Positions 1 through 64,000 of a DNA stretch of 64,000 nt are shown here, piece after piece (positions within the stretch are counted from its first letter, which is position 1; each line of letters starts with the position of its first letter). Origin of the DNA: Salinivirgaceae bacterium. Lineage in GTDB: Bacteria > Bacteroidota > Bacteroidia > Bacteroidales > SZUA-534. A program made the translations under genes and the position numbers. Below the pieces are notes generated by a model. The model was given only the letters and a program-made list of their open reading frames with translations, was not told the origin of the DNA and ran no database searches. The stretch lies in NCBI GenBank assembly GCA_041664345.1, contig JBAYKX010000023.1, positions 10,558-74,557 on the forward strand, in the 5' to 3' direction.

Positions 1-2055
1 AATTGGATTGGAATTAACGTTCAAGTGAACGGTGAAGAACTTGATTTAGCAAAAAACAAAATAGACGATTTTAGAAGGGTACTTAATATGCACGAAGGTT
101 ATCTTTCTAGATCCTTTCAGGCAACTATGAACAACGGCAATGAAATCCGCATAGATACCCGTCGTTTCTTGAGCATTGTTGACGATAATTTGGGAGCTAT
201 CCGCTATACCCTTATTGCTGATAATTTTACAGGCATAATTACACTTACTCCATACATTGATGCCGATGTAGTAAATGAAGATTCAAACTACGACGAAAAA
301 TTTTGGGAAGAGGTTTCTCAGGAATCGGTTGGTAATAGTGCAATGGTAATAGCCCGTACCAAAAAAACCGGATTTGTAGTGGCTACTGGAATGGTATTTG
401 AAATCTGGAAAAACGGCAAATTAATATCAGTTAACCCGATCAATACCATTAAAGAAAAGTATGCTGCTTGTCAAGTTACGATTGACATAGCTGAAGGTGA
501 TGAGTTGGTTATCTATAAGTTTGCCACCAATATTTCTTCGTTTAATCATCCTGAAAAAGAACTGGCTCCAGTTGCTAAAAACGAATTGACAAAAGCTCAA
601 AACAAGCATTTTAACCAACTTTTACTAGAGCAAAAAGAGGCATGGGTAGCCAAATGGGAACAAAGCGATATTACCATTGAAGGCGATGTATCTGCTCAGC
701 AAGCCATACGGTTCAATATTTTTCAATTAAACCAAACCTATACCGGCGAAGACGAAAGGCTAAACATTGGGCCAAAAGGCTTTACCGGCGAAAAATACGG
801 AGGCAGCACCTATTGGGATACCGAAGCGTATTGTTTGCCGTTTTATTTGGCAACAGCCGACAAGCACGTCGCCCGAAACTTATTACTTTACAGGTACAAA
901 CAGTTGGAAAAAGCCATTGAAAATGCCACCAAGTTGGGATTCAATCATGGGTCGGCACTTTTTCCGATGGTAACCATGAATGGCGAAGAATGTCATAACG
1001 AATGGGAAATTACCTTTGAGGAAATTCACCGGAACGGAGCCATTGCTTTTGCTGTTTATAATTACATTAACTACACTGGTGACAAGGGTTACTTGAACGA
1101 TTTTGGACTTGAACTTTTAATTGGAATAAGCAGGTTTTGGAGTCAGCGTATCACTTGGTCGGAGCGTTTGAATAAGTTTGTGATGTTGGGTGTTACCGGG
1201 CCCAATGAATACGAGAATAATGTGGATAATAACTGGTACACCAACAAACTGGCATGCTGGTGTATGGACTACACATGCGAAGCTATTGAAATGGTAAAGA
1301 ATAGCGACCCAACGAAATACACGACCATGTCGGCTAAAATTGGTTTTAACGAAATGGAAGAAACCAAATGTTGGAATGAAATATCTCAAAAAATGCATTT
1401 TCCTGAAAGTAAGGAGTTGGGTGTGTTTTTACAGCAAGATAATTACCTGAATAAGGAGCAGATTTTGGTAAAAGATTTAGACCCCAAACAACGACCGATT
1501 AATCAAAAATGGTCGTGGGACCGTATTCTCCGCTCATGCTTTATTAAACAAGCCGATACGTTGCAGGGAATTTATTTGTTCGAGGATAAATTCGATATAG
1601 ATACCATTGAAAGGAATTTTGAGTTTTACGAATCACGTACTTTGCATGAATCATCGCTTTCGCCTTGTGTGCACTCCATTTTGGCCGCTAAATTGAATAA
1701 AATGGAAAAAGCGTACGAATTATATTTGCGCACATCGAGGCTCGATTTAGATGATTATAATTGTGAAGTGGGCGAGGGATTGCATATTACCTCCATGGCT
1801 GGTACCTGGATGTCAGTAGTTCATGGGTTTGGTGGCTTTAGGGTTTTTAACGGAAAAATACATCTGAACCCAAGAACACCAAAAGATTGGGATAGTTTTT
1901 CATTTAAAATCAGGTTCCGTGGAAGCGTACTTAAAATAAATGCCTTTAAAGAAAGGGTGGAAGTTCAGAATTTTAGCGCGATTCAAGTTCCCTTGATTAT
2001 TTTTGGTAAAGAATACCTGATTGGTTCAAACGATAAAATTTTAATAAACAATTAA
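1..2055 (+). CDS. Glycoside hydrolase family 65 phosphorylase (maltose/kojibiose/trehalose phosphorylase-like), 5' end cut by the window edge
   Basis: Frame 1 is open from base 1 (NWIGINVQVNGEEL...), so the ATG at 25 is probably not the real start. The product carries GH65-type motifs (GEKYGGSTYWDTEAY, HITSMAGTWMSVVHGFGG). It lies directly upstream of two GH13 genes. Confidence 0.85.
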   Translation, partial: NWIGINVQVNGEELDLAKNKIDDFRRVLNMHEGYLSRSFQATMNNGNEIRIDTRRFLSIVDDNLGAIRYTLIADNFTGIITLTPYIDADVVNEDSNYDEKFWEEVSQESVGNSAMVIARTKKTGFVVATGMVFEIWKNGKLISVNPINTIKEKYAACQVTIDIAEGDELVIYKFATNISSFNHPEKELAPVAKNELTKAQNKHFNQLLLEQKEAWVAKWEQSDITIEGDVSAQQAIRFNIFQLNQTYTGEDERLNIGPKGFTGEKYGGSTYWDTEAYCLPFYLATADKHVARNLLLYRYKQLEKAIENATKLGFNHGSALFPMVTMNGEECHNEWEITFEEIHRNGAIAFAVYNYINYTGDKGYLNDFGLELLIGISRFWSQRITWSERLNKFVMLGVTGPNEYENNVDNNWYTNKLACWCMDYTCEAIEMVKNSDPTKYTTMSAKIGFNEMEETKCWNEISQKMHFPESKELGVFLQQDNYLNKEQILVKDLDPKQRPINQKWSWDRILRSCFIKQADTLQGIYLFEDKFDIDTIERNFEFYESRTLHESSLSPCVHSILAAKLNKMEKAYELYLRTSRLDLDDYNCEVGEGLHITSMAGTWMSVVHGFGGFRVFNGKIHLNPRTPKDWDSFSFKIRFRGSVLKINAFKERVEVQNFSAIQVPLIIFGKEYLIGSNDKILINN

Positions 2056-2071
2056 CTAAAAAAGTATTCCT

Positions 2072-3454
2072 ATGAAAGCTTTCTCTTACATTTTTCTAAT
2101 TTGGTTGAGTGCCTTGTTACTAGGTTCTTGTGCATCACCTGCCCCAAAGGCATCAACAGAACAAAATGTTGCCAAAAGCAGCAAAGTTTATACCCATGCC
2201 GATTGGGTAAAAAATGCTACTATTTACGAGGTAAATGTGCGCCAATACACTAAAGAAGGGACTTTTGCCGCTTTTGAAAAAGAAATGCCCCGTTTAAAAG
2301 AAATGGGTGTTGATATACTTTGGATTATGCCCATTCATCCCATAGGCGAAATTAACCGAAAGGGATCTTTAGGAAGTTATTATGCCGTAAAAGATTACCA
2401 AAAAGTAAATCCAGAATATGGAACCATCGACGATTTTAAACAATTAGTAGATGCTGCACATGAATTGGGAATGTATGTAATTATTGATTGGGTTGCCAAT
2501 CATACATCATGGGATAATTGGTTGATACAATCGCACCCCAATTGGTACACCCGCGATTCATTAGGAATAATAGTAGCTCCGGTAGCCGATTGGACCGATG
2601 TGGCTGACCTGAATTATGACGTGCCTGAGCTTAGGGAATATATGACACAGAGCTTGGAATTTTGGGTTAATGAAGCAAACATCGATGGCTATCGCTGCGA
2701 TGTGGCTGGTATGGTTCCTATTGATTTTTGGTCATCGGTACGAATTCGTTTGGACTCAATTAAACCAGTATTTATGCTGGCAGAATGGGAATCGAATGAA
2801 GCAATGTGCGCCTTTGATATGGTTTATGGTTGGGATTTTCACCATATTATGAATCAAATTGCCCAGGGAAAGAAAGAAGTTTCTGCTTTGGATGCATATT
2901 TTGCAAAAATTGATTCCTTGTACGATGCGGATGATTATTACATGTATTTCACATCGAACCACGATGAAAATTCATGGAGTGGAACCGAATTCGAACGGAT
3001 GGGATCAGCTGCGCAAACCATGGCTGTATTGGCGGCAACAGTACCCGGTATGCCACTTATTTATTCAGGTCAGGAAGCAAAATTGGAGAAGCGTCTTAGT
3101 TTTTTTGAAAAAGATATCATTGATTGGAAAAATTATGAATATCAGGATTTTTATAAAAAATTACTGACCTTGAAGCACGACCATAAAGCCCTTTGGAATG
3201 GGAACAGCGGAGGTTCTTTTGAACGGATTGCTACTAGCGACTCAAGTATTTACTCATTTAGCCGCAGTAAAGACGAGGATCAAGTAGTGGTGATTTTGAA
3301 TTTATCGGCAAATGAAAAAAACGTTTCCTTACAGAATGAAAAGATAAAAGGTAATTACACGTCATTATTTACTCAGGAGAATATAGCCCTAAGCAGCGAC
3401 AGAATTTTTAAATTGGAACCTTGGGGATATTTGGTTTTAACCAAGAATAATTAA
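2072..3454 (+). CDS. GH13 alpha-amylase family lipoprotein
   Basis: Signal peptide with lipobox (LLLGSC). All four GH13 conserved regions are present: VIIDWVANH, GYRCDVAGM, FMLAEWES, FTSNHDEN. Confidence 0.85.
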   Translation: MKAFSYIFLIWLSALLLGSCASPAPKASTEQNVAKSSKVYTHADWVKNATIYEVNVRQYTKEGTFAAFEKEMPRLKEMGVDILWIMPIHPIGEINRKGSLGSYYAVKDYQKVNPEYGTIDDFKQLVDAAHELGMYVIIDWVANHTSWDNWLIQSHPNWYTRDSLGIIVAPVADWTDVADLNYDVPELREYMTQSLEFWVNEANIDGYRCDVAGMVPIDFWSSVRIRLDSIKPVFMLAEWESNEAMCAFDMVYGWDFHHIMNQIAQGKKEVSALDAYFAKIDSLYDADDYYMYFTSNHDENSWSGTEFERMGSAAQTMAVLAATVPGMPLIYSGQEAKLEKRLSFFEKDIIDWKNYEYQDFYKKLLTLKHDHKALWNGNSGGSFERIATSDSSIYSFSRSKDEDQVVVILNLSANEKNVSLQNEKIKGNYTSLFTQENIALSSDRIFKLEPWGYLVLTKNN

Positions 3455-3494
3455 TTTCATTTATTGAGTTAGAATCGGCACTTAAAAAATCTTT

Positions 3495-5348
3495 ATGAAA
3501 CGAGTTACCTTTTATTTAGTTGTTTTTATTGCTTTTGCCTTTAATTTACAAGCAAAAATAACCTTGCAGCGTATTGAACCCATGAACTGGTGGGTTGGGA
3601 TGAATAACCCCAATTTGCAACTGCTGGTTTATGGCGAGAATATCTCTCTTACCCAACCCACGCTTAATTATCAAGGGGTGCAAGTGAAGGAAATCCATAA
3701 AGTGGAGAATCCCAATTATTTATTTATTGACCTCATGATTGGTGCCGAAACACAACCCGGAAAATTCACTATTGAATTTAAAGAAGGCAAAAAAAAGGTG
3801 GCTCAGTATGAATATGAATTAAAAGGCCGGAATACTAAGCCCAATATTCATAATGGTTTCAATGCTTCCGATGTTATTTATCTATTAATGCCCGACCGGT
3901 TTTCAAACGGTAATCCGGGAAACGATTCAACGATTAATACCCTTGAAAAAGCCAACCGGCAAAACCCCAATGGACGACATGGTGGAGATTTGCAAGGTGT
4001 AATCAATCATTTGGATTACATAACTGAAACCGGCTTTACTGCACTGTGGATGAATCCGTTTTTAGAGAATAATCAGGAAGAAACTACCTACCACGGATAT
4101 GCCATATCGGACTTCTATAAAGTGGATCCAAGGTATGGAACCAACGGGCAATTTGTTGAATTGGTTGATTTGGCTCACCAAAAACAGTTGAAAATCATCA
4201 TGGACATGATATTTAACCATTGTGGAAGTGGTCATTGGTTTATCAAAGATATGCCCATGAGCAACTGGATACATCAGCATAATTCCTATTTCCGTTCCAA
4301 TTTCAGGGCACCGGTAGTTTCTGATCCATATTCTTCAGAATACGATAAAAACCAAATGCTAACCGGCTGGTTCGATACCAATATGCCCGATTTGGATCAG
4401 CGCAATCCTTACTTGGCAACCTATCTAATTCAAAATACCATCTGGTGGATTGAATTTGCAGGGCTTGATGGCCTTCGTATTGATACACAACCGTATCCAT
4501 ACAAGGAATTTATAGCTGAGTGGGCAAAAGCAGTTATGGCACAATACCCAACGTTAAACATTGTGGGTGAAGCTTGGATTCAGCAAATACCCATTACAGC
4601 TTATTTCCAAGGAGGTGCTAAAAACAAAGATGGATACGATTCGCACATGAATAGTGTAACCGATTTCCCGATGCATGGAGCGTTAAACGAAGCATTCAAT
4701 GAACGTGAAGGATGGAGCGAAGGAATGGCCAAGCTGTACAATATACTTGCGCAAGATTTCACCTATTCCAATTCACAAAATCTGCTTGTTTTTGCCGATA
4801 ATCACGATTTAAACCGGTTTTATGAGTCGGTTGGCAAAGACCTGGACAAGTTTAAAATGGGGTTATCCTTTTTGTTGACTACGCGGGGCATTCCTCAGAT
4901 TTATTATGGAACCGAAATACTAATGGAGGGTAAAGAAAACCAGGGACACGGATTCATCCGAAAGGATTTTCCGGGTGGTTGGGCAGGTGATACCATCAAC
5001 GCTTTCACTCAAACAGGATTGACTGCCGAACAATTGGATGCTTACCAGTATGTTAAAAAATTATTGAATTGGCGTAAAAATAGTGAAACAATACATACTG
5101 GTAAATTGAAGCATTTTCTGCCCGATGATGGGGTTTATGTTACCTTCCGTTATACCGATAATCAGGCAGTGATGATTGTTTTAAACAATAGCGACACGAA
5201 CTCCAAAAGTTTAAAAACAGAACGGTTTAAGGAAATACTGAATGGATTTCATTCGGGTAAAGAAGTAATAACCGGAACAGTGTATGAAACCCTTGATTTG
5301 ATTGAAGTGCCGGCTAAATCGGCTTTAATTATAGAGCTTAGCAAATAG
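3495..5348 (+). CDS. GH13 cyclomaltodextrinase/neopullulanase-like enzyme (SusA-like), secreted
   Basis: Signal peptide. GH13 regions IIMDMIFNHCG, GLRIDTQPY, IVGEAW, FADNHDLNRF. The 617 aa length and N-terminal extra domain are typical of periplasmic neopullulanases in Bacteroidota starch loci. Confidence 0.8.
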   Translation: MKRVTFYLVVFIAFAFNLQAKITLQRIEPMNWWVGMNNPNLQLLVYGENISLTQPTLNYQGVQVKEIHKVENPNYLFIDLMIGAETQPGKFTIEFKEGKKKVAQYEYELKGRNTKPNIHNGFNASDVIYLLMPDRFSNGNPGNDSTINTLEKANRQNPNGRHGGDLQGVINHLDYITETGFTALWMNPFLENNQEETTYHGYAISDFYKVDPRYGTNGQFVELVDLAHQKQLKIIMDMIFNHCGSGHWFIKDMPMSNWIHQHNSYFRSNFRAPVVSDPYSSEYDKNQMLTGWFDTNMPDLDQRNPYLATYLIQNTIWWIEFAGLDGLRIDTQPYPYKEFIAEWAKAVMAQYPTLNIVGEAWIQQIPITAYFQGGAKNKDGYDSHMNSVTDFPMHGALNEAFNEREGWSEGMAKLYNILAQDFTYSNSQNLLVFADNHDLNRFYESVGKDLDKFKMGLSFLLTTRGIPQIYYGTEILMEGKENQGHGFIRKDFPGGWAGDTINAFTQTGLTAEQLDAYQYVKKLLNWRKNSETIHTGKLKHFLPDDGVYVTFRYTDNQAVMIVLNNSDTNSKSLKTERFKEILNGFHSGKEVITGTVYETLDLIEVPAKSALIIELSK

Positions 5349-5564
5349 TACTTCTTAGAAATTCCGGTGAAATCACTTTGTTATTCGCCATCGCACATGA
5401 AAACGCTTCGCTAAGTTCGTTAAGTTGCATCGCGTGGCTTGCAGTTTTCTATTTTACCAATATATGGCATTACAGAATAAACTTAATAATTTTTTAAGCC
5501 AAACGAGGGGACTCGTGCGGCAGCAATGGGTAGCGAGGGTTTTTTATAACTTTACAAACCGTAA

Positions 5565-5607
5565 TAAAAAAAAAGAGGTTACCATTTAAAGTAACCTCTT
5601 TTTTTTA
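5565..5607. terminator. Bidirectional rho-independent terminator
   Basis: A-run, 9-bp stem agaggttac / gtaacctct (5574-5582 and 5591-5599), then T-run. It lies 15 nt past the ArsR-family stop on the minus strand and is also downstream of the GH13 gene on the plus strand. Confidence 0.75.
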
Positions 5608-5621
5608 CAACAACTAACCAA

Positions 5622-5927
5622 CTAACATTGAAAAAAACTATTTAATAAAACTTGAACTTGCGAATAAGCTTGTTTATTTAGCGAATAAATAGTTTTTGGG
5701 GGCATATCCAATCCATGAATCAAACGTACTTTCCTTAATTCTTTTAAGTGCTGCGATACGGTAGATTGCGCCAAAGGCAATTGGCTAACCAGGTCATTGC
5801 AGGTGCAATCCTTCTTGAATAGAAGTTCTAGAATGGCAATTCGTGCAGGATGACCAATAGCTCGGGCTACTTTCGAAACCTCTAATTGTGAAATGGAATA
5901 ACTCGATAAGGAAGATGAAAAACCCAT
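5622..5927 (-). CDS. ArsR/SmtB family transcriptional regulator
   Basis: 101 aa. Winged-HTH signature HPARIAILELL ... STVSQHLKELRK. Confidence 0.75.
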   Translation of the reverse strand: MGFSSSLSSYSISQLEVSKVARAIGHPARIAILELLFKKDCTCNDLVSQLPLAQSTVSQHLKELRKVRLIHGLDMPPKTIYSLNKQAYSQVQVLLNSFFQC

Positions 5928-6071
5928 GATGCAATCATTTTAAGGTATTAATTGATTGCAATATTACGATAAACCAATTTTAAAGATTTTGTGAATGTAT
6001 ATTTGGTGCGAACATTTTCACAAATGGATGAAATGACTTCAAATGCGGTATAATTGCATTGCCTGACTGTG

Positions 6072-6827
6072 CTACTTTTTATGTTGTACCATGGTGGACA
6101 TAATTTCCAGAAATTGGTTCTTCTTCCTGCGGGAAAGGAAAGCAACAGAACCATCATCCATAATTATTTCATTCCCTAAGCGGTTAATTTTTTTTACATG
6201 AAGCAAGTTTATAAGGTGCGATTGGTGAGGCCGGTAAAAAGGATGATCTTCCAGTAAACTCTCAAATTCGCCCAAATTTTTTGAAACCACCAATTCTGTT
6301 TGATCCAAAAATTTTAACGTGGAATAACTTCCTTCGGCTAATATCTGCACAATGTCCGATATATTAACAAATTCAATACTTTCCGAAGTGGAAAGGGCAA
6401 TTTTGTCCGGCTTACTGTTTTTAACATTGTCGAGCAAAAGGTTTATTTTGTCTTCCACTTTTTGATTGGTATTTGAACGGTGGATTTTTGACACAGCGGT
6501 AACCAGTTCGTCAATATCAATAGGCTTTAAGATGTAATCTAAGGCTGAATATTTAAAGGCTTTTATGGCATATTGGTTGTAAGCAGTTACAAAAATTACG
6601 TTGAAGTTCCGGTTAGGAAGTCCTTCAAGTACATCGAAACCAGTTCCTCCGGGCATTTCAATATCCAAAAAAACAATATCCGGTTCAACGGTTGGAATTA
6701 GTTTAATAGCCTCATTAGCAGAGTTTGCGGTTCCACTAATAACAATATCGGAAAAATGCTCTTGAATAATTAATTTTATTGATTCAATGGCATCTTGCTC
6801 ATCATCAACAATAACTACTTTATACAT
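6072..6827 (-). CDS. LytR/AlgR-family response regulator (receiver + LytTR DNA-binding domain)
   Basis: Receiver motifs VVIVDDE and FLDIEMPG; C-terminal LytTR domain. No histidine kinase gene is adjacent. Confidence 0.85.
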   Translation of the reverse strand: MYKVVIVDDEQDAIESIKLIIQEHFSDIVISGTANSANEAIKLIPTVEPDIVFLDIEMPGGTGFDVLEGLPNRNFNVIFVTAYNQYAIKAFKYSALDYILKPIDIDELVTAVSKIHRSNTNQKVEDKINLLLDNVKNSKPDKIALSTSESIEFVNISDIVQILAEGSYSTLKFLDQTELVVSKNLGEFESLLEDHPFYRPHQSHLINLLHVKKINRLGNEIIMDDGSVAFLSRRKKNQFLEIMSTMVQHKK

Positions 6828-6917
6828 ATATTTACCCTAAAAAAACACCCCTTTGCAGAATCAAACCCTGCAATTCAAATATACATTTTATTCCAGAATA
6901 TCTTCTTTTTATTTTTT

Positions 6918-7091
6918 ACCTAAGTTGAGCGATTTGACCCCGAGTCCTCGGGGGAAAAAACGCTTTACTTAGGTATAACCCCGACCTAGAAATTGTTACA
7001 ACATACCAAACAAATGGACAGCATAAAGTAAATTACTTACAATTTCTTAGTCGATTGAGTGATTTGCCCTTCCAAATCGCTCAATTTGGGT
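6918..7091 (+). mobile_element. MITE-like element, family B, copy 1
   Basis: Aligns end to end with the reverse complement of 42975-43139. Imperfect 19-bp terminal inverted repeat acctaagttgagcgatttg / caaatcgctcaatttgggt. Has internal hairpins and no ORF. Overlaps the 3' end of rsmI. Confidence 0.7.
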
Positions 7092-7766
7092 CTTATTATT
7101 AAAACCTTCTACAACAAGAACAATTTCACCTTTTATGGTTTTTTGTGAAAAATGTTCAATGGCTTGCGAAAAAGTTCCCCGATAGTTTTCTTCGTGCAAT
7201 TTCGAAAGCTCCCGGCTTACACATACATTCCGCTCCTCTTTAAAAAAGTCTTTTAATTGCTGAAGTGTTTTAATAAGCCTATGGGGTGATTCATAAAACA
7301 CCATTGTTCTGGGTTCAAATACCAGCCCCTCAATTCTTTTTTGACGGCCTTTTTTCTGTGGCAAAAAACCTTCAAAAGTAAAACGGTCGTTGGGTAACCC
7401 GGAATTGACTATTGCTGGAATTAATGCTGTTGCTCCGGGCAGACATTCAACATCAATCTCCTTTTCGATGCAGTGTTTCACAATTAAATAGCCCGGGTCG
7501 GAAATGCCTGGTGTTCCGGCATCGCTGGTCAAAGCTACTGAATTGCTTGCAGCAATGCGTTGGATCAAATTTTCGAGCTGTTTGTGCTCGTTAAATTTAT
7601 GATAAGGAAATAATTTGCTTTGTATCTCAAAATGTTTCAATAAAAAGCCGGTGGTACGGGTATCTTCGGCAAGTATAAAATCAACCGAGCGCAGCACATT
7701 CAAAGCCCTGAGCGTTATATCTTCAAGATTACCGATGGGCGTGGGAACAATATAAAGTTTGGGCAT
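7047..7766 (-). CDS. rsmI: 16S rRNA (cytidine1402-2'-O)-methyltransferase RsmI
   Basis: N-terminal LYIVPTPIGNLEDITLRALNVLRSVDFILAEDTR is the RsmI/tetrapyrrole-methylase signature. The last 14 codons plus the stop (7047-7091) are encoded by the family B repeat. Confidence 0.85.
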   Translation of the reverse strand: MPKLYIVPTPIGNLEDITLRALNVLRSVDFILAEDTRTTGFLLKHFEIQSKLFPYHKFNEHKQLENLIQRIAASNSVALTSDAGTPGISDPGYLIVKHCIEKEIDVECLPGATALIPAIVNSGLPNDRFTFEGFLPQKKGRQKRIEGLVFEPRTMVFYESPHRLIKTLQQLKDFFKEERNVCVSRELSKLHEENYRGTFSQAIEHFSQKTIKGEIVLVVEGFNNKTQIERFGRANHSID

Positions 7767-7776
7767 ACGTAATCAA

Positions 7777-8808
7777 TTAATGGGCAAAACGGCGGAAAAC
7801 CAATTCCAGAAAACTTATGGTACTTTTTTGTTTTTGATCCCAAGTAAAGTTGGTGAACAAATAAGCTAACGCTTCGTCCAAATCGGACGACTGATTGAGT
7901 ACATCTATCGTTTTTTCGAATTGCATTTTATTTTTATTAAACAATTCATTGGTAAACCAAATGCGATCGTTGAGCTTTATGGCCGATTTTAAGTTTCGGA
8001 TAGGACTGTCTTTCAGCGCGGAAGCCAGATTTTTATTGTTTTTTATCCCTATTAACGTATCGTTTAATGAGGGAGTTAGCTTCTGAAACTTATCTGCAAC
8101 GATTCCCGATTTTTTATGAGAATCCTTTTCATCCGAGGCGGGTTCTTCCTTTTGGGGCAAATCAGATGGCATCGAGCCGTCAAGCTGCTTTTCCTCATTA
8201 TTGTGGGGTTCAGGAGTGGTTATTTCATTCAGCGATTCGCTAGAATAAGCGGCAACTTCCATTGAATCTTCGGGCAATATTAGTATGGGTTCTTCAGGAA
8301 CAATGGTTTCATGGAAGGTATCCGTTAAAACCGGTTCAGAATCAATTACTGGTGCAATTATTTCTTGTATTGGTTGAATTGAATTTGGTTCTATTTCAGC
8401 CAGTTCTATTTCGGGCTCTGTATTTTGAATTGTCGAATCTATTATATCTTTAACCGTATTAATTTCCACTAATTCAATTACTTCAGCAGTGGATTTTACA
8501 TCGTGATTTTTGGTTTCACGGTTATCGGATACTATTATTTTAGCAATTGCAGGACTCAATGGCAACTCGTCCAAATCGTTTGCAACAGGAATGGTAATGG
8601 AATCGTCATTTTTCTTTAAAAGCAACAATTGGCCATATATATCTTTTGTTTTCGATAGTGCCATATCCACCTCAAACGCAGGAATTTCGCCTTCTTTCGA
8701 AAACTCACTTACAATATCCGTTAGAATTGTTAATTCTTTGTTGATGATTTTTACCAGACTTTTCTTATTCATAACCCGGGATTGTTTTTTATTTGCAAAA
8801 GTAATCAT
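7777..8808 (-). CDS. Hypothetical protein with an acidic, low-complexity central region
   Basis: A long ORF filling the gap between rsmI and the divergent tdk. It has a Glu/Asp/Pro-rich middle section and a more ordered C-terminal ~100 aa. I recognise no family. Confidence 0.5.
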   Translation of the reverse strand: MITFANKKQSRVMNKKSLVKIINKELTILTDIVSEFSKEGEIPAFEVDMALSKTKDIYGQLLLLKKNDDSITIPVANDLDELPLSPAIAKIIVSDNRETKNHDVKSTAEVIELVEINTVKDIIDSTIQNTEPEIELAEIEPNSIQPIQEIIAPVIDSEPVLTDTFHETIVPEEPILILPEDSMEVAAYSSESLNEITTPEPHNNEEKQLDGSMPSDLPQKEEPASDEKDSHKKSGIVADKFQKLTPSLNDTLIGIKNNKNLASALKDSPIRNLKSAIKLNDRIWFTNELFNKNKMQFEKTIDVLNQSSDLDEALAYLFTNFTWDQKQKSTISFLELVFRRFAH

Positions 8809-8908
8809 TGTATTAAACGTGCCTAAAAATAATTTAAGTATAATTGTGAATACTTTCTTACTGACACTAAATACTGTATTTCAAACACAATAAGGCAAAA
8901 ATATAACC

Positions 8909-9484
8909 ATGTTTCTTGAAAAGAACAACAAAATAGTAAAAAAAGGATGGATTGAAGTAGTTTGCGGTTCTATGTTTTCAGGTAAAACCGAGGAGCTGAT
9001 TCGCCGTATGAAGCGGGCAAAAATTGCTAAACAGAAAGTGGAGATTTTTAAACCTAAAATTGATACCCGCTATTCCGAAGTTCAAGTAGTTTCGCACGAC
9101 GAAAATGCGATAATGTCAACGCCGGTTGATAGCCCACGAACTATTTTACTTTTAGCAACCGATGTTGAAGTGGTAGGGATTGATGAAGCCCAATTTTTTG
9201 ATGATGGATTGGTTGAGGTTTGTAATGAGTTGGCAAACCGTGGCATTCGGGTAATTGTAGCCGGATTGGATATGGATTTCAGAGGGAATCCTTTTGGACC
9301 CATTCCAAAATTAATGGCCACAGCCGAATATGTTACCAAGGTTCATGCTATTTGTGTAAAATGTGGCGATTTGGCGCACCATTCGCACCGGTTATCGGAA
9401 AACGACAAGCTTGTGGTGTTAGGAGAATTAGATATTTACGAGCCTATATGCCGCGATTGTTTTCAAAAAGCTATTGGAAAATAG
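8909..9484 (+). CDS. tdk: Thymidine kinase
   Basis: P-loop [21 protein letters not shown], and C-terminal Cys pairs (CVKCG ... CRDC). The 191 aa length fits. Confidence 0.9.
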
Positions 9485-9570
9485 TTTCAGAAATCACATT
9501 TTAGGTTCCTAAATGCTGTAATACATCCCCGTTTTTAGTATATTCACCATTCAATTTAATAGGTTGTTGC

Positions 9571-11898
9571 TTGAAAAAAATTCTAATTACCTTGAGTTTG
9601 ATGCTAAGTTTGGTAGCAACAAATGCAACGAAAGTTGACAGTTTATTGCATTTGATGAATCAAGCAACACTCAACCAAAAAACAGAATTGTACATTCAAT
9701 TATCGGAATGTTTTTTGAATGATAGCATTCCATTAGCATTGCAATACGCCCAAGAAGCATTGGTGGTTGCCACTCAATCAAAAAACACAATAATGCAAGC
9801 AGATGCATGGGTTGCTTTAGGCGAAGTTTACATTCACTCCAATAACTGTGACAGCGCCATCCATTTTTTTGATAAAGCAATTGATATTTATAAAAATGAG
9901 GAGGAAACTACGAAGTTTATTCAAGTTGGGATAAGGCAGAGTGAATGTATGAAGCAATTGGACAGATATGAAGACTCCAAAGAAGTATTAACTGGTTTAG
10001 TGGTTTTTGCACAAAAATGGAAAGAATATAAGCTGCTCAGTAAAATTTACGAACAGTTAGCTTATGCCTATTTCACTCAATCTGAGTTTGAAAAAACCAT
10101 TGAAATAGCATTGAAAAGACTTGAAATTGATAGTTTACTACAGGATAGTGTTGCCATAGCTGAAAATTACAACACCCTTTCGACTAATTTAAGAAAACTA
10201 GGCAAATATATTGAAGCCATAGCTTATGCTAAAAAGGCATTGGATATTTTTGAAAAGAAAATGAATAGCGAAGGATTAGCCAATACTTATTCTACGATGG
10301 GGAGTATTTATTACTACAATGACGACTATGACCAAGCCATCCGGCATTTTTTGAAATCGACCGAAATATGGGAAAAAAATGATCCAAACAACAGGTTAGC
10401 AGGAAATTACAATAATATTGGCAGTGTTTATATTGAGACGTTCAATTATGGAAAGGCACTGGAATATTATCAAAAAGCCTTGGTTCTTTACCGGAAGCAA
10501 AAGAAACGATATGTTGAAGCAATTCTTACGGGTAATATTGGGTTGGCTTATCAAGGATTAGGTAATTATACCAAAGCAATGGATTATTTTACCGAATCGC
10601 TGACATTGCAAACCCAAGTTGGGAATAAAGAAGGAGTGATACATGCACTTACGAATATTGCTGGTTTACATTACAGAATTGGGAATTTTGTTGAATCACA
10701 AAATAGATATTATAAGGCGTTGGAAATGGCTAAAGAGGGTGGCTTTAAGGCCGAAGAATTAAGTATTTACAAAGAATTAGCTGTTCTTGAAGAGGCTATG
10801 GGACATTTCGATAAAGCATTAGAAGCGCTAAAGGTTTACCAAGTGATAAAAGATACGTTGCAAAACCAGGAAGCCCGTACACAATTGAATGAATTTCAGG
10901 CACAGCTTGATTTGCAGGAACATAAAGCCGAAATAGTTATTTTGAACAAAGAAAATGAATTAGCGAATGTGATGGTAAAAAAACAACGGGTTTTCACTAT
11001 TTCGGTGGTATTGGTTACTTTTTTATTACTCATTTTAATAATCATAATCTCCTATGCGTTAAGGTTTAGCCGCAAAGCAAAACAGCTTCTTGAGATTCAA
11101 AACCATGAAATTGATAAACACAGAAACGAGATACAGATAAAAAACAAACAATTCACCGATAGCATTGAGTATGCTGGCCGGGTTCAAAAAGCCTTGTTTT
11201 CGCCTTGGGAAGATTTGAAGGGTTTTTTTGATGGATTGTTTATAATCTCAAAACCACAAAATATTGTGAGTGGCGATTTTTATTGGTATAAATATACTGG
11301 CAGTAAACTTTATTTTGCTTTAGCCGATTGCACCGGACATGGAGTTCCCGGAGCTTTTATGAGCGTGCTGGGCAATACCTTTTTAAATGAAGTGGTTGAT
11401 GATAATTGTGATAAACCGGCTAATCAGGTTTTGAATGAATTGAGGGAAAAAATAAAAGCATCGCTGCACCAAGAGGGGATGAAAGGAAACACCGATGGAA
11501 TGGATATTCTACTTTGTATTATTTCGCAAAACGACAGGATTTTGAGTTATTCTGGTGCCAATAACTCACTGTATTTAATCAGGAAAAATACCTTGATTGA
11601 GTATAAAGCGGATAAAATGACTATTTCGGTGAGCATGAAAGAATCTCCTTTTAATTCGGAAACAATAAATTTAGAACCGGGTGATCAGTTTTATCTTTCC
11701 AGCGATGGATATTACGACCAATTTGGAGGCAATAAAAATGAGAAAATAAGCCGTAACCGTTTTAAAGAGTGGTTAGTTCAAAATTGTGACAAGGCAATGA
11801 ATGAGCAAGGTAAAGAGCTGGAACAGTTTTTTGAAACATGGAAAAACAATCAAGAGCAAACTGACGATATGATGGTTATTGGGTTTCGGATTAAATAG
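9571..11898 (+). CDS. TPR-repeat, membrane-anchored SpoIIE/PP2C-family serine phosphatase
   Basis: TTG start with a signal-like N-terminus. A long run of TPR-like repeats, one TM helix (VFTISVVLVTFLLLILIIIISY), then a C-terminal SpoIIE domain (GDFYWY, ADCTGHGVPGA, DDMMVIG). Confidence 0.8.
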   Translation: MKKILITLSLMLSLVATNATKVDSLLHLMNQATLNQKTELYIQLSECFLNDSIPLALQYAQEALVVATQSKNTIMQADAWVALGEVYIHSNNCDSAIHFFDKAIDIYKNEEETTKFIQVGIRQSECMKQLDRYEDSKEVLTGLVVFAQKWKEYKLLSKIYEQLAYAYFTQSEFEKTIEIALKRLEIDSLLQDSVAIAENYNTLSTNLRKLGKYIEAIAYAKKALDIFEKKMNSEGLANTYSTMGSIYYYNDDYDQAIRHFLKSTEIWEKNDPNNRLAGNYNNIGSVYIETFNYGKALEYYQKALVLYRKQKKRYVEAILTGNIGLAYQGLGNYTKAMDYFTESLTLQTQVGNKEGVIHALTNIAGLHYRIGNFVESQNRYYKALEMAKEGGFKAEELSIYKELAVLEEAMGHFDKALEALKVYQVIKDTLQNQEARTQLNEFQAQLDLQEHKAEIVILNKENELANVMVKKQRVFTISVVLVTFLLLILIIIISYALRFSRKAKQLLEIQNHEIDKHRNEIQIKNKQFTDSIEYAGRVQKALFSPWEDLKGFFDGLFIISKPQNIVSGDFYWYKYTGSKLYFALADCTGHGVPGAFMSVLGNTFLNEVVDDNCDKPANQVLNELREKIKASLHQEGMKGNTDGMDILLCIISQNDRILSYSGANNSLYLIRKNTLIEYKADKMTISVSMKESPFNSETINLEPGDQFYLSSDGYYDQFGGNKNEKISRNRFKEWLVQNCDKAMNEQGKELEQFFETWKNNQEQTDDMMVIGFRIK

Positions 11899-11906
11899 AA
11901 TAAGCA

Positions 11907-14366
11907 ATGTTTTCGTATAACATTCAAGATATTTCTACTATAGTTGGCGGTGAATTGATTAAAGCATCGGGCGGCAAGATTTCGTATTTACTCATCGATA
12001 GCCGAAAGATTCTTTACCCCAGGGAAAGCCTATTTATTGCTTTACGGGGAACCCGAAACGATGGGCATCTGTTTATTGATGACTTATACAAAGCAGGAGT
12101 CAGGAATTATTTAGTTGAGGAATATCCAAAAGACAAGGAAGTTTATTCGCGGGCAAACTTTGTTAAGGTGGAAAATTCCTTTGAAGCCATGCAAAAACTG
12201 GTTATGTGGCACCGGTCATCCATTAAAGTTCCAGTGCTTGGAATTACGGGTAGCAACGGGAAAACAATTATAAAAGAATGGATTTACCAATGCTTGAGTC
12301 CCGAAAAATACGTAATCAGGAACCCAAAAAGTTTTAACAGTCAGGTTGGAGTTCCCCTTTCGGTATGGCACCTTACTCCAGAGGCCGACTTAGGAATTTT
12401 TGAAGCGGGAATTTCGCAACCCGGCGAAATGGAAGTTTTGCAACAAATAATTCAACCTACCATTGGTATTTTCACGAATATTGGTGATGCACATCAGGAA
12501 AATTTTAATTCGCTGGAGCAAAAGATTGATGAAAAACTCAAGCTTTTTTCAAAGGTAAAAGCCTTAATTTACTGCTCCGATCAAGAATTGGTACATTCCA
12601 AAATTGAGCCGTTAAGCAAAAAAGGAATCCAGCTTTTTTCATGGGGCGTATCCTTTAAGGCCAATCTACAAATAAGGCAAATAGTGCATCAACAAAACCA
12701 AACGGTAATTACCGGATCCCATAAAAATGACAATCTATCAATAACGATTCCTTTTACCGATAAGGCTTCGGTTGAAAATGCCATTCATACCTGGTGTTTT
12801 ATGTTATTGATGGGCTATTCAAATGATTTTATTTCGTTTAAGCTCAGTAAACTCGAAAATGTGGCCATGAGGCTGGAGCTTAAAGAAGGGAGCAATCAAT
12901 GCACCATTATTAACGATAGTTATAATTCCGACTTAGAATCGTTGCACATTGCCCTCGATTTTTTATCGTACCAGAACCAACACAAACAAAAGGTTCTCAT
13001 ATTATCGGATATTGCGCAAAGCGGATATCCTAAAAATGAGTTGTACCAATTAGTAGCCAATGTAGTGCGACAAAAAAAGATTGACCGGTTGATTGGTATT
13101 GGTAACGATATTAGTGAATTTAGAACCTTGTTTGAGACGCGTAAAGAATTCTACCCCACAACCAAAGCATATTTGGAAACCAACGAATGGCAAAAATTGC
13201 ATGATTGTACCATATTACTCAAGGGAGCGCGGGTTTTTGCATTTGAGCAAATTGGGCAATTGCTTCAGAAACAAAACCACCGGACCATTTTTGAAATTGA
13301 CCTGAATGCCATTGAATACAACATCAATTATTTTAAGAAACTACTTCGTCCGGCTACTGGAATTATAGCTATGCTCAAAGCATCCGGTTATGGAAGTGGA
13401 ACCCACGAAATCGCCAATTTGTGCCAGTATCAGAGGGTTGCGGCCATTGCCGTAGCTTTTCCCGATGAAGGAATAGAACTCCGACAACATGGAATTAAAA
13501 CTCCAATTTGGGTAATGAACCCCGAAGAAGAGAGTTTTGCCGGAATGATTGAAAATAAGCTGGAACCCCAGATTTATAATTTACGGTCGTTGATTGAGTT
13601 TAATAAAATGGCCGGACAGTATGCAACAAAACCTTTTCCCATTCATATAAAATTAGATACCGGTATGCACCGATCCGGTTTCTTAAAAGAAGATTTGAAT
13701 GAATTGTTGAATATTTTGCAGCAATCGGAACATGTGAAAGTAGCCACCCTATTTTCCCATTTAGCATCAGCCGATGAGCCGGAACAAGATGAATTTACCC
13801 TGGGTCAAATTAAACTTTTTGAGCAAATGAGCCAGGCTATAATGCAACAATTCAACTATCCAATTAAAAGGCATATTTTAAACTCTGCTGGAGTTGAACG
13901 GTTTGCTGAACATCAGTTTGATATGGTGCGGTTGGGCATTGGAATGTATGGTATTAGTTCAATTAATGCCCAATTGGCTCAGGCCGGAACCCTTACTAGT
14001 TCAATTATTCAGCTTAAGAAGATAGTAAAAGGGCAAACAGTTGGCTATTCCCGAAAAGGAAAAGTCACGGTTGACTCAGTAATTGCTACCGTTCCTGTGG
14101 GTTATGCCGACGGATTGCGGCGTATTTTAAGCAATGGGGTTGGAAAAGTATGGATTAACGGACGTTTGGCACCTATAATTGGAAATGTTTGTATGGATAT
14201 GTGCATGATTGATGTTACCGGGTTGGATGTTAATGAGGGCGACCGGATTGAGATATTTGGGAAACACTTGCCGGTAAACCAATTGGCGGAGTGGATGCAA
14301 ACCATTCCTTACGAAGTTTTAACAGGAATTTCAAGTCGGGTTAAACGGACTTATCATACAGAATAA
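11907..14366 (+). CDS. murF: Bifunctional UDP-MurNAc-pentapeptide synthetase (MurF) / alanine racemase (Alr) fusion
   Basis: The N-terminal half has the Mur ligase P-loop GITGSNGKT. The C-terminal half has the alanine racemase PLP region (AMLKASGYGSG) and VPVGYADG. One uninterrupted 819-codon ORF. Confidence 0.85.
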   Translation: MFSYNIQDISTIVGGELIKASGGKISYLLIDSRKILYPRESLFIALRGTRNDGHLFIDDLYKAGVRNYLVEEYPKDKEVYSRANFVKVENSFEAMQKLVMWHRSSIKVPVLGITGSNGKTIIKEWIYQCLSPEKYVIRNPKSFNSQVGVPLSVWHLTPEADLGIFEAGISQPGEMEVLQQIIQPTIGIFTNIGDAHQENFNSLEQKIDEKLKLFSKVKALIYCSDQELVHSKIEPLSKKGIQLFSWGVSFKANLQIRQIVHQQNQTVITGSHKNDNLSITIPFTDKASVENAIHTWCFMLLMGYSNDFISFKLSKLENVAMRLELKEGSNQCTIINDSYNSDLESLHIALDFLSYQNQHKQKVLILSDIAQSGYPKNELYQLVANVVRQKKIDRLIGIGNDISEFRTLFETRKEFYPTTKAYLETNEWQKLHDCTILLKGARVFAFEQIGQLLQKQNHRTIFEIDLNAIEYNINYFKKLLRPATGIIAMLKASGYGSGTHEIANLCQYQRVAAIAVAFPDEGIELRQHGIKTPIWVMNPEEESFAGMIENKLEPQIYNLRSLIEFNKMAGQYATKPFPIHIKLDTGMHRSGFLKEDLNELLNILQQSEHVKVATLFSHLASADEPEQDEFTLGQIKLFEQMSQAIMQQFNYPIKRHILNSAGVERFAEHQFDMVRLGIGMYGISSINAQLAQAGTLTSSIIQLKKIVKGQTVGYSRKGKVTVDSVIATVPVGYADGLRRILSNGVGKVWINGRLAPIIGNVCMDMCMIDVTGLDVNEGDRIEIFGKHLPVNQLAEWMQTIPYEVLTGISSRVKRTYHTE

Positions 14367-15103
14367 TGCTTATAAAAACAACCAATGATGCCATGGGGCT
14401 TGCCCTTGTTGATTTTATGCAAAAGGGAAAAGCAAAAAAACTGTTTATTGATTCCAATATCGCGGAAACTGATGTGATTCCTGTGGAGTATTTATTTAGA
14501 GATTTTTCTGAGATGCCTCCCATTGAGCAAGTTGCTTTGAATAATTGCCATGGAAAAGTGCTCGATGTTGGCGCAGCTGCTGGATCGCATAGTTTGTGGT
14601 TGCAAAAAAACGGATTTCGGGTAACGGCTATGGATATTTCGGAGTTGGCTTGCCAAGTAATGAAGCAACGGGGAATTGAAGAAGTGTCGCTGGCCGATTT
14701 TTTTGAATACCAAAACCAACATAAGTTCAACACGTTACTGTTTTTAATGAACGGAATTGGTATTTGTGGCCAATTGGAAAATCTGCCTAATTTTTTTAAT
14801 CAATGTAAAAATCTGTTGGCCGAAGGGGGTCAATTACTCATCGATTCGTCGGATTTAATTTACATGTATGGCGACGAGGAAGAAGGGTATGTTATTGATT
14901 TAAATGATTCCTATTATGGCGAAGTGGAATACGTTATGCGTTACGGAAAAATTAAAAGTCCACCGTTCAATTGGTTGTTCGTTGATGCGAACACGCTTAC
15001 TGAATATGCGAATCAGGCTGGTTTTACCTGCGATATATTGGTTGAGGGAAATCACTTTGATTATTTAGCGCGGCTGACTTTAAAAAAGGTTTCATTGGGA
15101 TAG
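14366..15103 (+). CDS. Class I SAM-dependent methyltransferase
   Basis: SAM motif I VLDVGAAAGSHS. The start overlaps the murF-alr stop (ATAATG). Confidence 0.7.
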   Translation: MLIKTTNDAMGLALVDFMQKGKAKKLFIDSNIAETDVIPVEYLFRDFSEMPPIEQVALNNCHGKVLDVGAAAGSHSLWLQKNGFRVTAMDISELACQVMKQRGIEEVSLADFFEYQNQHKFNTLLFLMNGIGICGQLENLPNFFNQCKNLLAEGGQLLIDSSDLIYMYGDEEEGYVIDLNDSYYGEVEYVMRYGKIKSPPFNWLFVDANTLTEYANQAGFTCDILVEGNHFDYLARLTLKKVSLG

Positions 15104-15330
15104 AATGATACTGATTGCAAGATTTCAAAAAAAAGAGGACCGTTGGCTAATTCTTTTTTAGAAGGGATGAGTATATCTAAATTCTTACCAAATATTCCCC
15201 AGATTCAATTTCAGGATTGCTATCTTGTCGAATCTTAGATAAGAACGTTGCGGTGGCCTGATAAAACTGCGGGCTGGCGGTAGGGTGAACCCCTCATGCA
15301 CCTGTATATGCAATAATTAACTTACTGTTT

Positions 15331-15455
15331 GGAAGAGCGGGTGTTGAAACTTGCAGCGCCCCTGAGCTATCTCCGAGTCATTGGGGCAGGCCGCTGCAAG
15401 AAATTGAAAACTGGAATAATGGCAAAGGTGAATATATGGAAAATGGGAAAATGAG
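15331..15455 (+). repeat. Family C intergenic element, variant core with nested hairpin plus GG-rich short repeats
   Basis: Perfect 9-bp inverted repeat cttgcagcg (15350-15358) / cgctgcaag (15392-15400) enclosing an inner gcccc...ggggc pair. This is followed by aaattgaaaactgg and ggaaaatgggaaaatgagg, as in the other family C loci. Confidence 0.6.
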
Positions 15456-15527
15456 GATTTTTTTGATATTTTGCAACGTGATAACCAGCGACAAATATAT
15501 ATACAACAAAACAACTATTTTTTTTAA

Positions 15528-17330
15528 ATGAACCCTACTCAAATAGAAACCTACCGGAAGCGGATTGATCAGTTTGCCATTGAATTGAAAACTGCCAAAC
15601 AAAGACATGCTCTTGTTTCCATCATTCGGTTATTTTGTATTATTGGAATTTTAGTTTCGTGGTTTTGGGTGTTTACAATCAATCCCTGGTTGGGTTCATT
15701 TTTAGGAAATTTTTTAATTGTCCTATTCCTCATTTTGCTTAAAGTTCATAAAACAATTGAAGAAAAACGGGACTTCCTAATCCAATTGATTGAAATTAAC
15801 CAAAAAGAACTGGATTGCTGCCAAGGGATATTTAGCCAATTTGAAGGAGGAGAGGAATTTGTTGATACCAACCATCCGTATTCTTACGATATGGATTTAT
15901 TTGGTGCCGGGTCATTGTTCCAATACATTAACCGCACTGTCACAAATAAGGGCAAGGAGCTTTTGGCCAATTGGCTTCAGAATATACCCTTGGATGAAAC
16001 AACAATTTTGAAAAACCAAAAAGCTATAAGGGAACTTGTTCCACAACTTTCGTTTCGTCAAAAGTTCAGGGCTTATGGAAAAGTATTTCAAACAAAGGCT
16101 GAAGACGAGAGTATGGTTCATCGTTGGATGTTTCTCCCTTCGTTTTTTAAACGGGCAAAGGTTGCTTCAACAATACTTTGGATAGTACCTGCAATTAATA
16201 TTTGTATTTTAATCCTCGCTATTTTTGGTTTTATAGGATGGTCAGTTTTTACAGTTACCATCATTGTTAACTTAGCAATTGTCGGAAGTCGCTTAAAGCA
16301 ATTCAATGAGGCTTATGCGCTGCTCACCAAAAGTCACGGCAGCTTAAAACGAATGGAGCAATTGTTGCTTCTGGTAGAATCGCTGAACCCTGAATGCAGG
16401 TTGAGTAAAGAGTTGTTAAGCCTTTTACATAAAAACCAAATACCGGCAAGTCGTCAAATTAATAAGTTAACAAAACTTTTAGATGGACTTGATAACCGGA
16501 ATAATATTTTGATAGGAATACTGCTAAATTCCTTATTATTATGGGATTGGCAATACCTTTTTAGGATAGAAAAATGGGCTCAAAGCCACCGAACCGATTA
16601 CGATAATTGGATTTATACCATAGGATATTTTGACGCTTTGAATTGCTTGGCTAATTTTTCATTCAACAATTCCGATTTTACCTTTCCGGAAATAGTGCCT
16701 GTTGGATTCCAACTGAGTGCTGTTGAAATGGGTCATCCTTTATTACTCAAAGAAGATAGAATCTGCAACAATTTTGACCTTTCCGGACAGCCCAGGTATG
16801 CCATTGTTACGGGTGCTAATATGGCCGGCAAAAGCACTTTTTTAAGAACTGTGGGAGTAAATCTGATTTTAGCCGGATGTGGAGCCCCGGTTTGCGCCAA
16901 AGAATTTAAAGTTACTCCGCTGCCCTTGTATTCAAGTATGCGAACGGAAGATTCGTTGATGAAACATGAATCGTATTTTTATGCCGAACTTAAGCGATTG
17001 CAGCGCATTGTTCATGAGTTGGATAAAGGCCGTAAATTATTTATTGTTTTGGATGAAATTTTGCGGGGCACCAATTCTGAGGACAAGCGCAAAGGTTCCA
17101 TTGGGTTTGTAAAAAAGATTACCGAAAAAATGGCTTATGGTTTGGTGGCTACCCACGACTTGGAGCTGGCAAAATTGGCCGAACAACTGCCGCAACTATT
17201 TACTGCAATATGCTTCGAAGTAACTCTAAATAACAATGAATTGGAATTCGATTATAAGCTGCAGCCGGGAGTTACACAAAATATGAATGCTTCCTTTTTA
17301 ATGCAACGGATGGGGATTATTGATATATGA
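15528..17330 (+). CDS. MutS-related ATPase (MutS domain V only) with N-terminal transmembrane segments
   Basis: C-terminal Walker A GANMAGKSTFLRTVG, Walker B FIVLDEILRGTN, and ATHD. The N-terminal part has several hydrophobic helices. No mismatch-binding domain is recognisable. Confidence 0.8.
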   Translation: MNPTQIETYRKRIDQFAIELKTAKQRHALVSIIRLFCIIGILVSWFWVFTINPWLGSFLGNFLIVLFLILLKVHKTIEEKRDFLIQLIEINQKELDCCQGIFSQFEGGEEFVDTNHPYSYDMDLFGAGSLFQYINRTVTNKGKELLANWLQNIPLDETTILKNQKAIRELVPQLSFRQKFRAYGKVFQTKAEDESMVHRWMFLPSFFKRAKVASTILWIVPAINICILILAIFGFIGWSVFTVTIIVNLAIVGSRLKQFNEAYALLTKSHGSLKRMEQLLLLVESLNPECRLSKELLSLLHKNQIPASRQINKLTKLLDGLDNRNNILIGILLNSLLLWDWQYLFRIEKWAQSHRTDYDNWIYTIGYFDALNCLANFSFNNSDFTFPEIVPVGFQLSAVEMGHPLLLKEDRICNNFDLSGQPRYAIVTGANMAGKSTFLRTVGVNLILAGCGAPVCAKEFKVTPLPLYSSMRTEDSLMKHESYFYAELKRLQRIVHELDKGRKLFIVLDEILRGTNSEDKRKGSIGFVKKITEKMAYGLVATHDLELAKLAEQLPQLFTAICFEVTLNNNELEFDYKLQPGVTQNMNASFLMQRMGIIDI

Positions 17331-17333
17331 GTA

Positions 17334-17566
17334 GGGAACTTGCAGCGCCTGCTGCGAGAGATTGGAAAACTGGGATGATTGGAAAATGGGAAAGGGTTGC
17401 CAGGTTACAAGGCTGCAGGGTAGAAAGGTAGCAGGGTTACAAGGTAACAAGGGAACAAGGTGGCCGGGTTACAGGGTTACAAGGTGGGAAATTAGGAACG
17501 TTGGAACTTGCAGCGCCTGCTGCGAGACAAGCTGCTGCGAGAGATTGGAAAATTGGAGCAATGAAC
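17334..17566 (+). repeat. Family C intergenic element: two direct hairpin cores bracketing a degenerate octamer array
   Basis: Cores lie at 17335-17373 and 17503-17556 (ggaacttgcagcgcctgctgcgagagattggaaaaytgg). Between them are 8-nt units ttacaagg ctgcaggg tagaaagg tagcaggg ttacaagg taacaagg gaacaagg tggccggg ttacaggg ttacaagg. Confidence 0.7.
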
Positions 17567-17606
17567 ATAAAAAATACCCACCCCAGTAAATTTCAAGAAC
17601 CTACCG

Positions 17607-17788
17607 CAGGGAAATCGCTTTTAAGAATTTCAATTTTAAACACGCTTTTTCGGCGCATGGTTTTTCACAATTTCAATTAAACTGTAGTGCTTGCGCCGAT
17701 TTTATACCGCAAATTCATATACCCCGAGTTGAAACTCGGGACTATTCATATTAAATCCCTCCGGGATTTCTTAAAAGCGAATTCCCTG
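17607..17788 (+). mobile_element. MITE-like element, family A, copy 1 (182 bp)
   Basis: Terminal inverted repeat cagggaaatcgcttttaagaa / ttcttaaaagcgaattccctg with 1 mismatch. Flanked by a perfect 10-bp direct repeat gaacctaccg (17597-17606 and 17789-17798). No ORF. A second copy is inverted at 50110-50293. Confidence 0.8.
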
Positions 17789-17823
17789 GAACCTACCGGG
17801 ATGGGGATTATTGAATAGGGAAC

Positions 17824-20800
17824 TTATTCAATACTGATTTTCTTATAGTATATTTTTTCGGCGGTTGCTATCACCACAAAATAATTGCCCGTAGTAAGCC
17901 TCGAAAGGTTTATTCCTTTGGTTAAATTAACTGATTCATTGCTAAATACAATTTTACCGGTTGCATCCAACACTTTAACCTGTTGTACTTTGGTAACCGG
18001 GTTTAATGCTTTAATATGCAAGAACCCTCTGACAGGATTCGGATAAATGTTAAATGCCTCAGAAGCCTCAACCAGTAATTTAATGCCCAAATCGTTTTTA
18101 ACGAGAATAGCAAAAAAACATGTTATAGTCAATCCGCCCAAATCGCTAGCCTTAATAAGCAATTCATGCAATTGCTTATCGGTAGTAATGGTTTTGTTCA
18201 CTACCAAATTATGGCCGGTAATGGTATAGTTTTTTGTGTCATCCAAGTTAGTTTGAGTATCGGAGGTAAATTCGAAGGTGTGTGAATCGTTCATATCTTC
18301 GTCCTCTACATTCAAAACACCAACCACCGTACCCAGCATATCGGAAACAAAAACCGTATCGTTGCTTAATAAAATGTCGGTTGGGGCTTCGTTAACATTG
18401 TTAATGATTACTTCAAAACTTCTTTCCATGCTGGAATTACCCTCGTCTATAGCTTTTATTCGATAATATAGTTTTGATTTAAATTCATAGTTAAATTCAG
18501 CACCAGATAATAAATTATAACCATCAATTGAAAATGCATTGTTATCATCGGAGCCAATTCCATCAACTAATTCAAATGAATGATTGCCCTGAGAATCTTC
18601 ATCAAATACTTGTAAATTAGCAACTACTGTATTTAATGGCATGTTTTCGTAAATTGTATATCCAATATAACCTATTTCAGTAATCGGGTCATTCATATCG
18701 GTTACCGTTAATACAAACCCCTTTTCAAATGAATCTCCTTCCGAATCAATGGTTTTGACCCTAATTTTTAGTTCATTCTTAGCCTCAAAGTTTTGAGTAT
18801 AAGCTTTTAACTGATTACCTTCAATAGTAAAATAAGTGTTATCATCGGAACCTTCCCCGACTACAAGTTCATAAGTAAAGCTATCGTTGCTGTTTTTATC
18901 AATAGTTGATAACGTGCTTATTGCCGATAAATCAGGCAAGTTTTCAGCAAAACTGGCAAACGACAATTGAATATCGGTAGGTGGATAATTGATGGGAAGA
19001 TACAAGCTCTGTATGTCGTTGGTATAGGTAGCTGTCATAAAACCATAGTATCCGGTACCAAAATACACCGAATCGCCCAAAGCAAATGAAATGGGATTAT
19101 TTCGGTTGTTCCCCAAATTTAGTAAGTCGCCCAAGTTTTCAACTTGATTGGTGCTTGGTTTGTAGCTTACAATATCTTTCTTGTTACCATAACAGATATA
19201 CCCTTTATTCCCAATTCCAATAGCTGTGGCATCATTCACTGAGAGATGTAATCCATCGGCAAAAATTTTCTGTTGCCAGCTATTGGTTGCCGGGTTGTAT
19301 TCCTGTATATCGCTCGATTGCGATGTCCCATTGGAATAGTTGACCCCTCCCGAAACATAACCCTTGCCCTCAACCACAAAGGCACAGGCCGATGTTCTTT
19401 TTGCTCCCGTAAAGGTGGCAATTTCAGACCACGAGTCATGTACGGCATCGTATTTCCAAAAGTCCTTTGTTTCATCCATTGCATCGGCTCCGGTGCCTAC
19501 ATAAGCGGTATCGTTAATAACAAAGCTAACCGCATCGTAACGGGCGGTTCCTGCAAAATTGCCAAGGGTTGTCCATTGATTGGTGGCAGGGTTGTATTCA
19601 TAAAAATCGGGATAGTAAGTAAAGGGGTATTTACTGCCTCCCAAGCCAACGTAACCCTTTCCATTAACAGCAAATGCAACAGCTTCTGTTCTTGCTGCCC
19701 CAGGGAAAGGAGCTACCTTTGTCCATACATCGGTTCCGGCATTATATTTCCAAAAGTCGCTTAACACACTGTCGGCATTTTCGCCCAAACCCACATAAAC
19801 GGTATTATCAATGGTAAAACTTACCGCACTGGAACGGGGAATTCCCCGGAAGGGATTGATTCCCGTTTCATCCACATCAATCAGGTTGATGGTAATGGTG
19901 GCGGTATCGGAAAATTCGCCATCGAAAGCCACTACTTGAAGGTTAAAAGATGGGTTAACTTCGTAATCTAAAAAGAGGTTGTTATTTACCGATATTCCAC
20001 CGGTTGAAGCATTTATAGCAAAAGTATTGTACAAGTTACCGGAAATTATAGCATGCGCTAATACATCGCCATCTAAATCGGAAGCAACAACAGAACCAAT
20101 AATAGTTCCATTCTGCTGGTTTTCTAAAACAGAAAATTCAGTATCAAGAAACTCTATGGATTCGTTTATATTTAAAATATTAATGGTAATTGCTGCGGTG
20201 TCGCTTAATTCTCCATCAGACACTAGCGTTAGAAGTTCAAAAGTTTTGTTTTCTTCAAAGTTTATAGCCGTGGAATCTATTACATAAACAACCCCTGTAG
20301 AGTCAATCACCCCAAAAACCTTATCGAGGCTTGCATGAATAATAGAATAGGTCAATTTTGAATTGAAATCTTCATCGGCAGCAACCAACGTGTCTAAAAT
20401 TGTACTATTATTTGGGTTTTCAGGAATGTTTAAAACTAAATCGGATAGGTGGGGTTTTTCATTTAGATCAATTAAATCTATATCAACTTTAACCGAATCA
20501 ATTAATTGACCATCAGAAACTAAAATTTTTAGATTAAATGATTTGTTTAGTTCATAGCTTAAATATTGTGTGTTTTTAATTTGAATGGCTCCTGTTGTGG
20601 AATTAAGGTCAAACACATTACTTATATTGCCCGAAACAATGGTGTAATTTAATGCATCATTATCTTCATCAAAAGCTTCTAGTTGATAAATAATTGAATC
20701 ATTGGGTAAATTTTCCTCTATTTCTAACTGTTTATAAGGGTTACATATAAGTTCATTAACATTATCAATTTGAATATTAACGAAAGAAGTATCAACAAAT

Positions 20801-22194
20801 TCCCCATCAGAAACTTGTACATATAAACTGAAATTTTGATTCTCTTCATAGTTGATTAAAGAAGAATCCATAACATAAATAACACCGGTCGAGTCAACTA
20901 CTCCAAATGCACCAGATGGATTTGCCTGAACAATAGAAAAAACATGGGTATCATTATAATCTTCGTCAGAAATTAAAATGGTATCAACAATTGAATTGTT
21001 TAAAGGATTTTCATCTATCAACTCTTGCAAATTATTGGTCAAAACTCTTTCATTAACATCATTAATTTTAATGTTGTAGCCTATGAGTTTGCTTGATGAT
21101 CCATCATATATTTTAATTATTGCGTACAATGAATCGTTTCGTTCAAAGTTAAAGTAACTTGAATCAATAATCGAAATCTGCCCTGTTTCACTATCTAATT
21201 TAATTGCATTATCATCATTCCCATCAAAGACCGAAAACTCTAGAATTCCATTACCATAATAATAAGCATCAACAGTATCAAGTATCTGATTATTATTTTG
21301 ATTTTCATTTATTTGGATTTCTTGATTATAAGTATAAAGTTCAGGCCCTTGATATTCATAAGCACCTATATCAATTCTTCCATATTGAATTCTTTCATTA
21401 CCTTCAAAATCATAATTAGTTATTAAAGAATCATTTGTAAAATTTGGGTCGCCCATATTTATGCAGGGTGATGTATTTTGTAACGCATAAGGATTTGCAC
21501 CGGAACCCACAAATAAAGGATCAACATCTATATTGCCATCAGCTTGTAATTGAGCCCCCACAATATCACAATTGGTTATTTTAGGAGTTGAGTTGTATGG
21601 ATCTAAATTTGCCTGCCCATTGCCTGAAACAATGCAGTTTGATATTTCAGATAAGGAGTAATTTATTTGAATTCCAGAAACTTGATTATCCGATATGGTA
21701 TTGTTTGTTATTTTAGGTGAAGAAAAATCACAACTAATACCAATCCAATAATTTTTTACAATTAGGTTCCCTTCGATTCGTGGAGATGCTTGATAACAAT
21801 AAATTGCTTCATTATTGTTACGTGTAATTAAATTATTAGCTACAATAAGTTTATTCATATTATAAACACACAGTGCACTACCATAGCCATCAAGCCAATA
21901 ACTGCCAAAGGCATTCCCAAACTGCATAATACAGAATTCAATTTTTGAAGTATCGTTTGAGCTGGGTGTTTCTAAAAACCGAATACCACCCCAACCACCA
22001 CTGATATAAGTCAATACCGAGTCTTTGGCTGTAAAAATTATCCTATTTTGTGCCGTTCCTTGGGCTAAAATCCTTCCTTGCACATTGAGTTTGTAATGCC
22101 CCTGAAACTCTACATAAACCCCCGGGTTTATGGTTAAGGTGCGGGCATTGTTAATGGTTAAGTTGTTATAACTTTTATGGTGTCGGCACTCCAT
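17824..22194 (-). CDS. C-terminal fragment of giant T9SS-secreted adhesin (beta-helix module 4, cadherin-like repeats, Kelch-like beta-propeller, more cadherin-like repeats, T9SS C-terminal domain)
   Basis: Its first residues (NNLTINNARTLTINPGVYVEFQGHYKLNVQGRIL) continue the repeat that the upstream ORF breaks off in. Cadherin-type domain ends are present (INDVNE, IDNVNE, LIDLNEKP, VTDMNDP). Kelch-like repeats (FWKYN..WT, FYEYNPATNQW). C-terminal IYPNPVRGFLHI... sorting domain. Confidence 0.8.
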   Translation of the reverse strand: MECRHHKSYNNLTINNARTLTINPGVYVEFQGHYKLNVQGRILAQGTAQNRIIFTAKDSVLTYISGGWGGIRFLETPSSNDTSKIEFCIMQFGNAFGSYWLDGYGSALCVYNMNKLIVANNLITRNNNEAIYCYQASPRIEGNLIVKNYWIGISCDFSSPKITNNTISDNQVSGIQINYSLSEISNCIVSGNGQANLDPYNSTPKITNCDIVGAQLQADGNIDVDPLFVGSGANPYALQNTSPCINMGDPNFTNDSLITNYDFEGNERIQYGRIDIGAYEYQGPELYTYNQEIQINENQNNNQILDTVDAYYYGNGILEFSVFDGNDDNAIKLDSETGQISIIDSSYFNFERNDSLYAIIKIYDGSSSKLIGYNIKINDVNERVLTNNLQELIDENPLNNSIVDTILISDEDYNDTHVFSIVQANPSGAFGVVDSTGVIYVMDSSLINYEENQNFSLYVQVSDGEFVDTSFVNIQIDNVNELICNPYKQLEIEENLPNDSIIYQLEAFDEDNDALNYTIVSGNISNVFDLNSTTGAIQIKNTQYLSYELNKSFNLKILVSDGQLIDSVKVDIDLIDLNEKPHLSDLVLNIPENPNNSTILDTLVAADEDFNSKLTYSIIHASLDKVFGVIDSTGVVYVIDSTAINFEENKTFELLTLVSDGELSDTAAITINILNINESIEFLDTEFSVLENQQNGTIIGSVVASDLDGDVLAHAIISGNLYNTFAINASTGGISVNNNLFLDYEVNPSFNLQVVAFDGEFSDTATITINLIDVDETGINPFRGIPRSSAVSFTIDNTVYVGLGENADSVLSDFWKYNAGTDVWTKVAPFPGAARTEAVAFAVNGKGYVGLGGSKYPFTYYPDFYEYNPATNQWTTLGNFAGTARYDAVSFVINDTAYVGTGADAMDETKDFWKYDAVHDSWSEIATFTGAKRTSACAFVVEGKGYVSGGVNYSNGTSQSSDIQEYNPATNSWQQKIFADGLHLSVNDATAIGIGNKGYICYGNKKDIVSYKPSTNQVENLGDLLNLGNNRNNPISFALGDSVYFGTGYYGFMTATYTNDIQSLYLPINYPPTDIQLSFASFAENLPDLSAISTLSTIDKNSNDSFTYELVVGEGSDDNTYFTIEGNQLKAYTQNFEAKNELKIRVKTIDSEGDSFEKGFVLTVTDMNDPITEIGYIGYTIYENMPLNTVVANLQVFDEDSQGNHSFELVDGIGSDDNNAFSIDGYNLLSGAEFNYEFKSKLYYRIKAIDEGNSSMERSFEVIINNVNEAPTDILLSNDTVFVSDMLGTVVGVLNVEDEDMNDSHTFEFTSDTQTNLDDTKNYTITGHNLVVNKTITTDKQLHELLIKASDLGGLTITCFFAILVKNDLGIKLLVEASEAFNIYPNPVRGFLHIKALNPVTKVQQVKVLDATGKIVFSNESVNLTKGINLSRLTTGNYFVVIATAEKIYYKKISIE

Positions 22195-25100
22195 ACTACA
22201 TCTTCATTGGGGAGTTCAAAATATTCATTTGAATTGAGTACATAAATTTCGGTAATGAGTGTATCGGATAAAACGCCATTGCTCACTTTTATCTTCAAAT
22301 GGTAGTTAGTTTCTGCCTGGGCCTCTGTTGGAACCCATTTTATTGTATCGTTTTCAATTGACAAACCACTCGGGGCCTCAATTATGGTGTAAGTTACTCC
22401 TGAAGGAAAACTTATCGGTTTTATTGCTTCTGCATAAACGGAATCAAAACGGATGTGCTTTTTTCTGATTGTACGGAAAACTAAAAACGAATCAGGGTCG
22501 CTTTGCAGTTCGTATGCACCCATATCAATTGTAGGGTTTGTTCCCCCTTCGTAAATCCTTGGGTTACCGGCTATGTCCATGTTTATTTCCAAACTATCCG
22601 TATCCCAATCGGGTCGCCCGGAATTTAAACAAGGTGATGTTTTTTGTAACGCATAAGGATTTGAACCGGATACCACAAATAAAGGATCCACATCTATATT
22701 GCCATCAGCTTGTAAATTAGCTCCCACAATATCGCAATTGGTTATTATAGGAGTTGAGTTGTATTGTTCTAAATTTGCCTGCCAATTTCCTGAAACAATG
22801 CAGTTTGTAAGTTGCGGAGACGAGCTTTGTAAAGATATTCCACAATAACCTTGATTATCCGATATGGTATTGTTTGTTATTTTAGGTGAAGAATTATAGC
22901 AATTAATACCATTCCCATAATTTTTTACCATCAAGTTCCCTTCAATTAATGGTGATGCATTATTACAATAGATTGCAGAATTCCAACTAGATGATCTGTT
23001 TTTTGCAATTAAATTATTGGTAATTTTAATTTTGTCAAAACCATAAATACATAATGCGCCTCCATGACCATCAAGCCCATCACTGCCAAAGGCATTCCCA
23101 AACTGTATGATACAGAATTCAATTTTTGATGTATCGTTTGAGCTGGGTGTTTCTAAAAACCGAATACCACCCCAACCTCCACTAGTATCAGTTAATACCG
23201 AGTCTTTGTCTGTAAATGTTATCCTGTTTTGTACCGTTCCCCGTGCTAAAATTCTTCCTTGTACATTTAATTTATAATGCCCCTGGAATTCCACATAAAC
23301 GCCTGGGTTTATGGTTAAGGTACGGGCATTGTTAATGGTTAAGTTATTAATAACTTTTATGGTGTCGGCACTCCATACAACATCTTCATTGGGGAGTACA
23401 AAATATTCATTTGAATTGAGTACATAAATTTCGGTATTGAGTGTATCGGATAAAACGCCATTGCTCACTTTTATCTTCAAATTATAGTTTGTTTCTGCCT
23501 GGGCCAATGTTGGAACCCATTTTATGGTATCGTTTTCAATTGCCAAACCACTTGGGGCTTCAATTATGATGTAAGTTACCCCTGAAGGAAAACTTATCGG
23601 TTTTATTGCTTCTGCATAAACGGAACCAAAACGGATGTGCTTTTTCCCGATTGTACGGAAAACTAAAAACGGATCAGGGTCGCTTTGCAGTTCGTAGGCA
23701 CCCATATCAATGGTAGGGTTTGAACCAAAAGTATAAATCCTTGGGTTACCGGCTATGTCCATGTTTATTCCCAAACTATCCGTATCCCAATCGGGGCGTC
23801 CGGTATTTAAACAGGGTGATGTATTTTGTAACGCATAAGGATTTGCACCGGAACCCACAAATAAAGGATTTATATCCATATTGCCATCAGCTTGTAAATG
23901 AGCCCCCACAATATCGCAATTGGTTATTTTAGGAGTTGAATAGTATTGAGCTAAATTTCCATCCCCATTGCCTGAAACAATGCAGTTAGTAAGTTGCGGA
24001 GAGGAACTAACTAAATATATCCCATAATCTTGATTATCCGATATGGTGTTGTTTGTTATTTTAGGTGAAGAATTATCACAATAAATACTATAATAATAAT
24101 TTTTTACAATTAGGTTCCCTTCGATTCGTGGAGATGCATGATAACAAAAAATTGTGTAGTATCTGTTACGTATAAATAAACTATTAGCTACAATAAGTTT
24201 ATTCATATTAGAAACACACAATGAACTTCCAAATTGATCGAGCCAATCGTCACTGCCAAATGCATTCCCAAACTGCATAATACAGAATTCAATTTTTGAA
24301 GTATCGTTGGCACTTGGTGTAGAATAAAACCTAATTCCACCCCAACCACCACTGGTACCAGTTAATATTGAGTCTTTGGCTGTAAAAGTAATTCTGTTTT
24401 GTGCCGTTCCCCGGGCTAAAATCCTTCCTTGTACATTGAGCTTGTAATGCCCCTGAAACTCCACATAAACCCCCGGGTTTATGGTTAAAGTGCGGGCATT
24501 ATTAATGGTTAAGTTATTAATAACTTTTATAGTGTCGGCACTCCATACAACATCTTCATCGGGGAGTTCAAAATATTCATTTGAATTGAGTACATAAATT
24601 TCGGTATGGAGCGTGTCGAATAAAACGCCATTGCTCACTTTTATCTTCAAATTGTAGTTTGTTTCTGCCTGGGCCAATGTTGGAACCCATTTTATGGTAT
24701 CATTTTCAATTACCAAACCACTTGGAGCCTCAATTATGGTGTAAGTTATCCCTGAAGGAAAGCTTATCGGTTTTATTGCTTCTGCATAAACGGAACCAAA
24801 ACGGATGTGCTTTTTTCCGATTGTACGGAAAACTAAAAACGGATCGGGATTGCTTTGCCGTTCGTATGCGCCCATATCAATTGTAGGGTTTGTTCCCCCT
24901 GTGTAAATCCTTGGGTTACCGGCTATGTCCATGTTTATTCCCAAGCTATCAATATCCCAATCGGGTCGCCCGGTATTTAAACAGGGTGATGTATTTTGTA
25001 ACGCATAAAGATTTGAACCGGAACCCACAAATAAAGGATCTGCATCTATATTGCCATCAGCTTGTAAATTAGCTCCCACAATATCGCAATGGGTTATTTT

Positions 25101-25690
25101 AGGAGTTGAATTGTCTTGGTATAAATTTCCATACCCATTGCCTGAAACAATGCAGTCTGTTATTTCAGGAAAGGAACTATCAAAAATATTAATACCATAA
25201 CCTCCATTATCCGATATGGTATTGTTTATTATTTTAGGTGAAGAATTATTGCAACTAACACCAGTCCAATAATTTTTTACAATTAAGTTTCCTTCAAATA
25301 GAGGTGATGCATTATAACAATAGATCGCTTCATTATTGTTATGTGTAATTAAATTATTAGCTACAATAAGTTTATTCATATTATAAACAAACAATGCACT
25401 ACCAACTCCATCAAGCCAATCGCTGCCATAGCCATTTCCATATTGTATAATACAGAATTCAATTTTTGAAGTGTCGTTTGTATTTGGTGTATCAATAAAC
25501 CGTATGCCATGCCAACCACCACTGGTATCCGTTAAAACAGTATCCTTTGCCGTAAAAGTTATCCTATTTTGAGCCGTTCCCCGGGCTAAAATCCTTCCTT
25601 GTACATTTAGTTTGTAATGCCCTTGAAATTCCACATAAACACCCGGGTTTATGGTTAAAGTAATGCCATTATCCACAGTAATTTCTCCGG
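21340..25690 (-). repeat. Tandem ~1.17-kb intragenic repeats (about 3.6 copies)
   Basis: The anchor string atggttaa recurs at 25651, 24481, 23311 and 22130, giving spacings of 1170, 1170 and 1181 nt. Long stretches are identical between copies by eye. Confidence 0.9.
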
Positions 25691-25850
25691 TTACTTTTAC
25701 GGTGTCGGCACTCCAGGTTTCGTTGGTGGTAATGTTTCCGCTTTTTTCAATTACAGTTTGGGCTTGTAGGGTTGTGCCCAATAAAAAAATAAATGGGAGT
25801 AGTAGATTCTTCATTTGTGCTATTTTGTTTAAAAAACCTTGGATGCTCAA
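22158..25850 (-). CDS. N-terminal fragment of the same giant adhesin (signal peptide + three tandem beta-helix/Ig-like modules)
   Basis: The likely real start is the ATG at 25814 (MKNLLLPFIFLLGTTLQAQ); the track start at 25850 is a TTG. Contains three ~390-aa near-identical modules. The ORF ends in ...VVWSADTIKVITT*, where intact modules read ...VVWSADTIKVINNLTINN. Confidence 0.8.
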   Translation of the reverse strand: MSIQGFLNKIAQMKNLLLPFIFLLGTTLQAQTVIEKSGNITTNETWSADTVKVTGEITVDNGITLTINPGVYVEFQGHYKLNVQGRILARGTAQNRITFTAKDTVLTDTSGGWHGIRFIDTPNTNDTSKIEFCIIQYGNGYGSDWLDGVGSALFVYNMNKLIVANNLITHNNNEAIYCYNASPLFEGNLIVKNYWTGVSCNNSSPKIINNTISDNGGYGINIFDSSFPEITDCIVSGNGYGNLYQDNSTPKITHCDIVGANLQADGNIDADPLFVGSGSNLYALQNTSPCLNTGRPDWDIDSLGINMDIAGNPRIYTGGTNPTIDMGAYERQSNPDPFLVFRTIGKKHIRFGSVYAEAIKPISFPSGITYTIIEAPSGLVIENDTIKWVPTLAQAETNYNLKIKVSNGVLFDTLHTEIYVLNSNEYFELPDEDVVWSADTIKVINNLTINNARTLTINPGVYVEFQGHYKLNVQGRILARGTAQNRITFTAKDSILTGTSGGWGGIRFYSTPSANDTSKIEFCIMQFGNAFGSDDWLDQFGSSLCVSNMNKLIVANSLFIRNRYYTIFCYHASPRIEGNLIVKNYYYSIYCDNSSPKITNNTISDNQDYGIYLVSSSPQLTNCIVSGNGDGNLAQYYSTPKITNCDIVGAHLQADGNMDINPLFVGSGANPYALQNTSPCLNTGRPDWDTDSLGINMDIAGNPRIYTFGSNPTIDMGAYELQSDPDPFLVFRTIGKKHIRFGSVYAEAIKPISFPSGVTYIIIEAPSGLAIENDTIKWVPTLAQAETNYNLKIKVSNGVLSDTLNTEIYVLNSNEYFVLPNEDVVWSADTIKVINNLTINNARTLTINPGVYVEFQGHYKLNVQGRILARGTVQNRITFTDKDSVLTDTSGGWGGIRFLETPSSNDTSKIEFCIIQFGNAFGSDGLDGHGGALCIYGFDKIKITNNLIAKNRSSSWNSAIYCNNASPLIEGNLMVKNYGNGINCYNSSPKITNNTISDNQGYCGISLQSSSPQLTNCIVSGNWQANLEQYNSTPIITNCDIVGANLQADGNIDVDPLFVVSGSNPYALQKTSPCLNSGRPDWDTDSLEINMDIAGNPRIYEGGTNPTIDMGAYELQSDPDSFLVFRTIRKKHIRFDSVYAEAIKPISFPSGVTYTIIEAPSGLSIENDTIKWVPTEAQAETNYHLKIKVSNGVLSDTLITEIYVLNSNEYFELPNEDVVWSADTIKVITT

Positions 25851-25957
25851 TTTAGTGTATATTAACTTGGTGTTCTGAGGTTGTTTTACAAGTGGTTATA
25901 CTTGCGAAAATAACCATAATAATGTGATATGCAAAAAGTATGTGGAACATTTAGTGT

Positions 25958-26268
25958 AAAGTTGGGGATTTGGAAAGTTGGGAAGTTGGGGAAAGGGTAG
26001 CAAGGTAACAAGGTTGCAGGGTTACAAGATGGAAAATTGGGGACGTTGGAACTTGCAGCACCCGCTGCGAGACATGCCGCAGAGAGAGATTGGAAAATTG
26101 GGAAAATGGGAAGTTTCCAAGCCCAAAGGACGTTGGAAAGTCGGTAGTTATTCCTTTTTAACTTTCCATAGCCACATTGACGTTTCCATGTCCTCCGGAC
26201 GATGGAAAGTCAGTGCTGATGTGGAAAAGTCGTTGAAATTTGAAATTCTGGAAAGATGGGAAATTGGA
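25958..26268 (+). repeat. Family C intergenic element (heptamer/octamer-type units + hairpin core + extra hairpins)
   Basis: Reads aagttgg gaagttgg..., then tagcaagg taacaagg ttgcaggg ttacaaga, then the core ggaacttgcagcacccgctgcgagacatgccgcagagagagattggaaaattgg at 26048-26101. Next come the hairpins tggaaagt...actttcca and tttccat...atggaaa. Confidence 0.65.
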
Positions 26269-26270
26269 AA

Positions 26271-26316
26271 GGTTGAAAAATGGAATTATTTCTTTCCATT
26301 TTTCAACCTTTTTTAT
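26271..26316. terminator. Strong hairpin, probable (bidirectional) terminator
   Basis: Perfect 13-bp stem ggttgaaaaatgg (26271-26283) / ccatttttcaacc (26296-26308), followed by ttttttatt. It lies directly 3' of the minus-strand gene ending at 26320. Confidence 0.65.
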
Positions 26317-26319
26317 TGG

Positions 26320-27123
26320 TTAGAACACCCAACCAATGCGTAGTCCAGCAGTACCAGCAATGGGTACTTCTTCACCTCCAGTTGCGAAGCCGTAGGCTAT
26401 TCCTTCACCATTGCCACCAGCTTTGCTATAGCCATAGCCAAATCCAACATATAAATCCACTAAAAATGAATCATCGATTACCCATTGTTTACCAAACTTT
26501 AGCATTAATGCAATGGCAAAATCATCCTCACGCTTGGTTGATGAATTGTAAGGGTAATAATAATCATAATCATAAGTATCAAAATACATGTAGCGTAATG
26601 CAAATTCAGGAGCAATGTAAGCCCCTTTAAGAATGTGTGAATAACGCATTTTATTCATATAAAGGTCGGGTGTTCTTATAAATTTATAGGCAAATTTGGT
26701 ATATACTCCCGCTGGATTATTTTCCTGAGGATCGAATCCCAAACCTACTATACCAAGCGCAGCTTCAAAGGATTTCCCGGGTTTTATATTTTGTTCGTAG
26801 GCAAATTCGGTGCTACCGTATAAAGGCGACAGAAAATTAATTTTAAGGGCTCGCCGGCTTTGATTGGTATAATAATCCGGATTATCAAAACTGTTGTTTT
26901 CCATTTTAACAACTTCACCAGTTGAAAATTCAACTCTATCAACCAAGGATTTTTCTATTCCAAAAATAATTTTAGGATTGCTTTGGTAAAAATACTTTAT
27001 TTTATCACTGCCCAATTCCGATACAGTGCAAGTAATAACATCGCCATTTGTTTTAATAATTTTATCTTGAGCAACCGATGTTAGGGTTATAAAGACCAAT
27101 AGAAAGCTAATAATATTTTTCAT
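26320..27123 (-). CDS. Hypothetical outer-membrane beta-barrel protein
   Basis: Signal peptide (MKNIISFLLVFITLTSVAQ). Alternating aromatic/glycine-rich strands and a terminal ...GLRIGWVF, as is typical of OM beta-barrels. No specific family recognised. Confidence 0.55.
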   Translation of the reverse strand: MKNIISFLLVFITLTSVAQDKIIKTNGDVITCTVSELGSDKIKYFYQSNPKIIFGIEKSLVDRVEFSTGEVVKMENNSFDNPDYYTNQSRRALKINFLSPLYGSTEFAYEQNIKPGKSFEAALGIVGLGFDPQENNPAGVYTKFAYKFIRTPDLYMNKMRYSHILKGAYIAPEFALRYMYFDTYDYDYYYPYNSSTKREDDFAIALMLKFGKQWVIDDSFLVDLYVGFGYGYSKAGGNGEGIAYGFATGGEEVPIAGTAGLRIGWVF

Positions 27124-27177
27124 TTTTAGTTAATTAAGGTTAGTACTTTTTCAAAGATGTACGTTATTTAAAAAGGT

Positions 27178-27201
27178 TGCTAAAAATAGACAATTTTAGC
27201 A
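27178..27201. promoter_or_regulatory. Candidate operator palindrome upstream of znuA
   Basis: tgctaaaa-N8-ttttagca inverted repeat, about 70 nt upstream of the znuA ORF start. The function is inferred only from its position in front of a metal-uptake operon. Confidence 0.3.
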
Positions 27202-27268
27202 TACAACTGAAATTATGTTAGTTTTTCGTTAAATCAATCGAACTTACTAAAACAAATTATCTCTCTAC

Positions 27269-28210
27269 TTGTCATTGAGATTATTTGCTACTTTTGCTTT
27301 ACAAAATTCAATTATTAAGAAGTATTTATTTTTATCACTAAGCGTGTTTTCGCTGTTTATATTTATTGGTTGTAGTCAGAAACGGGCCATTTCAGATAAA
27401 CCTACTGTTACGGTGAGTGTGATTCCCCAGAAGTTTTTTGTGGATCAAATTGCCGGTGATTGGTTGTATGTGAATGTGATGGTTCCCCCTGGAGGTAACC
27501 CCCATACCTATGAACCAACTCCCATGCAAATGAAGTCGTTGTCCAATTCATTGGCTTATTTTAGTATTGGATATATTACTTTTGAAACCGCTTGGATGGA
27601 TAAATTAGTGTCGGTAAGTCCCAAAATGAAGGTAATAGATACTTCAGTTGGTTGTGAATTGTTAGCCGAGGATGCTTGGTGTGAGGAACATACAGAATTG
27701 GATGGAAGTACTACCCGCCATGAATCTTACAATCCACATATATGGTTATCACCAAAATTGGTTAAAATTCAGGCTCAAATCATATACGAAGCATTATCTG
27801 AATTGTACCCAGAGCATAAACAATCGATGGAACAAAACATAAATCGGTTCTTAGCGCAATGCGATTCAGTACATTCCAGTTTAGACACTATCATGAATAG
27901 TTCCAGCGGCACTTCCTTTATTGTTTATCACCCGGTATGGACCTATTTAGCTAAGGATTATAATCTCAAACAAATAGCTATTGAATACAATGGAAAAGAA
28001 GCCACTGCCGACAAATTGAAAAACATTATTGATTTTGCCAATAAAAATGACATCCGGTTTATTTTTGTGCAAAAGGAATTTAGTGATGCCCAAGCAAGAA
28101 CCATTGCTGAACAGATAAATGGGCGTGTGGTTTCAATGAATCCGCTTAATTACGATTGGTTCACTACCATGAAGGAATTTGGCGAAGCATTTCAGGCAAT
28201 TAAGAATTAA
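27269..28210 (+). CDS. znuA: Zinc/metal ABC transporter substrate-binding lipoprotein (ZnuA/TroA family)
   Basis: Lipobox LFIFIGCSQ. Metal-ligand regions GGNPHTYEPTP and NPHIWLSP. The TTG start is uncertain. Confidence 0.8.
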   Translation: MSLRLFATFALQNSIIKKYLFLSLSVFSLFIFIGCSQKRAISDKPTVTVSVIPQKFFVDQIAGDWLYVNVMVPPGGNPHTYEPTPMQMKSLSNSLAYFSIGYITFETAWMDKLVSVSPKMKVIDTSVGCELLAEDAWCEEHTELDGSTTRHESYNPHIWLSPKLVKIQAQIIYEALSELYPEHKQSMEQNINRFLAQCDSVHSSLDTIMNSSSGTSFIVYHPVWTYLAKDYNLKQIAIEYNGKEATADKLKNIIDFANKNDIRFIFVQKEFSDAQARTIAEQINGRVVSMNPLNYDWFTTMKEFGEAFQAIKN

Positions 28211-28236
28211 TAATTTGCAATTAGCAATTTTCGGAT

Positions 28237-28995
28237 ATGGTTACTTACAAAATAGATAAACCTTTGATTAAGATTGAAAACCTTTCCGTTGGTTACCAAA
28301 CCACGAAAGTATTGGATGCAGTAAATCTGGAAATTGTGGTGACTGATTTTATTGGGATTATAGGTCCCAACGGAGGAGGTAAAACCACTTTGATAAAAAC
28401 CATTTTAGGTTTGATACCTTATTGGGAAGGAAAAATCAGTTATCAAATAAGCCAATCGAAAATTGGTTACCTGCCGCAAATCAATGTCATCGACAAGGAT
28501 TTTCCGATTACCGTTTTTGATGTGGTTCTTTCGGGATTAGCCGGTAAAAAAGGACTTTGGCAGAGTTTTTCGAAAGACGACCGGTTGTTTGCCGATGAAC
28601 TGTTGCAACAGGCTGGCATTATCCATATATAAAGCAAGGCCATTGGACAGCTTTCTGGCGGACAAATGCAGCGTGCATTGCTTTGCCGGGCCCTGATGAA
28701 CCATCCCGAATTGTTGATTTTGGATGAACCCAGTACATTTGTAGATAACCAGTTTGAACACGAATTATTTGAATGGTTGGGTGAACTCAACAAAACCATT
28801 TCTATTTTAATGGTATCGCACGACTTAGGAACCATTTCAAGTCATGTAAAAACCATCGCCTGTGTTAACCGACAACTTCATTATCACCGTTCTAATAAAA
28901 TATCAGCCGAGCAGTTAGCTTATTACAATTGCCCCATTCAGATAATCAGCCACGGTCAAATACCGCATCAGGTATTAGCCACTCACAAACAGTAG
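28237..28995 (+). pseudogene. znuC: Zinc/metal ABC transporter ATP-binding protein interrupted by an in-frame TAA
   Basis: Track ORFs 28237-28632 and 28666-28995 are in the same frame. Reading through the TAA at 28630-28632 gives ...AGIIHI*SKAIGQLSGGQMQRALLCRAL.... This joins Walker A (GPNGGGKTT) to the ABC signature (LSGGQ) and Walker B (LLILDEP). Confidence 0.8.
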
Positions 28996-28998
28996 CTT

Positions 28999-29844
28999 AT
29001 GAACTCATTTTTAGAATTATTCCATTATACTTTTATCAATCACGCCTTATTGGCTGCTGTTTTATCGAGCATTATATGTGGAATTTTGGGAACTTATATT
29101 GTGAGCAAACGCATGGTATTTATCTCCGGTGGAATCACCCATGCTTCGTTTGGTGGTATTGGAATGGCATTTTACTTTGGTTTGTCTCCTTTTATAGGAG
29201 CCACAGCGTTTGCCTTGCTTTCGGCACTGGGCATTGAATGGATATCGAAAAAAGGCAACATTCGCAACGATTCCAGCATCGGTATTCTTTGGTCGTTGGG
29301 TATGGCTATCGGGATTATTTTTGTTTACATCACACCCGGTTTTACACCCAATTTAATGAGTTACCTGTTTGGAAGTATATTAACTGTTGGAGGCTCTGAA
29401 TTATGGATAATGACAGTGCTTGCCGGGGTAATCATCTTGTTTTTCACCCTATTCTACCGACCTATACTTTTCTTTGCATTCGACGAAAGCTTTGCCCGTT
29501 CGCAAAAGGCTCCGGTGGCTTTCCTGAATTACACCCTTATATTGCTCATTGCCTTTGGAATTGTGATAAATATAAAAGTGGCCGGAATCATTTTGGTAAT
29601 GAGCATGCTTACCCTGCCCCAAAACACAGCCAACCTGTTTTCAAACAATTTTAAACACATACTAATTTACTCCATATTGATTAGTTTAGCCGGAACATTG
29701 GCTGGACTGGCAGGCTCGTTCTGGTTAGGAATTCCATCGGGAGCAGCCATCATTTTTACGCTTTCGCTCATATTTTTTATTGCCAAAATTGCCAAGCTTA
29801 TTTTTGATAGAAGGAAAAGAGAGAAAACAGAGATTAGAAGTTAG
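28999..29844 (+). CDS. znuB: Zinc/metal ABC transporter permease (ABC-3 family)
   Basis: 281 aa, multi-TM, follows znuC by 3 nt. The last codons and the TAG stop lie inside the first units of the downstream heptamer array. Confidence 0.85.
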   Translation: MNSFLELFHYTFINHALLAAVLSSIICGILGTYIVSKRMVFISGGITHASFGGIGMAFYFGLSPFIGATAFALLSALGIEWISKKGNIRNDSSIGILWSLGMAIGIIFVYITPGFTPNLMSYLFGSILTVGGSELWIMTVLAGVIILFFTLFYRPILFFAFDESFARSQKAPVAFLNYTLILLIAFGIVINIKVAGIILVMSMLTLPQNTANLFSNNFKHILIYSILISLAGTLAGLAGSFWLGIPSGAAIIFTLSLIFFIAKIAKLIFDRRKREKTEIRS

Positions 29845-30246
29845 AAGACCGAAGTTGGAAGTCAGAAGAATGAAGACGGAAGTTAGAAGTCAGAAGTTGG
29901 AAGACCGAAGCTAGAGTTTAGAAACAAGAAAACAGAGACAAGAAAACAGAGACAAGAAACCAGTACCAAAAGTTGGAAAATGTGGCAGCCCTAAAAGGGC
30001 GAAAGAACATAGCCAAGGGCAACGCCCTTGGTAAAGTAGCACAAGTAATAAGCGGTGCATCCAACTAAGTTGCAATGGAATGGAAACATAACATGCACCG
30101 CAATATAGATAGAGCAATTGGAAGTTGGAAGTTAAAGATTAGAAATTAGGAATTAGATGTTAGAAACTAGAAGCCAGATAATAGAATCTAGAAACCAGTA
30201 ACTAGCATCCAGCAACCAATAACCAGTAACCAGTAACCAGCAACCT
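29824..30246 (+). repeat. Family C composite element: 20 degenerate heptamers, ~150-nt hairpin-rich unique core, 18 degenerate heptamers
   Basis: Parsed directly. The left arm 29824-29963 reads aaaacag agattag aagttag aagaccg aagttgg aagtcag.... The right arm 30115-30240 reads caattgg aagttgg aagttaa agattag ... taaccag taaccag taaccag. Confidence 0.8.
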
Positions 30247-30369
30247 AAGAAGTAAACGTTAATAATAAAATAAAGACCGCTAATTTATATTCTGAACAAC
30301 TTGACCGTTTAATAGTTTATAGTGCAAAACTGCTGCAACAAAAAAAATGTAGCTTAAAAATAAAAACCA

Positions 30370-31761
30370 ATGAATTTTGATGTATTAGTTATAGGAAGTG
30401 GTCCCGGCGGTTATGTGGCTGCCATCAGGGCTTCGCAATTAGGATTAAAAACTGCGGTTGTTGAGAAAGCTGAATTGGGCGGAATTTGCCTAAACTGGGG
30501 ATGTATTCCCACCAAAAGCTTGCTAAAAAGCGCTCAGGTATATGAATACATGCAACATGCCGAAGAATATGGCATTACGCTTGAGGGTACCGCAAAGGCT
30601 AATTTTGCCAAAATGATAGAGCGGAGCCGTGGTGTGGCCGATGGCATGAGCAAAGGCATTCAGTTTCTTCTTAAAAAGAATAAAGTTGAGGTTATTAATG
30701 GGTTTGGAAAACTAAAAGCCAAAAACACCATTGAAGTTACCGATGCCGATGGCAAAAAAAGTGAAGTAACGGCCAAACATATTATTTTAGCAACCGGTGC
30801 GCGTTCCAAGGAATTACCAAACTTGCCCCAGGACGGGAAAAAGATTATTGGTTACCGCAGAGCCATGACCTTGGAAAAACAACCTGAAAGTATGTTGGTG
30901 GTTGGTTCAGGAGCTATTGGAAGCGAGTTTGCCTATTTTTATTCCACCATTGGAACCCAGGTTACGTTGGTTGAATTTTTACCGAATATTGTTCCCAATG
31001 AAGACGAAGAGGTTTCCAAACAACTGGAACGCTCCTTCAAAAAAGCAAAAATAAATATTATGACAAGTTCATCGGTTGAAAAAGTGGATACTTCCGGCAA
31101 AAAATGCAAGGTTACCATAAAAACCAAAAAAGGAGAGGAAGTGGTGGAGGCCGATATTGTACTTTCCGCCATTGGCATTACCCCAAACATTGAAGGCATT
31201 GGTTTAGAGGAGTTGGGTATTGTTATGGAAAAAGGAAAAGTTAAGGTGGACGATTTTTACCGAACCAATGTGGAAAGTGTTTACGCCATTGGCGATTTAG
31301 TTCATGGTCCTTCGTTGGCTCACGTAGCATCGGCAGAGGGAATAACCTGTGTGGAGAAAATTGCTGGTTTGAATGCCCATCCCGTTGATTACACCAACAT
31401 TCCCGGTTGTACCTACACCTCACCTGAAATTGCTTCGGTAGGAATGACAGAAAAAGCAGCCAAGGAAGCCGGTTATCAGATTAAAGTGGGTAAGTTCCCA
31501 TTCACCGCATCAGGAAAGGCAAGCGCAGCTGGAGCCAAAGATGGTTTTGTAAAACTCATTTTTGACGAAAAATATGGTGAATTGCTGGGTGCCCACCTAA
31601 TTGGAGCCAATGTAACCGAAATGATTGCCGAACTGGTGGTAGCAAAAAAACTGGAAACTACCGGACATGAATTAATTAAAGCCATCCATCCGCACCCAAC
31701 CATGAGTGAGGCTATTATGGAAGCAGCTGCGGCCGCATATGGCGAAGTGATTCACATCTAA
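30370..31761 (+). CDS. lpdA: Dihydrolipoyl dehydrogenase (E3)
   Basis: FAD motif GSGPGGYVAA, redox-active disulfide GGICLNWGCIPTK, and C-terminal HPHPTMSE. Confidence 0.9.
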   Translation: MNFDVLVIGSGPGGYVAAIRASQLGLKTAVVEKAELGGICLNWGCIPTKSLLKSAQVYEYMQHAEEYGITLEGTAKANFAKMIERSRGVADGMSKGIQFLLKKNKVEVINGFGKLKAKNTIEVTDADGKKSEVTAKHIILATGARSKELPNLPQDGKKIIGYRRAMTLEKQPESMLVVGSGAIGSEFAYFYSTIGTQVTLVEFLPNIVPNEDEEVSKQLERSFKKAKINIMTSSSVEKVDTSGKKCKVTIKTKKGEEVVEADIVLSAIGITPNIEGIGLEELGIVMEKGKVKVDDFYRTNVESVYAIGDLVHGPSLAHVASAEGITCVEKIAGLNAHPVDYTNIPGCTYTSPEIASVGMTEKAAKEAGYQIKVGKFPFTASGKASAAGAKDGFVKLIFDEKYGELLGAHLIGANVTEMIAELVVAKKLETTGHELIKAIHPHPTMSEAIMEAAAAAYGEVIHI

Positions 31762-31796
31762 TCAAGGGATAGCCGTTTTGCAACGGTTTAAAATAT

Positions 31797-31836
31797 AAAA
31801 CCCCGGTGGAATTGATTCTGTCGGGGTTTGTTTTTA
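31797..31836 (+). terminator. Rho-independent terminator after lpdA
   Basis: Stem aaaccccg / cggggttt with a ~16-nt loop, followed by gttttt. Confidence 0.7.
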
Positions 31837-31951
31837 CCGTTAATCTAAATATTAAGCAAATGGGCAATTGTATTTGGCTATAACTAGATTGATAATTATA
31901 CTTAAAGCCAAAACAAATAAATATGTTTAATTAAATTAATTTTTTCTAAGG

Positions 31952-33607
31952 TCAAAACTTCGCCACTAAAGGCATCCTACGCCCAAAACCAAAGGCTTTT
32001 GATGAAATGCGTAACGTAGGTGGTGCCTGAAATCGCTTATACTCGTTCATATTTACCAATCGAAGCACTTTATTAACTACCGTAGCGTCAAAACCCATAG
32101 CAATTATTTCCGAGGCACTCAGTTTTTGTTCAATGTATTGGAAAAGGATGGCATCGAGCAAATCATATTCAGGCAACGAATCGGAATCTTTTTGGTCGGG
32201 GCGAAGCTCCGCTGATGGTGGTTTGATGATGGTATTTTCAGGGATAATTTCCTTATTGTGGTTGATGTAACGGGCTAATTTGAACACATCGGTTTTGTAA
32301 ACATCGCCCAGCACACTCAAACCGCCGTTCATATCGCCGTACAAAGTTCCGTAACCCACAGCGGCCTCGCTTTTGTCGCTGGTGTTGAGCAAAATATGCC
32401 CCATTTTATTCGATAGCGCCATGAGCAATGTTCCACGCACCCGGGCTTGGATGTTCTCTTCGGTAACATCGGCTGGCATGCCTTCAAAAATTGGCGACAT
32501 TCCTTCATTAATGGAATCCACCATAGGCTGAATGGGAACCAGTTGGTAATCAACACCCAAATTTTGGGCTAAATCCACGGCGTCTTTAATGGAATGGTCC
32601 GACGAATATTTGGAAGGCATCAGCAACACCTTTAAGTTTTCAGCTCCCAAAGCCTCGGCAGCTAACACCAAAGTGACTGCTGAATCAATTCCACCGCTCA
32701 AACCAAGGGTAGCTTTTTTGAAATTCATTTTCCCAAAGTAATCACGGATGCCAATTATAAGTGCCTCATGTATTTGTGCGATATAGTCAACGGATTCTTT
32801 TTGCAATGGAGTGTATTTCCCCTGCATGAGTTGTTGGGTATCAATTATCTTCAGGTTTTCGGTAAAAACGCCGCATTTTTCTACTACTTGACCATTTGCA
32901 TCCAAAGCCATGGAATCGCCGTCAAAAATGAGTTCAGTATTACCACCAGTTTGGTTCACATAAATAACCGGTAGCTTGTATTTGAGGGCGTTTTCCTGCA
33001 AAACCTGAACCCTTACTTTTCCCTGGTTGTACGAAAAAGGGGAGGCAGCAATATTAATGATATAATTTGGATTGAGTTTTGCCAATTCCGCCATGGGCGA
33101 TTTTTTGTACAAAGCCCCTTTGGCAGTAATGTAGGCCGATGGCTGTTTGTCCCAAAGGTCTTCGCAAATGGTTAGGGCAAATAATTCACCCTTCCATTCC
33201 ACTAATTGAAATAATTCGTTGGGTTCAAAGTATCGGTATTCATCGAAAATGTCGTAGGTAGGGAGCAGGGTTTTGTGGCGGGTTTCCAAAACCTGCCCAT
33301 TAGCGAGTAAACAAGCCGAATTGTGGAGTTTTTTTCCTTTTGCTTCCGGATTTATGGTTGGAACGCCCACAATAGCGGCAATATCCACGCACTGTGATGC
33401 AATTGCTTTCACGGTTTCTTCGCAACGGACAATAAAATCATGCTGTTCCAATAAATCGTGAGGTGGATAACCACTAACGGAAAGTTCGGAGAAGACCACC
33501 AAATCGACGCCTTGTTGTTTGGATTGGGAAATTACTGCAACCATTTTTGCTGCATTCGAATCAAAATTTCCCACATGAAAATTCAGTTGGGTTAGGGCAA
33601 CTTTCAT
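31952..33607 (-). CDS. nadE: Glutamine-dependent NAD+ synthetase
   Basis: N-terminal CN-hydrolase domain (FSELSVSGY, LTICEDLW) plus C-terminal PP-loop synthetase (LGLSGGIDSAV). 551 aa. Confidence 0.9.
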   Translation of the reverse strand: MKVALTQLNFHVGNFDSNAAKMVAVISQSKQQGVDLVVFSELSVSGYPPHDLLEQHDFIVRCEETVKAIASQCVDIAAIVGVPTINPEAKGKKLHNSACLLANGQVLETRHKTLLPTYDIFDEYRYFEPNELFQLVEWKGELFALTICEDLWDKQPSAYITAKGALYKKSPMAELAKLNPNYIINIAASPFSYNQGKVRVQVLQENALKYKLPVIYVNQTGGNTELIFDGDSMALDANGQVVEKCGVFTENLKIIDTQQLMQGKYTPLQKESVDYIAQIHEALIIGIRDYFGKMNFKKATLGLSGGIDSAVTLVLAAEALGAENLKVLLMPSKYSSDHSIKDAVDLAQNLGVDYQLVPIQPMVDSINEGMSPIFEGMPADVTEENIQARVRGTLLMALSNKMGHILLNTSDKSEAAVGYGTLYGDMNGGLSVLGDVYKTDVFKLARYINHNKEIIPENTIIKPPSAELRPDQKDSDSLPEYDLLDAILFQYIEQKLSASEIIAMGFDATVVNKVLRLVNMNEYKRFQAPPTLRISSKAFGFGRRMPLVAKF

Positions 33608-33623
33608 TATTTTTTAAGTATTT

Positions 33624-34316
33624 CTAAAACAGCACCCCAATTTTTAAGGCTACACTGCGCACCGATACATTATCGCTAACTGCCTTTCCTTCATTGGAAG
33701 TGGCATCGATAAAACCGTTGTTATAAATCAGGCCAACGGTAAGTGCCGTGTTTTTCGAAAAATAATAGTTGAACCCGGCACCAATATTATAACCCAGGTT
33801 ATAAAAACTTACTTCGTCTTTACAGCCTACGCCACCCATTGAGGTGCTTAATAAAGGATTGATGGATTCAATATCGGCGGATGCCCCAATACGGAATTGG
33901 TTGGTAATGCCAAATTGCGCATAATAAACAAAATAGCCTATTTGGTTCGATTCCATGCGGAACGACAAAGGAATTTCGATGTACTGGAGCTTATATTTTA
34001 TCTGGGTTTCCGGAAATAGTGAATCGGTAGAAGTATTGGTAGTAAAAGCATTGGTATCGCTGTAAAGCAATTTTCCACCCGTATTGTTGATATACAACCC
34101 CGAGGACAAACTATAACGTTCCGCAAAAAAGAAATCGGATTGCAATCCAAAGCTAAAACCCAGGGTGGCACCATCGGATTTAACTGATTCTACATCGGAT
34201 TTCATCCATGAAGTTTGGGGGTTAAAGTTTAATCCCATACGGACACCTTGGGAGTAAATGGTAACAGGAATAATTACCAGTAACAATGCAACAGAAACGG
34301 TTTTTAACATGTTCAT
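33624..34316 (-). CDS. Outer-membrane beta-barrel protein (PorT/OMP_b-brl_2-like)
   Basis: Signal peptide. ~230 aa of alternating beta-strand pattern ending ...ALKIGVLF. Assignment to a specific family is tentative. Confidence 0.55.
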   Translation of the reverse strand: MNMLKTVSVALLLVIIPVTIYSQGVRMGLNFNPQTSWMKSDVESVKSDGATLGFSFGLQSDFFFAERYSLSSGLYINNTGGKLLYSDTNAFTTNTSTDSLFPETQIKYKLQYIEIPLSFRMESNQIGYFVYYAQFGITNQFRIGASADIESINPLLSTSMGGVGCKDEVSFYNLGYNIGAGFNYYFSKNTALTVGLIYNNGFIDATSNEGKAVSDNVSVRSVALKIGVLF

Positions 34317-34399
34317 TTTTTTTAAATTGTAATTTGGACTTTAAAAACTGTCGTAAAGATAAATAATTTCGACAAGCCTGTTTATATTTGTGAATAACA

Positions 34400-35421
34400 T
34401 TGGAAAACTTACATACCATGAAATCATACGGAATTATTAGCCTTGTACTTTTGCCTCTTTTATGGCAAAGTTGTTCCCGCAGTCAATGGGATATTGATAT
34501 ATCGAATATTGAAATTTCGCAACAGTATCAGAGGTTCGATGTGGATCTGTTTTCGGCCAACCCCGATAGTTTATGGCAAATGGTGCCTAAATGGGAGCAG
34601 AAATACGGCAATTTTTTTGAGGCATACAACCAACAAATCATCAAAATTGGAGGCAGCAATCAAATGGATTATGCCAAAAAATTGAAATACTTTCTTACCG
34701 ATCCATACATTGCCGATGCTTATACCGATGTTCAGCTAAAATTTAGTGAATTGCCCTTTAAAGATGAGCTTATTGACGCATTTAAGCGCTACTATTATCA
34801 TTTTCCGGATAAAAAAATCCCCAATATTTACACACACGTTTCAGGTTTTAATCAATCCATAGTGGTTGATTCGGCTTATATTAGCATCAATTTGGATAAA
34901 TATTTAGGACCCGATTCGAAGTTTGATAGCATGTTGCGCACTCCGCAGTACCTGAGTGAGAACATGCACCCACAAAAGATACCCGCCGATGTGATGATGG
35001 CCTTGGCATTGACTGAATTCCCCTTTTCCGGTGAAAAGGACGATCTGCTCAGTCAATGCTTTATTATGGAAAAATACATGTATTTGTTGATGCCATGCTC
35101 CCCGAAACAACCGATACTTTGAAATGGGGATACACACAGGAAAAAATCAGGTGGTGCCAAAAGAACGAAAAGTTTATGTGGCTGTATTTGATTGAATACA
35201 AACTGCTATTCAATTCGAGTTATAAAGAGAAAAAACGGTATATTGATGATGGCCCATTTACCTCCACTTTTTCGAATGAATCGCCTGCCCGAACCGGTCA
35301 GTGGTTGGGTTACCAAATAGTGAATGCTTACCTCAAGGAACATCCGGAGGTTAAACTGCCGCAATTAATGGAGGATCAAAACTATCAGGAAATCTTGAAT
35401 AAGTCGAAGTATAAGCCGTAA
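34400..35421 (+). pseudogene. gldB: Gliding-motility lipoprotein GldB, frameshifted (track ORFs 34400-35122 and 35056-35421)
   Basis: The likely start is the ATG at 34418 (MKSYGIISLVLLPLLWQSC lipobox). The frame switches between 35035 and 35058: ...SGEKDDLLSQ then MLYYGKIHVFVDAMLPETTDTLKWGYT.... The span 34418-35421 is 1004 nt, one short of a multiple of 3. The nadE neighbourhood fits the gldB context known from Flavobacterium. Confidence 0.7.
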
Positions 35422-35466
35422 GGAGTTTATTCAACAGCACCTAATAAAACCATTATATTTACTTGC

Positions 35467-38019
35467 TTGACAAAGTTGTTACTCATGAAAAAAATTCTAC
35501 TTCTCCCATTATTGGTGCTTATTATAGCTGTTGTATCAGGAATTTTCTTTGTTAAGCACAAACAAGTTCTTTTACCAAAACTAAAACCTTTTGAGGAGTA
35601 TCAATTCATGCGGAATTATCCCGATTTTGAAGCCGGTGCCAAAGCTTATCAGATACATATTCGAAAAGAGGCAACCCGGGTGCAAAACCAAACTCAAAAA
35701 AGTGGGGAATCAATTCCCAATTGGATTACACAAGGACCTTACAACATAGGAGGACGAATTAATACCATTGCCCACAATCCTGGAAACGGCCAAATTATTT
35801 ATGTGGGAAGTGTATGCGGTGGAATTTTCAAAACTACCGATGGGGGGACAAACTGGTTCCCAATTTTTGATGAACAAGCCTACCTTGCGATAAGTTGCAT
35901 TGTGGTTAGCCCCGCCGATACCAACACCTTATTTGTAGGAACCGGCGATCCCAATGTTTCAGGATATCCTTGGGTGGGCGATGGAATTTATAAAAGTACC
36001 GATGCCGGTCAAAATTGGAAACATATTGGATTGGAACAGACTGGAATTGTTAGCAAAATTGCAGTAAATCCAAAAAATTCCAATATTGTTTATGCGGCAA
36101 CCATGGGAATCCCTTTTATCAGAGATGCCAACCGTGGATTGTATAAAAGTACGGATGGAGGAACCTCATGGAACAAGGTTTTGTTTCTGTCGAAAGAGGC
36201 AGGAATTATTGATATGGTTATGGTGCCGCAAAGTCCAGATACTTTGATTGTTGCGGGATGGGATCGAATCCGGAATTACAATGAAAGTATTGCTTCCGGT
36301 ACTCACAGTAAATTATACCGCACTTTTAACGGCGGCGCGAACTGGGATACGCTAACTGTTGATTTGCCGACTGTTGAATCTTCGCGCATTGGGTTGACTC
36401 TTTCACTTCAAGATACTCTTGAGGTTGTTGCGCAGTTTATTGATGCCACAAGTTTTGAAACGGCGGGGATTTTTAAATCAGTAAATTTTGGTTCTAATTG
36501 GCAAAAGTTAGAAGCTACCTATACTGAAGATATATTGGGTGGATTTGGTTGGTATTTTGGAAAAATCCGGGTTAACCCGTACAACAAAAAGCAACTATTT
36601 GTTTTGGGAGTCGATTTATCACGCAGCGACAATGGAGGAACTCATTTTGAACTATCTACGCCGCCTTGGTACACCTACGAAGTGCACGCCGATAAGCACG
36701 ATTTGGTTTTTATCGACAGTTTAACTCTTTTGCTTTCCACCGATGGCGGTTTGTATAAAAGTACCGATGGGGGTTTGAATTGGAATGACATTGAAAACAT
36801 TCCCAACACCCAGTTTTACAAGGTGGCTGTTGATCCAAATAAAAAGGATTTTTATTGCGGCGGTGCTCAGGATAATGGTACCAGCTATGGCCAAAAAGCA
36901 GACAGCATAAATTGGAAAAGACTTTTTGGGGGCGATGGGTTTCAACCGCTTTTTGATCCAAAAAGGCCGGAACTTATATATGCAGAAACACAAAATGGTG
37001 GTTTGTATTATGGAATCGATAAAAGCGGGGAATATGAATGGGATTATTTTGAAAATGGACTGGATGAAAGCGATCGCCGTTCGTGGGATATGCCCATTTG
37101 CATGAGTAAAATAAATTCAAAAATTATTTATACCGGTACCTACCGGATTTATAGGAATGTAGATTCCCCAACCGGAGATTGGGAGCCTATTAGTGATGAT
37201 TTAACCGATGGAACGGATAATAAATATCACATAATTTCAGCCATTGATGTATCACCGCTTACTGATAGTTTGATAGCTTCAGGCAGCAGCGATGGAAAAG
37301 TTTATCTTTTTGATTCTATAAGTTGGCGTGATATTTCAGCAGGGCTTCCCCAAAGGTATGTTACTTGTGTGCGATTCAGTCCCAATTCAAAGGAAAGTCT
37401 TTTTGTATCACATTCGGGCTATAAAGCCAATGAAAATATACCTCACTTGCATTTTTCCGAAAACTTGGGACAAACCTTTAAAAACATTTCGGGCAACCTG
37501 CCTCAGCTTGCCATTAACAGTATTGTTGTTTTAAAAGGATACCACGATTCAGTTATTTTTGTAGCTACCGATGGTGGAATTTATCACTCCCTTACCAAAG
37601 GACAAACTTGGGAACGAACCGGAACCGGAATGCCGGTAATACCTGTTTACGATTTAGCTTACGAGGATACCAATCACCTTCTGGTGGCCGGTACATTTGC
37701 CCGTTCTTTAATGACGTTGGAATTAGAGCCAATTATTAAAAAATATCAAGAAATTATTGAAAATGTTTCCGACCAAAAAATCTCGATGGACATCTATCCA
37801 AATCCGGCTAAAAACTATGTAATTGTTAAAAGCGCTAACTTTTCAAATGGTTCGATACTGACTATAGCTGAAATATCAGGAAAGATACTATATACACAAT
37901 CGGTAGTTCCAGATATAGAAAACAAAGTTAATATATCCGGACTATCGAAAGGAACTTATTTGGTATCGGTATATGATGGACAAAAGAAACTATATACCCA
38001 GAAATTGCTGATTCAATAA
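35467..38019 (+). CDS. BNR/Asp-box repeat (sortilin/VPS10-like) beta-propeller protein with T9SS C-terminal domain
   Basis: Repeated Asp-boxes (TTDGGTNW, STDAGQNW, STDGGTSW, SDNGGTHF, STDGGLNW). C-terminal IYPNPAKNYVIVKS... sorting domain. The ATG at 35485 (MKKILLLPLL) is a more likely start than the TTG at 35467. Confidence 0.7.
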   Translation: MTKLLLMKKILLLPLLVLIIAVVSGIFFVKHKQVLLPKLKPFEEYQFMRNYPDFEAGAKAYQIHIRKEATRVQNQTQKSGESIPNWITQGPYNIGGRINTIAHNPGNGQIIYVGSVCGGIFKTTDGGTNWFPIFDEQAYLAISCIVVSPADTNTLFVGTGDPNVSGYPWVGDGIYKSTDAGQNWKHIGLEQTGIVSKIAVNPKNSNIVYAATMGIPFIRDANRGLYKSTDGGTSWNKVLFLSKEAGIIDMVMVPQSPDTLIVAGWDRIRNYNESIASGTHSKLYRTFNGGANWDTLTVDLPTVESSRIGLTLSLQDTLEVVAQFIDATSFETAGIFKSVNFGSNWQKLEATYTEDILGGFGWYFGKIRVNPYNKKQLFVLGVDLSRSDNGGTHFELSTPPWYTYEVHADKHDLVFIDSLTLLLSTDGGLYKSTDGGLNWNDIENIPNTQFYKVAVDPNKKDFYCGGAQDNGTSYGQKADSINWKRLFGGDGFQPLFDPKRPELIYAETQNGGLYYGIDKSGEYEWDYFENGLDESDRRSWDMPICMSKINSKIIYTGTYRIYRNVDSPTGDWEPISDDLTDGTDNKYHIISAIDVSPLTDSLIASGSSDGKVYLFDSISWRDISAGLPQRYVTCVRFSPNSKESLFVSHSGYKANENIPHLHFSENLGQTFKNISGNLPQLAINSIVVLKGYHDSVIFVATDGGIYHSLTKGQTWERTGTGMPVIPVYDLAYEDTNHLLVAGTFARSLMTLELEPIIKKYQEIIENVSDQKISMDIYPNPAKNYVIVKSANFSNGSILTIAEISGKILYTQSVVPDIENKVNISGLSKGTYLVSVYDGQKKLYTQKLLIQ

Positions 38020-38555
38020 TGGTTACAGAGAAAAGAGAACTCCGCATCCACATAAGGCAATTGAAACAGCAATTGCCGGATGGATTGCGCCTTGAAAAAT
38101 CGGAAAAAATAAGGTCTCTTTTAGAATCCGATCCTGATTTTATAAAGGCGGAAACAGTGCTTATTTACTGGTCAATGCCCGACGAAGTGCATACCCATGA
38201 CTTCATTAACAAGTGGTGGAAGTCAAAAATAATACTGCTTCCATCGGTACAAGGTACTGTTTTGAAACTGAAGCAGTTTACTGGATTAGATTCCTTGCAA
38301 AAGGGAGAACTGATGGGAATATTGGAGCCAGTAGGACCAGAGTTTTCTACCACTGAACCCATTGATTTGATTGTGGTTCCGGGTATTGCTTTTGATAAAA
38401 ACAACTTCCGTATGGGACGTGGAAGAGGCTTTTACGATAGGTTGCTTCAAAACAAACCATCAAAAAAAATAGGAATCTGTTTCGATTTTCAATTTTTTGA
38501 ATCCATTCCAAAAGAAACCCATGATATTCCTATGGATGCAGTTATTTGGGCGTAG
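38019..38555 (+). CDS. 5-formyltetrahydrofolate cyclo-ligase
   Basis: 178 aa. C-terminal GMGRGFYDR signature of the MTHFS family. The start overlaps the upstream stop. Confidence 0.8.
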   Translation: MVTEKRELRIHIRQLKQQLPDGLRLEKSEKIRSLLESDPDFIKAETVLIYWSMPDEVHTHDFINKWWKSKIILLPSVQGTVLKLKQFTGLDSLQKGELMGILEPVGPEFSTTEPIDLIVVPGIAFDKNNFRMGRGRGFYDRLLQNKPSKKIGICFDFQFFESIPKETHDIPMDAVIWA

Positions 38556-38661
38556 TTAATTTGAGGTATTTTATTTGGATTCTAAAATCTTCGTTTTGAG
38601 GCAGGATAAAATTAGAAAAGCAAAGACTGACAATTCAAAATGTCAGCCTTTACTTTAATTC

Positions 38662-39729
38662 TTATTTAAATACCGGCATTTTACCAGGAATTTTCTTTGC
38701 CTGAATTCCGGTTTGAATGGAACGTTTCTGTGTTGAACCTTCTTTACTGTTTTTTAGGTTCTTTTCCCTATCAGCTTTGGTAACTGATTTTTCTGAGGCA
38801 TTTACTGTTGCACTTAAATCCATCTTCCAAATGGAAATCCAGTCGGTAGTTATTTTGGAATCAGCACCCAATATAAATCCAAATTTTTGGCCATAATTGC
38901 CTTCAAAAGGAGTTGAATTCATATAAACTTCATTTATAAAATAGTACAGGGTGTTTTTGTATTTCCTGATGGTCAATTTATTGTAATCACCTACAATTCC
39001 TCCGGTTCCAGTAAATTCTTCATCCCATGGATTATTATTTTTATTTCCAAACGTATAAAAGGAGGTGCCTTTATACGGAGTTAACAAGAAGAAATAAAAA
39101 TCAAATGAAGTTTCAATTAACGAACTAAAAATACCCGATCCTTGATTTAAGCTGTCGTCATCTATTTTGTAATAAATCTCATAATCGAAGTCTTCGTTTT
39201 CAGCGGGCATTTCCTTGGAATTCGTCCAGAAAAACCAGGTATTTACGGTGTCAAAGCTAGTCATGGAATATACTCCATTTGAAATGGAAAGGGTGTAATC
39301 AGAAGTGGTTTCTTCGGGCCATTCGCCATCAGTTGTAAATTCATTGACATAATGGTTGAACCAATTAATGGGTAAATCATAATTGGTAGGGTGGTCAAGT
39401 ATAATTTCTGCTGCTGCCACAGTTATGGTAATTTCCTTTTGGTTGCTTTTGCTTTCGTTTTGAGCAATCAAAGTAACTTTATAGTTGTTAGCTTCGGTAT
39501 AAATATGCTCAGGATTTGCAGCAATAGAGGTAGTTCCATCACCAAAGTTCCATTCATAAATATCTGCATTTTCGGAGCAATTGGTAAAAGTTACTATGTC
39601 GCCGGCTTTTATCTCAATACTTGGCGTATAGCTAAAGCAAGCTATAGGTTCGGGAGTGTCGCATCCTTGATAAATAAATACCGAAAGGACTGCAAAGAGA
39701 ATGCTAATTTTTGTGTTTAGTTTTTTCAC
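38662..39729 (-). CDS. Lipoprotein: one PKD domain + ~230-aa beta-sandwich-like domain + Lys-rich tail
   Basis: Lipobox (FIYQGCD). PKD signature (FTNCSENADIYEWNFGDG...NPEH). The C-terminal domain is clearly paralogous to that of the next gene. Confidence 0.65.
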   Translation of the reverse strand: MKKLNTKISILFAVLSVFIYQGCDTPEPIACFSYTPSIEIKAGDIVTFTNCSENADIYEWNFGDGTTSIAANPEHIYTEANNYKVTLIAQNESKSNQKEITITVAAAEIILDHPTNYDLPINWFNHYVNEFTTDGEWPEETTSDYTLSISNGVYSMTSFDTVNTWFFWTNSKEMPAENEDFDYEIYYKIDDDSLNQGSGIFSSLIETSFDFYFFLLTPYKGTSFYTFGNKNNNPWDEEFTGTGGIVGDYNKLTIRKYKNTLYYFINEVYMNSTPFEGNYGQKFGFILGADSKITTDWISIWKMDLSATVNASEKSVTKADREKNLKNSKEGSTQKRSIQTGIQAKKIPGKMPVFK

Positions 39730-39849
39730 TTGGTTTAATTTTGAAGTTACTACTTAGGAATGGGCTAATTTAACTAAAAAAATGGTACTGAAAACAGGGG
39801 TTTCTGTTTTTGGTAGTATTTACCTGTTTATATTTTAATTGCATTTTAA

Positions 39850-39895
39850 AATAAATAAAGGCTGCCGTATATTATGGCAGCCTTTATTTTAGTTC
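39850..39895 (-). terminator. Rho-independent terminator after the 3xPKD lipoprotein gene
   Basis: 10-bp stem aaaggctgcc (39857-39866) / ggcagccttt (39877-39886). A T-rich run follows on the minus strand. Confidence 0.75.
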
Positions 39896-39901
39896 TTGTA
39901 T

Positions 39902-41551
39902 TTACCTTTTTAGTACGGGTGATATTAGAGGTTCAGTTATTTTTACTGGTTTGCTTATTTTGCCTGTAGGTGCATATTTTTTAATTGCCTTAACAGGTTT
40001 TTCCCATTTCCCGGGTTGAAGGGTTATGTCTGCTTTTACAATCGGGGCAGTTGAATTGGTTCCTATTTGGCCACTTTTGCTTGTGGTTGCAGTATATATT
40101 TGAACTTTTTCAACCATTATTTGTGAAAGTTCATCGGTTGAAATGGCAAGCACATCTCCATAATCCCCCAAATAGGTGGTTGACTTAATAAATTCTTTAT
40201 TGAGAAAGAAATAATAAGTATTGTCGTACTTACGACAAGTTAACAGATTGAAATCATTACTAATACCTCCGAATTGCCACCCATTATTAAAAGAACCGTT
40301 GTGGTTACCAAAATTATATATGCCCTGTCCTGAATTGAGGTCAAAGGCGTAATAATAGAGATCTGAACTACTTTCATTAAATCCCCAATACATGCCATTA
40401 CCTCCGGTATAAGCTCCATTATTATATATTACTTTGTAGAGGATTTCAATGTCATAATTTGCCGAAGTTGGGGGCATAGTACACGAAGGATATGAGATAT
40501 AGAAACCATTGTCTGCTCTATAAGTAGTAAGTGTATAGTAACCGCCCGATACGTTTGCTGAGAATTCAGAATCACTTCCTACATACCAACTTCCTGTAGC
40601 ATTGAAATCATCCCGGTAATATTCTGTCCATACCACTGGCATTAGATATACTTTAGGATCAATTACTGCATCAGTAATCACAATAGTTTGCACATCGGTA
40701 TCGGATTCAGAACCATTTCTTGCAGTAAGCTTTATATTATAGGTTCCTGCCGTACCATAATAAACATATAAATCTTTATCGGTAAAATTAGTGATACCAT
40801 CCCCATCGGTGTCCCATTCATAACTGGTAGCACCTACTGAGCAATTGGTTAATGTAACTGTTTCACCAACATAGGCACTGGTTGTTGACATGTTAAAACA
40901 AGCCGTAACTGAAGGTGCATTAATAGTAATGGAGTGAGTAATTTGTTTTGAATCGGTGCCTTTTTTTGCAATCAGTATAACATCAAAATTTCCTGCTGAG
41001 CTAAAAGAATGAGTTGGTGAAGTATTGGTTGATGTTTGTCCATCACCAAAATCCCAACTATAGCTGTCGGCACCTGTTGAACAATTGGTAAAATTAACAG
41101 TTTCGCCAACTTCTGCCGTAGTGGTTGACATGGTAAAGCAGGCAACAATATTTGATTTAACGGTTATTTTATGAATTATTTCATCCTGTAAATTTTTTGT
41201 AGTTACCACCAATTTTACGTCATATACTCTAGGTTCATCAAATTCATGTTCAGGATTAGTGGCCACTGATTCTTCGCCATCGTCAAAATCCCATTTATAG
41301 CTGTCTGCATCGGTAGAGCAATTGGTAAAACTAACCAAATCGCCAGGTAAAATGTCATTTACCGGTTCATACGTAAAACAAGCAACGGGTTGTACATCCT
41401 CATCTCTTTCGCAAAACCCTCCCATTAACAAAAAAACCGAAATGGCTGCGAATAAAATTCTTGATATTGATTTTAATTGTTTCATAGTTTCATAGTTTAA
41501 TGTTAAATAAATTGGTGCAGCTAATTTACTAAATAGGGAGGGTTTTTGCAA
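39902..41551 (-). CDS. Lipoprotein: three PKD domains + paralogous ~230-aa beta-sandwich-like domain + Lys/Pro-rich tail
   Basis: Three PKD repeats (FTNCSTDADSYKWDFDDG, FTNCSTGADSYSWDFGDG, LTNCSVGATSYEWDTDGDG). The probable true start is MKQLKSISRILFAAISVF... at 41485. Confidence 0.65.
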   Translation of the reverse strand: MQKPSLFSKLAAPIYLTLNYETMKQLKSISRILFAAISVFLLMGGFCERDEDVQPVACFTYEPVNDILPGDLVSFTNCSTDADSYKWDFDDGEESVATNPEHEFDEPRVYDVKLVVTTKNLQDEIIHKITVKSNIVACFTMSTTTAEVGETVNFTNCSTGADSYSWDFGDGQTSTNTSPTHSFSSAGNFDVILIAKKGTDSKQITHSITINAPSVTACFNMSTTSAYVGETVTLTNCSVGATSYEWDTDGDGITNFTDKDLYVYYGTAGTYNIKLTARNGSESDTDVQTIVITDAVIDPKVYLMPVVWTEYYRDDFNATGSWYVGSDSEFSANVSGGYYTLTTYRADNGFYISYPSCTMPPTSANYDIEILYKVIYNNGAYTGGNGMYWGFNESSSDLYYYAFDLNSGQGIYNFGNHNGSFNNGWQFGGISNDFNLLTCRKYDNTYYFFLNKEFIKSTTYLGDYGDVLAISTDELSQIMVEKVQIYTATTSKSGQIGTNSTAPIVKADITLQPGKWEKPVKAIKKYAPTGKISKPVKITEPLISPVLKR

Positions 41552-41728
41552 ATAAATTTAATGGTGGGAAAAGCTATAAATAGTAAACCACAAAGATTGA
41601 ATTATTATATCAGTGAAAAAGTAATATGTAAACTCAAAATTAAAAATTTGGATTATATCAAACCTAAAATGTAAATTTACACACCCTTTAATTGCATTTG
41701 ATTTAGGGTAACATCAATAGAATTAAGA

Positions 41729-42900
41729 ATGAGAACCGCATTAACAAGCTTGAATATTGCCGGTTTAGTACTTGCATTATTATTCATTTCGCTCATACTT
41801 TTAAAAAAGGATAAGCAACTCCGCGATTATCTGTTGGCATTTTTTATATTCCTGCTCGGCACATTTTTACTCATTAAGTATGTGTTTCAGTTTGATTTGT
41901 ACAACACCTATCCAATTATTATTTATTTAGATATCTATTATTGGGTATTACTAGGTCCTACATTATATATTTACACATTGGTTTCAACCAGAGGGGAAAA
42001 CCACTTCCGTAAAAATTACCTTTTCACGTTAATTCCTGCTGCATTGGTAACCATCTGTTTTTCGCAATATATTTTTGGGAATGCAGCCGATCTGTTTAAC
42101 AATTGGGATAATTTACCAACAATCGCAATAGTTGGTGTTTACATCTGGCTTTGGAATTCTCCTGTTTTCTACTTGCTAACAATATTGGCAATTCGGAAAC
42201 ATCAAAAGAGCATTAAAAATCACTTCTCGTATTCAAAAACAATTGACCTTAACTGGCTGAATTACCTATCACACGGCTATGCTATTTTTATACTTTTTAT
42301 AATCACACGCGGAATAATACGCAATTTATCGGGTTGGGATTTATCTATTGATAATTATAGCCTAAGCCTCGCAACAGCTTTTATATACATATTTGGGATA
42401 GGTTTTTTTGGTTACCGCCAACGTGGGATTTTTGACAACTATAAAGATATTGCCATTCCGATTAATAATCGCGAAATGCAAAAAACATCGGATATTAAAG
42501 AAGATCGTTATCAATTGTCCTATCAAAAATCGGGATTAAATGATGCGGAAGCCCAACGAATTATTAACAAACTTGAACGGGTTATGCAATCGGAGGAACT
42601 TTACCTTGAAGCGAACTCTATCTGGCGGCCCTTGCCGAAAAGGTTGATGTATCGACTCACAAGCTATCTCAGGTAATTAATGAATACCTGAATAAAAACT
42701 TTTTCGATTTTGTTAACGAATACCGGATTGAACGGGCAAAAGAATTTTTGTTGGACCCGGCATATAATCAATTAAAAATAGTTTCGCTTGCCTATGATAG
42801 CGGTTTTAGTTCAAAATCGACCTTTTATACCACGTTTAAAAAAGCGGAAGGAATTACTCCGGCAGAGTATCGGAAAAAATACCAGCAAAAAACAGCATAA
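41729..42900 (+). pseudogene. Membrane-bound AraC-family regulator, frameshifted before the HTH domain
   Basis: The 315-aa multi-TM ORF ends at 42676 in a nonsense tail. Frame 1 from 42616 reads LYLAALAEKVDVSTHKLSQVINEYLNKNFFDFVNEYRIERAKEFL...FSSKSTFYTTFKK..GITPAEYRK and stops at 42898-42900, a complete AraC HTH. The total span of 1172 nt is one short of a multiple of 3. Confidence 0.75.
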
Positions 42901-42974
42901 TCCTAATTTTTGTTATCCCAGCCGATAGGGAAAAACCCAATTCTTGATATTCTTAAATAGTTTTGTCAATAAGT

Positions 42975-43139
42975 ACCCAAATTGAGCGGTTTGGAAGGGC
43001 AAATCACTCAATCGACTAAGAAATTGTAAGTAATTCACTTTTTACTGTTAATCTTTTTGGTGAGCTACAACAATTTCTAGGTCGGGGTTAAACCTAAGTA
43101 AAGCGCTTTTTCGCTGCGCTTAAATCGCTCAACTTAGGA
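42975..43139 (-). mobile_element. MITE-like element, family B, copy 2 (inverted relative to copy 1)
   Basis: Its reverse complement aligns with 6918-7091, and the terminal ~65 nt are almost identical. It has the same terminal inverted repeat. The internal hairpin cassette differs. Confidence 0.7.
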
Positions 43140-43238
43140 AGAATTTGCCATACTTGAGCCATGCTTATTGCGTTGCTACATTTATGTGTAGTTGCAAAAA
43201 TTGTAAACCAATTTGTTTAAAATCATAAAACCAGCATT

Positions 43239-44060
43239 ATGAAAAAATACATCACATTGAGTTTATTAATGCTCATAGCATTTGCATCAACTGCTCAAAT
43301 ATTATTAAACGGACCTCAAAAAATTGTTATTGATGTACCCCGAAACCGGTTGCTTGTTTCGAATTTTAACGATGGGAATCTTGTTGTGATCGACAGCGCG
43401 GGAAACCAATCCCTTTTTGTGCCGAATGCCGATTTTATTGACGGGCTTGAAATAGTTGGGGATACTATATTTGGTGTTGGCAGCAACAGGTTCATACATG
43501 CCTACAATTTGGAAACACGGAAACTTGTGTGGAATATAAAAATTCCGGGAACCAGTTATTTGTCGAGCATTACCTCCGATTCTGCAGGTTGCCTGTTCAT
43601 TTCTTGCCCAAAATTAAACAAAATATACAAGCTGCGCATTAGCGACCAGTCGTATTGGGAATTTGCAAGCAATAACGGACTGAAAAACCCAAACGGCATC
43701 CTACTCGAAAAAGAGAAAAACAGGATTGTAACCATAGGTGATTCTCCAAGTCCGTCGTTAATTCAAACTATTAGTTTGTCCGATTCTTCTGTTTCCACCC
43801 TGGCAACTACTAAATTCAGCAGTACCGATGGAATTACAAGGGACAAATTTGGGTATCATTATCTCTGAGGATATTCTTTAAATGGTGTTTATCGGATGAA
43901 TGCTGATTTTAGCAATGAACCTGAACTGATTTTTAAGGGCAACCAGATTATTTATCCAACTTACGATCCTTCCAGTCATTCGCTGTTAATCACCTATTAT
44001 GGCTCTAAGTCATGGGGTAGGGTTAACCTTGGAGCTTTTGTTAAGCCCATAACTGACTAG
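43239..44060 (+). pseudogene. Secreted beta-propeller-like protein (NHL/SMP-30-like) with in-frame TGA
   Basis: The signal peptide ORF stops at TGA 43866-43868. The same frame then stays open for 63 more codons (GYSLNGVYRMNADFSNEPELIF...) up to TAG 44058-44060. Family assignment is weak. Confidence 0.5.
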
Positions 44061-44132
44061 GATTATGGATTTAATTTGTAAACGGCAAATCATAAATCGT
44101 GTGAATAATTAATTTCTTAGCTTTTAAACAGT

Positions 44133-44480
44133 ATGAATACAAATGATCCCATCAAATTATCAATCCATAGCCAAAACGAAATTGAATTTATTGAAATTGA
44201 ATCAATTGTTCGAATGGAAGCCGAAGGGTGTTATACCAATGTTTTCCTGCATAACGGACGAAAAATTACGGTATCAAAATCATTGGGTGAATACGAAAGC
44301 ATTTTGTTGAACGCAAAATTTGTTAGGGTTCATAATTCACATATTGTAAACCTTAAACACATAAAAAAGTTCCTTAAAAAGGATGGCCTAATCCTTCAAA
44401 TGACCGATGACTATATGGTACCCATTGCAGTGAGGAGAAAAGATGTTTTCGAGGAAAAAATGAAAATGCTGGTGATATAA
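44133..44480 (+). CDS. Stand-alone LytTR DNA-binding domain protein
   Basis: 115 aa. LytTR pattern IVRMEAEGCYTNVFL..GRKITVSKSLGEYE...FVRVHNSHIVNLKHI. No receiver domain. Confidence 0.7.
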   Translation: MNTNDPIKLSIHSQNEIEFIEIESIVRMEAEGCYTNVFLHNGRKITVSKSLGEYESILLNAKFVRVHNSHIVNLKHIKKFLKKDGLILQMTDDYMVPIAVRRKDVFEEKMKMLVI

Positions 44481-44787
44481 CACTTATTCAAATTATACTA
44501 ACAGATAGAGGATTATCATACGCACATAGATAAACAGTGGCAGTTAGTAAAAAGCCCCAATATAAATTTGCGTGAAAATAAAGTTCCATTGCTTTGGATC
44601 ATTGAAACTATAATTGATTAGTATAAAACAAGAAGCCAATTTTAGGCGTAAGAATATTTTTCCGATAAAAATTTATAAAGCTATTAAATTCAGGATGTTA
44701 AGCTAAATAAATAGTTGTTGTTATGCAAAGCAAATAACTAGATAGCATGTAAATTTCTTCATTAACTTACAAAACCTGAATTCTTTT

Positions 44788-44822
44788 AAAACTTCCCGGT
44801 ATTCTGGGAAGTTTTATTTTTT
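44788..44822 (+). terminator. Orphan rho-independent terminator
   Basis: 10-bp stem aaaacttccc / gggaagtttt with an 8-nt loop, followed by atttttt. It lies ~310 nt after the nearest plus-strand stop codon. Confidence 0.65.
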
Positions 44823-45230
44823 ATAAACTACGAGTACCCTGCGAGCAAGGGAGATCGGTTTGAATCGGCATCGGTTGTTATTTAATTATTTCAATTTGTT
44901 CCCCATTTTAATTATTGGTACTGCCCTGCTCCCTCCTTTTCAAGGGAGGGTTGGGGTGGGTAAATTATATTTCAAATTTTTTCATTTTCCCTTTTTTTAC
45001 TTGTTCATTGTCTATTGGGTATTTGACATTGTTCATTTTTTCTATTTCTACCATCCGTCATTTATACCTGAGTAGTTACCACAAATCAGGATTTTTTAAT
45101 TCTCCGCAAATAACACCTATTTAAATGTTCCTTACAATTATGTATCAATTCCTGCCACCTATATAAGTATCCTCTCTTTACACTTTATCAGGCTTAATTT
45201 AGGGTTTTATTAACTTAAATCTGCCTATTT

Positions 45231-48200
45231 ATGAAGAAATTTTCGATGCTTTTTGTTTGCTTAGCCATGCTGGGCGTACAATTAGTAAATGCGCAACAAA
45301 AAACTATTACCGGTAAAGTTACCTCATCGGAGGATGGTAGCACGGTACCCGGTGTTTCAGTGGCTGTAAAAGGTACAACTTTGGGAACCATCACTAACAT
45401 GGATGGCCAATACTCGTTAAGTGTGCCAGAAAATGCAACCATTTTGGTGTTCTCTTTTGTAGGGATGACCTCAAAAGAAGTCCCTATAGGAGCATCCAAT
45501 GTTATTGACGTGAGTATGGTGCCCGGAGTATTCAGTGTTGATGAAGTAGTTGTTACTGCTTTGGGTATATCCCGCGAAAAGAAATCGCTTGGGTATTCGG
45601 TGCAAGAAATTGCCGGAGATGATGTAAACAACGTGAAGTCCCCGAGTTTTGTAAATTCACTTGCGGGTAAAGTAGCTGGTCTTAAAGTAAAAGCTAATAA
45701 TAACATGGGCGGTTCATCCGATGTAATTATTCGCGGTTCAAATTCTTTATTTGGCAACAACCAGGCGTTGTTTGTTATTGATGGAGTACCTGTTGATAAC
45801 TCAAACACGAATCCATCGTCGCAAACAAGCGGCCGCAACGGGTTCGACTATGGTAATGCCGCCAACGACATTAACCCAAACGATATTGAAAGTATGAGTG
45901 TACTTAAAGGCGCTGCTGCAACGGCTCTTTATGGTTCAAGGGCTGCCAATGGTGTTATTCTTATTACTACAAAAAAAGGGAGTAAAAGTGAAAAGGGTGG
46001 TGCTTTAGGAGTTAGTCTTAGCTCAAATGTTACTATTGGTGTAATTGATAGAAGCACTTTTCCTGAATACCAAGACAAGTATGGTGCAGGTTATGGGCCA
46101 TATTATGCTTCAGCCGATGGCTATTTTGATGAAGAGGATCCTTTTGGAGATGGGGTCGGTTTATGTGTGCCTTATTATGATGATGCTTCGTATGGCGGTA
46201 TTCTCGATGGCAAATTGGTGTATCAATGGGATGCTTTCCACCCAGAATCACCTAACTATGGAAAACTGACGCCTTATGTAGCACATATTGACGATAAAAC
46301 AGGGCCATTAAGCTTTTTCAATAATTCAGTGGGTTTAACCAACAGTATTGATGTTAGTGGAGCTACCGACAGAGCTACTTATAGGCTTTCGTACACAAAC
46401 CTTGACCAAACAGGTATTATGCCGAATAGTTCTTTAAAAAAGAATAATTATACCTTCAACGGTTCTTATGACATTACTAAAAATTTAAAGCTTTCATCAT
46501 CGGCCACCTATAACAACACTAGAGGTAAAGGGCGCATGGAAACGGGTTACAACGATAATATTATGTCGAGTTTCAGGCAATGGCACCAAGTTAATGTGGA
46601 CATATCGATGCAAAAGAAAATGTATGAATTAACTGGCGAAAATGTCACCTGGAATAGAAAGAGCTATGAAAACGGTGAACCAAATTTTTGGGATAACCCA
46701 TATTGGCTCCGGTACGAAAATTATGAAACCGATGAAAGAAACCGCTTGATAGGCTATAGCCAATTGGATTGGAAAGCTACCGAATACTTGAGTTTTATGG
46801 GAAGGGCTTCTATTGATACATACAACGAGCTGCAAGAAGAGCGCAAGGCTGTGGGTTCAAAAGCCGGTGAATTTGGAGTTGGAATTGGTGGTGTCCGCAC
46901 CGACGTTGCTTCGGGCTATTCCCGATTCCAAAGGACGTGGATGGAGACAAATGTTGATGTATTGGCCAAATTTAACAAAAACCTAGGTGAAGATTTAAAC
47001 CTGAACGCTATTGTTGGAACCAACATCCGCAGGAGCAAAATGGATAGGGTGTTTGCGTCAACCAATGGTGGCTTGGCAATTCCTAACTTGTATTCATTAA
47101 ACAATAGTGCCGACCCTATGTTGCCTCCTGAGGAACGACTTGAATTAATCGGGGTTAATGGTATTTTTGGCAGCTTATCGGTAGGTTATAAGAATATGTT
47201 GTTTGTTGACGCTACGCTACGCAGGGATCAATCATCAACACTTCCTGCCAAAGATAATTCCTATTTGTATCCATCTGTTTCAACAAGTTTTATTTTCTCA
47301 AATTTGGTTGATTTTAGTTGGTTGAGTTTAGGTAAAATACGGGCCAATTATGCTGAGGTTGGTAACGATGCTCCCGCACTTAGGGTAAAGGACACTTATC
47401 GGGGAAAAGCCCCAATGGGTACTTCACTGGCCTATGTGTTCGATGTTAAAAACAATCCCGATTTGAAGAGCGAAAGAGCAAAAAGCTGGGAATTGGGGTT
47501 GGATATGAATTTCTTCAAAAGCAGGTTAGGTTTTGATTTTGCTTATTATAAAACAAATACCATCAACCAGTTAATTCCGCTCGATATTTCAGCGGCAACG
47601 GGTTATCTCTCAAAATGGATTAATGCCGGTGAGATTCAAAACAACGGTTTGGAATTATCATTATTTGCAACACCTTACAAAACCAACGATTTTAAATGGG
47701 ACGTGGTTTTAAACTGGTCAAAAAATACGAGTAAGGTATTGGAATTATATGTTGATGAATCGGGTAATAAAGTTACCAATTTGCAAATAGCTTCGCTTCA
47801 AGGCAGCGTGTCAATAAATGCTAGGGTTGGCGAAGCTTATGGTAGCATACATGGTACCGATTATTTATATACCCCCGATGGCAAAAGAATTGTTGAGGGC
47901 GGATATTGGGCACAATCGGCCGGTTCCGATGAGGTAATTGGCAATGTGAATCCCGATTGGATTGGCGGCATTAATAATGCTTTTACTTATAAAGATTTGA
48001 CACTTAGTTTTTTAATTGATTGGCAAAAAGGTGGCGATGTTTTTTCGCTCGACAAGTATTATGGCGATGGAACAGGTATTTATAAAGAAAGTGCTGCAAA
48101 TAATGAGTTAGGGAATCCAAAAAGAGATCCCATAACTTGGATTGATGAAAATGACCCCTTATTAGGGTATGCAGCCAACAGTGGCGGTATTTTGCTCGAT

Positions 48201-48557
48201 GGTGTTGTTGACGATGGAACCGGCGTTTATGTGCCTAACACAGAGCGAATCGATGGAAATACATATTACACCGAGGGTTCGGAATCGGATCCTGCCAAAA
48301 AATATGTTTACGATGCTTCATTTGTTAAGCTCCGCGAAGTGGTTTTAACATATAACCTTCCTAAAAAAATAATGGAAAAAACGTTTATTGAAGGGGCATC
48401 GTTAAGTTTTGTTGGTTCAAATTTATGGATAATCCATAAGAACCTTCCTTATGCCGATCCTGAGGCTTCTCAGAGCAATGGAAATACCCAAGGATGGCAA
48501 AGTGGCGTTTTGCCAACAACCCGAAACTATGGATTCAGTATCAAACTTCAATTTTAA
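45231..48557 (+). CDS. SusC/RagA-family TonB-dependent outer-membrane transporter
   Basis: Signal peptide, CarboxypepD_reg-like N-terminal domain, plug region (VVVTALGISREKKSLGYSVQEI), 1108 aa, and a terminal ...YGFSIKLQF. Confidence 0.9.
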   Translation: MKKFSMLFVCLAMLGVQLVNAQQKTITGKVTSSEDGSTVPGVSVAVKGTTLGTITNMDGQYSLSVPENATILVFSFVGMTSKEVPIGASNVIDVSMVPGVFSVDEVVVTALGISREKKSLGYSVQEIAGDDVNNVKSPSFVNSLAGKVAGLKVKANNNMGGSSDVIIRGSNSLFGNNQALFVIDGVPVDNSNTNPSSQTSGRNGFDYGNAANDINPNDIESMSVLKGAAATALYGSRAANGVILITTKKGSKSEKGGALGVSLSSNVTIGVIDRSTFPEYQDKYGAGYGPYYASADGYFDEEDPFGDGVGLCVPYYDDASYGGILDGKLVYQWDAFHPESPNYGKLTPYVAHIDDKTGPLSFFNNSVGLTNSIDVSGATDRATYRLSYTNLDQTGIMPNSSLKKNNYTFNGSYDITKNLKLSSSATYNNTRGKGRMETGYNDNIMSSFRQWHQVNVDISMQKKMYELTGENVTWNRKSYENGEPNFWDNPYWLRYENYETDERNRLIGYSQLDWKATEYLSFMGRASIDTYNELQEERKAVGSKAGEFGVGIGGVRTDVASGYSRFQRTWMETNVDVLAKFNKNLGEDLNLNAIVGTNIRRSKMDRVFASTNGGLAIPNLYSLNNSADPMLPPEERLELIGVNGIFGSLSVGYKNMLFVDATLRRDQSSTLPAKDNSYLYPSVSTSFIFSNLVDFSWLSLGKIRANYAEVGNDAPALRVKDTYRGKAPMGTSLAYVFDVKNNPDLKSERAKSWELGLDMNFFKSRLGFDFAYYKTNTINQLIPLDISAATGYLSKWINAGEIQNNGLELSLFATPYKTNDFKWDVVLNWSKNTSKVLELYVDESGNKVTNLQIASLQGSVSINARVGEAYGSIHGTDYLYTPDGKRIVEGGYWAQSAGSDEVIGNVNPDWIGGINNAFTYKDLTLSFLIDWQKGGDVFSLDKYYGDGTGIYKESAANNELGNPKRDPITWIDENDPLLGYAANSGGILLDGVVDDGTGVYVPNTERIDGNTYYTEGSESDPAKKYVYDASFVKLREVVLTYNLPKKIMEKTFIEGASLSFVGSNLWIIHKNLPYADPEASQSNGNTQGWQSGVLPTTRNYGFSIKLQF

Positions 48558-48570
48558 AAAAAAATAAAAA

Positions 48571-50043
48571 ATGAAAAATAAATATATAATAGTATTTGTA
48601 TTAACGGTCTTACTATTTTCTTGTACTGATAATTTTGAGGACTATAATACCGATAAAAAAAACCCTGAAGCAGTTGCAGGTGAGATGTTGTTTAGTAATG
48701 CTCAGAAAGAACTATCCGACCAATTGAGTTCAACCAGTGTGAACCAGAATGTGTTTAAGCTTTGGGCGCAATATTGGACTGAAACCCAATATACCGAAGA
48801 ATCAAACTATAACATTGTAAAAAGGACACAGCCCGATTGGAAGTTCCGTGTTTATTATCGTCAGATTTTAACCGACTTGCAAGAATCAAAAAAGCTTATT
48901 GCTCAAGCTGTGCCGCTCACTGAGGAAGAAAGGTTTGAAAATGCAAATAAGATTGAGATAATTGAGATGCTCACTGTATTTGCATACCAAAACTTAGTTG
49001 ATATTTTTGGTATGGTTCCTTATTCCGAGGCTCTGGATATCGATAATTTATATCCTGCTTATGATGATGGCCTCACTATTTATAGAGATTTAATTGTAAG
49101 GTTAGATGCTGCCATTGCTGGTATGGATGCAACGCATGGCAGTTTTAGCGCTACCGAAGATTTCTATTATCATGGAAATGTAAATGCTTGGATTAAATTT
49201 GCCAATACCCTGAAAATCAAACTTGCCATTAATTTATCGGATGTTGACCTTACTCTTGCTGGAGCTACAATTACAAGTGCCCTTGCTGGTGAAGGGGTAT
49301 TTACGTCGAGCATTGATGATGCAACAATGACTTATAAATCGGCGGTTCCAAATACAAATCCATTGTATGTTGATATAGTTTTATCGGGCCGCGATGACTT
49401 TGTTCCAGCAAATACATTGATTGATACCATGAATGCTTTGAATGATCCGCGCAGAGCCCAATATTTTACTTTGCATGATACTTCATCGGTAAATGGTGTT
49501 GAAAAATTAGCTTATGTAGGCGGTCGTTTTGGTTATACCAATTCCTATTTAAATTATTCCCACATTAATCCAAACATATACAAAGCTGAGGCTCCCGGTT
49601 TAATATTGACCTATACCGAATTGCTGTTTTATTTAGCTGAAGCCGCTGAACGTGGGTTCACTGTTCCGCTATCTGCTGAGGAATATTACAATGATGGTAT
49701 TGTTTCATCGTTCGATTTTTGGGGTGCCACCGATGTTGCTACCTATTTAGCAAACCCTGATGTAGCTTACTCAACCGCACCCGGTACGTGGAAAGAGAAA
49801 ATCTGTCTTCAATCATGGTTAGCTTTTTATACCAGAGGCGATGTAGCTTGGAATACTTACCGTAGATTAGATGGTTTAAAAATGAACATACCACGGCGGC
49901 CAAAAACTTTGGATGGATTGCCTCCAAGAAGGTTCACATTCCCCATTCAAGAACAATCATTGAATAAAGGAAAATACGACTTAGCCGCCGAAGCTGTGGG
50001 TGGCGATTTTTTGGAAACCCGAATCTTTTGGGATCTGCAATAA
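48571..50043 (+). CDS. SusD/RagB-family nutrient-binding lipoprotein
   Basis: Lipobox LLFSCTD. It lies immediately downstream of the SusC-like gene. The 490 aa length and TPR-like helical composition are typical. Confidence 0.85.
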   Translation: MKNKYIIVFVLTVLLFSCTDNFEDYNTDKKNPEAVAGEMLFSNAQKELSDQLSSTSVNQNVFKLWAQYWTETQYTEESNYNIVKRTQPDWKFRVYYRQILTDLQESKKLIAQAVPLTEEERFENANKIEIIEMLTVFAYQNLVDIFGMVPYSEALDIDNLYPAYDDGLTIYRDLIVRLDAAIAGMDATHGSFSATEDFYYHGNVNAWIKFANTLKIKLAINLSDVDLTLAGATITSALAGEGVFTSSIDDATMTYKSAVPNTNPLYVDIVLSGRDDFVPANTLIDTMNALNDPRRAQYFTLHDTSSVNGVEKLAYVGGRFGYTNSYLNYSHINPNIYKAEAPGLILTYTELLFYLAEAAERGFTVPLSAEEYYNDGIVSSFDFWGATDVATYLANPDVAYSTAPGTWKEKICLQSWLAFYTRGDVAWNTYRRLDGLKMNIPRRPKTLDGLPPRRFTFPIQEQSLNKGKYDLAAEAVGGDFLETRIFWDLQ

Positions 50044-50052
50044 ATGAAATTT

Positions 50053-50106
50053 AAAAAAAGGCTGCCTATTTAGACTATTGAGTCTTAATTAGGCAGCCTT
50101 TTTTTG
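50053..50106 (+). terminator. Rho-independent terminator after susD-like gene
   Basis: Long imperfect hairpin aggctgcctatttagac / gtcttaattaggcagcct flanked by an A-run and a T-run. Confidence 0.75.
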
Positions 50107-50109
50107 TAA

Positions 50110-50293
50110 CAAAGAAATCGCTCCTAAAAAATCCCGTTAGGGATTTAATATGAATAGCCCTGGGTTTCAACCCAGGGATCAAGTTTTCATGGTATAAAAT
50201 CGGCGCAAGCACTACCGTTTAATTGAAATTGTAAAGAAACCATGCGCTGAAAACGGGAATTAAAAATTGAAATTTTCCCAAGCGATTTCTCTG
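50110..50293 (-). mobile_element. MITE-like element, family A, copy 2 (184 bp, inverted)
   Basis: Aligns along its whole length with the reverse complement of 17607-17788. Termini caaagaaatcgct / agcgatttctctg. The hairpin stems differ from copy 1 by paired (compensatory) substitutions. Confidence 0.75.
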
Positions 50294-50351
50294 GCCTAAA
50301 AAGACTTCTTAGTCTTATTTAGGCAGCCCTTTTTGTCCGCAAAATTTTTAC

Positions 50352-52325
50352 CTATTGCTTAACAAACGTGGCTTTTGAAATACCACTATTTGTTTCAATA
50401 GATATTAAATACATGCCAGCTTCTAAATCGGTTACATCAATACTAGCTTTCTCATTATCAATGTTTTTGCTAAGCACCAATTGACCCATACTGTTATAAA
50501 TATGGGCAGTCTGAATTATTTCACCCGTTAATTCAACCTCCAATTGGTTAGATGCTGGATTTGGATAAATTGAAAAATTGACCTTTTTAGAATCTCCAAC
50601 TGAAATGTATTCCGAAAATTCCAATCTATCAATACTAAAGGTAGGAATAGCTTTAATGTTCAGTCTTATAATTTGCTGTCCTTGTGTCATATTAATAGTA
50701 ACAGTTACCGGTTGCATTGCGGTTGAACTGGTGGTTTTAGGTGCCGTTATTAATGGGGAAGAAACCGAACCAATTTTTAATTGCATTTTACCGCCGCCAG
50801 AGGTTGAGGCTAAATATGCTGTAACCGAATAAGTACCTGTTTTAGCAACATCCACGGTATATTCCAGCCATTCGCCCACTTCTACATTATAAACATAATA
50901 CATGGCGTCCGATTTTTTAATATCAACCCCATCGGTACGGTAAACACCACCTTCGTTTACAAAGTCAATATCGTGAAAGGTCAATAATTCGCCGCCGGTA
51001 TCATAGTTTTCGGCTTCTAAAACGCCGGGAATAGGAATAGGGGTTCCAGAGTAAGCAGAACGTTCCGTGCCAATCCTGAATAATTTCATTGGATACGATG
51101 GGATTGTATCCTGGGTATAAACATCCACAATACGGTAATAGCTATCTTTGAATGGCTCCGTGTTACGGTCAATGAAAGTAGTTCCCGATGTTTGTTTCAA
51201 TTCTCCAATAACGGCAAAAACGGTATTCAGCATCTTTTTTTCAACCAAAACTTTCTCAAGTAAACCGGCGCTGGCCCGGCTGGTCCACGAAACCTGAATG
51301 GCGGTGTCATCCACGGTAGTTAGTTTCACAGCGGTTATCGATGAATCGGATGCATGAATTAAAATATCTTTCATGTCGTTCCATTTGGCATTTTTCCGCT
51401 GCAATACCTGAAACCAGCCATCATCGTCCCATACGGTAAAGGCAAAACCATGTTTTAATGCTTGTTCCGTATAAGTGGCATAGTAAAACATCCGGGAATT
51501 ATAATCGCAATCCCACATGGCTCCAAATTCACCAATCAGTACTGGAATGTTGTGCGTCTGTGACCAAGTTTTAACACCAGCCATTTGATTTATCATGGCA
51601 TTTACGTCGCTCGTACTGCCCCAAATGCCGGTACTTTCTCCAGCAAAAGCCCAAGGGTCATACGAGTGGTAATTTCCTATTAAATAGGGATCATCTGTAT
51701 TTGGAATAGCGGCAGCTTTTAAATCAGCTGAGCTGCTCCATCCAGCTCCTGAATAAATAACCAGTCTGGTTGGATTTGCTTTGCGTATAATTCCCAAAAC
51801 ACGTGCATTCAATTCATCCACTTGCGCTACAGTTATTGCCCCATGTGGTTCATTTAAAATTTCGAATAGTAATTTTTCTGATTTATCCTTGAATCGATCG
51901 GCAATTTGGACCCAAAGCGAATCAAACCGGGCTTTTTGCCCGGCATAATCATCTTTTATCCAGCTGTCGTGGTGGGCATTAATAATTACAAATAAATCAC
52001 GGTCAAGACCCCAATTCACAATCTCTTCGACCCTATTTAAAAACGTAGCGTTAATAGTATAGGGCGAAGTGGACGAAAGATGATTGCCCCATGTAACAGG
52101 AACGCGTACGGTTTTAAATCCGGCTTCTTTATACATATCAGAATAATACTCCTGAGCCTTGCCTGCCCATTCACCTTCATTGGGTGCATCCAACGTATTA
52201 CCCATATTTATGCCACGCTCCATGGCCACAATTGCTTGTTGCGCTGTTATTTGTGCTTGTATGCTTATGGTACAAACAAGCATTGCCATTAAAATGGTAC
52301 TTCTTTTTGTTGTAGTATTTTTCAT
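50352..52325 (-). CDS. GH5 endoglucanase/glycanase with CBM6-like module and T9SS C-terminal domain
   Basis: GH5 acid/base LLFEILNEPH and nucleophile region LIGEFGA. A CBM6-like segment (LEAENYDTGG...YRTDGVDI). C-terminal FSIYPNPASNQLEVEL sorting domain. Confidence 0.85.
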   Translation of the reverse strand: MKNTTTKRSTILMAMLVCTISIQAQITAQQAIVAMERGINMGNTLDAPNEGEWAGKAQEYYSDMYKEAGFKTVRVPVTWGNHLSSTSPYTINATFLNRVEEIVNWGLDRDLFVIINAHHDSWIKDDYAGQKARFDSLWVQIADRFKDKSEKLLFEILNEPHGAITVAQVDELNARVLGIIRKANPTRLVIYSGAGWSSSADLKAAAIPNTDDPYLIGNYHSYDPWAFAGESTGIWGSTSDVNAMINQMAGVKTWSQTHNIPVLIGEFGAMWDCDYNSRMFYYATYTEQALKHGFAFTVWDDDGWFQVLQRKNAKWNDMKDILIHASDSSITAVKLTTVDDTAIQVSWTSRASAGLLEKVLVEKKMLNTVFAVIGELKQTSGTTFIDRNTEPFKDSYYRIVDVYTQDTIPSYPMKLFRIGTERSAYSGTPIPIPGVLEAENYDTGGELLTFHDIDFVNEGGVYRTDGVDIKKSDAMYYVYNVEVGEWLEYTVDVAKTGTYSVTAYLASTSGGGKMQLKIGSVSSPLITAPKTTSSTAMQPVTVTINMTQGQQIIRLNIKAIPTFSIDRLEFSEYISVGDSKKVNFSIYPNPASNQLEVELTGEIIQTAHIYNSMGQLVLSKNIDNEKASIDVTDLEAGMYLISIETNSGISKATFVKQ

Positions 52326-52763
52326 TTAAGTATATAATTGTGTGATTAAATTGTTTGTTTACATTAATAACAAAACTAGCAATTAATAGCAAATTAAATA
52401 TTATCCCCAACCTAATTGGTGTCATGAACTTTTATGATATCGGTTTAGAAGGTAAAACGTATATTTAAACGAGCAGCATGTGTGATGGATTATGGGTGTG
52501 AGTAAAAACACAAAGAAACCATAAAAAGGGAAAACTGTCGTACACTCCTGATTTTGTTAAAATGAAATCATATATTTGTTTTTATTCTATATTTGGTAAG
52601 CGTTTAATGTTACCATTTTGAGTTACCTTAAAAAGCAACAACTAAATGCTAAATATCAGCACCCTAGGAGCTTTTATACTTAATAATAAGTGAAATTGTG
52701 CAGGGGGTGCTTTTATTTATAAGTTGGCAGTAAATTCCGTTTATTATTTAGCATTATTTTAAA

Positions 52764-53816
52764 ATGAGAAATATCACAATGCTTATTGCATGTATAATTA
52801 TTATTAATTCTTGTGCACATTATAAAATGGTAAAAAAACAAGATTCTTCAAAAACGGACTCAGAACAGATTGATGGAATTGTAAAACTTGATTCTTTGGA
52901 TATTTTCAGACTTAATTGTGGACAACCTATTGGACCAAATTGGAAAATGGATATTGGAGGAACTTGGGATGCCTCATATATAAATTATGTAAAAAGCGGG
53001 ACTGTAAAAAAAGAATTGTCCATTTTGATTTTTGCTTCAGATGAAAAGGATGTTACAGACGAATCTATTCAAAATAAGGCAATATCAAGATTTCCTACAC
53101 TTTCAAAAATTGACGACCGCTTTATTACAATGGATTATGGAGCTAAAGCATTTGTATTTAAAGGACAATCGAAGCCAATTGGAAATGAAACGAATTATAT
53201 TTATTCAATACTTTCTTATGCAAATAACGTAGAATATAATATAACTTTAAGTTGTTATTCAAGACCAGTTGAACTAGATAAGGAAATGTCATTGATACTA
53301 AAATACATAGAAATACTAAAAGAATCGAATGTTGAAAATATTGAGAAAGAAATTGAAAGCATTGACTTTAAAACAAAACAGGAATGTTTAGAACTTCAAA
53401 AAATGGAATTTGGTCAGCCATTTGGTGAAGATTGGCACAAAGATATTCAGGAGTCTTCGGGATTTTTAGTTTTAAATTATGTAAAAAGAGCTCCAATTAA
53501 AAAGGAGTTATCGATTTTAATTATTAAATCCGATAAAAGGGATATATCTTTGGAATCTGTTCAAAATAGAGCAATTTCTAAAATTCTAAGTTTATCTATG
53601 GTAGAAGAAAAAGACATCTCGTCTGATTTTGGAGTAAATGCTTTTGTCTTTAAAGGTCAATCCAAATTATCCAATGATAAAGTCAATAACTTTTTCTCAA
53701 TTCTTGCCAATGCAAATGGATTTGAGTATAATATTGTATTGAGCTGTTATTCCAAACCTGTTGAACTTGACGAAGAGTTGTTAGAAATCTTAAAATTTAT
53801 AAAAATTAAAGAATAA
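52764..53816 (+). CDS. Hypothetical lipoprotein-like protein made of two tandem ~150-aa homologous halves
   Basis: Halves align: ...GQPIGPNWKMDI...KKELSILIFASDEKDVTDESIQNKAISR...GAKAFVFKGQSKP...YNITLSCYSRPVELDKE versus ...GQPFGEDWHKDI...KKELSILIIKSDKRDISLESVQNRAISK...GVNAFVFKGQSKL...YNIVLSCYSKPVELDEE. I recognise no family. Confidence 0.5.
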   Translation: MRNITMLIACIIIINSCAHYKMVKKQDSSKTDSEQIDGIVKLDSLDIFRLNCGQPIGPNWKMDIGGTWDASYINYVKSGTVKKELSILIFASDEKDVTDESIQNKAISRFPTLSKIDDRFITMDYGAKAFVFKGQSKPIGNETNYIYSILSYANNVEYNITLSCYSRPVELDKEMSLILKYIEILKESNVENIEKEIESIDFKTKQECLELQKMEFGQPFGEDWHKDIQESSGFLVLNYVKRAPIKKELSILIIKSDKRDISLESVQNRAISKILSLSMVEEKDISSDFGVNAFVFKGQSKLSNDKVNNFFSILANANGFEYNIVLSCYSKPVELDEELLEILKFIKIKE

Positions 53817-54090
53817 AATCTACTGCCAATAAATAGGGGTTTAAGTGGCACTTAGTGCCAAGCGATAACCACCGGTTGAACTACATCAAATGGATTTTAA
53901 AGAAGTGTTATTTTTTCAATGGACTAATCAACCTACCTATGTTGCATAAATAAAAAGGTGGATAAAGGAAATGGGCTATAAATTGAAAATAGTTTCATAA
54001 AGGATAAGGTATAAAATTTATTCAAATTGAAAGAAAAAAATCTTATAATAGTTCTTTTTTTTTGTATAGTAAATAATGCCAATGTTGGAA

Positions 54091-54136
54091 AAACTATCCC
54101 GTTAGCGATTTAGTTCAACATGCGGTATAAAAATTG
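54091..54136 (-). repeat. Possible degenerate remnant of MITE family A
   Basis: atcccgttagcgattta..gttcaac..atgcggtataaaa resembles aatcccgttagggattta...gggtttcaaccc...catggtataaaa of copy 2, with internal deletions. Confidence 0.3.
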
Positions 54137-54278
54137 CCAATCAGTAGGTTATTCAAGTCCCGATCCTGTGACCTCTGGAGGGACAAGCTAAGAAAACACT
54201 TAGTTAAGTTGTTTTCTTTGAAATTTGAAGTTTTCTATGAAACACTAATTAATATATTTTTAAACCAAAGAACTTATA

Positions 54279-55742
54279 GTGAAAAATTTCCACAGAGTAA
54301 ATCTAAAATTAATTCTTAGGATATGCGGCTATTTAATGTTAACCGAAGCTGCTTTTCTTTTTCTGTCGCTGATAGTTTCTATAATTTATAGAGAAAGCGA
54401 TGCGCAGGCTTTTATATATTCCATTCTTTTAACGGTTGGGCTGGGTTTAATTGCTATTTTTTTTACCCGAAATGAGCGGCCTGACTTTGGTAAACGTGAA
54501 GGGTATATAATTGTGAGTTTAATGTGGTTGGTATTTTCGTTAGTAGGTACCTTGCCCTTTATTTTGAGTGGTTCAATTACCAATTTTACCAATGCATTTT
54601 TTGAAACTATGTCAGGTTTCACCGGAACCGGGGCTTCCATATTAAATGATATTGAGGCACTGCCACATGGAGTGCTATTTTGGCGCAGCATTACTCAATG
54701 GATGGGTGGAATGGGCTTTGTTGTACTGGCATTAGCCGTTTTGCCATTTTTAGGAGTAGGTGGTGTTCAACTGTATTCAGCAGAGGCTCCGGGCTTAACA
54801 GCCGACAAATTGCAGCCAAGGGTTAAAGAAACGGCTCAGCGATTATGGTTAATATATTTGGGTTTAACCCTAACCGAGACTTTACTATTATGGCTGGGTG
54901 GTATGACCCTTTTTGACTCCATTTGCCATTCTTTTACTTCTATGGGAACCGGCGGTTTTTCTACTAAACAGGCAAGTATTGAGTATTATACCAACCCATA
55001 CATTCACTATGTAATTATTCTATTCATGTTTATGGGTGCCTCTAACTTTACACTGTGGTATTTTGCCTTAAAACTGAACTTTAAGCCGATATTCAAAAAC
55101 GAGGAATTCAGGTTGTTTGTATTCTTCATCCTTTCATTTTCATTAGTCATTGCTGCACATCTGTTTCTTGTTGAAGGATATGGTATTGAAAAAGCCTTTC
55201 GTGATAGTTTGTTTCAGGTAGTATCCATCATTTCCACCACCGGCTTTATTTCAGCCGATTATATGCTTTGGCCACCAGTTCTAATTGGAATGATTTTCAC
55301 GCTTATGTTTATAGGTGGCTCTACCGGTTCTACCGGAGGTGGAATTAAGGTTGTTAGGATACTTTACGTTTTTAAGAACATTTATTTCGAAGTTAAACGT
55401 TTGGTACACCCAAAAGCTATCATTCCCATCCGTTTGGAAGGAAAAACTGTACCTCAGCCGATTATCAATAGCCTCTTTGCTTTTTTTGTTTTGTACCTTT
55501 TCATTTTTGCTTTAGGTACTTTATTAATGATAGCTACCGGCCTGGATATGGATTCTGCCATGGGATCCGTAGCCACATCGTTAGCTGGAATTGGCCCCGG
55601 TTTGGGAAGTACCGGACCGGTTGAAAATTTTTATCACGTGGCACCCTTTGGTAAATGGGTTCTCTCGTTCTTGATGTTAATCGGTCGCTTGGAATTATTT
55701 ACATTTCTAATAATTTTTACTCCAGCTTTTTGGAAGAAATAG
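54279..55742 (+). CDS. trkH: TrkH/KtrB-family potassium uptake permease
   Basis: Four selectivity-filter-like motifs (GFTGTGAS, MGTGGFS, STTGF, GGSTGSTGGGIKV). GTG start. No trkA is adjacent. Confidence 0.85.
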   Translation: MKNFHRVNLKLILRICGYLMLTEAAFLFLSLIVSIIYRESDAQAFIYSILLTVGLGLIAIFFTRNERPDFGKREGYIIVSLMWLVFSLVGTLPFILSGSITNFTNAFFETMSGFTGTGASILNDIEALPHGVLFWRSITQWMGGMGFVVLALAVLPFLGVGGVQLYSAEAPGLTADKLQPRVKETAQRLWLIYLGLTLTETLLLWLGGMTLFDSICHSFTSMGTGGFSTKQASIEYYTNPYIHYVIILFMFMGASNFTLWYFALKLNFKPIFKNEEFRLFVFFILSFSLVIAAHLFLVEGYGIEKAFRDSLFQVVSIISTTGFISADYMLWPPVLIGMIFTLMFIGGSTGSTGGGIKVVRILYVFKNIYFEVKRLVHPKAIIPIRLEGKTVPQPIINSLFAFFVLYLFIFALGTLLMIATGLDMDSAMGSVATSLAGIGPGLGSTGPVENFYHVAPFGKWVLSFLMLIGRLELFTFLIIFTPAFWKK

Positions 55743-55779
55743 GTGTAAACAATACAAAATCCGTTAAGACACCGGGCAA

Positions 55780-56964
55780 TTACTTTAAAGCATCCACTGC
55801 TAAAAATGCCATAACCTGAATGCCTGTTTCAATAGCGGCTTCGTTGGCAACAAATTTAGGTGAATGTAAGCCGGCACTATCGGTACTGTCACCATCAGCA
55901 ACTCCCAAACGATAAAAACAAGCCGGATATTTTTGGGCAAACCAACCAAAATCTTCCGCTGTCATGCGAATATCGAGGTTATGTACCTGAGCGCCACCAA
56001 GTAATACAGTTGCAGCCTCCTGAGCTTTACGGGTCACTTCGGGATTGTTATAAACTGATGGAAAACCAATCTGGATATCAATATCTGCTGTTCCACCCAT
56101 ACCATCAACCACCGATTGGGTGAGTTTTCTGATTTTATCGTGAGCAATATACCGCCAATCTTCATCCATGGTGCGGAAAGTACCTTCCAATCGGATGGTT
56201 TCAGGAATAATATTCATGGCACTGTTGCAAACTATGTTTCCGAACGAAAGTACAGCGGGAACTTGAGTTGGAATAATCCGGCTAACCACTTGCTGCAAGG
56301 TAATTACCGTTTGGGCAGTCATAAGTACGGTATCAATAGTTTTGTGGGGTAAAGCTGCATGTCCGCCTTTTCCTTTTAAAGTGATATAAATCTCATCGGC
56401 TGATGCCATATATTGCCCTTGCTTAAAACCCACATGCCCTGCAGGTAATTCCGGAAATACATGCTGACCAATTATTACATCGGGGGTATAATCATCAAAC
56501 AGGCCTTGCTCCATCATGAGCTTGGCTCCTCCCGGAATTTTCTCTTCGCCGGGTTGAAATATTAATAACACAGTTCCCGACCATTGATGGCGCAGTTCAT
56601 TTAAAATTTTTGCGGCTCCCAATAAACAAGAAGTGTGGATATCGTGCCCACAAGCGTGCATCACACCGGCATTTATCGATTTATAAGGTAAATTATTATC
56701 CTCGGTAATAGGCAACGCATCCATATCGGCCCGTAAGGCAACGGTTTTTCCCTTTCCATTTCCCTCAATAATTCCAAGAATTCCGTAGCCTCCATATCCT
56801 TTTTTATAGGTTATTCCATAAGAATCGAGTTTTGATGCCACCAACGCGGAAGTTTCGTTTTCCTGAAACGAAAGTTCGGGATGGGCATGAATGTGCCTGC
56901 GGATGGCAATTATCTCCTGAAGATTTTCCTGAGTTAAGGTTTTAATCGTTTCTTGTAAGTTCAT
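55780..56964 (-). CDS. M20/M20D-family amidohydrolase (N-acyl-amino-acid amidohydrolase-like)
   Basis: Metal-binding MHACGHDIHT and GQPGEE regions. 394 aa. Confidence 0.85.
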   Translation of the reverse strand: MNLQETIKTLTQENLQEIIAIRRHIHAHPELSFQENETSALVASKLDSYGITYKKGYGGYGILGIIEGNGKGKTVALRADMDALPITEDNNLPYKSINAGVMHACGHDIHTSCLLGAAKILNELRHQWSGTVLLIFQPGEEKIPGGAKLMMEQGLFDDYTPDVIIGQHVFPELPAGHVGFKQGQYMASADEIYITLKGKGGHAALPHKTIDTVLMTAQTVITLQQVVSRIIPTQVPAVLSFGNIVCNSAMNIIPETIRLEGTFRTMDEDWRYIAHDKIRKLTQSVVDGMGGTADIDIQIGFPSVYNNPEVTRKAQEAATVLLGGAQVHNLDIRMTAEDFGWFAQKYPACFYRLGVADGDSTDSAGLHSPKFVANEAAIETGIQVMAFLAVDALK

Positions 56965-57007
56965 GGTTTATATTTAAAATGGTGATATGGAATGATTAAA
57001 TTTGTAA

Positions 57008-60000
57008 TTAAAAATCGGTACAAAGCGAGAGGTAAAAAACCCCGGGCAAAACTCTACCGCCATCAATTCCCCAAGCCCAATCAGTGCGAACATAATAGCC
57101 CAAAAAACGGGAGCGTAACCCAAAACCTACTCCGGCTACAAATGGTGAATGTTTCCGATCGATTTTTACCGTTATGGGTGGCCGGTTTATTATTTTATAG
57201 TCGTACGCATTATTTGCTGTCACAGGGTTCCATCCTTCCCAGGCAGAGCCCACATCGGTGAAACCCATAACCATAAAATTATTAAAAAAATCGCTGCTGA
57301 TGGGCCGATTAAAAATGTATCGGATAATTGGCCATCGCAATTCAAAATTGGCTACTGCAAACGAATTTCCATTCCGCACATTTTGAATAAAACCTCTCAT
57401 ATTAGTTGCTACTGCCTGATATACCCAATTTTTATCGTAGTTTATATTCGTGGAATAATCAAACGTAGGATTATTTTCTGAGAAATTCATCCAATTATCG
57501 ACCCCTCCTAAATAATACATCAGCAATGAATTACCGAATGAGGAACTCCATGCCAACCGGCTGGCAAATATAAAATCGCGATGGATGGGCAAATAATTCC
57601 GGATGTCGGCTCCAACAACAAAAAGATGGGAATTTGTTTGCTGACCTACCTGATTGTAATATTCGCCAAATACTTTTAACCGCGTTCCATCGTACAAGTT
57701 AAGGCCTAAACTTCGCGTATTGTCGAGTATAACTTCACCTTTTAGTCCTCCCCAGAACTTTATTTCCGATGGCAGAACCAGCGTATTCAAATCCGACGAT
57801 TTATATACTTGCTCATCCAATCGCCCTGAAACAGTTCCTTTAACTGCTAAAATCTGACTGATGGGGTATTTGTAAACGGATATTAATTCATTGGTAAATA
57901 TTTTTGAGTATTCATAACCGTTCGACGATTCAAAAACTTGCCGATGATAGATATATTGTTTATCGAGCCGGTATTTTAGGTTTTCAACACTTAATAGGTA
58001 TTCATTCGATTCAAAATCAAGGGAAAAACGGATACCTCCGGTAATTTTATAATCCTCAAACAAATCAATGGCACCCACTTTTGTAAGCACATTAAACCCC
58101 GGATTGTAATAAAATGCACTACCGGTAAATACTTGGTAACTCTGATTCATAAAGCCAAAATCGACCTGAGTAACCAATAAATTGGAATAGAAATTAGTAA
58201 AATAAACCAGTTGTAAGGGTAATTTAAAACCTTGTTCTTCTTCAGTATCATCTATTTTAAACTCCCGCTTCTCAATTTCAAAAATATAATTATTCACATC
58301 AATTAAGGTATCGTTTAAAATATCCAAAGTTGCTGCAAGGGTGATTGAATCAGCTTCGTATGTTGGAACTTCAGTCTGTCGGATGCTATCGAGCTGTGTT
58401 TTTTCCTCAACATAACTTCGAAACCAGGTATCAACCATTTCATTACCAACAGGTGCCGGTTTTGAATCCAGTTCATGGGTAAATAAGCTATATTTCTTTA
58501 CCCCTTTAAAGGCTTCGCTAAAGCTTCGGGCTTGCTTGTTGAAGTCAAATCCGGTAATACTAAATTGCCGGTTGGTAATAGGGAACATCTTAGTAAAGGA
58601 CTGATAATGAATAGAGGTATCAATAAAACTAATGGCACTATCAAATAAAGCCATTCCTTGATTAAGAATTCCATTTTTGTTGGTTAAATAAAAAAACTGA
58701 TCCTGTTTAAATTCCAGGGGTTGCAATTCGTCAATCCGATAGGTATTGGATAATTGAGTAAGTTCATTGGCTTTATTTTCGTAATCGTAAACAAACAAAT
58801 CGTAGTTGCTTTGAATTTCCGGTACTTGATTCTTTTCGTAACTAAGCTGCGTAGTTTTCCGGTTCGACGAAAACAAAATTTCTTTCGACTGAGTTATAAA
58901 CCGTGGATTTAAATCATCAGCCACATCGTTGGTAATGCGGTTAAAAGTGCTGGCAACAATTGAAAAAACAAAAATGTCGGTGTAGCCGTTGTCAACCGCT
59001 GAAAAAACTATCTCTTGTCCGTTTTCCGAGAAACTATAATCGAGAATTTTATCCATGGTAAAGATTTCACGGGTGGTTTTAACTTTTGTTTCCAAATCAT
59101 AATATTGCATCCACAAGTGCCCCTTTCGCTCATAAACATAAGTTAAAAGTTTGCTGGTTGGATGCCAACACAAAATTGGATAGGAATAATCAGGAATCTG
59201 TTCCAATTTATTTTCCCGCTTTATCAACCGTTTGGTTTTATTGGTTTTAGTGTCGTAAATATAAATGCCGTATTGCCCATCCTGATTGGTAACATAGGAT
59301 ATATATTTACCATCGGGCGACATTTTTATCTGATTGTAAATTTTATTTTTTTTAGTCCGCCTTACAATCGGCTTTTGATTTTCCGGTTTTAACTCCCGGT
59401 CTTTCAGTTCATCGGTGTATCGGGCTTGGTGGTAATAAAACCAATCGTTAAGCACATCTTTCATGGGCATTCCCAATACATATAAAAAGCCCGATTCTAC
59501 ACTTTTACTTATGCGCCACATGTAAACAATTTGCGAAACAATGGATTCGCCATAGGTTTCAGATAAATAACGCCAAAAAGCATGTCCTGCAATTTTTGCA
59601 TCATTTCCGTGTAACCGATGAATTTTTTGAACCTTTCCTTCGAGTAGTGCATTTTTAATTTTGCTCTCCGTTTCAAAGTCCAAATCGTAGGCAATGTATG
59701 ATATTAACCCGGGGGTAAACCATTCAGGCAAGTTTAACATGGTAGAAGACGAAACCCTATCGCGAAAACTGCCCCCGTAAAGCATTTCATTAATCAGCAC
59801 TTCAGCTATGGAAGCCCGTATCTGGCGGCGAAGTTTTGCATGATCGCCATCAAAATATACAAAAACCTTATTATCAACAATTCGTGTAACTCCGCCAATA
59901 TTTGATTCATCGGCTCCGGTAACCAGTCCAATATTGCTTTGCCGGAATTCACTTTGCTTGTTATATACGATAAAAATGATGCGTCGCTGCAAGATTTCTT

Positions 60001-60259
60001 CCAGTGAATATTCAATATAATTTAGCTCTTCAGTAGCTATCTGAGAAACAAATTCAGCCAGTTTGCTTCCATTAACATAAAAATAAGTATCAAATTTCGG
60101 GAATCGGTAATACTGCCAATAAAAATCGTTGTATTGCACCCGACTCTTTCCAAAGGTCATTTGATGACCATTATAAAATTGGGCATGCACGGCAGTTGTC
60201 AATCCCAGTAAGGGAATGAGCAAAAATAGTATCCGGTATTTTTTAAGCCAACGACTCAC
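57008..60259 (-). CDS. Large outer-membrane protein: N-terminal domain + TolB-like (PD40) beta-propeller repeats + Omp85-like C-terminal barrel
   Basis: Signal peptide. PD40-like repeats (MSPDGKYISYVTNQDGQYGIYIYD). The C-terminal ~350 aa has beta-barrel character and ends ...VFYLSLCTDF. The domain calls come from pattern recognition only. Confidence 0.55.
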   Translation of the reverse strand: MSRWLKKYRILFLLIPLLGLTTAVHAQFYNGHQMTFGKSRVQYNDFYWQYYRFPKFDTYFYVNGSKLAEFVSQIATEELNYIEYSLEEILQRRIIFIVYNKQSEFRQSNIGLVTGADESNIGGVTRIVDNKVFVYFDGDHAKLRRQIRASIAEVLINEMLYGGSFRDRVSSSTMLNLPEWFTPGLISYIAYDLDFETESKIKNALLEGKVQKIHRLHGNDAKIAGHAFWRYLSETYGESIVSQIVYMWRISKSVESGFLYVLGMPMKDVLNDWFYYHQARYTDELKDRELKPENQKPIVRRTKKNKIYNQIKMSPDGKYISYVTNQDGQYGIYIYDTKTNKTKRLIKRENKLEQIPDYSYPILCWHPTSKLLTYVYERKGHLWMQYYDLETKVKTTREIFTMDKILDYSFSENGQEIVFSAVDNGYTDIFVFSIVASTFNRITNDVADDLNPRFITQSKEILFSSNRKTTQLSYEKNQVPEIQSNYDLFVYDYENKANELTQLSNTYRIDELQPLEFKQDQFFYLTNKNGILNQGMALFDSAISFIDTSIHYQSFTKMFPITNRQFSITGFDFNKQARSFSEAFKGVKKYSLFTHELDSKPAPVGNEMVDTWFRSYVEEKTQLDSIRQTEVPTYEADSITLAATLDILNDTLIDVNNYIFEIEKREFKIDDTEEEQGFKLPLQLVYFTNFYSNLLVTQVDFGFMNQSYQVFTGSAFYYNPGFNVLTKVGAIDLFEDYKITGGIRFSLDFESNEYLLSVENLKYRLDKQYIYHRQVFESSNGYEYSKIFTNELISVYKYPISQILAVKGTVSGRLDEQVYKSSDLNTLVLPSEIKFWGGLKGEVILDNTRSLGLNLYDGTRLKVFGEYYNQVGQQTNSHLFVVGADIRNYLPIHRDFIFASRLAWSSSFGNSLLMYYLGGVDNWMNFSENNPTFDYSTNINYDKNWVYQAVATNMRGFIQNVRNGNSFAVANFELRWPIIRYIFNRPISSDFFNNFMVMGFTDVGSAWEGWNPVTANNAYDYKIINRPPITVKIDRKHSPFVAGVGFGLRSRFLGYYVRTDWAWGIDGGRVLPGVFYLSLCTDF

Positions 60260-60297
60260 TTTTTAGGTTTAAATAATTCCATTTCTCATTCAATAAT

Positions 60298-61119
60298 TCA
60301 TTCATTCGTGCGCTGCCTTACCGCTTCGTAAAGGAGCACTGAAGCCGCCACGGAAACATTTAACGATTGAATTTGTCCCAATACCGGAATTTTTATAAGG
60401 GTATCGCAAACTCGTATCACATCGTTACTCAAGCCGGTATCTTCTGCTCCCATAACAATGCATACGGGTTGTTTAAAGTTTTGGATAAAATAGAAATCGC
60501 TTGCTTTTTCAGTGGCTCCGGCCACGGCAATACCGCACTGCTGCATGTATTGTAATGTCTTTTTTAAGGAAGAAACCCGGCATATCGGCAATTTATAAAG
60601 AGCTCCGGCTGAAGTTTTAATAGCATCGGGTCCTATTCTTGCTGAACCTTTTTCAGGAATAACAATGGCATGAACACCCGCACACTCTGCTGTACGGACA
60701 ATAGCGCCAAAGTTACGCACATCGGTTACTTCATCAACAGCCAATAAAAAAGGCTCTTGCCCTTTTTCGAAAATACTTGCTATCACCTCTTCAATTACCG
60801 AAAAACTGATGGGAGATATTAGGGCAATTACTCCCTGATGATTTTTAAGGGAAACCCGGTTGAGTTTTTCATCCGGTACTTCTTGAAAAGGAATGTTATT
60901 TTGATGCATTTCCTCAAAAAGCTCTTTAATCAAATCGCCCTTTAATCCGCGTTTAATTAAAACCTTATCAATGTCTTTTCCTGAACGGATGGCTTCAATT
61001 ACTGCCCGAATCCCAAAAATTAAGTCATCGGTATTCCTTTCGGTTTTGTGATACATAGTTCTTATTGGTTTAGTGTAAAAACCCTTCCTTCGCGCCAGGT
61101 AGTTATTGCATTGAACCAC
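60298..61119 (-). CDS. rlmB: 23S rRNA (guanosine2251-2'-O)-methyltransferase RlmB (SpoU/TrmH family)
   Basis: SpoU motifs IVMGAEDTGLS and IPVLGQIQSLNVSVAASVLLYE. The likely true start is MYHKTERNTDDLIFGIR at 61056, which removes the overlap with the upstream gene. Confidence 0.85.
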   Translation of the reverse strand: MVQCNNYLARRKGFYTKPIRTMYHKTERNTDDLIFGIRAVIEAIRSGKDIDKVLIKRGLKGDLIKELFEEMHQNNIPFQEVPDEKLNRVSLKNHQGVIALISPISFSVIEEVIASIFEKGQEPFLLAVDEVTDVRNFGAIVRTAECAGVHAIVIPEKGSARIGPDAIKTSAGALYKLPICRVSSLKKTLQYMQQCGIAVAGATEKASDFYFIQNFKQPVCIVMGAEDTGLSNDVIRVCDTLIKIPVLGQIQSLNVSVAASVLLYEAVRQRTNE

Positions 61120-62381
61120 AATCGGGCATGCAAATCGGAACGTTCCAAATAACTGGTCTTTCCGAATAAAGGGTGATATTCGTTGTAAAAATAAAATTCC
61201 AATCCATCTTTTGAATCACGGCCATAGTTCCAAAATTCCCCATCATCGGTTTTTCGAACCTCGCCCGGAGCACCAAAAATAATATAAATCATTCCCCGGT
61301 CAGTTAGCCATCCTTCTTTAAAATCGGTAAAATAATAGTTGGCTAATTGAACCCTATGATAATAAATGCGAATCAATTCCCGCGCTTTATCCACATCATT
61401 AGCAGCAGTTAGCCAAAAAGAATCAACGGCCAACTTTGGAGAGCCAAGTTGCCAATAGGCCTGCATTTCTTTATCAGAACATAAATAGCCTAAAGGCCGC
61501 AATAATTCTTCCGGTGTTTTAAGGTATGGATAAAACTCATTGGCACAAAGGTAAGTTTTACCATGAATTCCCATAGTATCTGAGAAAAAATAGACTCCTT
61601 TTTTATTAAAAGAAAACAAACAAGTATCGGGGTGAGGAACGATGTATGATGTATCGATATCCATGGGTACAAGGTAAGTTTCTTTCTGAATATCAGGAGC
61701 GACGGGCAATGAGGTATCTGCCTGATAATAGGACAACCTTATTCCTGATGGATTAAAATGGTCACTGCGCACTCTAAAAGTATCCATGGCCGAAAAATGA
61801 TTGTAGAAAATTGGATTGGCATGCTGCGATAAAAAAAGGAAACTATTTTGGTTCCCTTCGGGATTAAAATCAACATCCAAAACCTGTGAAACGCTCTGTC
61901 CGGAATTCAAATCGGTTAAAAAAACCTCAATTATGTATTTTCCTTTTTCAGTAAATTGCAACGGTACATATCCCATGAACTGCGGGCGGGGTTTTCCCTT
62001 TAAAGTAAATAAAGCGGTTAAACTATCAACTATTTCAATACTTTGATAACTTTTAGTTGTTCTGAAAAAAAACCGGATATGAGCCTTTGGAACAGAATCG
62101 CCTTCAGCTACTAAAAAGGCAAACTCATTGGGGAAAAACCTGAAAAACAGGCGGTTATCGGTAGCCGATGTCATTAAAATACCATATTCAGGATGAAACG
62201 GAGTAAGTCCCGGATTGTATTGATGGGCATAATTCCTGTTGCTAATGGTGTCATATACCGTGACACATGAAATTGCAACCAACAATAAAATCAGGAATAC
62301 AACGAAATTATTTATATAATTTTTATTCAAAACAGTTAAATTAAATGGGACATTACAAATCAGGCATCGCACAAGGAACAA
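61062..62381 (-). CDS. GWxTD domain-containing protein
   Basis: C-terminal GWLTDRGMIYIIFGAP motif. The start is uncertain. A TTG at 62330 would give the lipoprotein-like N-terminus MNKNYINNFVVFLILLLVAISC. Confidence 0.7.
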   Translation of the reverse strand: MFLVRCLICNVPFNLTVLNKNYINNFVVFLILLLVAISCVTVYDTISNRNYAHQYNPGLTPFHPEYGILMTSATDNRLFFRFFPNEFAFLVAEGDSVPKAHIRFFFRTTKSYQSIEIVDSLTALFTLKGKPRPQFMGYVPLQFTEKGKYIIEVFLTDLNSGQSVSQVLDVDFNPEGNQNSFLFLSQHANPIFYNHFSAMDTFRVRSDHFNPSGIRLSYYQADTSLPVAPDIQKETYLVPMDIDTSYIVPHPDTCLFSFNKKGVYFFSDTMGIHGKTYLCANEFYPYLKTPEELLRPLGYLCSDKEMQAYWQLGSPKLAVDSFWLTAANDVDKARELIRIYYHRVQLANYYFTDFKEGWLTDRGMIYIIFGAPGEVRKTDDGEFWNYGRDSKDGLEFYFYNEYHPLFGKTSYLERSDLHARLWFNAITTWREGRVFTLNQ

Positions 62382-62469
62382 TATTAAAATGAATTGTTGA
62401 AATTAAAAAATTGTAAGGCGAATTAATAATTAAATAGCAATGAATAATTGGCAGTGAATTACAAAACTT

Positions 62470-62635
62470 CAGTTCTTCTTCTGTCTCCTGGTTGCTGGTT
62501 GCTCGTTACTGGTTGCAGGGTTTCAAGGTTTCAGGGTTGAAGGGTTAAATGGTTACAAGGTTAAATTGTTACTATCCAGCTTCTAATCTCTAATCTCTAA
62601 CTTCTAACTTCCAACTTCCGACTTCTAGCTTCCAT
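62470..62635 (-). repeat. Family C composite element (heptamers - octamers - heptamers), reverse orientation
   Basis: The minus strand reads aagctag aagtcgg aagttgg aagttag aagttag agattag agattag aagctgg. Next come the octamers taacaatt taaccttg taaccatt taaccctt caaccctg aaaccttg aaaccctg, then caaccag taacgag caaccag caaccag. Confidence 0.75.
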
Positions 62636-62638
62636 TTT

Positions 62639-63433
62639 CTAAGGCTTAACTTTCTTTAGGTACGTGCTTTCAAATTCAACCATTCTTTTCTCAACTTCAA
62701 CAAAAATTTCGTAAGTAGTTGCATCTAATAAATAATTGTTACTAAATGCAAGATAGTTATACAAAGAATCGAGCTTAGTGCCCGAAAAACCTGAAAATTT
62801 ACCCAGTTCTACCTTATTATATTTTTCATCAATCAATAGTTCTATTTCATCTTCCAGAAGCAGTTCACCCAGTTTCCGTAGGCTTTTCCCTTTATCGCTA
62901 AACATAAAGTACAATGCGGAAATGGGTCCATCAAAAGTCTTTTTGGGATTAAACTTTTCTTCTTCGCGCATAAATTGGTATTCACTTCGGGTAACTCCGG
63001 GAATTATCAGTTGTTGCCCCCAGGCATTTCTATCCGGTTTTAAATGAATAAAATCGTACCTGAATTGATTTTCGCGGGTTAAAGCAAAAATATCTACCAC
63101 ATTGAGTTGGTATGAGGTGGGCGAAAGTGAAATTTCCAAAAAACAAATGGTTGATTTCAACGAATCAGGCAGGGTCATTACTTTGTCTTCAAAACCGATG
63201 CAGCGAAAGAGCAACGTGTCTGTTTTTAATAATTTTATCCTGAAAATTCCTAAAGAATCGGATATGGTTCCGGTGCCGGTACGCAAATTTATAATATGCA
63301 CAAAAGGAGTTTTTTCCGATGAATCGGACGAATGAATAATACCGGCTAACCGGTATTGCATCGTTTCAACCTGAGCTATTGCTGTGGTTGCAGTAAGTAC
63401 AATAAAATAAATTATAAGTAACTGTTTATTCAT
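62639..63433 (-). CDS. CarboxypepD_reg-like domain protein (hypothetical, secreted)
   Basis: Signal peptide. The N-terminal segment LAGIIHSSDSSEKTPFVHIINLRTGTGTISDSLGIFRIK resembles the carboxypeptidase-regulatory-like fold. The rest is unassigned. Confidence 0.5.
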   Translation of the reverse strand: MNKQLLIIYFIVLTATTAIAQVETMQYRLAGIIHSSDSSEKTPFVHIINLRTGTGTISDSLGIFRIKLLKTDTLLFRCIGFEDKVMTLPDSLKSTICFLEISLSPTSYQLNVVDIFALTRENQFRYDFIHLKPDRNAWGQQLIIPGVTRSEYQFMREEEKFNPKKTFDGPISALYFMFSDKGKSLRKLGELLLEDEIELLIDEKYNKVELGKFSGFSGTKLDSLYNYLAFSNNYLLDATTYEIFVEVEKRMVEFESTYLKKVKP

Positions 63434-63527
63434 CGGCTTAAAAATCCTTAAAAAAAACGGATATTTGCTTTCAAAATTATTTTTTAACCAAACTTTAACA
63501 ATAAAAATAATTCAGAACCGTCAAATC

Positions 63528-64000
63528 ATGCAGCGTAAATACAAAAATAGTTATAAAAACATCTATTTCGACTTGGATAGGACTCTTTGGGATTTTCAAT
63601 CGAACTCAGAGCAAACATTAAGCGAACTCTTGGAGAAATACGCTCCTGAATTGATGCCCAGAAAAAATGAATTTTTAAAGATATACCACCAAGTGAATGA
63701 AGTGCTTTGGATTAAATACCGCGAAGGCGAACTGTCAAAAGAGCTGTTACGCACCCAGCGGTTTATTGATACATTTACTGCAATGGACTTCCCTTGTAAC
63801 GGAATTTGTGAGGCAATGAGCATCGATTATATTACAGAAAGCCCATTGAAAACGGGCCTTTTTCCCTATTCATTAGAAATACTTGAATACTTAAAACAAA
63901 AAGGTTATCGCCTATTTTTGATAACCAATGGGTTTTCCGAAGTACAGGACGTAAAAATTAGATGCAGTGGATTGGAGCCCTTTTTTGAAAAAATGATTAC
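63528..64000 (+). CDS. HAD-superfamily hydrolase (YjjG-like), 3' end cut by the window edge
   Basis: Not in the ORF track because it has no stop inside the window. The ATG at 63528 opens a frame reading MQRKYKNSYKNIYFDLDRTLWDF... (HAD motif I DxDxT) ...YRLFLITNGF... to base 64000. Confidence 0.7.
   Translation, partial: MQRKYKNSYKNIYFDLDRTLWDFQSNSEQTLSELLEKYAPELMPRKNEFLKIYHQVNEVLWIKYREGELSKELLRTQRFIDTFTAMDFPCNGICEAMSIDYITESPLKTGLFPYSLEILEYLKQKGYRLFLITNGFSEVQDVKIRCSGLEPFFEKMI

Follow-up and report, generated by a model that had tools for sequence, protein, structure and literature searches.

The window, i.e. the whole stretch of 64,000 nt that was analysed, corresponds to positions 10558-74557 of contig C23 in a genome of 5.57 Mb and 127 contigs (G000). 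Its minus strand carries rsmI (7047..7766; 239 codons and a TAA stop codon), predicted to code for the 16S rRNA C1402 2'-O-methyltransferase, and downstream of rsmI a gene for a LytTR-type response regulator (6072..6827, minus strand). At the sequence level the assignment as RsmI is supported by the TP_methylase fold and by full-length similarity to characterised RsmI proteins. Residues 3-201 match Pfam TP_methylase (PF00590) with an E-value of 6e-29, the E. coli RsmI structure 5hw4 aligns with residues 2-223 (E 4e-61), and 16S rRNA (cytidine1402-2'-O)-methyltransferase is the name that thousands of homologues bear in their sources. Beyond residue 223 no similarity to solved RsmI structures remains. 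G000 has a single rsmI; the other match is a 30%-identical paralogue, which is also present in all relatives.

The 239-aa open reading frame ends in ...VVEGFNNKTQIERFGRANHSID, also written ...KGEIVLVVEGFNNKTQIERFGRANHSID. Its codons 1-225 (7092..7766, minus strand), up to ...VVEGFNNK, are the native part of the gene and are collinear through K225 with the orthologues of the two closest relatives, G002 (95% identity of RsmI) and G006 (91%). Codons 226-239, which read TQIERFGRANHSID, and the TAA stop codon (7047..7091, minus strand) belong to a MITE. This copy of 174 nt occupies 6918..7091 on the minus strand with its ACCCAAATT end toward rsmI. The gene-proximal terminal inverted repeat ACCCAAATTGAGCGATTTG lies at 7073..7091 (minus strand), its gene-distal counterpart ACCTAAGTTGAGCGATTTG at 6918..6936, reading inward on the plus strand. 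The element is flanked by a target-site duplication, which is imperfect, with AAG on the gene side (7092..7094, minus strand; the codon of K225) and AAA with one mismatch on the far side (6915..6917, minus strand). Codon 226 starts with base 7091. Thus the edge of the element coincides with a codon boundary, as the initial annotation had stated, and the codon of K225 runs directly into TQIERFGRANHSID and the stop.

That the last 14 codons and the stop codon of rsmI are donated by the terminus of the element had been claimed, with reference to a second copy, and this claim held. The window contains the 45-nt terminus including the stop in exactly two places, 7047-7091 (minus strand) and 42975-43019 (plus strand), with a chance expectation of zero. 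The second occurrence opens copy 2 of the same family (42975..43139, plus strand), and the two copies align across the entire element, about 170 nt. Copy 2 is intergenic, 75 nt from the closest ORF end at 42900, and preserves the stop-containing frame with a single synonymous difference, CGA to CGG. Just upstream of copy 2, at 41729-42900, an AraC-type regulator is apparently split into a 315-aa and a 50-aa ORF, the latter carrying the end of the HTH domain.

The reading frames of the element were examined from both ends. In the frame of rsmI the ACCCAAATT end of this subfamily offers 14 open codons (TQIERFGRANHSID) followed by TAA, and the two remaining frames are closed after 17 and 2 codons. 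For a gene reading in from the ACCTAAGTT end, stops follow after 1, 17 and 2 codons. Because all six entry frames stop within at most 17 codons, any gene struck near its 3' end would soon be closed. The rsmI copy is predicted to fold more strongly than shuffled sequence, with -62.8 and -65 kcal/mol on the two strands and z-scores of -6.4 and -8.8, and a strong predicted hairpin covers the last 12 codons of rsmI and the stop. Rfam returned nothing meaningful across 6700-7300 of the window, no intrinsic terminator was predicted within or near the element, and promoter-like matches near it occurred only at chance level.

The empty site and the displaced native tail

The site was compared in 30 related genomes. 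An rsmI orthologue was found in all 30, and no match goes beyond query residue 235, those to residues 231-235 mostly running past a stop codon. Homology to the orthologues ends at ...VVEGFNNK, where the initial annotation had expected it to end. The gene order in G002 and G006 is that of the window: a protein of 333-356 aa, rsmI and the LytTR response regulator. The RsmI proteins of the relatives have different ends. RsmI of G002 has 233 aa and ends ...VVEGFNNKKEKEDILE, that of G006 also has 233 aa and ends ...VVEGFNNKKEKEESIE (last residues KEKEESIE*), and that of a third congener ends ...FKNKMEEEEQSEEN*.

The uninterrupted allele, which had been proposed as a check, is thus present in the two nearest relatives. 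In G002 the DNA reads ...GGTTTTAATAATAAG AAA GAA AAA GAA GAT ATT CTG GAA TAA AATGTATATTTGAAT..., while in the window it reads ...GGTTTTAATAATAAG (174-nt element) AAA AAA TAA AAA GAA GAT ATT CTG GAA TAA AATGTATATTTGAAT... The sequence before AAA GAA in the relatives is ...AATAATAAG. G002 and G006 are without exactly 174 + 3 nt and have a single AAG at the site. Hence the element sits directly after K225 (AAG), eight codons upstream of the native stop and not at or just before it, as had been assumed. Beyond the far-side triplet the displaced native 3' end is still legible at 6888..6914 (minus strand) as AAA TAA AAA GAA GAT ATT CTG GAA TAA. Its intact counterpart encodes KEKEDILE*. The initial annotation had left it undecided whether the native C-terminus was replaced or extended. 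It was replaced, in that the eight residues KEKEDILE are lost and 14 others stand in their place; 'merely extended' does not describe a swap with a net gain of 6 residues. On the evidence of these alignments the insertion postdates the split from the closest sampled relative, which keeps the empty site. Empty allele, target duplication, new tail and old tail are all visible, and the case can be fully reconstructed.

We propose the following course of events. A non-autonomous cut-and-paste transposon (a MITE of 174 nt with 19-nt terminal inverted repeats) entered the late coding sequence of rsmI directly after K225, eight codons short of the native stop, with AAG being duplicated as the 3-bp target. 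A DDE transposase acting in trans, possibly of IS1380 type, would have moved it. The ribosome would since pass from K225 into the terminal hairpin module of the element, translate 14 codons and terminate at TAA, and the native KEKEDILE*, shifted 177 nt downstream, would now be untranslated. We are confident that an insertion after K225 has replaced the native tail of RsmI in this way.

Compared with both relatives the far junction carries two substitutions: the G of the duplicated triplet has become A, and in the remnant GAA has become TAA. The latter raises a different order of events, in which the nonsense change came first. GAA to TAA would have shortened RsmI to ...NNKK* (226 aa), the MITE would have landed one codon earlier, and it would have replaced only 'K*', which matches the picture of the initial annotation. 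Apart from the AAA TAA of the remnant, where the relatives have AAA GAA, this order suits the habits of the family, since 14 of its 57 copies in G000 lie on a stop codon or no more than 3 nt away from one, and a landing beside a stop fits. On the other hand, the TAA occurs in no sampled relative. Moreover, the neighbouring intergenic DNA diverges similarly, the 58-nt spacer beside the remnant having about 7 differences from G002, and two changes in the 12-nt remnant are expected from drift after displacement. The remnant substitutions are hence in keeping with neutral drift. With its in-frame TAA the remnant is compatible with either order of the two events, yet we consider the nonsense-first order unlikely and favor the view that an intact rsmI was struck.

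Next to be weighed is a misjoined contig, in which assembly through a repeat would have brought rsmI next to an element that is not truly beside it. The genome is a draft of 127 contigs, and repeats of the family do break contigs elsewhere (ends of C86 and C107). Against this, the DNA on either side of the element follows the uninterrupted locus of the relatives collinearly, displaced remnant included; a chimeric join would not yield collinear flanks together with the gene's own displaced tail. Furthermore, two assemblies that differ in source contain the exact 239-aa RsmI, namely ENA ERZ27249449 on a 76.9-kb contig and JGI metagenome 3300037810 on a 1.8-kb contig, and the JGI contig is identical to the window across the entire 291-nt junction region. 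An assembly artefact is therefore very improbable.

Between rsmI and the response-regulator gene the relatives have 58 nt; the insertion has lengthened this spacer to 219 nt in the window. A TATATTTG box lies at 6876-6883 (minus strand), 49 nt upstream of the start of the regulator gene. It is conserved in G002 and, being located beyond the insertion, has been retained. TAnnTTTG is the -7 promoter consensus of Bacteroidota, and we take TATATTTG at 6876-6883 to fit this box. With the box retained beyond the element the response regulator may keep its own promoter.

Consequences for RsmI

The tail TQIERFGRANHSID was searched for, whole or in part, among the 120 best RsmI homologues and was absent from all of them. 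Orthologues free of the repeat that shared the tail would have spoken for a native C-terminus; among these 120 there was none. What follows the KGEIV(L/I)VVEG strand in these homologues is a tail of 2-20 residues that is rich in lysine and glutamate and not conserved, and many of the proteins end 2-3 residues past VVEG. As tails are this variable and homology to solved structures ends at residue 223, the swap affects only a dispensable appendage outside the fold. The predicted methyltransferase fold is left intact by the insertion. The remainder of the ORF is intact as well, at 95% identity to the nearest orthologue with neither frameshift nor stop. Thus a mobile element has indeed altered rsmI, yet the initial wording of a conserved housekeeping gene being remodelled was too strong, as only the short, variable and hydrophilic tail beyond the fold has changed.

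The intrusion might still be harmful, if the new tail or the hairpin destabilised the protein or the mRNA and rsmI were heading toward a pseudogene. A 12-bp stem of the very stable structure calculated at -62.8 kcal/mol takes in the stop and the last 12 codons, and RNase III cleavage and non-stop decay have been raised for a MITE-extended enhC (PMC5896051). Yet all other parts of the ORF have remained intact at the identity given above, natural RsmI tails cover a range of 2 to 20 residues, and the allele is present in two assemblies. We consider decay of the gene quite improbable. RsmI most likely stays functional, and the 239-aa protein is presumably made and active. In all likelihood the insertion is neutral and tolerated rather than adaptive; because a strong hairpin over the end of rsmI could affect mRNA processing or the efficiency of termination, this neutrality is what we infer. 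The case is of use mainly for annotation, in that residues 226-239 of RsmI come from a transposon and are not to be taken as a conserved motif.

The element family, its gene-end bias and its distribution

A BLAST search of G000 with the element gave 57 merged intervals, 30 of which are full length (164-197 nt). Almost all full-length copies begin at the base equal to 7091 of the window and finish at that equal to 6918 or 6917. These common ends establish 6918-7091 as the true limits of the element, in agreement with the initial annotation. The copies open with ACCCAAATTGAGCGATTTG and close with CAAATCGCTCAACTTAGGT, an imperfect 19-nt terminal inverted repeat in which ACCCAAATTGAGCGATTTG and ACCTAAGTTGAGCGATTTG agree at 17 of 19 positions, and this is kept in the 30 copies. 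Of the 30 copies, 23 have the same 3-mer on both sides and the other seven agree at two of three positions; the next three bases outward, taken as a control, matched in one of 30. A/T-rich triplets were duplicated (TTT, AAT, ATA, GTA, TTA, TAG and others). Alignment revealed a modular architecture with a terminal hairpin at either end, a central hairpin that exists as two co-varying versions, an optional 21-nt hairpin insert and a G+C hairpin in two versions. The element is thus small, non-coding and multicopy, with inverted repeats, a 3-bp duplication and an empty orthologous site, as is characteristic of a MITE. Apparently, this Bacteroidales family has so far not been described.

Short derivatives of 44-89 nt in G000 consist of little beyond the two termini (C52:19147-19104, C2:77130, C10:15557). 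In addition, the genome holds 43 unpaired termini, many of them terminal hairpins of about 40 nt (ACCCAAATTGAGCGATTTG-N6-CAAATCNGCTCAAT) with a REP-like look. Mobilisation as REP/BIME by a RAYT was considered, as such solo hairpin units of about 40 nt do occur, and was rejected because of the clear 3-bp target duplication. The window contains further repeats. A second, unrelated MITE family forms an inverted pair at 17607-17760 and 50139-50293, and four tandem repeats of about 1.17 kb, 72-94% identical, lie at 21441-25719 within a very large ORF region, presumably a repetitive adhesin.

For 14 of the 57 copies, an ORF of 120 aa or more has its stop codon inside the element or at most 3 nt from its edge; by the same criterion 1.4-2.3% of random intergenic points are near stop codons. 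Examples are C5:105568-105742, C14:39543-39717 and C49:26850-27015. Several copies have duplicated the very stop codon of a gene, e.g. TAG at C5:105568, which leaves that gene as it was. The rsmI copy is the deepest intrusion into a gene, with 42 coding nt and the stop. Two causes, alone or together, could produce the bias, a target preference for A/T-rich triplets and purifying selection that removes deeper hits. A bolder reading is that the family is tuned to gene ends, as a 'safe-landing' element that serves its host genes as a structured 3' UTR. The bias in 14 of 57 copies, the stops near both edges in most frames and the conserved hairpin modules point in this direction, yet we hold it to be unlikely. 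If it were true, an element at a gene end would influence how stable the mRNA is or how far transcription reads into the following gene, at rsmI that of the LytTR regulator, and the family might mark an IS1380-type subgroup with 3-bp duplications and a 19-nt terminus shared across phyla. The family accounts for many odd gene ends in Salinivirgaceae-like Bacteroidales genomes.

The terminus, with one mismatch allowed, was counted 59 times in G000, 65 times in G002, 43 times in G009, 22 times in G011, 140 times in G012 and 113 times in G016. It was absent from the congeners G003-G006 and from all other sampled families of the order. The family is therefore patchy. G002 carries it elsewhere than at the rsmI site, and the family has been active after the split of G000 and G002. 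In public genomes, similar elements with the exact 19-mer at their ends are present in many MAGs of Bacteroidales, Salinivirgaceae and Lentimicrobium. Outside Bacteroidota, the exact 19-nt ACCCAAATTGAGCGATTTG delimits small elements whose interiors are unrelated, in MAGs of Scalindua, Nitrospiraceae, Anaerolineaceae, Desulfatibia and others (contigs L023, L028, L049, L050, L069, L092 and L105; in L049 the terminus directly adjoins a tRNA gene). Either a transposase of very wide distribution or contamination in binning could account for this.

The reverse derivation must be mentioned here, i.e. that TQIERFGRANHSID is the native tail of RsmI and the repeat family borrowed its terminus from the 3' end of rsmI. 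The sequence identity itself agrees with it, and nothing further does. The same terminus bounds dozens of copies with target duplications, it is found in many other Bacteroidales genomes and even in other phyla, and it is missing from the rsmI of every relative. The RsmI ends of the relatives and of the 120 best homologues already refute a rsmI origin of the terminus, which is thus extremely improbable.

A search for the autonomous parent in G000, with terminal inverted repeats paired at a distance of 600-4000 bp, gave no pair with a transposase; four such pairs were rejected because they were adjacent independent copies or enclosed ordinary genes. In 96 public loci with the terminus no pair surrounds a transposase. 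The only public candidate, L039, turned out to be two MITEs on either side of a lipoprotein-like gene and was discarded, and the terminus loci from other phyla have no neighbouring transposase. These searches are limited by the MAG of G000, whose smallest contig is 2.7 kb and from which collapsed IS copies may have been dropped. An IS982 parent was rejected since G000 has no such transposase and NF033520 scored above the cut-off only in G003 and G005, genomes devoid of MITE termini. For IS1380, too, no PF13701 gene was present in G000 or the MITE-rich relatives, all MAGs without short contigs, and what speaks for such a parent is the end architecture.

Comparison with known systems

Within the same order G044 carries an IS1380-type element (L119 1381-3010, L139 and L141) with a 447-aa ORF (PF13701, E 1.4e-40) and 19-nt ends ACCTAAAAATCTAAAATGG...CCATTTTAGATTTTTAGGT (ACCTAA...TTAGGT). 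All three complete copies are flanked by 3-bp target duplications, TCT, AAC and ATA. The duplication usually quoted for IS1380 is 4-5 bp. The MITE resembles the G044 element in its ends (ACCTAAGTT.../ACCCAAATT...), in the 19-nt length of its terminal inverted repeat and in the 3-bp duplication, but only the first 6 nt of the repeat agree. The TTGAGCG core was found in 0 of 20 IS1380 loci of the order, and the G044 transposase has no homologue in the MITE-rich genomes. Parentage by IS1380 is thus suggestive and unproven. The ends of the MITE also begin with AC as do those of IS982, and the ends of a bona fide IS982 copy in G005 (L129), ACGTAAGTTCGA..., resemble ACCTAAGTTGAG... That copy, however, makes a 7-bp duplication instead of 3 bp. 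The genomes with IS982 transposases, G003 and G005, are free of the MITE, and none of the MITE-rich genomes has such a transposase.

The RPEs of Rickettsia, the Correia elements of Neisseria and the RU/ERIC repeats of enterobacteria are familiar cases of short mobile palindromes that genes tolerate, internally or at their ends, and that contribute peptide segments. RPEs enter proteins in frame without terminating them, and Correia elements generate a TA duplication and are noted mainly for promoter, terminator and RNase III effects. The rsmI MITE family is not known to have sequence in common with any of these.

The closest parallel is that of QMITE1 and QMITE2 of Coxiella burnetii, which overlap the 3' ends of ubiB, pntAA, mutT, nagZ, recN, ruvB and enhC, supply final residues and the stop, and in one case add a C-terminal extension of 33 residues to EnhC; all affected functional genes were struck at their 3' ends (PMC5896051). 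Overlap of MITEs with the 3' ends of functional genes is hence already known, rsmI is a further instance, and neither the knowledge of RsmI nor that of MITEs is altered by it. As with the QMITEs, a small non-coding element with terminal inverted repeats has donated the last residues and the stop codon to a housekeeping gene, while host phylum, element sequence and parent differ. Unlike in the Coxiella cases, both the empty allele and the displaced tail are visible at rsmI, so that the residues which were replaced can be named.

Follow-up and report, generated by a model that had tools for sequence, protein, structure and literature searches.

A probable BIME-like mosaic of REP/REPIN-type hairpins and a degenerate octamer array at a rearrangement hot spot in a Bacteroidota genome

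The window analyzed here, a stretch of 64,000 nucleotides (contig C23, positions 10558-74557), comes from a Bacteroidota genome of 5.57 Mb with 37% G+C in 127 contigs, whose nearest publicly available relatives are MAGs that carry the label Bacteroidales or Salinivirgaceae. This genome is referred to as G000, its relatives as G001 and up, and contigs by C-numbers; window coordinates are used unless a contig is named. The element under study lies in the gap at 17331-17823 between two convergent genes: a mutS2-like gene encoding a MutS_V/MutS_III protein (15528-17330, + strand, stop codon TGA at 17328-17330) and a cadherin/Kelch T9SS adhesin gene (17824-22194, - strand, stop codon at 17824-17826). 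T9SS cargo is found among the genes neighbouring the element in the window. A separately deposited ENA assembly of the same organism is identical base for base over 17300-17830.

A search of the window with a 15-nt core pattern, allowing up to two mismatches, returned four sites and no more, each of them on the + strand (15346, 17335, 17503 and 26048), compared with 0.14 in shuffles; the four copies stand in direct orientation within 10.7 kb. The core, GGAA-CTTGCAGC-GCCT-GCTGCGAG at 17335 and 17503, recurs at 26048 and 15346, and both the pattern search and the sequence as read agree with the core strings and positions given in a preliminary description of this DNA. The small hairpin mentioned there is present and longer than proposed, with an 8-bp stem (CTTGCAGC/GCTGCGAG) that includes one U-G pair and carries the loop GCCT. 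Copy A (17335-17358, + strand, 48.9 bits with the covariance model introduced below), with the string GGAACTTGCAGCGCCTGCTGCGAGAGATTGGAAAACTGG starting at 17335, begins 4 nt past the mutS2-like TGA, as had been reported. The hairpin consists of the foot GGAA (17335-17338), the 5' stem CTTGCAGC (17339-17346), the loop GCCT (17347-17350) and the 3' stem GCTGCGAG (17351-17358). The 3' end of the mutS2-like gene (GGATGGGGATTATTGA...TGA) and the hairpin foot GGGAACTT together (17308-17341, + strand) form the left copy of a direct repeat, the right copy of which is a relic described below.

Copy A is followed by a purine-rich tail (AGATTGGAAAACTGGGATGATTGGAAAATGGGAAAGGG..., 17359-17401, + strand) of GGAA-type 8-mers in phase with the array, in which Tandem Repeats Finder (TRF) reports a period of 17 at 17360-17391. 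The octamer array that had been proposed between the two cores was recovered by TRF at 17402-17485 (+ strand) as ten degenerate, gap-free RGGTWRCA-class units (period 8, 10.5 copies, 69% matches, 0% indels); period 16 also scores. A linker, GGGAAATTAGGAACGTT(G) (17486-17502, + strand), which by alignment is common to copy C and to the orthologous element of the closest relative, leads into copy B (17503-17556, + strand, 46.5 bits). Copy B comprises the foot, 8-bp stem and GCCT loop (17503-17526), a 15-nt extension, ACAAGCTGCTGCGAG, and the tail AGATTGGAAAATTGG, and thus equals the copy A string plus the 15 extra bases. What had been taken for an internal duplication is more readily explained as one of three long-loop variants, ending ...GAGACAGGCT-GCTGCGAG, that recur, being found too at C1:189857 and in one relative.

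An unrelated MITE of 182 bp (17607-17788 within 17597-17798, no strand assigned), with terminal inverted repeats CAGGGAAATCGCTTTTAAG and CTTAAAAGCGAATTCCCTG and a 10-bp target duplication (GAACCTACCG), is inserted between copy B and the relic. The relic, GGATGGGGATTATTGAATAGGGAACTT (27 nt, 17799-17825, + strand), repeats the mutS2-like 3' end together with the hairpin foot; it abuts the adhesin stop codon and is identical in form to the single-hairpin site of the relative G006. Beyond the 8-kb adhesin block, GGAA-type and RGGTWRCA octamers with a copy-B-type linker (GGTTACAAGATGGAAAATTGGGGACGTTG; 25958-26047, + strand) precede copy C (CTTGCAGC-ACCC-GCTGCGAG, ACATGCCGCAGAGAG and AGATTGGAAAATTGG; 26048-26101, + strand, 42.5 bits), the closest relative of copy B. 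Copy D (15346-15414, + strand; covariance-model match at C23:25900-25960, E 0.08) lies upstream of the mutS2-like gene and has a long-loop form, as does copy B, with an outer stem CTTGCAGCG/CGCTGCAAG and a nested GCCCC...GGGGC hairpin.

The stretch 17328-17600 folds at -75.9 kcal/mol (z = -2.15), and in the minimum-free-energy structure both hairpins form while the array is weakly paired. No canonical intrinsic terminator (hairpin plus U-tract) was detected at 17331-17900, the stems being followed by AGAGAUUGG instead; no promoter-like or terminator-like site frames the element; and Rfam covariance models gave no match on the hairpins or the array, whether the gathering threshold or a limit of E 10 was applied. 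The "Pedo-repair" motif was likewise unsupported as an identity, as no Rfam family matches the hairpins. An independent small-RNA gene, whose two hairpins would flank a repeat-rich body acting in trans, could account for the fold z-score and for the covarying structure reported below. It is nevertheless extremely improbable, given the lack of a framing site and of an Rfam match, an array body that is not conserved even in the closest relative, and a hairpin that is a dispersed repeat present in both orientations.

A first pass with a regular expression and nhmmer found dozens of hairpin copies in the genome, and a covariance model built from 23 short-loop copies gave 45 matches on more than 25 contigs. 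With more than 80 further copies in six relatives, the core clearly recurs beyond the window, a point that the preliminary description had proposed to check. The true copies listed are intergenic, save for overlaps with spurious ORFs. Their loop is either 4 nt long or one of three inserts of 19-25 nt, all of which end in (G/A)RCAGGCT ahead of the 3' stem and two of which hold a nested hairpin. A sister hairpin, designated type 2, has the form GGA(A/C)-AGCGAAGC-GCCT-GCTTCGCT and usually lies inverted, 8-60 nt from a type 1 copy, so that the doublets read GGAACTCGCAGCGCCTGCTGCGAG...AAAGCGAAGCAGGCGCTTCGCT(G/T)TCC. An inverted partner is present within ~100 nt for at least 13/42 copies in this genome; among the relatives, doublets predominate. 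Set against MITEs, which have terminal inverted repeats and a target-site duplication, the doublets show inverted hairpin ends, but a consistent target duplication was not seen around them.

Hairpin structure was analyzed in 104 distinct short-loop hairpins from eight genomes, selected for at least 7/8 pairs, a selection that inflates the 98.4% of helix cells found paired. Compensatory change, which the preliminary description had proposed to look for, is nonetheless evident in the stem: pair 12-23 occurs as CG 52, AU 21, UA 13 and GC 10 with just 2 unpaired, though the filter would pass one mismatch, and both partners change in pairs 8-27, 9-26 and 11-24 as well. Doubly changed cells number 109 over the whole helix, where shuffling gives 26.8 ± 3.9. 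Positions A13, G14, C21 and T22 are invariant, and C15, loop G16-C18 and G20 are at least 90% conserved. The foot, GGAA or GGAC, is conserved as well (G4 and A6 invariant, G5 at least 90%) and differs from the classic GTAG. Because the basal changes are compensatory and the apical bases invariant, the basal stem is constrained in pairing only and the apex in sequence. Covariation can also arise in a palindromic DNA repeat that has no RNA function.

The non-Watson-Crick cells are strongly asymmetric, with 48 G-T wobbles versus 1 A-C on the GGAA strand; on the complementary strand the 48 wobbles would be 48 mismatches. The rule holds for each hairpin type on its own GGAA strand, though the two types occupy opposite strands in a doublet. 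Since wobbles are confined to the GGAA strand in both types, the pattern indicates that the sequences would be recognized strand by strand, as single-stranded hairpins, which would fit HUH/Y1 enzymes acting on ssDNA at least as well as RNA.

The covariance model was also searched against 40 relatives, six of which contain 6-22 copies. Within the same genus, the family is present in G002 (22 copies), G006 (9) and G003 (1) and absent from G001, G004 and G005, which are 99-100% complete. In genus g2 it occurs in G014 (12), G016 (18) and G018 (6) and is missing from G007 and G020, and in genus g4 it was found in G009 (13). The hairpin is absent from G008 and from all other members searched in other genera of the family, and 16 other families of the order gave no covariance-model match.

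Judged by crude long-ORF gene calls, 27/37 copies share the orientation of the upstream gene and 10/37 are antisense to it (p ~0.004, one-sided, normal approximation), and 14 copies lie in convergent gaps by the same crude calls. At four loci, the present one included, a copy starts 2-6 nt past a stop codon. Such placement would also fit selection at the RNA level, and it invites a reading as a cis-acting RNA module, in which the hairpins would be 3'-end barriers or terminators for the gene reading in, the inverted partner would serve the opposite gene in convergent gaps, and the purine-rich octamers, with little structure of their own, would be a spacer or a protein-binding platform. The U-G wobbles on the sense strand agree with this, as do the lack of a hairpin-plus-U-tract terminator in 17331-17823, the folding of two hairpins beside a weakly paired array, and the finding that related G-rich heptamers of Xanthomonas are mostly transcribed and lie within 50 bp of stop codons (PMC4692102). 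A module of this kind is nevertheless unlikely, as the hairpin is missing from three complete congeneric genomes and from most of the family, 10/37 copies are antisense to the upstream gene, and the type 1 stem has no U-tract after it. Moreover, copies are found inside a RAYT gene and flanking RAYT genes, their number varies at orthologous sites, and the genome has no CsrA gene that could act on GGA arrays.

The octamer array belongs to an abundant class of its own. Whole-genome TRF analysis revealed a large excess of periods 7/14/21/28 and 8/16/24/32, which merge into 273 period-7 arrays (15 kb) and 140 period-8 arrays (7 kb), ~410 in total. By crude ORF calls, ~86% of these are intergenic in a genome that is ~87% coding. 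Unit families are many, including AACCAGT, TTAGAAA, AGAAGTT, GGAARATG and RGGTWRCA, and in co-directional gaps the purine-rich array strand is usually the sense strand. The RGGTNNCA/RGGTWRCA class accounts for 229 overlapping pattern matches in this genome; among the relatives, RGGTNNCA matches number 66 in G008, which lacks the hairpins, 20 in G003 and 0 in several hairpin-positive genomes. GAAGNNN heptamers are distributed similarly. On the basis of these independent distributions across genomes, arrays and hairpins are regarded as separate entities.

The two are nonetheless found together more often than expected. The earlier statement that the core always adjoins G-rich short repeats applies to the four window copies; genome-wide, just 14/42 copies have a period-7/8 array within 60 nt, which is ~5x the random intergenic mean of 2.6 (maximum 7 in 300 trials). 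This figure is TRF-based; a purine-content classifier for array embedding mis-scored RGGTWRCA arrays and was set aside. Array-embedded hairpins inspected by eye sit in GGAA/GGGAA-type purine arrays, and none in the commoner AACCAGT or TTAGAAA heptamers. A role for the octamers as a CsrA sponge was also considered, their units resembling the SELEX consensus RUACARGGAUGU, and was rejected, PF02599 having no match in the genome.

Genes of the PF05635 family ("23S rRNA IVS protein") show a tie to the arrays. Each of the five in the genome (5/5) has 7/8-mer arrays on either side, with a unit of its own, and 10/14 PF05635 loci fetched from relatives are flanked likewise. The arms of one such gene, C2:73455-73754, are of the RGGTWRCA class, as is the array at 17402-17485. 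Because the gap at 17331-17823 contains neither a PF05635 gene nor an inverted partner arm, this array is at most a solo arm of the PF05635-arm class. PF05635 gene number does not predict array abundance, as genomes carry 2-15 such genes, array-poor ones included.

Candidate enzymes for the hairpin family were sought among transposases. Three divergent proteins of this genome match the NCBIfam REP-associated tyrosine transposase model with E-values of 2.5e-14 to 3.6e-17 and scores of 53-64 bits, below the cut-off of 80. One of their genes, C55:34559-35221 (NF047646, E 2.5e-14), located near a contig end, has three covariance-model matches within 400 nt downstream and half-hairpins upstream. 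In G006, a REP_Tyr_transpos-like gene on contig C105 (NF047646, E 1e-17), which encodes HUH-like "HVH" and "YYTLNNP" motifs, has a type 2 hairpin upstream, a type 1 hairpin downstream in inverted orientation and an in-frame insert of 96 nt made up of three hairpins; G000 and G002 retain a doublet alone at the orthologous site. A decayed RAYT remnant also lies between two doublets in G016. The association of the family with RAYT-like genes is clearer in G006, where C105 is flanked on both sides, and weaker in the present genome (C55, downstream only). The G006-type subtype is absent from G000 by tblastn, the nearest C55 RAYT homologues in relatives are not clearly flanked by the hairpin family, and the presence of a C55-type RAYT shows no clean correlation with hairpins across 16 genomes. 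With the G006 subtype absent and C55-type homologues not tracking the hairpins, the partner enzyme in G000 is a candidate only. Four strong IS200-like Y1_Tnp (PF01797) genes were discarded as partners because they are flanked by other, unrelated palindromes.

The history of the locus was approached by comparing the interval between the mutS2-like gene and the OMP gene. In G006, whose MutS-like protein is 76% identical, the stop codon overlaps GGGAAC and is followed by one hairpin and three GGAA octamers. In G002 (90% identical), the stop is followed by 11 octamers, the copy-B linker, one hairpin, a small ORF with a VapD-like ORF (our own reading of the sequence) and a second hairpin. In G000, hairpin A and its tail lead into 10 octamers, the linker and hairpin B; 40 nt further on come the MITE, the relic, the adhesin block to 25850, octamers, the linker again and hairpin C. 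The bracketing of an array by two hairpins, emphasized in the preliminary description, is therefore real at 17335/17503 and is not a fixed unit, as the closest relative has the array with one hairpin and the next relative one hairpin with three octamers. Joining the relic to the copy C stem, with 17825 as the join point, recreates the G006 site. Between G000 and G002, the arrays align in their 3' linker and differ in unit order, a combination that slippage-driven turnover would give.

Comparable differences exist elsewhere. At a second locus, on C33, a half-hairpin, an antitoxin gene with a PIN toxin gene, and a full hairpin occur with a 21-nt direct repeat, where G002 carries just one hairpin. 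In a further orthologous gap, G006 has 1 hairpin against 3-4 in G000. Given these differing layouts at orthologous loci, the hairpins mark junctions of structural variation. They might accordingly be viewed as recombination or attachment sites for gene cassettes, either attC-like or as IS200/IS605-type hairpin ends with cargo, with the octamer "cassette" as a degenerate case. The coexistence of a single-hairpin state (G006), a state with the VapD-like pair between hairpins (G002) and one with the adhesin between hairpins (G000) would suit such sites, as would the rebuilt G006 junction, the C33 arrangement and the direct orientation of the four window copies. Subterminal one-strand hairpins and a short conserved 5' sequence also recall IS200/IS605 ends and PATEs, the derivatives of such elements that have lost their genes, and direct end hairpins would fit the bracket. 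This support comes from two loci, where crossover points are not demonstrably identical. The C33 cassette is flanked by different hairpins of its own, and 80 homologous PIN loci elsewhere, including an 85% identical copy, have no hairpin match, which led us to reject the idea that the PIN cassette travels with the hairpin. Neither TnpA nor TnpB lies between the copies, and the IS200-like Y1_Tnp genes have other palindromes; unlike integron cassettes, the genes here occupy both strands. REPs are already known to be hot spots where insertions and rearrangements occur, behaviour that explains the same pattern, and cassette attachment sites are accordingly very unlikely. In view of the PIN cassettes elsewhere that lack a hairpin, we read the hairpins as rearrangement hot spots rather than as proven cassette ends.

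Overall, we assign a probability of roughly 60% to the interpretation that the feature is a local BIME-like mosaic, at a rearrangement hot spot, of REP/REPIN-type hairpins and an STRR-like octamer array. Selfish repeat DNA is the most likely nature of the element. The copies and covariation of a conserved structured element have been borne out, and the patchy distribution, the inverted doublets with opposite-strand wobbles, the RAYT flanking, the copy-number differences and the lack of an Rfam match together point to a REP/REPIN-type DNA repeat and away from a small-RNA gene. The hairpin would represent a REP-type element defined by its GGA(A/C) foot, an 8-bp stem with a pairing-only basal half and a near-invariant apical AGC-GCCT-GCT. 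Its GGAA strand, as a single-stranded hairpin, may be recognized by a RAYT-like (HUH/Y1) tyrosine transposase, which would place copies at new sites and amplify the element locally, giving rise with the sister hairpin to REPIN-like inverted doublets. The octamer array, one of the ~410 degenerate period-7/8 arrays and of the PF05635-arm class, would grow, shrink and drift by replication slippage. Co-location could follow if GGAA-rich arrays offer many foot or target motifs and if hairpins promote local duplication. As a side effect, once they are part of the 3' end of the mutS2-like mRNA, the hairpins probably also act as a 3' barrier, and by analogy with E. coli REPs such an effect on mRNA 3' ends is plausible. 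Neither a transposition intermediate nor an excision scar or target duplication was seen for the hairpins.

The REP/RAYT system has reportedly been treated by Nunvar in 2010 and by Ton-Hoang in 2012. REP/REPIN elements and RAYT transposases constitute a known system (Bertels & Rainey 2011, PMC3116915). The present family resembles the REP/BIME/REPIN elements and RAYTs of E. coli and Pseudomonas in its 24-nt imperfect palindrome with a conserved 4-nt foot, its dozens of extragenic copies, its inverted doublets and mosaic clusters, its variable copy number between relatives, its RAYT-like genes flanked by hairpins and its position at gene 3' ends. It differs in that the foot is GGA(A/C) rather than GTAG, the doublet members have different basal stems, the copy number (~45) is low by REP standards, the host is an uncultured, Salinivirgaceae-like member of the Bacteroidota, and the RAYT-like scores fall below the NCBIfam cut-off. 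The foot and the low copy number weigh against the REP reading. In contrast to BIMEs, the linkers here are long degenerate octamer arrays rather than fixed linker motifs.

For the arrays, Mazel reportedly described heptamer arrays (STRR) in cyanobacteria in 1990, and Elhai et al. are said to have reported in 2008 the SDR of Nostoc punctiforme, tiny hairpin elements in repeat-rich contexts. On that description, SDR would resemble the present family in being a 20-30-nt hairpin-forming dispersed element near short tandem repeats, and would differ in phylum and sequence. Related repeats include the LSSR of Mrazek 2007, as far as these are presented in PMC4679880, the TAACTGA repeats of Beggiatoaceae, Cyanobacteria and Bacteroidetes (PMC4679880) and the GGGNATC repeats of Xanthomonas and Nostoc (PMC4692102). 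Like STRR, LSSR and heptamer arrays, the arrays here consist of head-to-tail 7-8-nt units at hundreds of intergenic loci, with strand asymmetry, a patchy distribution, unit numbers and sequences that vary between close relatives, and frequent proximity to stop codons. Unlike them, the array has an 8-nt unit (RGGTWRCA) with 69% matches, and many unit families share one genome; the heptanucleotide unit of a strict STRR does not apply to this period-8 array, whereas heptamer arrays are abundant elsewhere in the genome. The G-quadruplex reading of heptamers also differs, as the array contains no run of four short-looped G3 tracts.

The literature searched contained nothing on such hairpins in Bacteroidetes and no paper linking PF05635 to heptamer arrays. 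The kind of element is thus known, while its anatomy, host phylum, embedding in GGAA arrays and the tie between PF05635 and arrays are not described in that literature. To our knowledge, REP elements and RAYT have been worked out almost only in Proteobacteria, and we know of no explanation since 1990 for intergenic arrays of 7-8 nt. This genome contains hairpins and arrays at high density, physically interleaved and with candidate enzymes, and the locus retains empty, small-insert and large-insert states across three related genomes. A bolder proposal, which we consider quite unlikely, is that an HUH/Y1 system with cargo uses the hairpins as its working ends or as attachment sites and cuts at, or targets, the foot GGA(A/C); 7/8-mer arrays rich in GGAA would then be target-rich landing pads, and direct pairs would mobilize or capture what lies between them. 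The captured material would then be toxin-antitoxin pairs, the 8-kb adhesin gene or just an array, and REP-like hairpins, STRR-like arrays and cassette-like insertions would be joined in one Bacteroidota mechanism.

The BIME-like mosaic favoured here also has practical consequences for annotation and assembly. Contig breaks in related MAGs are expected to cluster at such hairpin/array elements, and annotators should note that the repeats give rise to artefactual ORFs, among them 17362-17589 and 26029-26343.

Short tandem arrays with units of 7 or 8 nt occur on both sides of all five PF05635 genes of the genome under study, which lie outside the window at C2:73263-73958, C1:193893-194337, C48:29045-29837, C41:16719-17225 and C34:27172-27765. 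PF05635 designates the 23S rRNA intervening-sequence protein, a four-helix bundle. The unit sequence of the flanking arrays differs from one gene to the next, and in relatives 10 of the 14 PF05635 genes retrieved are likewise flanked by arrays. In the same genome, also outside the window, PDDEXK_3 (GxxExxY) genes (C65:2717-3055, C12:21428-21772, C36:46916-47239 and C1:191468-191788) have short boxes in inverted orientation on either side, for example AATCTGTGAATCTGTGGC / GCCACAGATTCAC.

A third palindromic repeat family, GACTTTCCATCGTCCGGAGGACATGGAAACGTC, was observed in the window at 26125-26215, adjoining the type 1 REP-like hairpin copy at 26048 (hairpin C). At least five copies of this palindrome surround the gene resembling a REP-associated tyrosine transposase (RAYT) on C55, being distributed on both sides of it (34290-34530 and 35320-35660). 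The RAYT-like gene of the same-genus relative G006 (C105; positions 1290-1385 of the retrieved stretch) carries an in-frame insertion of three hairpins in the order type 1 reverse, type 2 (the sister hairpin), type 1 reverse, which adds approximately 32 stop-free codons (…SSQQALQVPLDSEASASLKSSEQVLRVP…).

Between the mutS2-like gene and the convergent cadherin/Kelch T9SS adhesin gene, a 27-nt duplicate at 17799-17825 comprises the mutS2-like 3' end together with the hairpin foot and abuts the adhesin stop codon, and the genuine mutS2-like gene end (17308-17330) has now diverged to ...GATATATGA. The adhesin is called as a single 2675-residue product in an independent ENA assembly of the same organism (positions 3797-4803 of the stretch retrieved), which is consistent with an assembly error behind the split of this gene at 22150-22200 of the window. 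In the closest relative, G002, an ORF of approximately 60 codons and a putative VapD-like ORF, so named from its translation, lie between the two hairpins (C551, 445-930 of the retrieved stretch). ORFs also run through the repeat arrays of the window at 17362-17589 (+, 75 codons) and 26029-26343 (+, approximately 105 codons); both are almost certainly artefactual, since purine-rich repeats contain few stop codons.

Elsewhere in the window, the Rfam family Acido-Lenti-1 matches 29987-30031 (-) with 41.6 bits against a gathering score of 37, the match being situated in a unique core with long heptamer arrays on either side (29822-29963 and 30116-30245). A composite array without the hairpin core, (CTGGTTG)n followed by (GGTTNNAN)n and (CTTCTAA)n, occupies 62488-62632, and its outer arms run in reverse to the heptamers at 29.8-30.2 kb. 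Outside the window, C2:52400-75200 contains a series of minus-strand genes of approximately 2.4 kb with paired inverted octamer arrays between them, (RGGTTTCA)n and then (CCTTGYYA)n; in each unit 6 of the 8 bases agree between the arms, which therefore could form long interrupted hairpins.

Follow-up and report, generated by a model that had tools for sequence, protein, structure and literature searches.

Which enzyme moved the 182-bp sequence with inverted ends that stands between two convergent genes in this Salinivirgaceae genome, and to which class of mobile DNA does it belong? An earlier note, made from the letters of the same stretch (the window, 64,000 nucleotides or 64 kb in all), had called it a MITE with terminal inverted repeats (TIRs), had found its 10-bp target-site duplication unusual and had taken its autonomous partner, and with it the superfamily, to be unknown. 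The MITE call is borne out by the TIRs, by duplications that differ among insertions, by copies at unrelated loci and by TIRs held in common with transposase-bearing elements. Judged from its ends, the element (copy 1) is very probably a non-autonomous MITE with the TIRs of a Bacteroidota ISAs1-family insertion sequence (IS), likely moved in trans by an ISAs1 DDE transposase.

Structure and setting of the two window copies

The features of copy 1 and its neighbouring genes are as follows.

15528-17330, + strand: MutS-family protein gene, 600 aa, with MutS_V and MutS_III domains; its stop codon lies 277 nt before the element
17597..17606, no strand: left target-site duplication GAACCTACCG, exact, abutting the TIR; the 10-mer is otherwise absent from the window
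17607..17788, + strand: whole MITE, copy 1, 182 bp, read as a non-autonomous ISAs1-family element from its subfamily relatives and the TIR match to ISAs1 insertion sequences
17607..17627, + strand: left TIR CAGGGAAATCGCTTTTAAGAA, presumed transposase binding and cleavage site, 21/21 against the left end of ~1254-bp ISAs1 elements
17650..17699, no strand: hairpin 1, TCGGCGCA ... TGCGCCGA, 8-bp stem and 34-nt loop (arms 17650-57/17692-99), from the repeat finder
17722..17740, no strand: hairpin 2, (C)CCCGAGTT GA AACTCGGG, G+C-rich stem (arms 17723-30/17733-40), from the repeat finder
17753..17769, no strand: hairpin 3, AAATCCC TCC GGGATTT, adjoining the right TIR (arms 17753-59/17763-69), from sequence and folding
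17768..17788, - strand: right TIR CAGGGAATTCGCTTTTAAGAA, with 1 mismatch against the left arm, from the repeat finder and pattern search
17789..17798, no strand: right target-site duplication GAACCTACCG, exact, abutting the TIR
17824-22194, - strand: cadherin/kelch protein gene, 1456 aa, with a type-IX secretion sorting domain; its 3' end lies 36 nt from the element

A repeat finder run over 17400-18000 recovered the TIR arms CAGGGAAATCGCTTTTAAGAA / TTCTTAAAAGCGAATTCCCTG, 21 nt long and complementary at 20 of 21 positions (95%), at 17607-17627 and 17768-17788, and GAACCTACCG abuts both arms exactly; the 182-bp element, the 21-bp TIR with one mismatch and the perfect duplication thus stand as the earlier note had given them. 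When the TIR pattern was searched through the 64 kb with up to 3 mismatches, only the two arm sites were returned, where shuffled sequence is expected to give 0.00, and the 10-mer occurred only at its two flanking sites (0.02 expected from shuffles). Neither the TIRs nor the flanking duplication of copy 1 are expected by chance. Folded as single-stranded DNA, copy 1 reaches -32.9 kcal/mol (z = -5.7 against shuffles), and all three internal hairpins that had been described were located. The lack of coding capacity also held: the open reading frames overlapping copy 1 are mechanical only, of at most 59 aa, and reading frames in the MITE subfamily are broken by indels between copies. No ISAs1 transposase was detected in the 64-kb window by tblastn with the transposase of the partner elements described below, which agrees, as regards ISAs1, with the earlier remark that the window holds no transposase gene.

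Copy 1 is placed between two convergent genes. Its empty site, as we reconstructed it, reads ...AAATTTCAAGAACCTACCGGGATGGGGATTATTG..., and no orthologous empty site was found; relatives whose MutS-like proteins are 90% and 76% identical to that of the window carry different downstream genes, and synteny is not conserved.

The gap around copy 1 holds further repeats. A stretch of ~30 nt at the 3' end of the MutS-like gene (GGATGGGGATTATTGA..TAGGGAACTT; 17309-17340) recurs at 17799-17827, right after the right duplication of the MITE. A direct repeat of this length therefore stands on either side of the block 17331-17798, which comprises the MITE, 8-nt tandem repeats and motif copies. The repeat might have arisen by an earlier insertion that left a long duplication, or by rearrangement on the spot; in locus L142 the MutS-like 3'-end sequence is single and stands at the gene end. 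The motif copies belong to a second repeat family, GGAACTTGCAGCGCCTGCTGCGAGA(G)ATTGGAAAA, which holds a small GCAGC..GCTGC hairpin and occurs at three sites in the window (17335-17373, 17503-17556 and 26040-26105), against a chance expectation of 0. It was also seen at L142 4301-4340 and at L137 4406-4432 and 5006-5055, and in relatives it directly follows the stop of the MutS-like gene. Two motif copies in L137, the 90%-identical relative, flank a two-gene cassette encoding 60 aa and a 92-aa protein that weakly matches a Cas2-like Pfam entry; the motif may be a recombination or insertion site for another mobile element.

Imperfect 7-8 nt tandem-repeat arrays are present in several intergenic regions of the window (17402-17485, 25958-25990, 29822-29963, 30116-30245 and 62488-62632), with units such as (A/G)GGTTACA, TTAGAAG and AACCAGT in 4-10 units and 65-80% matches; repeats of 7-8 nt also lie 3' of the MutS-like gene in L137 (4309-4390). 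With 7-nt arrays on either side, the segment 29987-30031 (- strand) matches the Rfam Acido-Lenti-1 RNA at 41.6 bits against a gathering score of 37 (E = 5e-6), an odd match for a genome otherwise Bacteroidota-like (Marinilabiliales or Salinivirgaceae relatives).

The window holds two copies of the element, the second of which the earlier note had overlooked:

50110..50293, - strand: second, older MITE copy of the same subfamily, 184 bp, 82% identical to copy 1 over its whole length

Copy 2 also lies between convergent open reading frames, 48571-50043(+) and 50352-52325(-). It carries 5 mismatches in each TIR and its duplication is gone; copy 1, given its 20/21 arm matches and perfect duplication, looks the younger of the two. 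In place of a 10-bp duplication, copy 2 has on each side a hairpin that resembles a terminator and carries a T run: ggctgcct..aggcagccttttttt to its left (50040-50110) and gcctaaa..tttaggcagcccttttt to its right (50294-50340). The two are similar and together form an imperfect direct repeat of ~37 nt.

Related copies and the 10-bp target-site duplication

We scanned one genome per prokaryotic species with the query GGGAAWTCGCTTTTAAGAA, which gave 66 loci, and metagenomes with the query GGGAAATCGCTTTTAAGAA, which gave 65. In total ~130 loci carry a 19-21 nt end, nearly all of them in Bacteroidota: Cytophagales, Cyclobacteriaceae, Flammeovirgaceae, Marinilabiliales, Prolixibacteraceae and a few Flavobacteriaceae or Bacteroidales. 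Among cultured bacteria, Gaoshiqia sediminis A06, Plebeiibacterium marinum D04 and Belliella marina have related MITEs. The TIR match is often found at 120-140 nt from the end of a contig, as in several metagenome-assembled genomes (MAGs), which is as expected of a multi-copy repeat in a k=141 assembly. The scan of viral contigs gave no TIR match, and blastn of the TIR against plasmids returned chance matches only; a match on a Persicobacter plasmid was set aside, as it falls at an ORF start whose N-terminus resembles a SusD-type lipoprotein signal. No transposase adjoins the solo TIRs of the genome loci, which are bordered by ordinary genes only; these solo ends belong to short or decayed elements. 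We make no claim of spread beyond Bacteroidota. The matches labelled Comamonadaceae, Simkaniaceae and metagenome OW818642 are solo, lie in ordinary sequence and have their first bases altered. At L061 2998-3305, on a contig labelled uncultured Limnohabitans sp. (a betaproteobacterium bin), these ends enclose a 308-bp MITE, and its 10-bp duplication, TATCAGTGGG, is perfect. This contig, at 49% G+C, may be mis-binned.

Pairing the arms by script yielded 11 longer elements and 44 short ones, of 143-415 bp. Among the short elements at least 14 groups can be told apart, with interiors unrelated to one another and to the long elements, and all that the groups share is ~21-24 nt at each end. The largest group is the window subfamily, with 16 copies (two in the window and 14 on other contigs) of 181-238 bp and 72-85% identity to copy 1; one of them, L025, belongs to the MAG that encodes the 90%-identical MutS-like protein. 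All 15 subfamily copies examined are intergenic, and they stand in convergent, divergent and tandem gene contexts with no consistent orientation.

For 53 TIR-paired elements with both 10-nt flanks present, the flanks were compared with each other, 10-mers lying 15 nt further out serving as controls. Mismatches between the two flanks were distributed as follows.

0 mismatches: 16/53 elements
1 mismatch: 4/53 elements
2 mismatches: 8/53 elements

Control flanks had at least 4 mismatches in every case. After removal of doubly sampled loci, 16 independent insertions with at most 1 mismatch remained, and the duplication sequences of all 16 were different, A+T-rich (33% G+C) and without clear consensus. 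Within the window subfamily the perfect 10-mers are GAACCTACCG, CTTTCCGATT, GACTCTTTAG and TCAAAAAAAT, and several other duplications have decayed to 8-9/10 matches. Because the flanking 10-mers differ among the 16 independent insertions, the 10-bp repeat is a target duplication and lies outside the element consensus. The earlier note had held that its call would fail if other copies lacked TIRs or duplications, or if the 10-mer belonged to the consensus; the other copies keep their TIRs, and the duplications differ in 16 of 16 cases. We also considered GGGATGGGGATT as a target motif, which adjoins the insertion in the window and in L061, and rejected it, as it is absent from the other ~160 end flanks examined. 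The motif CGGGATGGGGATT adjoins the L061 duplication, as in the window, and was not seen at other insertions.

These data bear on whether a mobile element is present at all. The gap between the two genes is repeat-rich, and the ~30 nt of the MutS-like 3' end duplicated just after the element might suggest a local duplication or a set of chance features. With zero matches expected by chance, and sixteen subfamily copies at unrelated loci whose duplications differ from insertion to insertion, such an origin is scarcely credible.

ISAs1-family elements with the same ends

The 11 longer elements, of 950-1311 bp and mostly 1254-1255 bp, all come from metagenome loci.

Elements of 1207-1311 bp: L079, L085, L086, L102, L113, L115, L126, L127, L129, L130
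Element of 950 bp, gene lost: L077

Their left end, CAGGGAAATCGCTTTTAAGAA, matches the left TIR of the MITE at 21 of 21 positions, and their right end, CAGGGAAATCGCTTTTAACAT, matches over the first 18 nt. Intact long copies contain one ORF of 374-378 aa, with the stop codon TAA inside the right end; the ORF of L102 is truncated to 337 aa. The 1227-bp element of L129 is bounded by a perfect 10-bp duplication, TGGAAGAGCC, the only one seen among the full-length copies. The others lie in very short contigs or in contigs with flanks that recur at other contig ends, and these recurring flanks probably point to chimeric assembly of a multi-copy element.

We profile-scanned two of the proteins, those of L129 and L130. 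Both contain Pfam domains PF13808 (DDE_Tnp_1_assoc) and PF01609 (DDE_Tnp_1), and the one NCBIfam model that either protein matched was the equivalog NF033564 (ISAs1 family transposase), with scores of 391 and 396 bits where the cutoff is 70. A tblastn search of plasmids with the L129 protein returned 763 records, the best being annotated ISAs1 or ISAs1-like transposases at 41-44% identity. The check that the earlier note had proposed, a search for a transposase gene between the same TIRs, thus finds such genes in the long metagenome elements, and the partner it had regarded as unknown has a family: the ~1.25-kb elements that share the ends of the MITE code for transposases of the ISAs1 family. 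The interior of the MITE has no detectable similarity to the interior of the IS, and the MITE is therefore no simple internal-deletion derivative. A 47-aa peptide, from an open frame through the IS-type end at many contig ends, was considered as a transposase C-terminus and dropped, since searches returned only contig-end fragments and one solo end.

One of these insertion sequences, 1254 bp long as in L130 and L079, is repeated identically so often that contigs by the dozen stop exactly 112-141 nt inside its left end. Several metagenomes are fragmented by it, as are two Cytophagales/Flammeovirgaceae MAGs (JAJTGQ01, JADBYQ01), and the contig breaks inside it point to a recent burst.

Loci touched by the 1254-bp IS: L001, L005, L010-L013, L020, L022, L024, L042, L044, L048, L049, L053, L054, L056, L057, L062 and many of L074-L134

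Members of the ISAs1 family have ends beginning CAGGG and duplications of 8-10 bp. We checked these traits in four or five annotated ISAs1 elements from plasmids of cyanobacteria and proteobacteria.

ISCysp8, Gloeothece: end CAGGGCAATCGCATTTAATTT, 16/21 identical to the MITE arm; no duplication seen
ISVa13, Vibrio: end CAGGGTGAGATCGCG; perfect 10-bp duplication AGTGGCTAAC
ISAeme1, Aeromonas: end CAGGGCAAGATCGCG; no duplication seen
ISOan1, Octadecabacter: ends CAGGGGAATCGCATGA / CAAGGCAATCGCATGA; 9-bp duplication

All four start with CAGGG, as does the TIR of the MITE. The family at large (ISAs1, the E. coli H-repeat element ISEc1, IS1358, ISVa13, ISCysp8 and ISOan1) has ends reading CAGGG and then nAATCGC, as the window element does, and duplications of 9-10 bp, beside the 10 bp of the window element. 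The end signature CAGGGnAATCGC and a duplication of 9-10 bp are ISAs1 family traits that the window element shares. Given ISAs1 parentage, the duplications of 9-10 bp usual in the family therefore explain the 10 bp at the MITE, and its length is not the oddity the earlier note had seen in it, L129 and ISVa13 both having a perfect 10 bp.

There are also differences. The full-length relatives found here measure 1.2-1.3 kb and encode a single transposase of ~375 aa, whereas the window MITE has no transposase and is one seventh the size. Both ends of the MITE resemble the left end of the IS (..AAGAA), whereas the IS has one left and one right end (..AACAT).

How would such an element move? An ISAs1 DDE transposase, supplied by a full-length copy elsewhere in the cell, would bind both 21-nt ends and insert the 182-bp segment at a target site where the two strands are cut 10 bp apart; repair of this stagger would leave the GAACCTACCG duplication. 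Copy 1 would in this way have landed between the convergent genes for the MutS-family ATPase and the type-IX-secreted cadherin/kelch protein, where it may persist because a gap between convergent genes is harmless. We infer the mobilisation in trans and the staggered cut by an ISAs1 transposase from the identity of the ends alone, no full-length element having been seen in one genome or bin with the subfamily MITEs. More tentatively, the DDE_Tnp_1 domain common to IS4-type transposases, together with what is known of Tn5 and Tn10, would suggest cut-and-paste chemistry.

A similar principle is known from another family. IS231-type elements make duplications of 10-12 bp and mobilise short cassettes; the MIC231 cassettes of Bacillus cereus are short, have the ends of IS231 (IS4 family), are moved in trans with duplications of ~10 bp and often hold passenger genes. 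The window element differs from MIC231 in transposase family, in phylum and in having no passenger gene. Could an IS4-type or other transposase with duplications of 9-12 bp have moved copy 1, the ISAs1 link being coincidental? The duplication lengths of IS231-type elements would allow it, and ISAs1 and IS4 transposases share DDE_Tnp_1. However, the transposase-bearing elements match the left TIR of the MITE at 21/21 positions and its right end over the first 18 nt, the partner proteins score 391-396 bits on the ISAs1 equivalog and on no other NCBIfam model, and the signature CAGGGnAATCGC recurs in annotated ISAs1 elements. An IS4/MIC231-like cassette was rejected, since no transposase-bearing element with these ends was found outside ISAs1, and mobilisation by another family is highly improbable.

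A stronger alternative concerns the present state of the element. Copy 1 could be a dead fossil, an old ISAs1-type MITE whose transposase has since been lost from the lineage and which drifts neutrally and immobile. Consistent with this, the 64-kb window holds no ISAs1 transposase, its two copies are just 82% identical and copy 2 has decayed TIRs and no duplication, and the copies in other genomes, 72-85% identical to copy 1, give no sign of a recent subfamily burst. Against great age, copy 1 retains 20/21 TIR matches and a 10/10 duplication; moreover, the view is one of 64 kb of a genome, and a transposase gene could lie elsewhere in it. We regard the fossil state as a real possibility, if somewhat short of an even one.

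Prokaryotic MITEs are short, non-coding, intergenic and multi-copy, bounded by TIRs and duplications, strongly folded, and share their TIRs with an autonomous IS (PMC3184786, PMC10969869). The window element has all of these general features, like Correia, ERIC, Nezha and BrickBuilt, and its 182 bp fall below a MITE size limit of ~600 bp. It differs in parent family from the classical bacterial MITEs (Correia/CREE of Neisseria, ERIC/IRU of enterobacteria, RUP of pneumococcus, Nezha of cyanobacteria and BrickBuilt of Porphyromonas), and its 10-bp duplication is longer than those of the MITE classes named in the earlier note (2 bp, 3 bp and 8/9 bp). Neither of two reviews of prokaryotic MITEs mentions ISAs1 (PMC3184786 and PMC10969869). 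In the searchable literature outside ISfinder we found no MITE linked to ISAs1, works with both terms treating them separately, and no match to the TIR sequence itself. ISAs1 is among the less-studied IS families.

The window element is well explained and is no new kind of mobile DNA; nothing in it alters the understanding of MITEs. The gain is partly one of annotation, since widespread intergenic repeats of Bacteroidota can now be labelled as ISAs1-family MITEs, recognised by a 21-nt end and a 10-bp duplication. Such MITEs are also natural minimal substrates, which would define the needs of the transposase as ~21 nt per end, and their many independent insertions could be used to study target choice.

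Hairpins within the subfamily

Fifteen of the 16 recovered subfamily copies were taken into an alignment. Hairpins 1 and 2 are kept in all 15, with 95% of cells paired; for hairpin 1 the figure is 97%, with one compensatory C-G to U-A change, and hairpin 2 has compensatory double changes in 3 of its 7 pairs, including between the two window copies, whose arms read CCCGAGTT/AACTCGGG and CCTGGGTT/AACCCAGG. Four pairs in the two hairpins have thus changed on both sides. The observed pairing values were reached by 0-1 of 500 shuffles, which leave shared ancestry in place, and pairing falls to ~40% in slid registers. At the position of hairpin 3 there are two unrelated versions: some copies have in its place AACCCGCC..GGCGGGTT, G+C-rich and followed by a T run. 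Taken together, the alignment is suggestive of constraint on hairpins 1 and 2.

Could the hairpins be the reason that the MITE spread or persisted, serving as a signal in RNA or DNA, for example for ending transcripts, for stability or for protein binding? The conservation of hairpins 1 and 2, the exchange of hairpin 3 for an unrelated G+C-rich hairpin with a T run at the same position, and the placement of both window copies between convergent genes are all in keeping with co-option of this kind. On the other side, Rfam gave nothing at gathering score for the element (the only weak match in 17300-17900, a spurious H19_3 with E = 0.7, lies outside it), a terminator scan of 17200-18000 was negative, and the subfamily copies show no preferred gene context or orientation. 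The G-U and A-C exceptions are balanced and so give no preference to either strand as RNA. Apparent compensatory changes can also arise without selection, by template-switch correction of quasi-palindromes. Because of this process, the shared ancestry, the balanced strands, the Rfam and terminator results and the lack of orientation bias, we do not assign a function to the hairpins, and consider co-option unlikely. The bolder form of the idea, in which selection acts on the three covarying hairpins as a functional module of structured RNA or DNA (a transcript-end or stability element, say), spread through Bacteroidota intergenic regions by way of ISAs1 ends, we hold to be improbable.

Beyond the subfamily, at least 14 different interiors share one 21-nt ISAs1 end, which may have taken up unrelated structured sequences again and again. 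Within the subfamily, several copies contain extra palindromic inserts, which stand either within the hairpin 2 loop (TCCCGATAGCTATCGGGA is one) or beyond this hairpin.

Copies with extra palindromes: L124 5097-5291, L122 3307-3501, L090 3969-4164, L099 6182-6386, L025 8-213, L125 3434-3671, L104 1634-1840

These inserts suggest either that small palindromic elements have nested there or that the hairpin has grown.

Follow-up and report, generated by a model that had tools for sequence, protein, structure and literature searches.

The adhesin gene that appears as two overlapping open reading frames in the 64-kb stretch of Salinivirgaceae DNA analysed here (the window, 64,000 nucleotides) is very probably intact in the sequenced populations, and the one-base deletion that divides it is best read as an error of the deposited assembly, not as a feature of the organism. 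The error (at 22167/22168) would be confined to the 76,884-bp contig on record at NCBI and JGI/IMG. The adhesin of the sequenced populations would occupy one frame of ~2,663 codons from its ATG and encode an ordinary giant T9SS cargo protein, with a Sec signal peptide, four tandem beta-helix modules of ~390 aa and a type A sorting domain.

Architecture of the apparently divided adhesin gene

Two minus-strand ORFs, overlapping by 37 nt, make up the locus: a 5' ORF (22158..25850; 1230 codons from a TTG, 1218 from the ATG at 25814) and a 3' ORF (17824..22194; 1456 codons). The deposited record gives each its own CDS (1218/1230 aa and 1456 aa). A preliminary description made from the letters had proposed that a missing base splits a ~2,660-codon T9SS adhesin into these ORFs, and the sequence, the ORFs and the Pfam assignments agree with this. 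The span 25814..17824 was recomputed as 7991 nt (2 mod 3), one short of a multiple of 3 as claimed. Pfam likewise bears out the allocation of three beta-helix modules to the 5' ORF and of the sorting domain to the 3' ORF, as it recovered three Beta_helix stretches in the former and, in the latter, a fourth one together with Cadherin and Kelch domains and Por_Secre_tail. The parts follow one another in the order signal peptide, four beta-helix modules, cadherin repeats, kelch propeller, cadherin-like repeats and Por_Secre_tail, and the features of the locus are as follows.

17824..25814, minus strand: T9SS cargo adhesin of ~2,663 aa, one gene (from the ORFs, Pfam and the single-gene call on the ENA contig)
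25758..25814, minus strand: predicted N-terminal signal peptide MKNLLLPFIFLLGTTLQAQ (assigned by eye from the translation, without a predictor)
24546..25715, minus strand: module 1, 1170 nt, beginning WSADTVKV (module comparison; Beta_helix)
23376..24545, minus strand: module 2, 1170 nt, 85.9% DNA identity to module 1 (module comparison)
22194..23375, minus strand: module 3, 1182 nt, 84-86% DNA identity to modules 1 and 2 (module comparison)
21024..22193, minus strand: module 4 (module comparison; Beta_helix at residues 98-210 of the 3' ORF)
22167..22168, minus strand: site of the missing base, GTTA-TAACAAC in the window against GTTATTAACAAC in the read-derived contigs and the ENA assembly
17830..18048, minus strand: type A T9SS C-terminal sorting domain (CTD), Por_Secre_tail PF18962/TIGR04183 (Pfam)

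The DNA identity among modules 1-3 (84-86%) points to a recent tandem expansion, and module 4 keeps the beta-helix portion while its distal portion diverges into the cadherin region. The sorting domain occupies residues 1383-1455 of the 1456, at the extreme C-terminus; the match takes in the whole profile (positions 1-75 of 75) and scores 47.9 bits, where the cut-off is 27. It shares one polypeptide with the signal peptide (as recognised by eye) only in the intact version. Of T9SS and gliding genes, a gldB homologue (PF25594, E 1e-102) and, nearby, another cargo gene with Por_Secre_tail were seen.

The missing base falls 26 nt into module 4, at the boundary between modules 3 and 4, where the minus strand reads GTTATAACAAC, one base fewer than expected (on the plus strand an A is missing after 22167). 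Both intact boundaries (24492-24533 and 23322-23363) read ACC ATA AAA GTT ATT AAT AAC TTA ACC, while boundary 3/4 reads ACC ATA AAA GTT ATA ACA ACT TAA, that is, one T fewer and a T>C substitution, which in an intact frame would be synonymous (AAT>AAC); re-reading returned the same letters and the same substitution as the preliminary description. The boundary motif found no match in 100 shuffles.

Independent sequences of the same locus

We compared the window with two groundwater sequencing runs (X1, and X2 from a different study), both read as Logan contigs, which drop rare variants, so that a minority allele with the deletion could escape. In X1 a 229-nt contig covers 21967-22194 with no other differing letter and a single gap, where it has an A more after 22167; the locus-specific AAC marker is present at the junction, and single-copy depth in this run is ~245. 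A 273-nt contig of X2 spans the site with the same result (the extra A, no other letter changed). The form recovered from both runs reads GTT ATT AAC AAC (VINN) with every locus-specific marker present, and the extra base accounts for the whole depth in each (243/243 in X1, 3.5/3.5 in X2), the deletion form of the window being absent from the contigs of both. X1 contains 0.98-0.99 of the window, which no other indexed public run exceeds, and across the junction no run contains more than two of the five sampled words of an 86-nt query, a result that is weak alone.

The independent assembly ERZ27249449 in ENA carries the locus on contig k141_7305 (76,925 bp), with GTTATTAACAAC at the boundary and one 2675-aa gene (started at the upstream TTG) that holds the same four modules. 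The 90% protein cluster consists of this 2675-aa protein and fragments of 1456, 1218 and 1230 aa only, all of which derive from the 76,884-bp contig (NCBI, JGI/IMG). Two rhizosphere runs contain relatives of ~90% identity, and at boundary 3/4 these too are one base longer. The preliminary description had entertained a real deletion, a reading contradicted by the extra base in the contigs of X1 and X2 and in the ENA assembly; the lesion, looked for in independent data of the same population as the mark of a pseudogene, was absent from all three. It had further reasoned that the N-terminal part would lack the CTD and the C-terminal part the signal peptide; since independent data hold the extra base and an intact 2675-codon gene, these split-protein consequences are most likely absent from the organism.

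Orthologues from related genomes, P0035 (1755 aa, 43% identity) and P0036 (1610 aa, 39%), resemble the adhesin in having a signal peptide, beta-helix modules starting with WSADT(I/V), cadherin, kelch and cadherin-like repeats and Por_Secre_tail, in the same order, and they differ in having two beta-helix modules where the adhesin has four. Both cross the module boundary without interruption (…WDADTIKVIGNLTLNNTRTLTI…), and orthologues encoded as two separate genes, which the preliminary description had offered as another possible outcome, were not found: the nearest ones are one protein through the boundary. At three further sites of the gene (23209, 25157 and 18231) the read alleles (A, N and Y) agree with the paralogous modules and the orthologues, and those of the window (D, D and N) with neither.

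Window-wide differences and competing readings

Over the full 64 kb, 20 substitutions and three one-base deletions set the window apart from both X1 and X2, and the two runs are identical to each other at all 23 sites. Site 22255 differs in the Logan contig of X1 only (neither in the ENA contig nor in X2); we treated it as a polymorphism or as cross-talk between repeat copies and left it out of the 20 common substitutions. With it included, the 21 compared sites comprise 15 missense, 2 nonsense, 2 synonymous and 2 intergenic changes (random draws would give 66% missense, 4.5% nonsense, 19% synonymous and 10% intergenic), with 8:13 transitions to transversions and 17:2 nonsynonymous to synonymous changes, a pattern that looks unselected. 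Six of the ~40 ORFs in the window are broken, and the lesions outside the adhesin are these.

27318, plus strand: start codon of a ZnuA-like lipoprotein, AAG in the window against ATG in the read contigs
28630, plus strand: nonsense change in a ZnuC-like ATPase, TAA in the window against AAA in the read contigs
35054..35055, plus strand: one-A deletion in gldB (AA against AAA), splitting it into ORFs 34400..35122 and 35056..35421
42608..42609, plus strand: one-A deletion in an AraC-family membrane regulator (GAAG against GAAAG), removing the AraC-type HTH
43866, plus strand: nonsense change, TGA in the window against GGA in the read contigs, in an ORF of 273 aa that the window shows as 209 aa

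In the read version znuA has its start codon again, and the ABC_tran, GldB_lipo and AraC HTH domains are complete. The 297-aa ZnuA-like product that begins at the restored methionine is on record in ENA and Logan. The ZnuC-like product has 252 aa in the read version; in the window it is interrupted at residue 132, inside ABC_tran (26-166), which leaves 131 + 109 aa. The AraC-family regulator extends from 315 to 390 aa, and the fused protein has HTH_18 at residues 302-383. Fused gldB (340 aa) matches GldB_lipo over residues 28-340 (E 1e-102). X2 has the extra A in this gene too: at 35054 it seemed to agree with the window, but this was an alignment-end artefact, and the clipped contig end ATGCTTTATT contains the base. 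Pfam scores at four missense sites differed little, favouring the read allele by 2.6 bits in NAD_synthase and 1.2 in Ala_racemase_N and being level (about 0) at two sites, which is supportive, not decisive. We infer that the differences specific to the window are technical (consensus, amplification or correction errors) and not private mutations. Deep Illumina assemblies do not usually show a rate of ~4e-4 made up mostly of substitutions, which counts against this reading, and the source reads of the deposited assembly could come from a sibling sample in which the deletion is real.

Such a sample leads to the foremost alternative, which we consider unlikely: the deposited genome would represent a real clonal sub-lineage (or sibling sample) that carries unselected mutations (~4e-4 per base) while the wild type persists in the two sampled populations, possibly as a result of hypermutation, a recent bottleneck or enrichment culture. 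The adhesin, gldB, znuA/znuC and the AraC regulator would then be pseudogenes in the course of being lost. The window alleles are held by two public sources (NCBI and JGI/IMG) and so are part of a real deposited assembly; losing adhesin, gliding and uptake genes is plausible in a laboratory enrichment, and X1 is small (1.66 Gb) yet covers the organism ~250x, which suggests an enrichment-like sample. Against this, six broken ORFs in 64 kb would, at the same rate genome-wide, disable ~15% of the genes, and the znu operon alone takes two knock-outs. The excess of nonsynonymous changes also speaks against such a lineage, the spectrum of 8 transitions to 13 transversions, many of the changes being A:T>T:A, matches no common mutator, and the words specific to the window are absent from the contigs of public runs.

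Phase variation, in which a slipped-strand length change at the site toggles the adhesin on and off, is very improbable. Surface adhesins are often subject to it, and the product belongs to this class; however, the tract is TT versus T, neither a long homopolymer nor a simple-sequence repeat, a single tract length per run was seen in the contigs of four runs (Logan contigs drop rare variants), and the other two one-base deletions of the window lie in unrelated genes, in equally short runs. A programmed -1 frameshift of the ribosome at A AAA G, fusing both ORFs in translation, is scarcely credible (the preliminary description already thought it unlikely): one tRNA-Lys slip on ATA AAA G would regain the frame as read from the sequence, but the slippery heptamer X XXY YYZ is absent (ACC ATA AAA GTT allows only a single-tRNA slip), the motif also stands in frame at both intact boundaries, the downstream RNA is unremarkable (MFE -19.9 kcal/mol, z = -1.05, with 31 of 200 shuffles folding equally well or better), and the out-of-frame layout is not conserved: X1, X2 and the ENA contig have in-frame DNA here, as do the orthologues and the relatives of ~90% identity.

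Use of the deposited genome and likeness to gliding adhesins

An assembly error, the reading we prefer, resembles the split-gene artefacts known from draft and metagenome genomes, in which one missing base yields overlapping ORFs that are annotated separately; here too comparable lesions occur in nearby genes, and all are restored by independent data. Unlike the usual homopolymer error of long reads, the differences comprise 20 or 21 substitutions against three deletions and involve no long homopolymers. The main value of the case is one of caution, in that split genes in the deposited genome are to be treated as probable artefacts. Its users should expect about one base error per 2.7 kb, which affects pseudogene counts, inventories of T9SS cargo and gliding genes, and inference on metabolism or essential genes. 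We stress that any further frameshift found in this genome should be compared with read-derived contigs before it is read biologically.

SprB and RemA of Flavobacterium johnsoniae are giant T9SS-secreted surface adhesins of gliding Bacteroidota, and the CTD of SprB is of type B. The adhesin described here is like them a very large repetitive surface protein with a predicted N-terminal signal peptide (by eye) and a T9SS sorting domain, and like them it is encoded near a gliding gene (gldB, 34400..35421). It differs from them in its make-up of beta-helix, cadherin and kelch parts and in its CTD, which is of type A (PF18962) where that of SprB is of type B.

Anatomy of the adhesin gene and its module boundaries

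The giant T9SS adhesin gene occupies the minus strand of the window as two overlapping ORFs, with a base short at the junction of beta-helix modules 3 and 4 (boundary 3/4). Re-reading of the ORFs and boundaries bore out the preliminary description of the sequence in both respects.

Adhesin features in the window
22158..25850, minus strand: 5' ORF, 1230 codons from TTG (1218 from the ATG at 25814)
17824..22194, minus strand: 3' ORF, 1456 codons, overlapping the 5' ORF
starts at 25715, 24545, 23375 and 22193, minus strand: beta-helix modules 1-4, each opening with WSADT(V/I)KV

The N-terminus of the 5' ORF resembles a signal peptide and the ORF has three Beta_helix stretches (Pfam), while a fourth Beta_helix, together with Cadherin and Kelch domains, lies on the 3' ORF, which ends in Por_Secre_tail (residues 1383-1455 of 1456; 47.9 bits, cut-off 27). 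The modules measure 1170, 1170 and 1182 nt, and modules 1-3 share 84-86% DNA identity. Both intact boundaries read GTT ATT AAT AAC TTA ACC, and boundary 3/4 reads GTT ATA ACA ACT TAA (T short by one, plus a T>C change).

The missing base in independent sequence and in relatives

Two groundwater metagenome runs from separate studies (X1 and X2) were examined as Logan contigs, i.e. as assembled sequence rather than raw reads. The window's share of sampled words in X1 was 0.98-0.99, a coverage that no indexed public run exceeded, and X2 also matched; no indexed public run contained more than 2 of the 5 words sampled across the junction. At 99% likeness the sole X1 contig over the site (229 nt, spanning 21967-22194) has a depth of 243, equal to the single-copy depth on the flanks (~245-260), and is free of substitutions, its sole gap being an additional A after 22167 (plus strand). 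As it otherwise matches the window throughout, both locus-specific markers (AAC and GTAGTA) are present, so that it does not derive from a paralogous module. The adjoining unitig (74 nt) begins 3 letters ahead of 22168, where an overlap of 30 nt containing the extra base would place it. The 273-nt contig of X2 has the identical single difference. With the base restored, the coding strand reads GTT ATT AAC AAC TTA ACC (VINNLT), the peptide shared with the other boundaries.

An independent public assembly (ENA ERZ27249449, contig k141_7305, 76,925 bp) covers 5528..27329 of the window, differing only at 6098, 13893, 18231, 22167 (+A), 23209, 25157, 26664 and 27318; it likewise has four modules, called as one 2675-aa gene. 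This product forms a 90%-identity cluster (n = 4) with three fragments (1456, 1218 and 1230 aa), each derived from the 76,884-bp contig (NCBI, JGI/IMG), which is also where the window comes from. The preliminary description, which took a one-base deletion to split the gene, had named an extra base in the reads as evidence against a real lesion: the X1 and X2 contigs and k141_7305 all carry it, and the gene is intact there.

The nearest orthologues, P0035 (1755 aa, 43% identity) and P0036 (1610 aa, 39%), are single read-through proteins, in which two beta-helix modules stand between a signal peptide and the cadherin, kelch and Por_Secre_tail parts, and run uninterrupted across the module boundary (…WDADTIKVIGNLTLNNTRTLTI… and …WSADTIRVYSDLNIKTGRTLTI…). 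Contigs ~90% identical from two rhizosphere runs are one base longer than the window at the boundary. Neither a conserved frameshift nor the two independent genes also considered in the preliminary description were seen in these orthologues and contigs.

This giant T9SS cargo adhesin is most likely intact and is otherwise ordinary. In order, it comprises a putative signal peptide, four ~390-aa beta-helix modules in tandem, cadherin repeats, a kelch propeller, further cadherin-like repeats and a type A CTD. All that is mildly notable in it is the presence of four modules (21024-25715) versus two in P0035 and P0036, which, given the DNA identity among modules 1-3, suggests a lineage-specific tandem expansion. 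Low-depth contigs ~85-95% identical to the adhesin modules (window 21860-22640) turn up in metagenomes X3-X6, which come from rhizosphere, freshwater sediment and peat; relatives bearing this module are thus widespread beyond groundwater.

Window-wide differences and the origin of the frameshift

Compared over the whole 64 kb, the window differs from X1 and X2 by 20 substitutions and three one-base deletions (22167, 35054, 42608), each an A lost from a run of 2-3 A (plus strand); X1 and X2 are the same at all of these positions and the window alone differs. An apparent agreement of X2 with the window at 35054 was an alignment-end artefact. At 22255, T (Asn, the residue of module 2) is confined to X1's Logan contig, against A (Ile) in the window, X2 and the ENA contig; the site is either truly polymorphic or the product of a single assembler's cross-talk between copies of the repeat.

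With 22255 added to the 20 shared substitutions, 15 of the 21 are missense, 2 nonsense, 2 synonymous and 2 intergenic (8 transitions, 13 transversions), where random substitution on the window is expected to give 66%, 4.5%, 19% and 10%, respectively; the pattern has the appearance of change without selection. Within the adhesin, the alleles of the contigs (hereafter the read version) at 23209 (A), 25157 (N) and 18231 (Y) agree with the paralogous modules and orthologues, and those of the window (D, D and N) disagree. By exact look-ups, several proteins are on record in both forms, the window forms in NCBI and JGI/IMG only (76,884-bp contig) and the read forms in Logan and ENA (76,925-bp contig). 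Besides the adhesin, five further ORFs are intact in the read version, all of them in the X1, X2 and ENA/Logan records.

Further ORFs broken in the window and their read version
28630: ZnuC-like ATPase; TAA within ABC_tran in the window, AAA in the read version (one 252-aa protein)
35054: gldB; frameshift in the window, GldB_lipo over 28-340 of the fused 340 aa in the read version (E 1e-102)
42608: AraC-family regulator; frameshift in the window, HTH_18 back at residues 302-383 in the read version
43866: 273-aa ORF; TGA in the window, GGA in the read version
27318: ZnuA-like lipoprotein; AAG in the window, ATG (start codon) in the read version

Because 6 of ~40 ORFs in 64 kb are disabled (two lesions in one operon), the substitutions look unselected, and neither the two independent samples nor a second assembly show any of the changes, the findings are most simply explained by base errors in the deposited assembly, roughly one every 2.7 kb, with the adhesin frameshift among them. 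The profile of such errors is unusual for deep short-read assemblies and a poor fit to typical long-read errors, as substitutions far exceed indels and the indels lie outside long homopolymers. On the evidence of assembled contigs, a real private lineage under relaxed selection is an unlikely source of the same differences. Phase variation of the adhesin at the site is most improbable, the tract changing merely from TT to T and having a single length per run (contigs). Programmed -1 frameshifting to join the two ORFs, already considered unlikely in the preliminary description, is scarcely credible: the site has no heptamer, its motif also occurs in frame at both intact boundaries, z is -1.05 for the downstream fold and, above all, independent data show the DNA in frame.

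Other features of the window and the sample

There are two short intergenic repeat families (6900-7110 and 42960-43150; 17590-17740 and 50140-50235), and within each the two paired copies are partly the same sequence, inverted relative to one another (40 16-mers in common in the first pair, 11 in the second). Their X1 depth is 2-8 times single-copy, the contigs branch there, and they resemble hairpin-bearing, multi-copy MITE- or REP-like elements. A single 819-aa ORF at 11907-14366, with Mur ligase domains and a complete alanine racemase (Ala_racemase_N, _C), is a fusion of the MurF-Alr type. The organism reaches ~250x depth in X1, a run of just 1.66 Gb, and so dominates the sample; this suggests either an enrichment or a community of very low complexity.

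Follow-up and report, generated by a model that had tools for sequence, protein, structure and literature searches.

A non-coding cassette of heptamer arrays around a hairpin-bearing core at the 3′ end of znuB in a Salinivirgaceae bacterium

Few long simple repeats are as common in bacteria as heptanucleotide arrays, and the STRR sequences of cyanobacteria are reportedly intergenic tandem arrays of this type. Pneumococcal BOX elements carry a variable number of boxB modules, and the SDRs of Nostoc, cyanobacterial elements of 21-27 nt, are said to be nested in tandem heptameric repeats. Intergenic heptanucleotide arrays of TAACTGA and of mixed units, missing from close relatives, have been described in Cyanobacteria, Beggiatoaceae and five Bacteroidetes (MacGregor 2015, PMC4679880), and the LSSR of Mrazek et al. 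2007 correspond to the heptanucleotide tandem-array class. The REP, BIME and REPIN elements are mobilised by the Y1 HUH enzymes named RAYT or TnpA-REP (PMC6006769; Di Nocera et al. 2013, PMC3733652), and in the REPs listed for subclass 2.6 RAYTs of Bacteroidetes a GCTAG tag is followed by an 8-bp stem with a 3-nt loop (Quentin et al. 2018, PMC6006769). At the locus analysed here, the end of a znuB gene of an uncultured Salinivirgaceae-like bacterium, two known kinds of bacterial repeat are joined in a previously undescribed arrangement. Its features in the window, by which we mean the whole 64-kb stretch of DNA analysed, are as follows.

28999-29844, plus strand: ORF of znuB, an ABC-3 family metal permease (PF00950), the context gene, whose last codons and TAG overlap the start of the array
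29842-29844, plus strand: TAG stop of znuB, the final three bases of heptamer unit 3 (AAGTTAG)
29824-29963, plus strand: left heptamer array, 20 phase-locked units of AAGNNRG type, 76% purine
29966-30112, plus strand: conserved aperiodic core of 147 nt, from CCAAAAGTTGGAA to ATAGATAG, common to the copies L017/L055 and L022
29988-30000, plus strand: small hairpin Ha, GCCC-TAAAA-GGGC, read from the sequence and predicted by the folds of both strands
30001-30012, plus strand: 12-nt linker GAAAGAACATAG, ending in an ATAG tag directly 5′ of Hb
30013-30031, plus strand: hairpin Hb, CCAAGGGC-AAC-GCCCTTGG, with an 8-bp stem and a 3-nt loop
30052-30101, plus strand: long hairpin GCGGTGCAT...ATGCACCGC, with a 9-bp stem and a 32-nt interior
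30115 to 30240-30246, plus strand: right heptamer array, 18 units, drifting from AAGTTGG and AGATTAG types to three copies of TAACCAG
62472-62658, minus strand: coreless array with the same polarity as the cassettes (its minus-strand reading is given below)

The homologues of znuB are named zinc or metal ABC permeases, and its neighbours are znuA and znuC. All 20 units of the left array begin with A and end in G (A1 and G7), and 16 of the 18 units on the right end in G. The lag-7 self-match reached 0.62 in the left array (shuffles 0.34, z = 7.7) and 0.71 in the right one (shuffles 0.30, z = 10.5), values that none of 5000 shuffles attained in either case, while the 151-nt stretch holding the core has no such period (0.24, z = -1.2). 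The original prediction of 20 and 18 phase-locked heptamers around a non-repetitive core is thus borne out, as is its remark that the units diverge in sequence without losing their phase. It had also called the whole a composite non-coding element, neither CRISPR nor plain microsatellite, which agrees with our results: the 7-nt units follow one another head to tail without spacers, as opposed to the 24-48 nt repeats and unique spacers of a CRISPR array. Its placing of the znuB end within the array holds for the TAG, which lies inside unit 3, but not for the first two units, since homology with the znuB of the closest relative extends to 29836, so that 'units' 1-2 are native codons fitting the frame by chance and the gained part of the array begins at ~29837.

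The pattern of change within the units is position-specific. Across seven arrays, G7 is present in 88 of 92 units and position 4 is never G, with 174 substitutions and no indel. Similarity between units falls with distance, from 0.71 to 0.45 across 10 units, and TRF recovered periods of 7, 14, 21 and 28, with higher-order repeats of 14, 21 and 28 nt. Perfect runs of units are found at array ends and in relatives, namely TAACCAG x3 at the znuB locus, AGACGTG x4 in L017 and AAGACCG x4 in L057. Stop codons occur in both arms in all three frames of both strands. No coding potential was found in the element, scans for sigma-70 and Bacteroidetes TAnnTTTG promoters gave no site inside it, and its sense strand has no intrinsic terminator, the core being without a U-tract there. 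The halves of the right array are able to pair through 5-bp helices with 2-nt bulges between them; a long rod formed by left-arm/right-arm pairing was considered and set aside as weak, the right arm pairing with itself in the window. Judged by their sequence, the arrays flanking the core are members of the intergenic heptanucleotide class (STRR/LSSR): they are head-to-tail 7-nt repeats, intergenic and longer than chance, and such arrays lie at many loci, four within the 64 kb and a further one at a proA locus.

The core measures about 145-151 nt, depending on the boundary used, and recurs 3′ of proA-like and fabH-like genes on Salinivirgaceae contigs with 82-89% identity (89% to the znuB-locus copy in L017/L055, 82% in L022). 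It is non-coding, since indels between the copies are not multiples of three, and a 68-aa ORF on the minus strand across it was rejected on the same grounds. The stem of Ha shows a compensatory change in L022 (GCCCC/GGGGC), and the ATAG tag is invariant across 29 aligned modules. The long hairpin is kept in all three core copies, with a C-to-T change in L022 that gives a U·G on the plus strand; it is predicted in the minus-strand centroid fold of the window core and in the sense-strand fold of L022, and is missing from the plus-strand MFE structure of the window. The closing helix AGUUGGA/UCCAACU of the plus-strand fold was discarded, as it is not preserved in L022. Neither strand folds clearly better than the other (z = -3.9 and -3.7).

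Part of the core corresponds to a catalogued RNA motif. Positions 29987-30031 of the minus strand, which cover Ha, the linker and Hb, match model positions 1-46 of Rfam RF01687, Acido-Lenti-1, with 41.6 bits (E = 5.2e-6), above the curated gathering score of 37 bits; the L022 copy scores 39.0 bits and the L017 copy falls under the threshold. The architecture of the family is present on that strand as CCAAGGGC-GTT-GCCCTTGG, GCTATGTTCTTTC and GCCC-TTTTA-GGGC. In the two copies above threshold, the strand that Rfam models runs antisense to the gene upstream. Moreover, the 70 distinct rows of the Acido-Lenti-1 seed contain 8 G·U against 38 A·C pairs on the Rfam strand, and the Bacteroidota module contains 27 G·U against 10 A·C on its sense strand, the latter counted on a model-based alignment, the raw MAFFT count being blurred by loop-length shifts. 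These pair counts suggest that Acido-Lenti-1 folds on the strand opposite to the one modelled, which questions the annotation of the family and leaves the match itself intact. The seed copies form tandem clusters with a spacing of 70-240 nt, like clusters of REPs, and Acido-Lenti-1 looks like a REP-like palindromic repeat. Sub-threshold Rfam matches tie just 2 of ~12 B modules to it. As a separate observation, a strongly covarying two-hairpin module (…GGGATTTAATATGAATAGCC plus hairpin) was seen across Bacteroidales/Marinilabiliales, Chitinophagaceae, Saprospiraceae and Dyadobacter, and matched no family of Rfam 15.

Every copy of the cassette has the same order, in sense orientation: a TAG stop, AAGNNRG units, the core and YAACCAG units. 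L017 and L022 share 25 nt of proximal heptamers along with the core, and the proA copy of the core was found in the samples of the window contig (ERZ27249449, SRR6484324). At the proA locus an array is present both in L017 and in an 84% relative, L057, with different units; on these sequences, it is the position of the array that is kept while its sequence turns over. The coreless array, read on the minus strand, starts at the TAG stop of the ORF 62639-63433 and continues with nine AAGNNRG heptamers, seven octamers of the TAACCTTG type and CAACCAG heptamers; an array with the polarity of the cassettes fits a landing pad for the core. Two scans of viral contigs for patterns of the core and the B module returned no match other than chance RBS+ATG ones.

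Between species, the array is either present or absent or has its units wholly turned over: the closest relative (ZnuB 94%) has a spacer of 114 nt and no element, and in an 81% relative the znuB site holds a short 8-mer/7-mer array of another kind. The ENA, JGI and Logan assemblies agree at every base of the 621-nt region (100% identity), and a fifth assembly has an unchanged 525-nt znuB-lpd spacer. Since the element is unchanged in five independent assemblies, the artefact that the original prediction had named as a possible refutation does not apply, and neither does restriction to a single locus, given the four 7/8-mer array loci in the window. No sign was seen of the VNTR behaviour it proposed: the arrays are identical, with no length polymorphism, across five assemblies at the znuB locus and across three at the 62.5-kb locus. 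Two of its statements did not hold. The core is not unique, as the array-core-array layout recurs at a minimum of two other gene ends (L017/L055, L022) and the two-hairpin module passes the RF01687 threshold, and the arrays are not foreign to described repeats, being of the known heptanucleotide class (PMC4679880).

The best explanation, which we hold with about even confidence, is that of a non-autonomous, non-coding repeat cassette: it would lengthen by slippage of whole units, and copies of it would pass from one gene 3′ end to another. A Salinivirgaceae-like lineage would have gained it in the znuB-lpd spacer. Its arms would be arrays of the STRR/LSSR kind, whose growth and turnover may proceed by whole-unit replication slippage or unequal exchange; sense-strand units ending in TAG close the reading frames that they touch, so an array can directly adjoin an ORF. 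The centre would be a strand-specific, REP-like palindromic module made of the small hairpin, the 12-nt linker ending in ATAG, the 8-bp hairpin and the long hairpin. The core and its nearest heptamers were probably copied jointly from one gene end to another, either by recombination in which similar arrays would act as homology arms and landing pads, or by a candidate single-strand enzyme of HUH/RAYT type. For the host, the cassette would be expected to give znuB a long 3′ UTR bearing stable hairpins, with a neutral or only mildly stabilising effect. Several findings speak against this cassette reading: no transposase, RAYT, TIR or TSD was found for the core, the RAYT/Y1 signature HuH...Y(IV)xxNP being absent from the 440 kb of sequence searched and no RAYT gene lying near any copy there; neutral slippage and decay leave the position-specific pattern (G7, non-G4, no indels) unexplained; the two arrays compared between assemblies show no length polymorphism; and the gene-linked orientation is no less compatible with a role at the RNA level than with a selfish one.

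Such a role is conceivable because the units keep A1 and G7 without indels. The element could be a functional RNA of the 3′ UTR, with a (G|AAG-N3)n platform bound in 7-nt register, for which a single-strand-binding protein (Csp, S1, RRM or TRAP-like) is a candidate, and a core that protects or defines the mRNA 3′ end; we see this as a tentative possibility. Orientation argues for it, as it tracks the upstream gene and not one genomic strand: all A-type cassettes and the coreless array begin at the stop codon of a gene on the same strand, 17 of 20 related hairpin modules are oriented sense to the ORF that precedes them, and the elements of the 64-kb window point both ways, each matching its own gene, with no GC-skew switch in the window. 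Against this, the related 8-mer arrays with a C-type hairpin at 25951-26290 are antisense to their genes. The avoidance of G at position 4, together with the kept A1 and G7 and the lack of indels, is also in its favour, as are the retention of an array at the proA locus across 84%-identical relatives, an AAGAATG frame that adjoins a related module in a Chitinophagaceae MAG and the binding of CspB to heptamer repeats, one protein per unit (reviewed in PMC4679880). However, unit sequences and counts vary freely among loci, the znuB locus of the closest relative is without the element and the sense strand of the core has no U-tract terminator. The excess of G·U over A·C, 27 to 10 in the Bacteroidota module and 38 to 8 for the non-Rfam strand of the seed, points to RNA as well, yet a G·T asymmetry is equally expected of a single-stranded DNA substrate. 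A more specific proposal, which we regard as doubtful, is that the (G|AAG-N3)n single-stranded platform and the sense-strand hairpin module form an undescribed class of 3′-UTR cassettes of Bacteroidota. A protein would bind them in heptamer steps, mRNA 3′ ends would be defined or protected, and their own arrays would provide the homology arms for spread between gene ends; in that case Rfam's Acido-Lenti-1 would represent the hairpin part of these cassettes, with the wrong strand modelled.

We find it improbable that the core is an ordinary MITE, a diverged copy of a ~190-nt B-type element moved by a DDE transposase into a pre-existing heptamer array. B-type elements (17600-17793 minus, 50106-50298 plus, L045 and L047) do have TIRs, CAGGGAAATCGCTTTTAAG, and 10-bp target duplications in three of their four copies, and their internal order matches that of the core (small hairpin, ATAG-ended linker, 8-bp hairpin, spacer, long hairpin); AAGTTGG-type units moreover flank the core on both sides in the window. 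Neither a transposase nor TIR or TSD was found for the core in its three copies, however, and the left and right arrays differ in type in a fixed order that random insertion would not predict. An nhmmer profile of the four B elements found no match to the core with E up to 10, and the covariance model of the B module (R1) gave it 10.8 bits (E = 2.6), so that homology is not claimed and the shared architecture alone remains. A minus-strand gene for a trans-acting small RNA, with the arrays as incidental neighbours, would follow from the strand of the Rfam match, from the typing of Acido-Lenti-1 in Rfam as an sRNA gene and from the listing of the motif as a likely non-cis-regulatory RNA by Weinberg et al. 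2010. It appears very improbable in view of the seed pairs, where A·C (38) greatly outnumbers G·U (8) on the modelled strand and the helices are better on the opposite one; promoter-like sites were found on neither strand, the copies are always sense to the upstream gene, and the seed copies are multicopy and tandemly clustered. As for an assembly artefact or a chimera of repetitive reads, arrays do break assemblies, the contigs L056 and L057 ending within perfect heptamer runs; but the five identical assemblies come from different pipelines and the units are degenerate enough for unique assembly, which leaves this explanation with a negligible chance.

A recurring, oriented cassette with a structured core offers a concrete system in which selfish and functional accounts of heptanucleotide arrays can be tested. 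Arrays bearing TAG that adjoin ORFs and set their stop codons affect gene calling and the variable C-terminal tails of adjacent proteins. The strand and REP-like result for Acido-Lenti-1, together with the covarying Bacteroidota module, may have a use on their own.

The closest likeness to Acido-Lenti-1 consists of two hairpins, with stems of 8 bp and 4-5 bp, joined by 12 nt in which GCUA (TAGC on the opposite strand) is conserved, and of the multicopy nature of the motif; the host here belongs to Bacteroidota and not to Acidobacteria/Lentisphaerae, and the module sits within a larger core of ~145 nt between heptamer arrays. With REPs the core shares a conserved tag directly 5′ of a fully paired 8-bp stem with a 3-nt loop, an extragenic and multicopy distribution with strand-asymmetric pairing, and related modules in inverted pairs 90-200 nt apart and in tandem clusters. 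In shape the module matches the subclass 2.6 REPs of Bacteroidetes. The published REP rule describes a fully paired stem of 7-20 bp, a loop of 2-5 nt and a foot with G/C in three of its first four bases; the foot of the Hb stem, CCAA, has two. The core differs in the ATAG tag, the canonical one being GT[AG]G at 0-2 nt 5′ of the hairpin foot (subclass 2.6 tags, GCTAG and GGTAG, also deviate), in its additional upstream hairpin and long downstream hairpin, and in the flanking heptamer arrays, not described for REPs. Like MITEs and the modular small repeats, the cassette is small, non-coding, structured, dispersed between genes, modular and variable in repeat number; the variable part is a 7-nt array, whereas that of BOX is a 45-nt module. 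The Nostoc SDRs reportedly resemble it as short, mobile-looking elements inside heptamer arrays, whereas the core is far from their reported size, with ~145 nt and three hairpins. Finally, the arrays resemble STRR/LSSR in their 7-nt period, intergenic position, several unit types per spacer and many loci per genome, in their overlap with stop codons and units bearing stops in all frames, and in their absence from close relatives with the same gene order. The units AAGNNRG and YAACCAG are not identical to those of the named families (CCCCAGT, TTGGTCA, CAACAGT, TAACTGA), and the arrays lie at gene 3′ ends, whereas those of 'Maribeggiatoa' are upstream of start codons. They further differ in being strongly degenerate but free of indels, with unit types in a fixed left-to-right order, and in the structured, conserved core embedded between them and copied with its nearest units.

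The spacer between znuB and lpd carries two heptamer arrays that keep a strict phase on either side of an aperiodic core, as the original prediction had described from the sequence.

28999-29844: znuB ORF (PF00950), with znuA and znuC upstream
29824-29963, plus strand: left heptamer array of 20 consecutive 7-mers, with A1 and G7 in 20/20 units
30115-30240, plus strand: right heptamer array of 18 units, 16/18 with terminal G

Self-match at a lag of 7 nt reached 0.62 in the left array and 0.71 in the right one, versus 0.34 and 0.30 in shuffles (z = 7.7 and 10.5; none of 5000 shuffles of the same stretches was as high). Further periods of 14, 21 and 28 nt were detected by TRF, and the self-match analysis gave no period in the 151 nt between the two arrays. 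The array does supply the znuB stop codon, a TAG at 29842-29844 that falls within the third unit. Moreover, a 621-nt region of the window recurs without a single difference in the assemblies of ENA, JGI and Logan, and the 525-nt znuB-lpd spacer is also identical in a fifth assembly, so that the observation is real and an assembly artefact carries practically no weight.

ZnuB homologues come from MAGs named Salinivirgaceae/Bacteroidales, and so does ProA at a sister locus. In the closest relative (ZnuB 94%; three JGI contigs) the znuB-lpd spacer measures just 114 nt, with homology up to 29836 and again from 30292, and ~455 nt of the window stand in place of 44 nt. Since homology extends to 29836, the first two units are native znuB codons: they do encode the end of ZnuB, as had been proposed, but they are not part of the gained array. 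In relatives at 83-88% the spacer is 82-91 nt long and holds no array, and a relative at 81% (L012) shows another short array at the same site, with 8-mers from its stop codon followed by 7-mers. The C-terminal tail of ZnuB is variable across all homologues, which is why an array can abut the ORF. The 81% relative also has, inserted between znuA and znuC, an ORF that encodes a PF05635 (23S_rRNA_IVP) domain (L012 8761-9120).

The hairpin core had been considered unique. When JGI metagenome contigs were scanned with the pattern CATAGCCAAGGGCNNNGCCCTTGG, 14 loci were retrieved, two of which hold the whole core at 82-89% identity across ~145 nt.

L017: core copy between a proA-like gene on its upstream side and a yggS-like gene on its downstream side
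L022: core copy downstream of a fabH-like gene, with a convergent DHFR-like gene opposite

All three cassettes begin at the TAG that ends a gene on the same strand and follow the same order, from AAGNNRG-type heptamers to the core and then to heptamers ending in TAACCAG/CCACCAG types; the proA locus counts 22 phase-locked units from the stop codon. The L017 and L022 copies share, with one mismatch, 25 nt of left array next to the core, indicating that the copied unit takes in heptamers. Contigs of ENA ERZ27249449 and Logan SRR6484324, samples also containing the window contig, carry the proA copy at 100% identity, so both copies very probably reside in one genome. After the same stop codon, a relative with 84% ProA identity (L057) carries another array (AAGCTAG, AAGTCCC, AAGATAG, AAGACCG x4 and so on): at this locus the position of the array is kept and its units have turned over.

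Nor is the pattern restricted to znuB within the window, where three more loci have 7- or 8-nt arrays (17336-17560, 25951-26290 and 62472-62658). The last of them is coreless, identical in three assemblies and of the same polarity as the znuB cassette.

62472-62658, minus strand: coreless array running from the TAG stop of ORF 62639..63433, with nine AAGNNRG heptamers, seven octamers and CAACCAG heptamers

A 25-nt C-type hairpin, GGAACTTGCAGCGCCTGCTGCGAGA, occurs at 17335-17359, 17503-17527 and 26048-26072, always inside octamer arrays of GGTTACAA / GGAAAATT units, and a 113-nt block of array plus hairpin is present twice, the two copies sharing 82% identity (17451-17563 and 25996-26108). The window also has four tandem ~1170-nt coding repeats (21441-25719; 62-94% identity), which fall within two ORFs of the minus strand, 17824-22194 and 22158-25850; they belong to the gene of a giant Beta_helix/Cadherin-domain surface protein, one product of at least 2675 residues in assemblies versus two ORFs in the window.

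Regarding the way in which the arrays change, the similarity between units drops as the distance between them grows, runs of perfect units are seen at the ends of arrays and in relatives, and contigs stop inside such runs (L057 2617-2685, AAGACCG x4; L056 2748-2835, AGACGTG x4). Together with the multi-unit periods, these features are consistent with arrays growing through slippage of whole units or through unequal exchange. Contig ends of this kind also mean that heptamer arrays break up short-read assemblies and that MAGs will hold too few of them. Array lengths were the same in all the assemblies compared, with no polymorphism that would reveal the suggested VNTR behaviour. Among the 92 units of seven arrays, 88 have G7, 73 have A1 and none has G at position 4; counted against the array consensus, the units carry 174 substitutions and 0 indels. 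Simple decay of a once-perfect repeat would leave unexplained both this position-specific pattern and the lack of indels, which suggests that either a G|AAG junction is needed for unit copying or the 7-nt register is under selection.

The single Rfam match in the window at the gathering threshold (37 bits) is Acido-Lenti-1 (RF01687), at 29987-30031 on the minus strand with 41.6 bits; the L022 core copy also passes, with 39.0 bits. In the RF01687 seed (70 distinct rows), the strand modelled by Rfam shows 38 A·C/C·A versus 8 G·U/U·G oppositions, an excess that points to better helices on the other strand, and Acido-Lenti-1 therefore probably folds on the strand opposite to the model, which in the window is the znuB sense strand. 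Read in this way, the motif comprises a small hairpin, a 12-nt linker with terminal (A/G)TAG and an 8-bp hairpin. A tag placed immediately 5′ of an 8-bp stem that is fully paired and closes a 3-nt loop gives a REP-like shape. Relative to shuffles, the fold of the core is better on the plus strand (z = -3.3) than on the minus strand (z = -2.1), both strands of the whole cassette fold equally, and in the predicted fold the right arm self-pairs, AAGUUGG-type with UAACCAG-type units, through 5-bp helices separated by 2-nt bulges. Such predictions do not tell whether the element would act as RNA or as single-stranded DNA.

A similar arrangement of parts is found in a second, ~190-nt element (B-type), present twice in the window, with relatives on other contigs.

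17600-17793, minus strand: B1, ~190-nt B-type MITE
50106-50298, plus strand: B2, ~190-nt B-type MITE
L045 2697-2890 and L047 608-801: B-type relatives

Its terminal inverted repeats (CAGGGAAATCGCTTTTAAG) and the 10-bp target duplications at B1, L045 and L047 (CGGTAGGTTC, CAGAGTAAGT, CTAAAGAGTC(T)) make it a genuine MITE. The interior holds a small hairpin, AATATGAATAG, an 8-bp hairpin, a spacer and a long hairpin, in the same order as the core. The 20-nt pattern GGGATTTAATATGAATAGNCC was found in genomes of Bacteroidales, Marinilabiliales, Chitinophagaceae, Saprospiraceae and Cytophagales (including Dyadobacter), where the module takes the form (A)AATCCC-loop-GGGATTTAATATGAATAGCC plus the 8-bp hairpin (contig matches L031-L050). 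A covariance model built from these matches detected 32 modules in 324 kb, many of them as inverted pairs 90-200 nt apart (for example L043 5325-5383/5470-5528 and L033 145-203/282-340). Covariation is strong, with 92.6% of cells paired, two-sided changes in 11 of 15 pairs and 0 of 500 shuffles as high; the modelled strand shows 27 G·U versus 10 A·C, and 17 of 20 modules run in the same sense as the ORF upstream of them. In a Chitinophagaceae MAG (CAVOGF01) same-frame purine-rich heptamers (AAGAATG / GAGAAAT, up to ~17 units) stand directly upstream of the module at L037 3150-3620 and L041 3950-4560, in L037 downstream as well; in L041 an 11-nt direct repeat, ACAATAACAAG, stands on both sides of the element. 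Rfam 15 gave no family at threshold for B-type modules. Tests of homology between the core and this family gave no support: an nhmmer profile of B-type elements found no match in the core, and the covariance model scored it at 10.8 bits (E = 2.6). The B-type family is therefore taken as a parallel only. As separate observations, B2 is flanked (50058-50105 and 50296-50335) by two long hairpins, AAGGCTGCCTA...TAGGCAGCCTTTTT, which are terminator-like, resemble each other and serve the convergent genes 48571-50043 and 50352-52325, and a dispersed 138-nt inverted repeat of 89% identity (6954-7091 and 42975-43112) is MITE-like, with ends ...TTGAGCGATTT / AAATCGCTCAA... and AAATCGCT in common with the B-type TIR.

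Altogether, the znuB cassette may be a non-autonomous repeat that combines slippage-driven heptamer arrays of the STRR/LSSR class with a strand-specific REP-like hairpin core, an interpretation that we favour over the others, at about even odds. The arrays would lengthen by slippage, the core and its nearest units would be copied jointly from one gene 3′ end to another, and TAG-bearing units would allow an array to sit directly against an ORF. Spread might proceed by recombination between similar arrays, with a coreless array as the landing pad, or through a putative HUH enzyme; no HuH/Y (RAYT) signature was present in the 440 kb of sequence examined. The main rival, rather less likely, is a functional 3′-UTR element, with a protein bound by the arrays in 7-nt steps. 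It would accommodate the orientation in sense with the gene, the bias towards G·U, the constraint on particular positions of the unit and the fact that the proA locus has kept an array, but the closest relative does without the element and the units vary freely. Less likely than either are an ordinary DDE MITE, which seems improbable, a minus-strand sRNA, more improbable still, and the artefact.

The original prediction had recognised no described repeat family in the element; the analysis did find known kinds. Intergenic mixed-unit heptamer arrays that overlap stops and are missing in close relatives have already been described, including a few in Bacteroidetes (PMC4679880), and the hairpin module of the core falls within Acido-Lenti-1, a family reported from 89 copies in Acidobacteria and Lentisphaerae, some near group II introns, whose function is not known (Weinberg et al.). 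As far as the literature and Rfam searched show, the recurrence of a cassette with a fixed orientation (TAG stop, AAGNNRG array, 145-nt core and YAACCAG array), a position-specific drift of units that leaves no indels, the REP-like nature of Acido-Lenti-1 with its probable wrong-strand annotation, and the wide Bacteroidota module are without earlier description. Among known systems, the tag and hairpin of the core are comparable to the RAYT subclass 2.6 REPs of Bacteroidetes, GCTAG + CGCGAGCG-TCC-CGCTCGTG and similar, and the tandem clusters formed by Acido-Lenti-1 seed copies, spaced 70-240 nt apart (Weinberg 2010, Additional file 5), resemble REP clusters.
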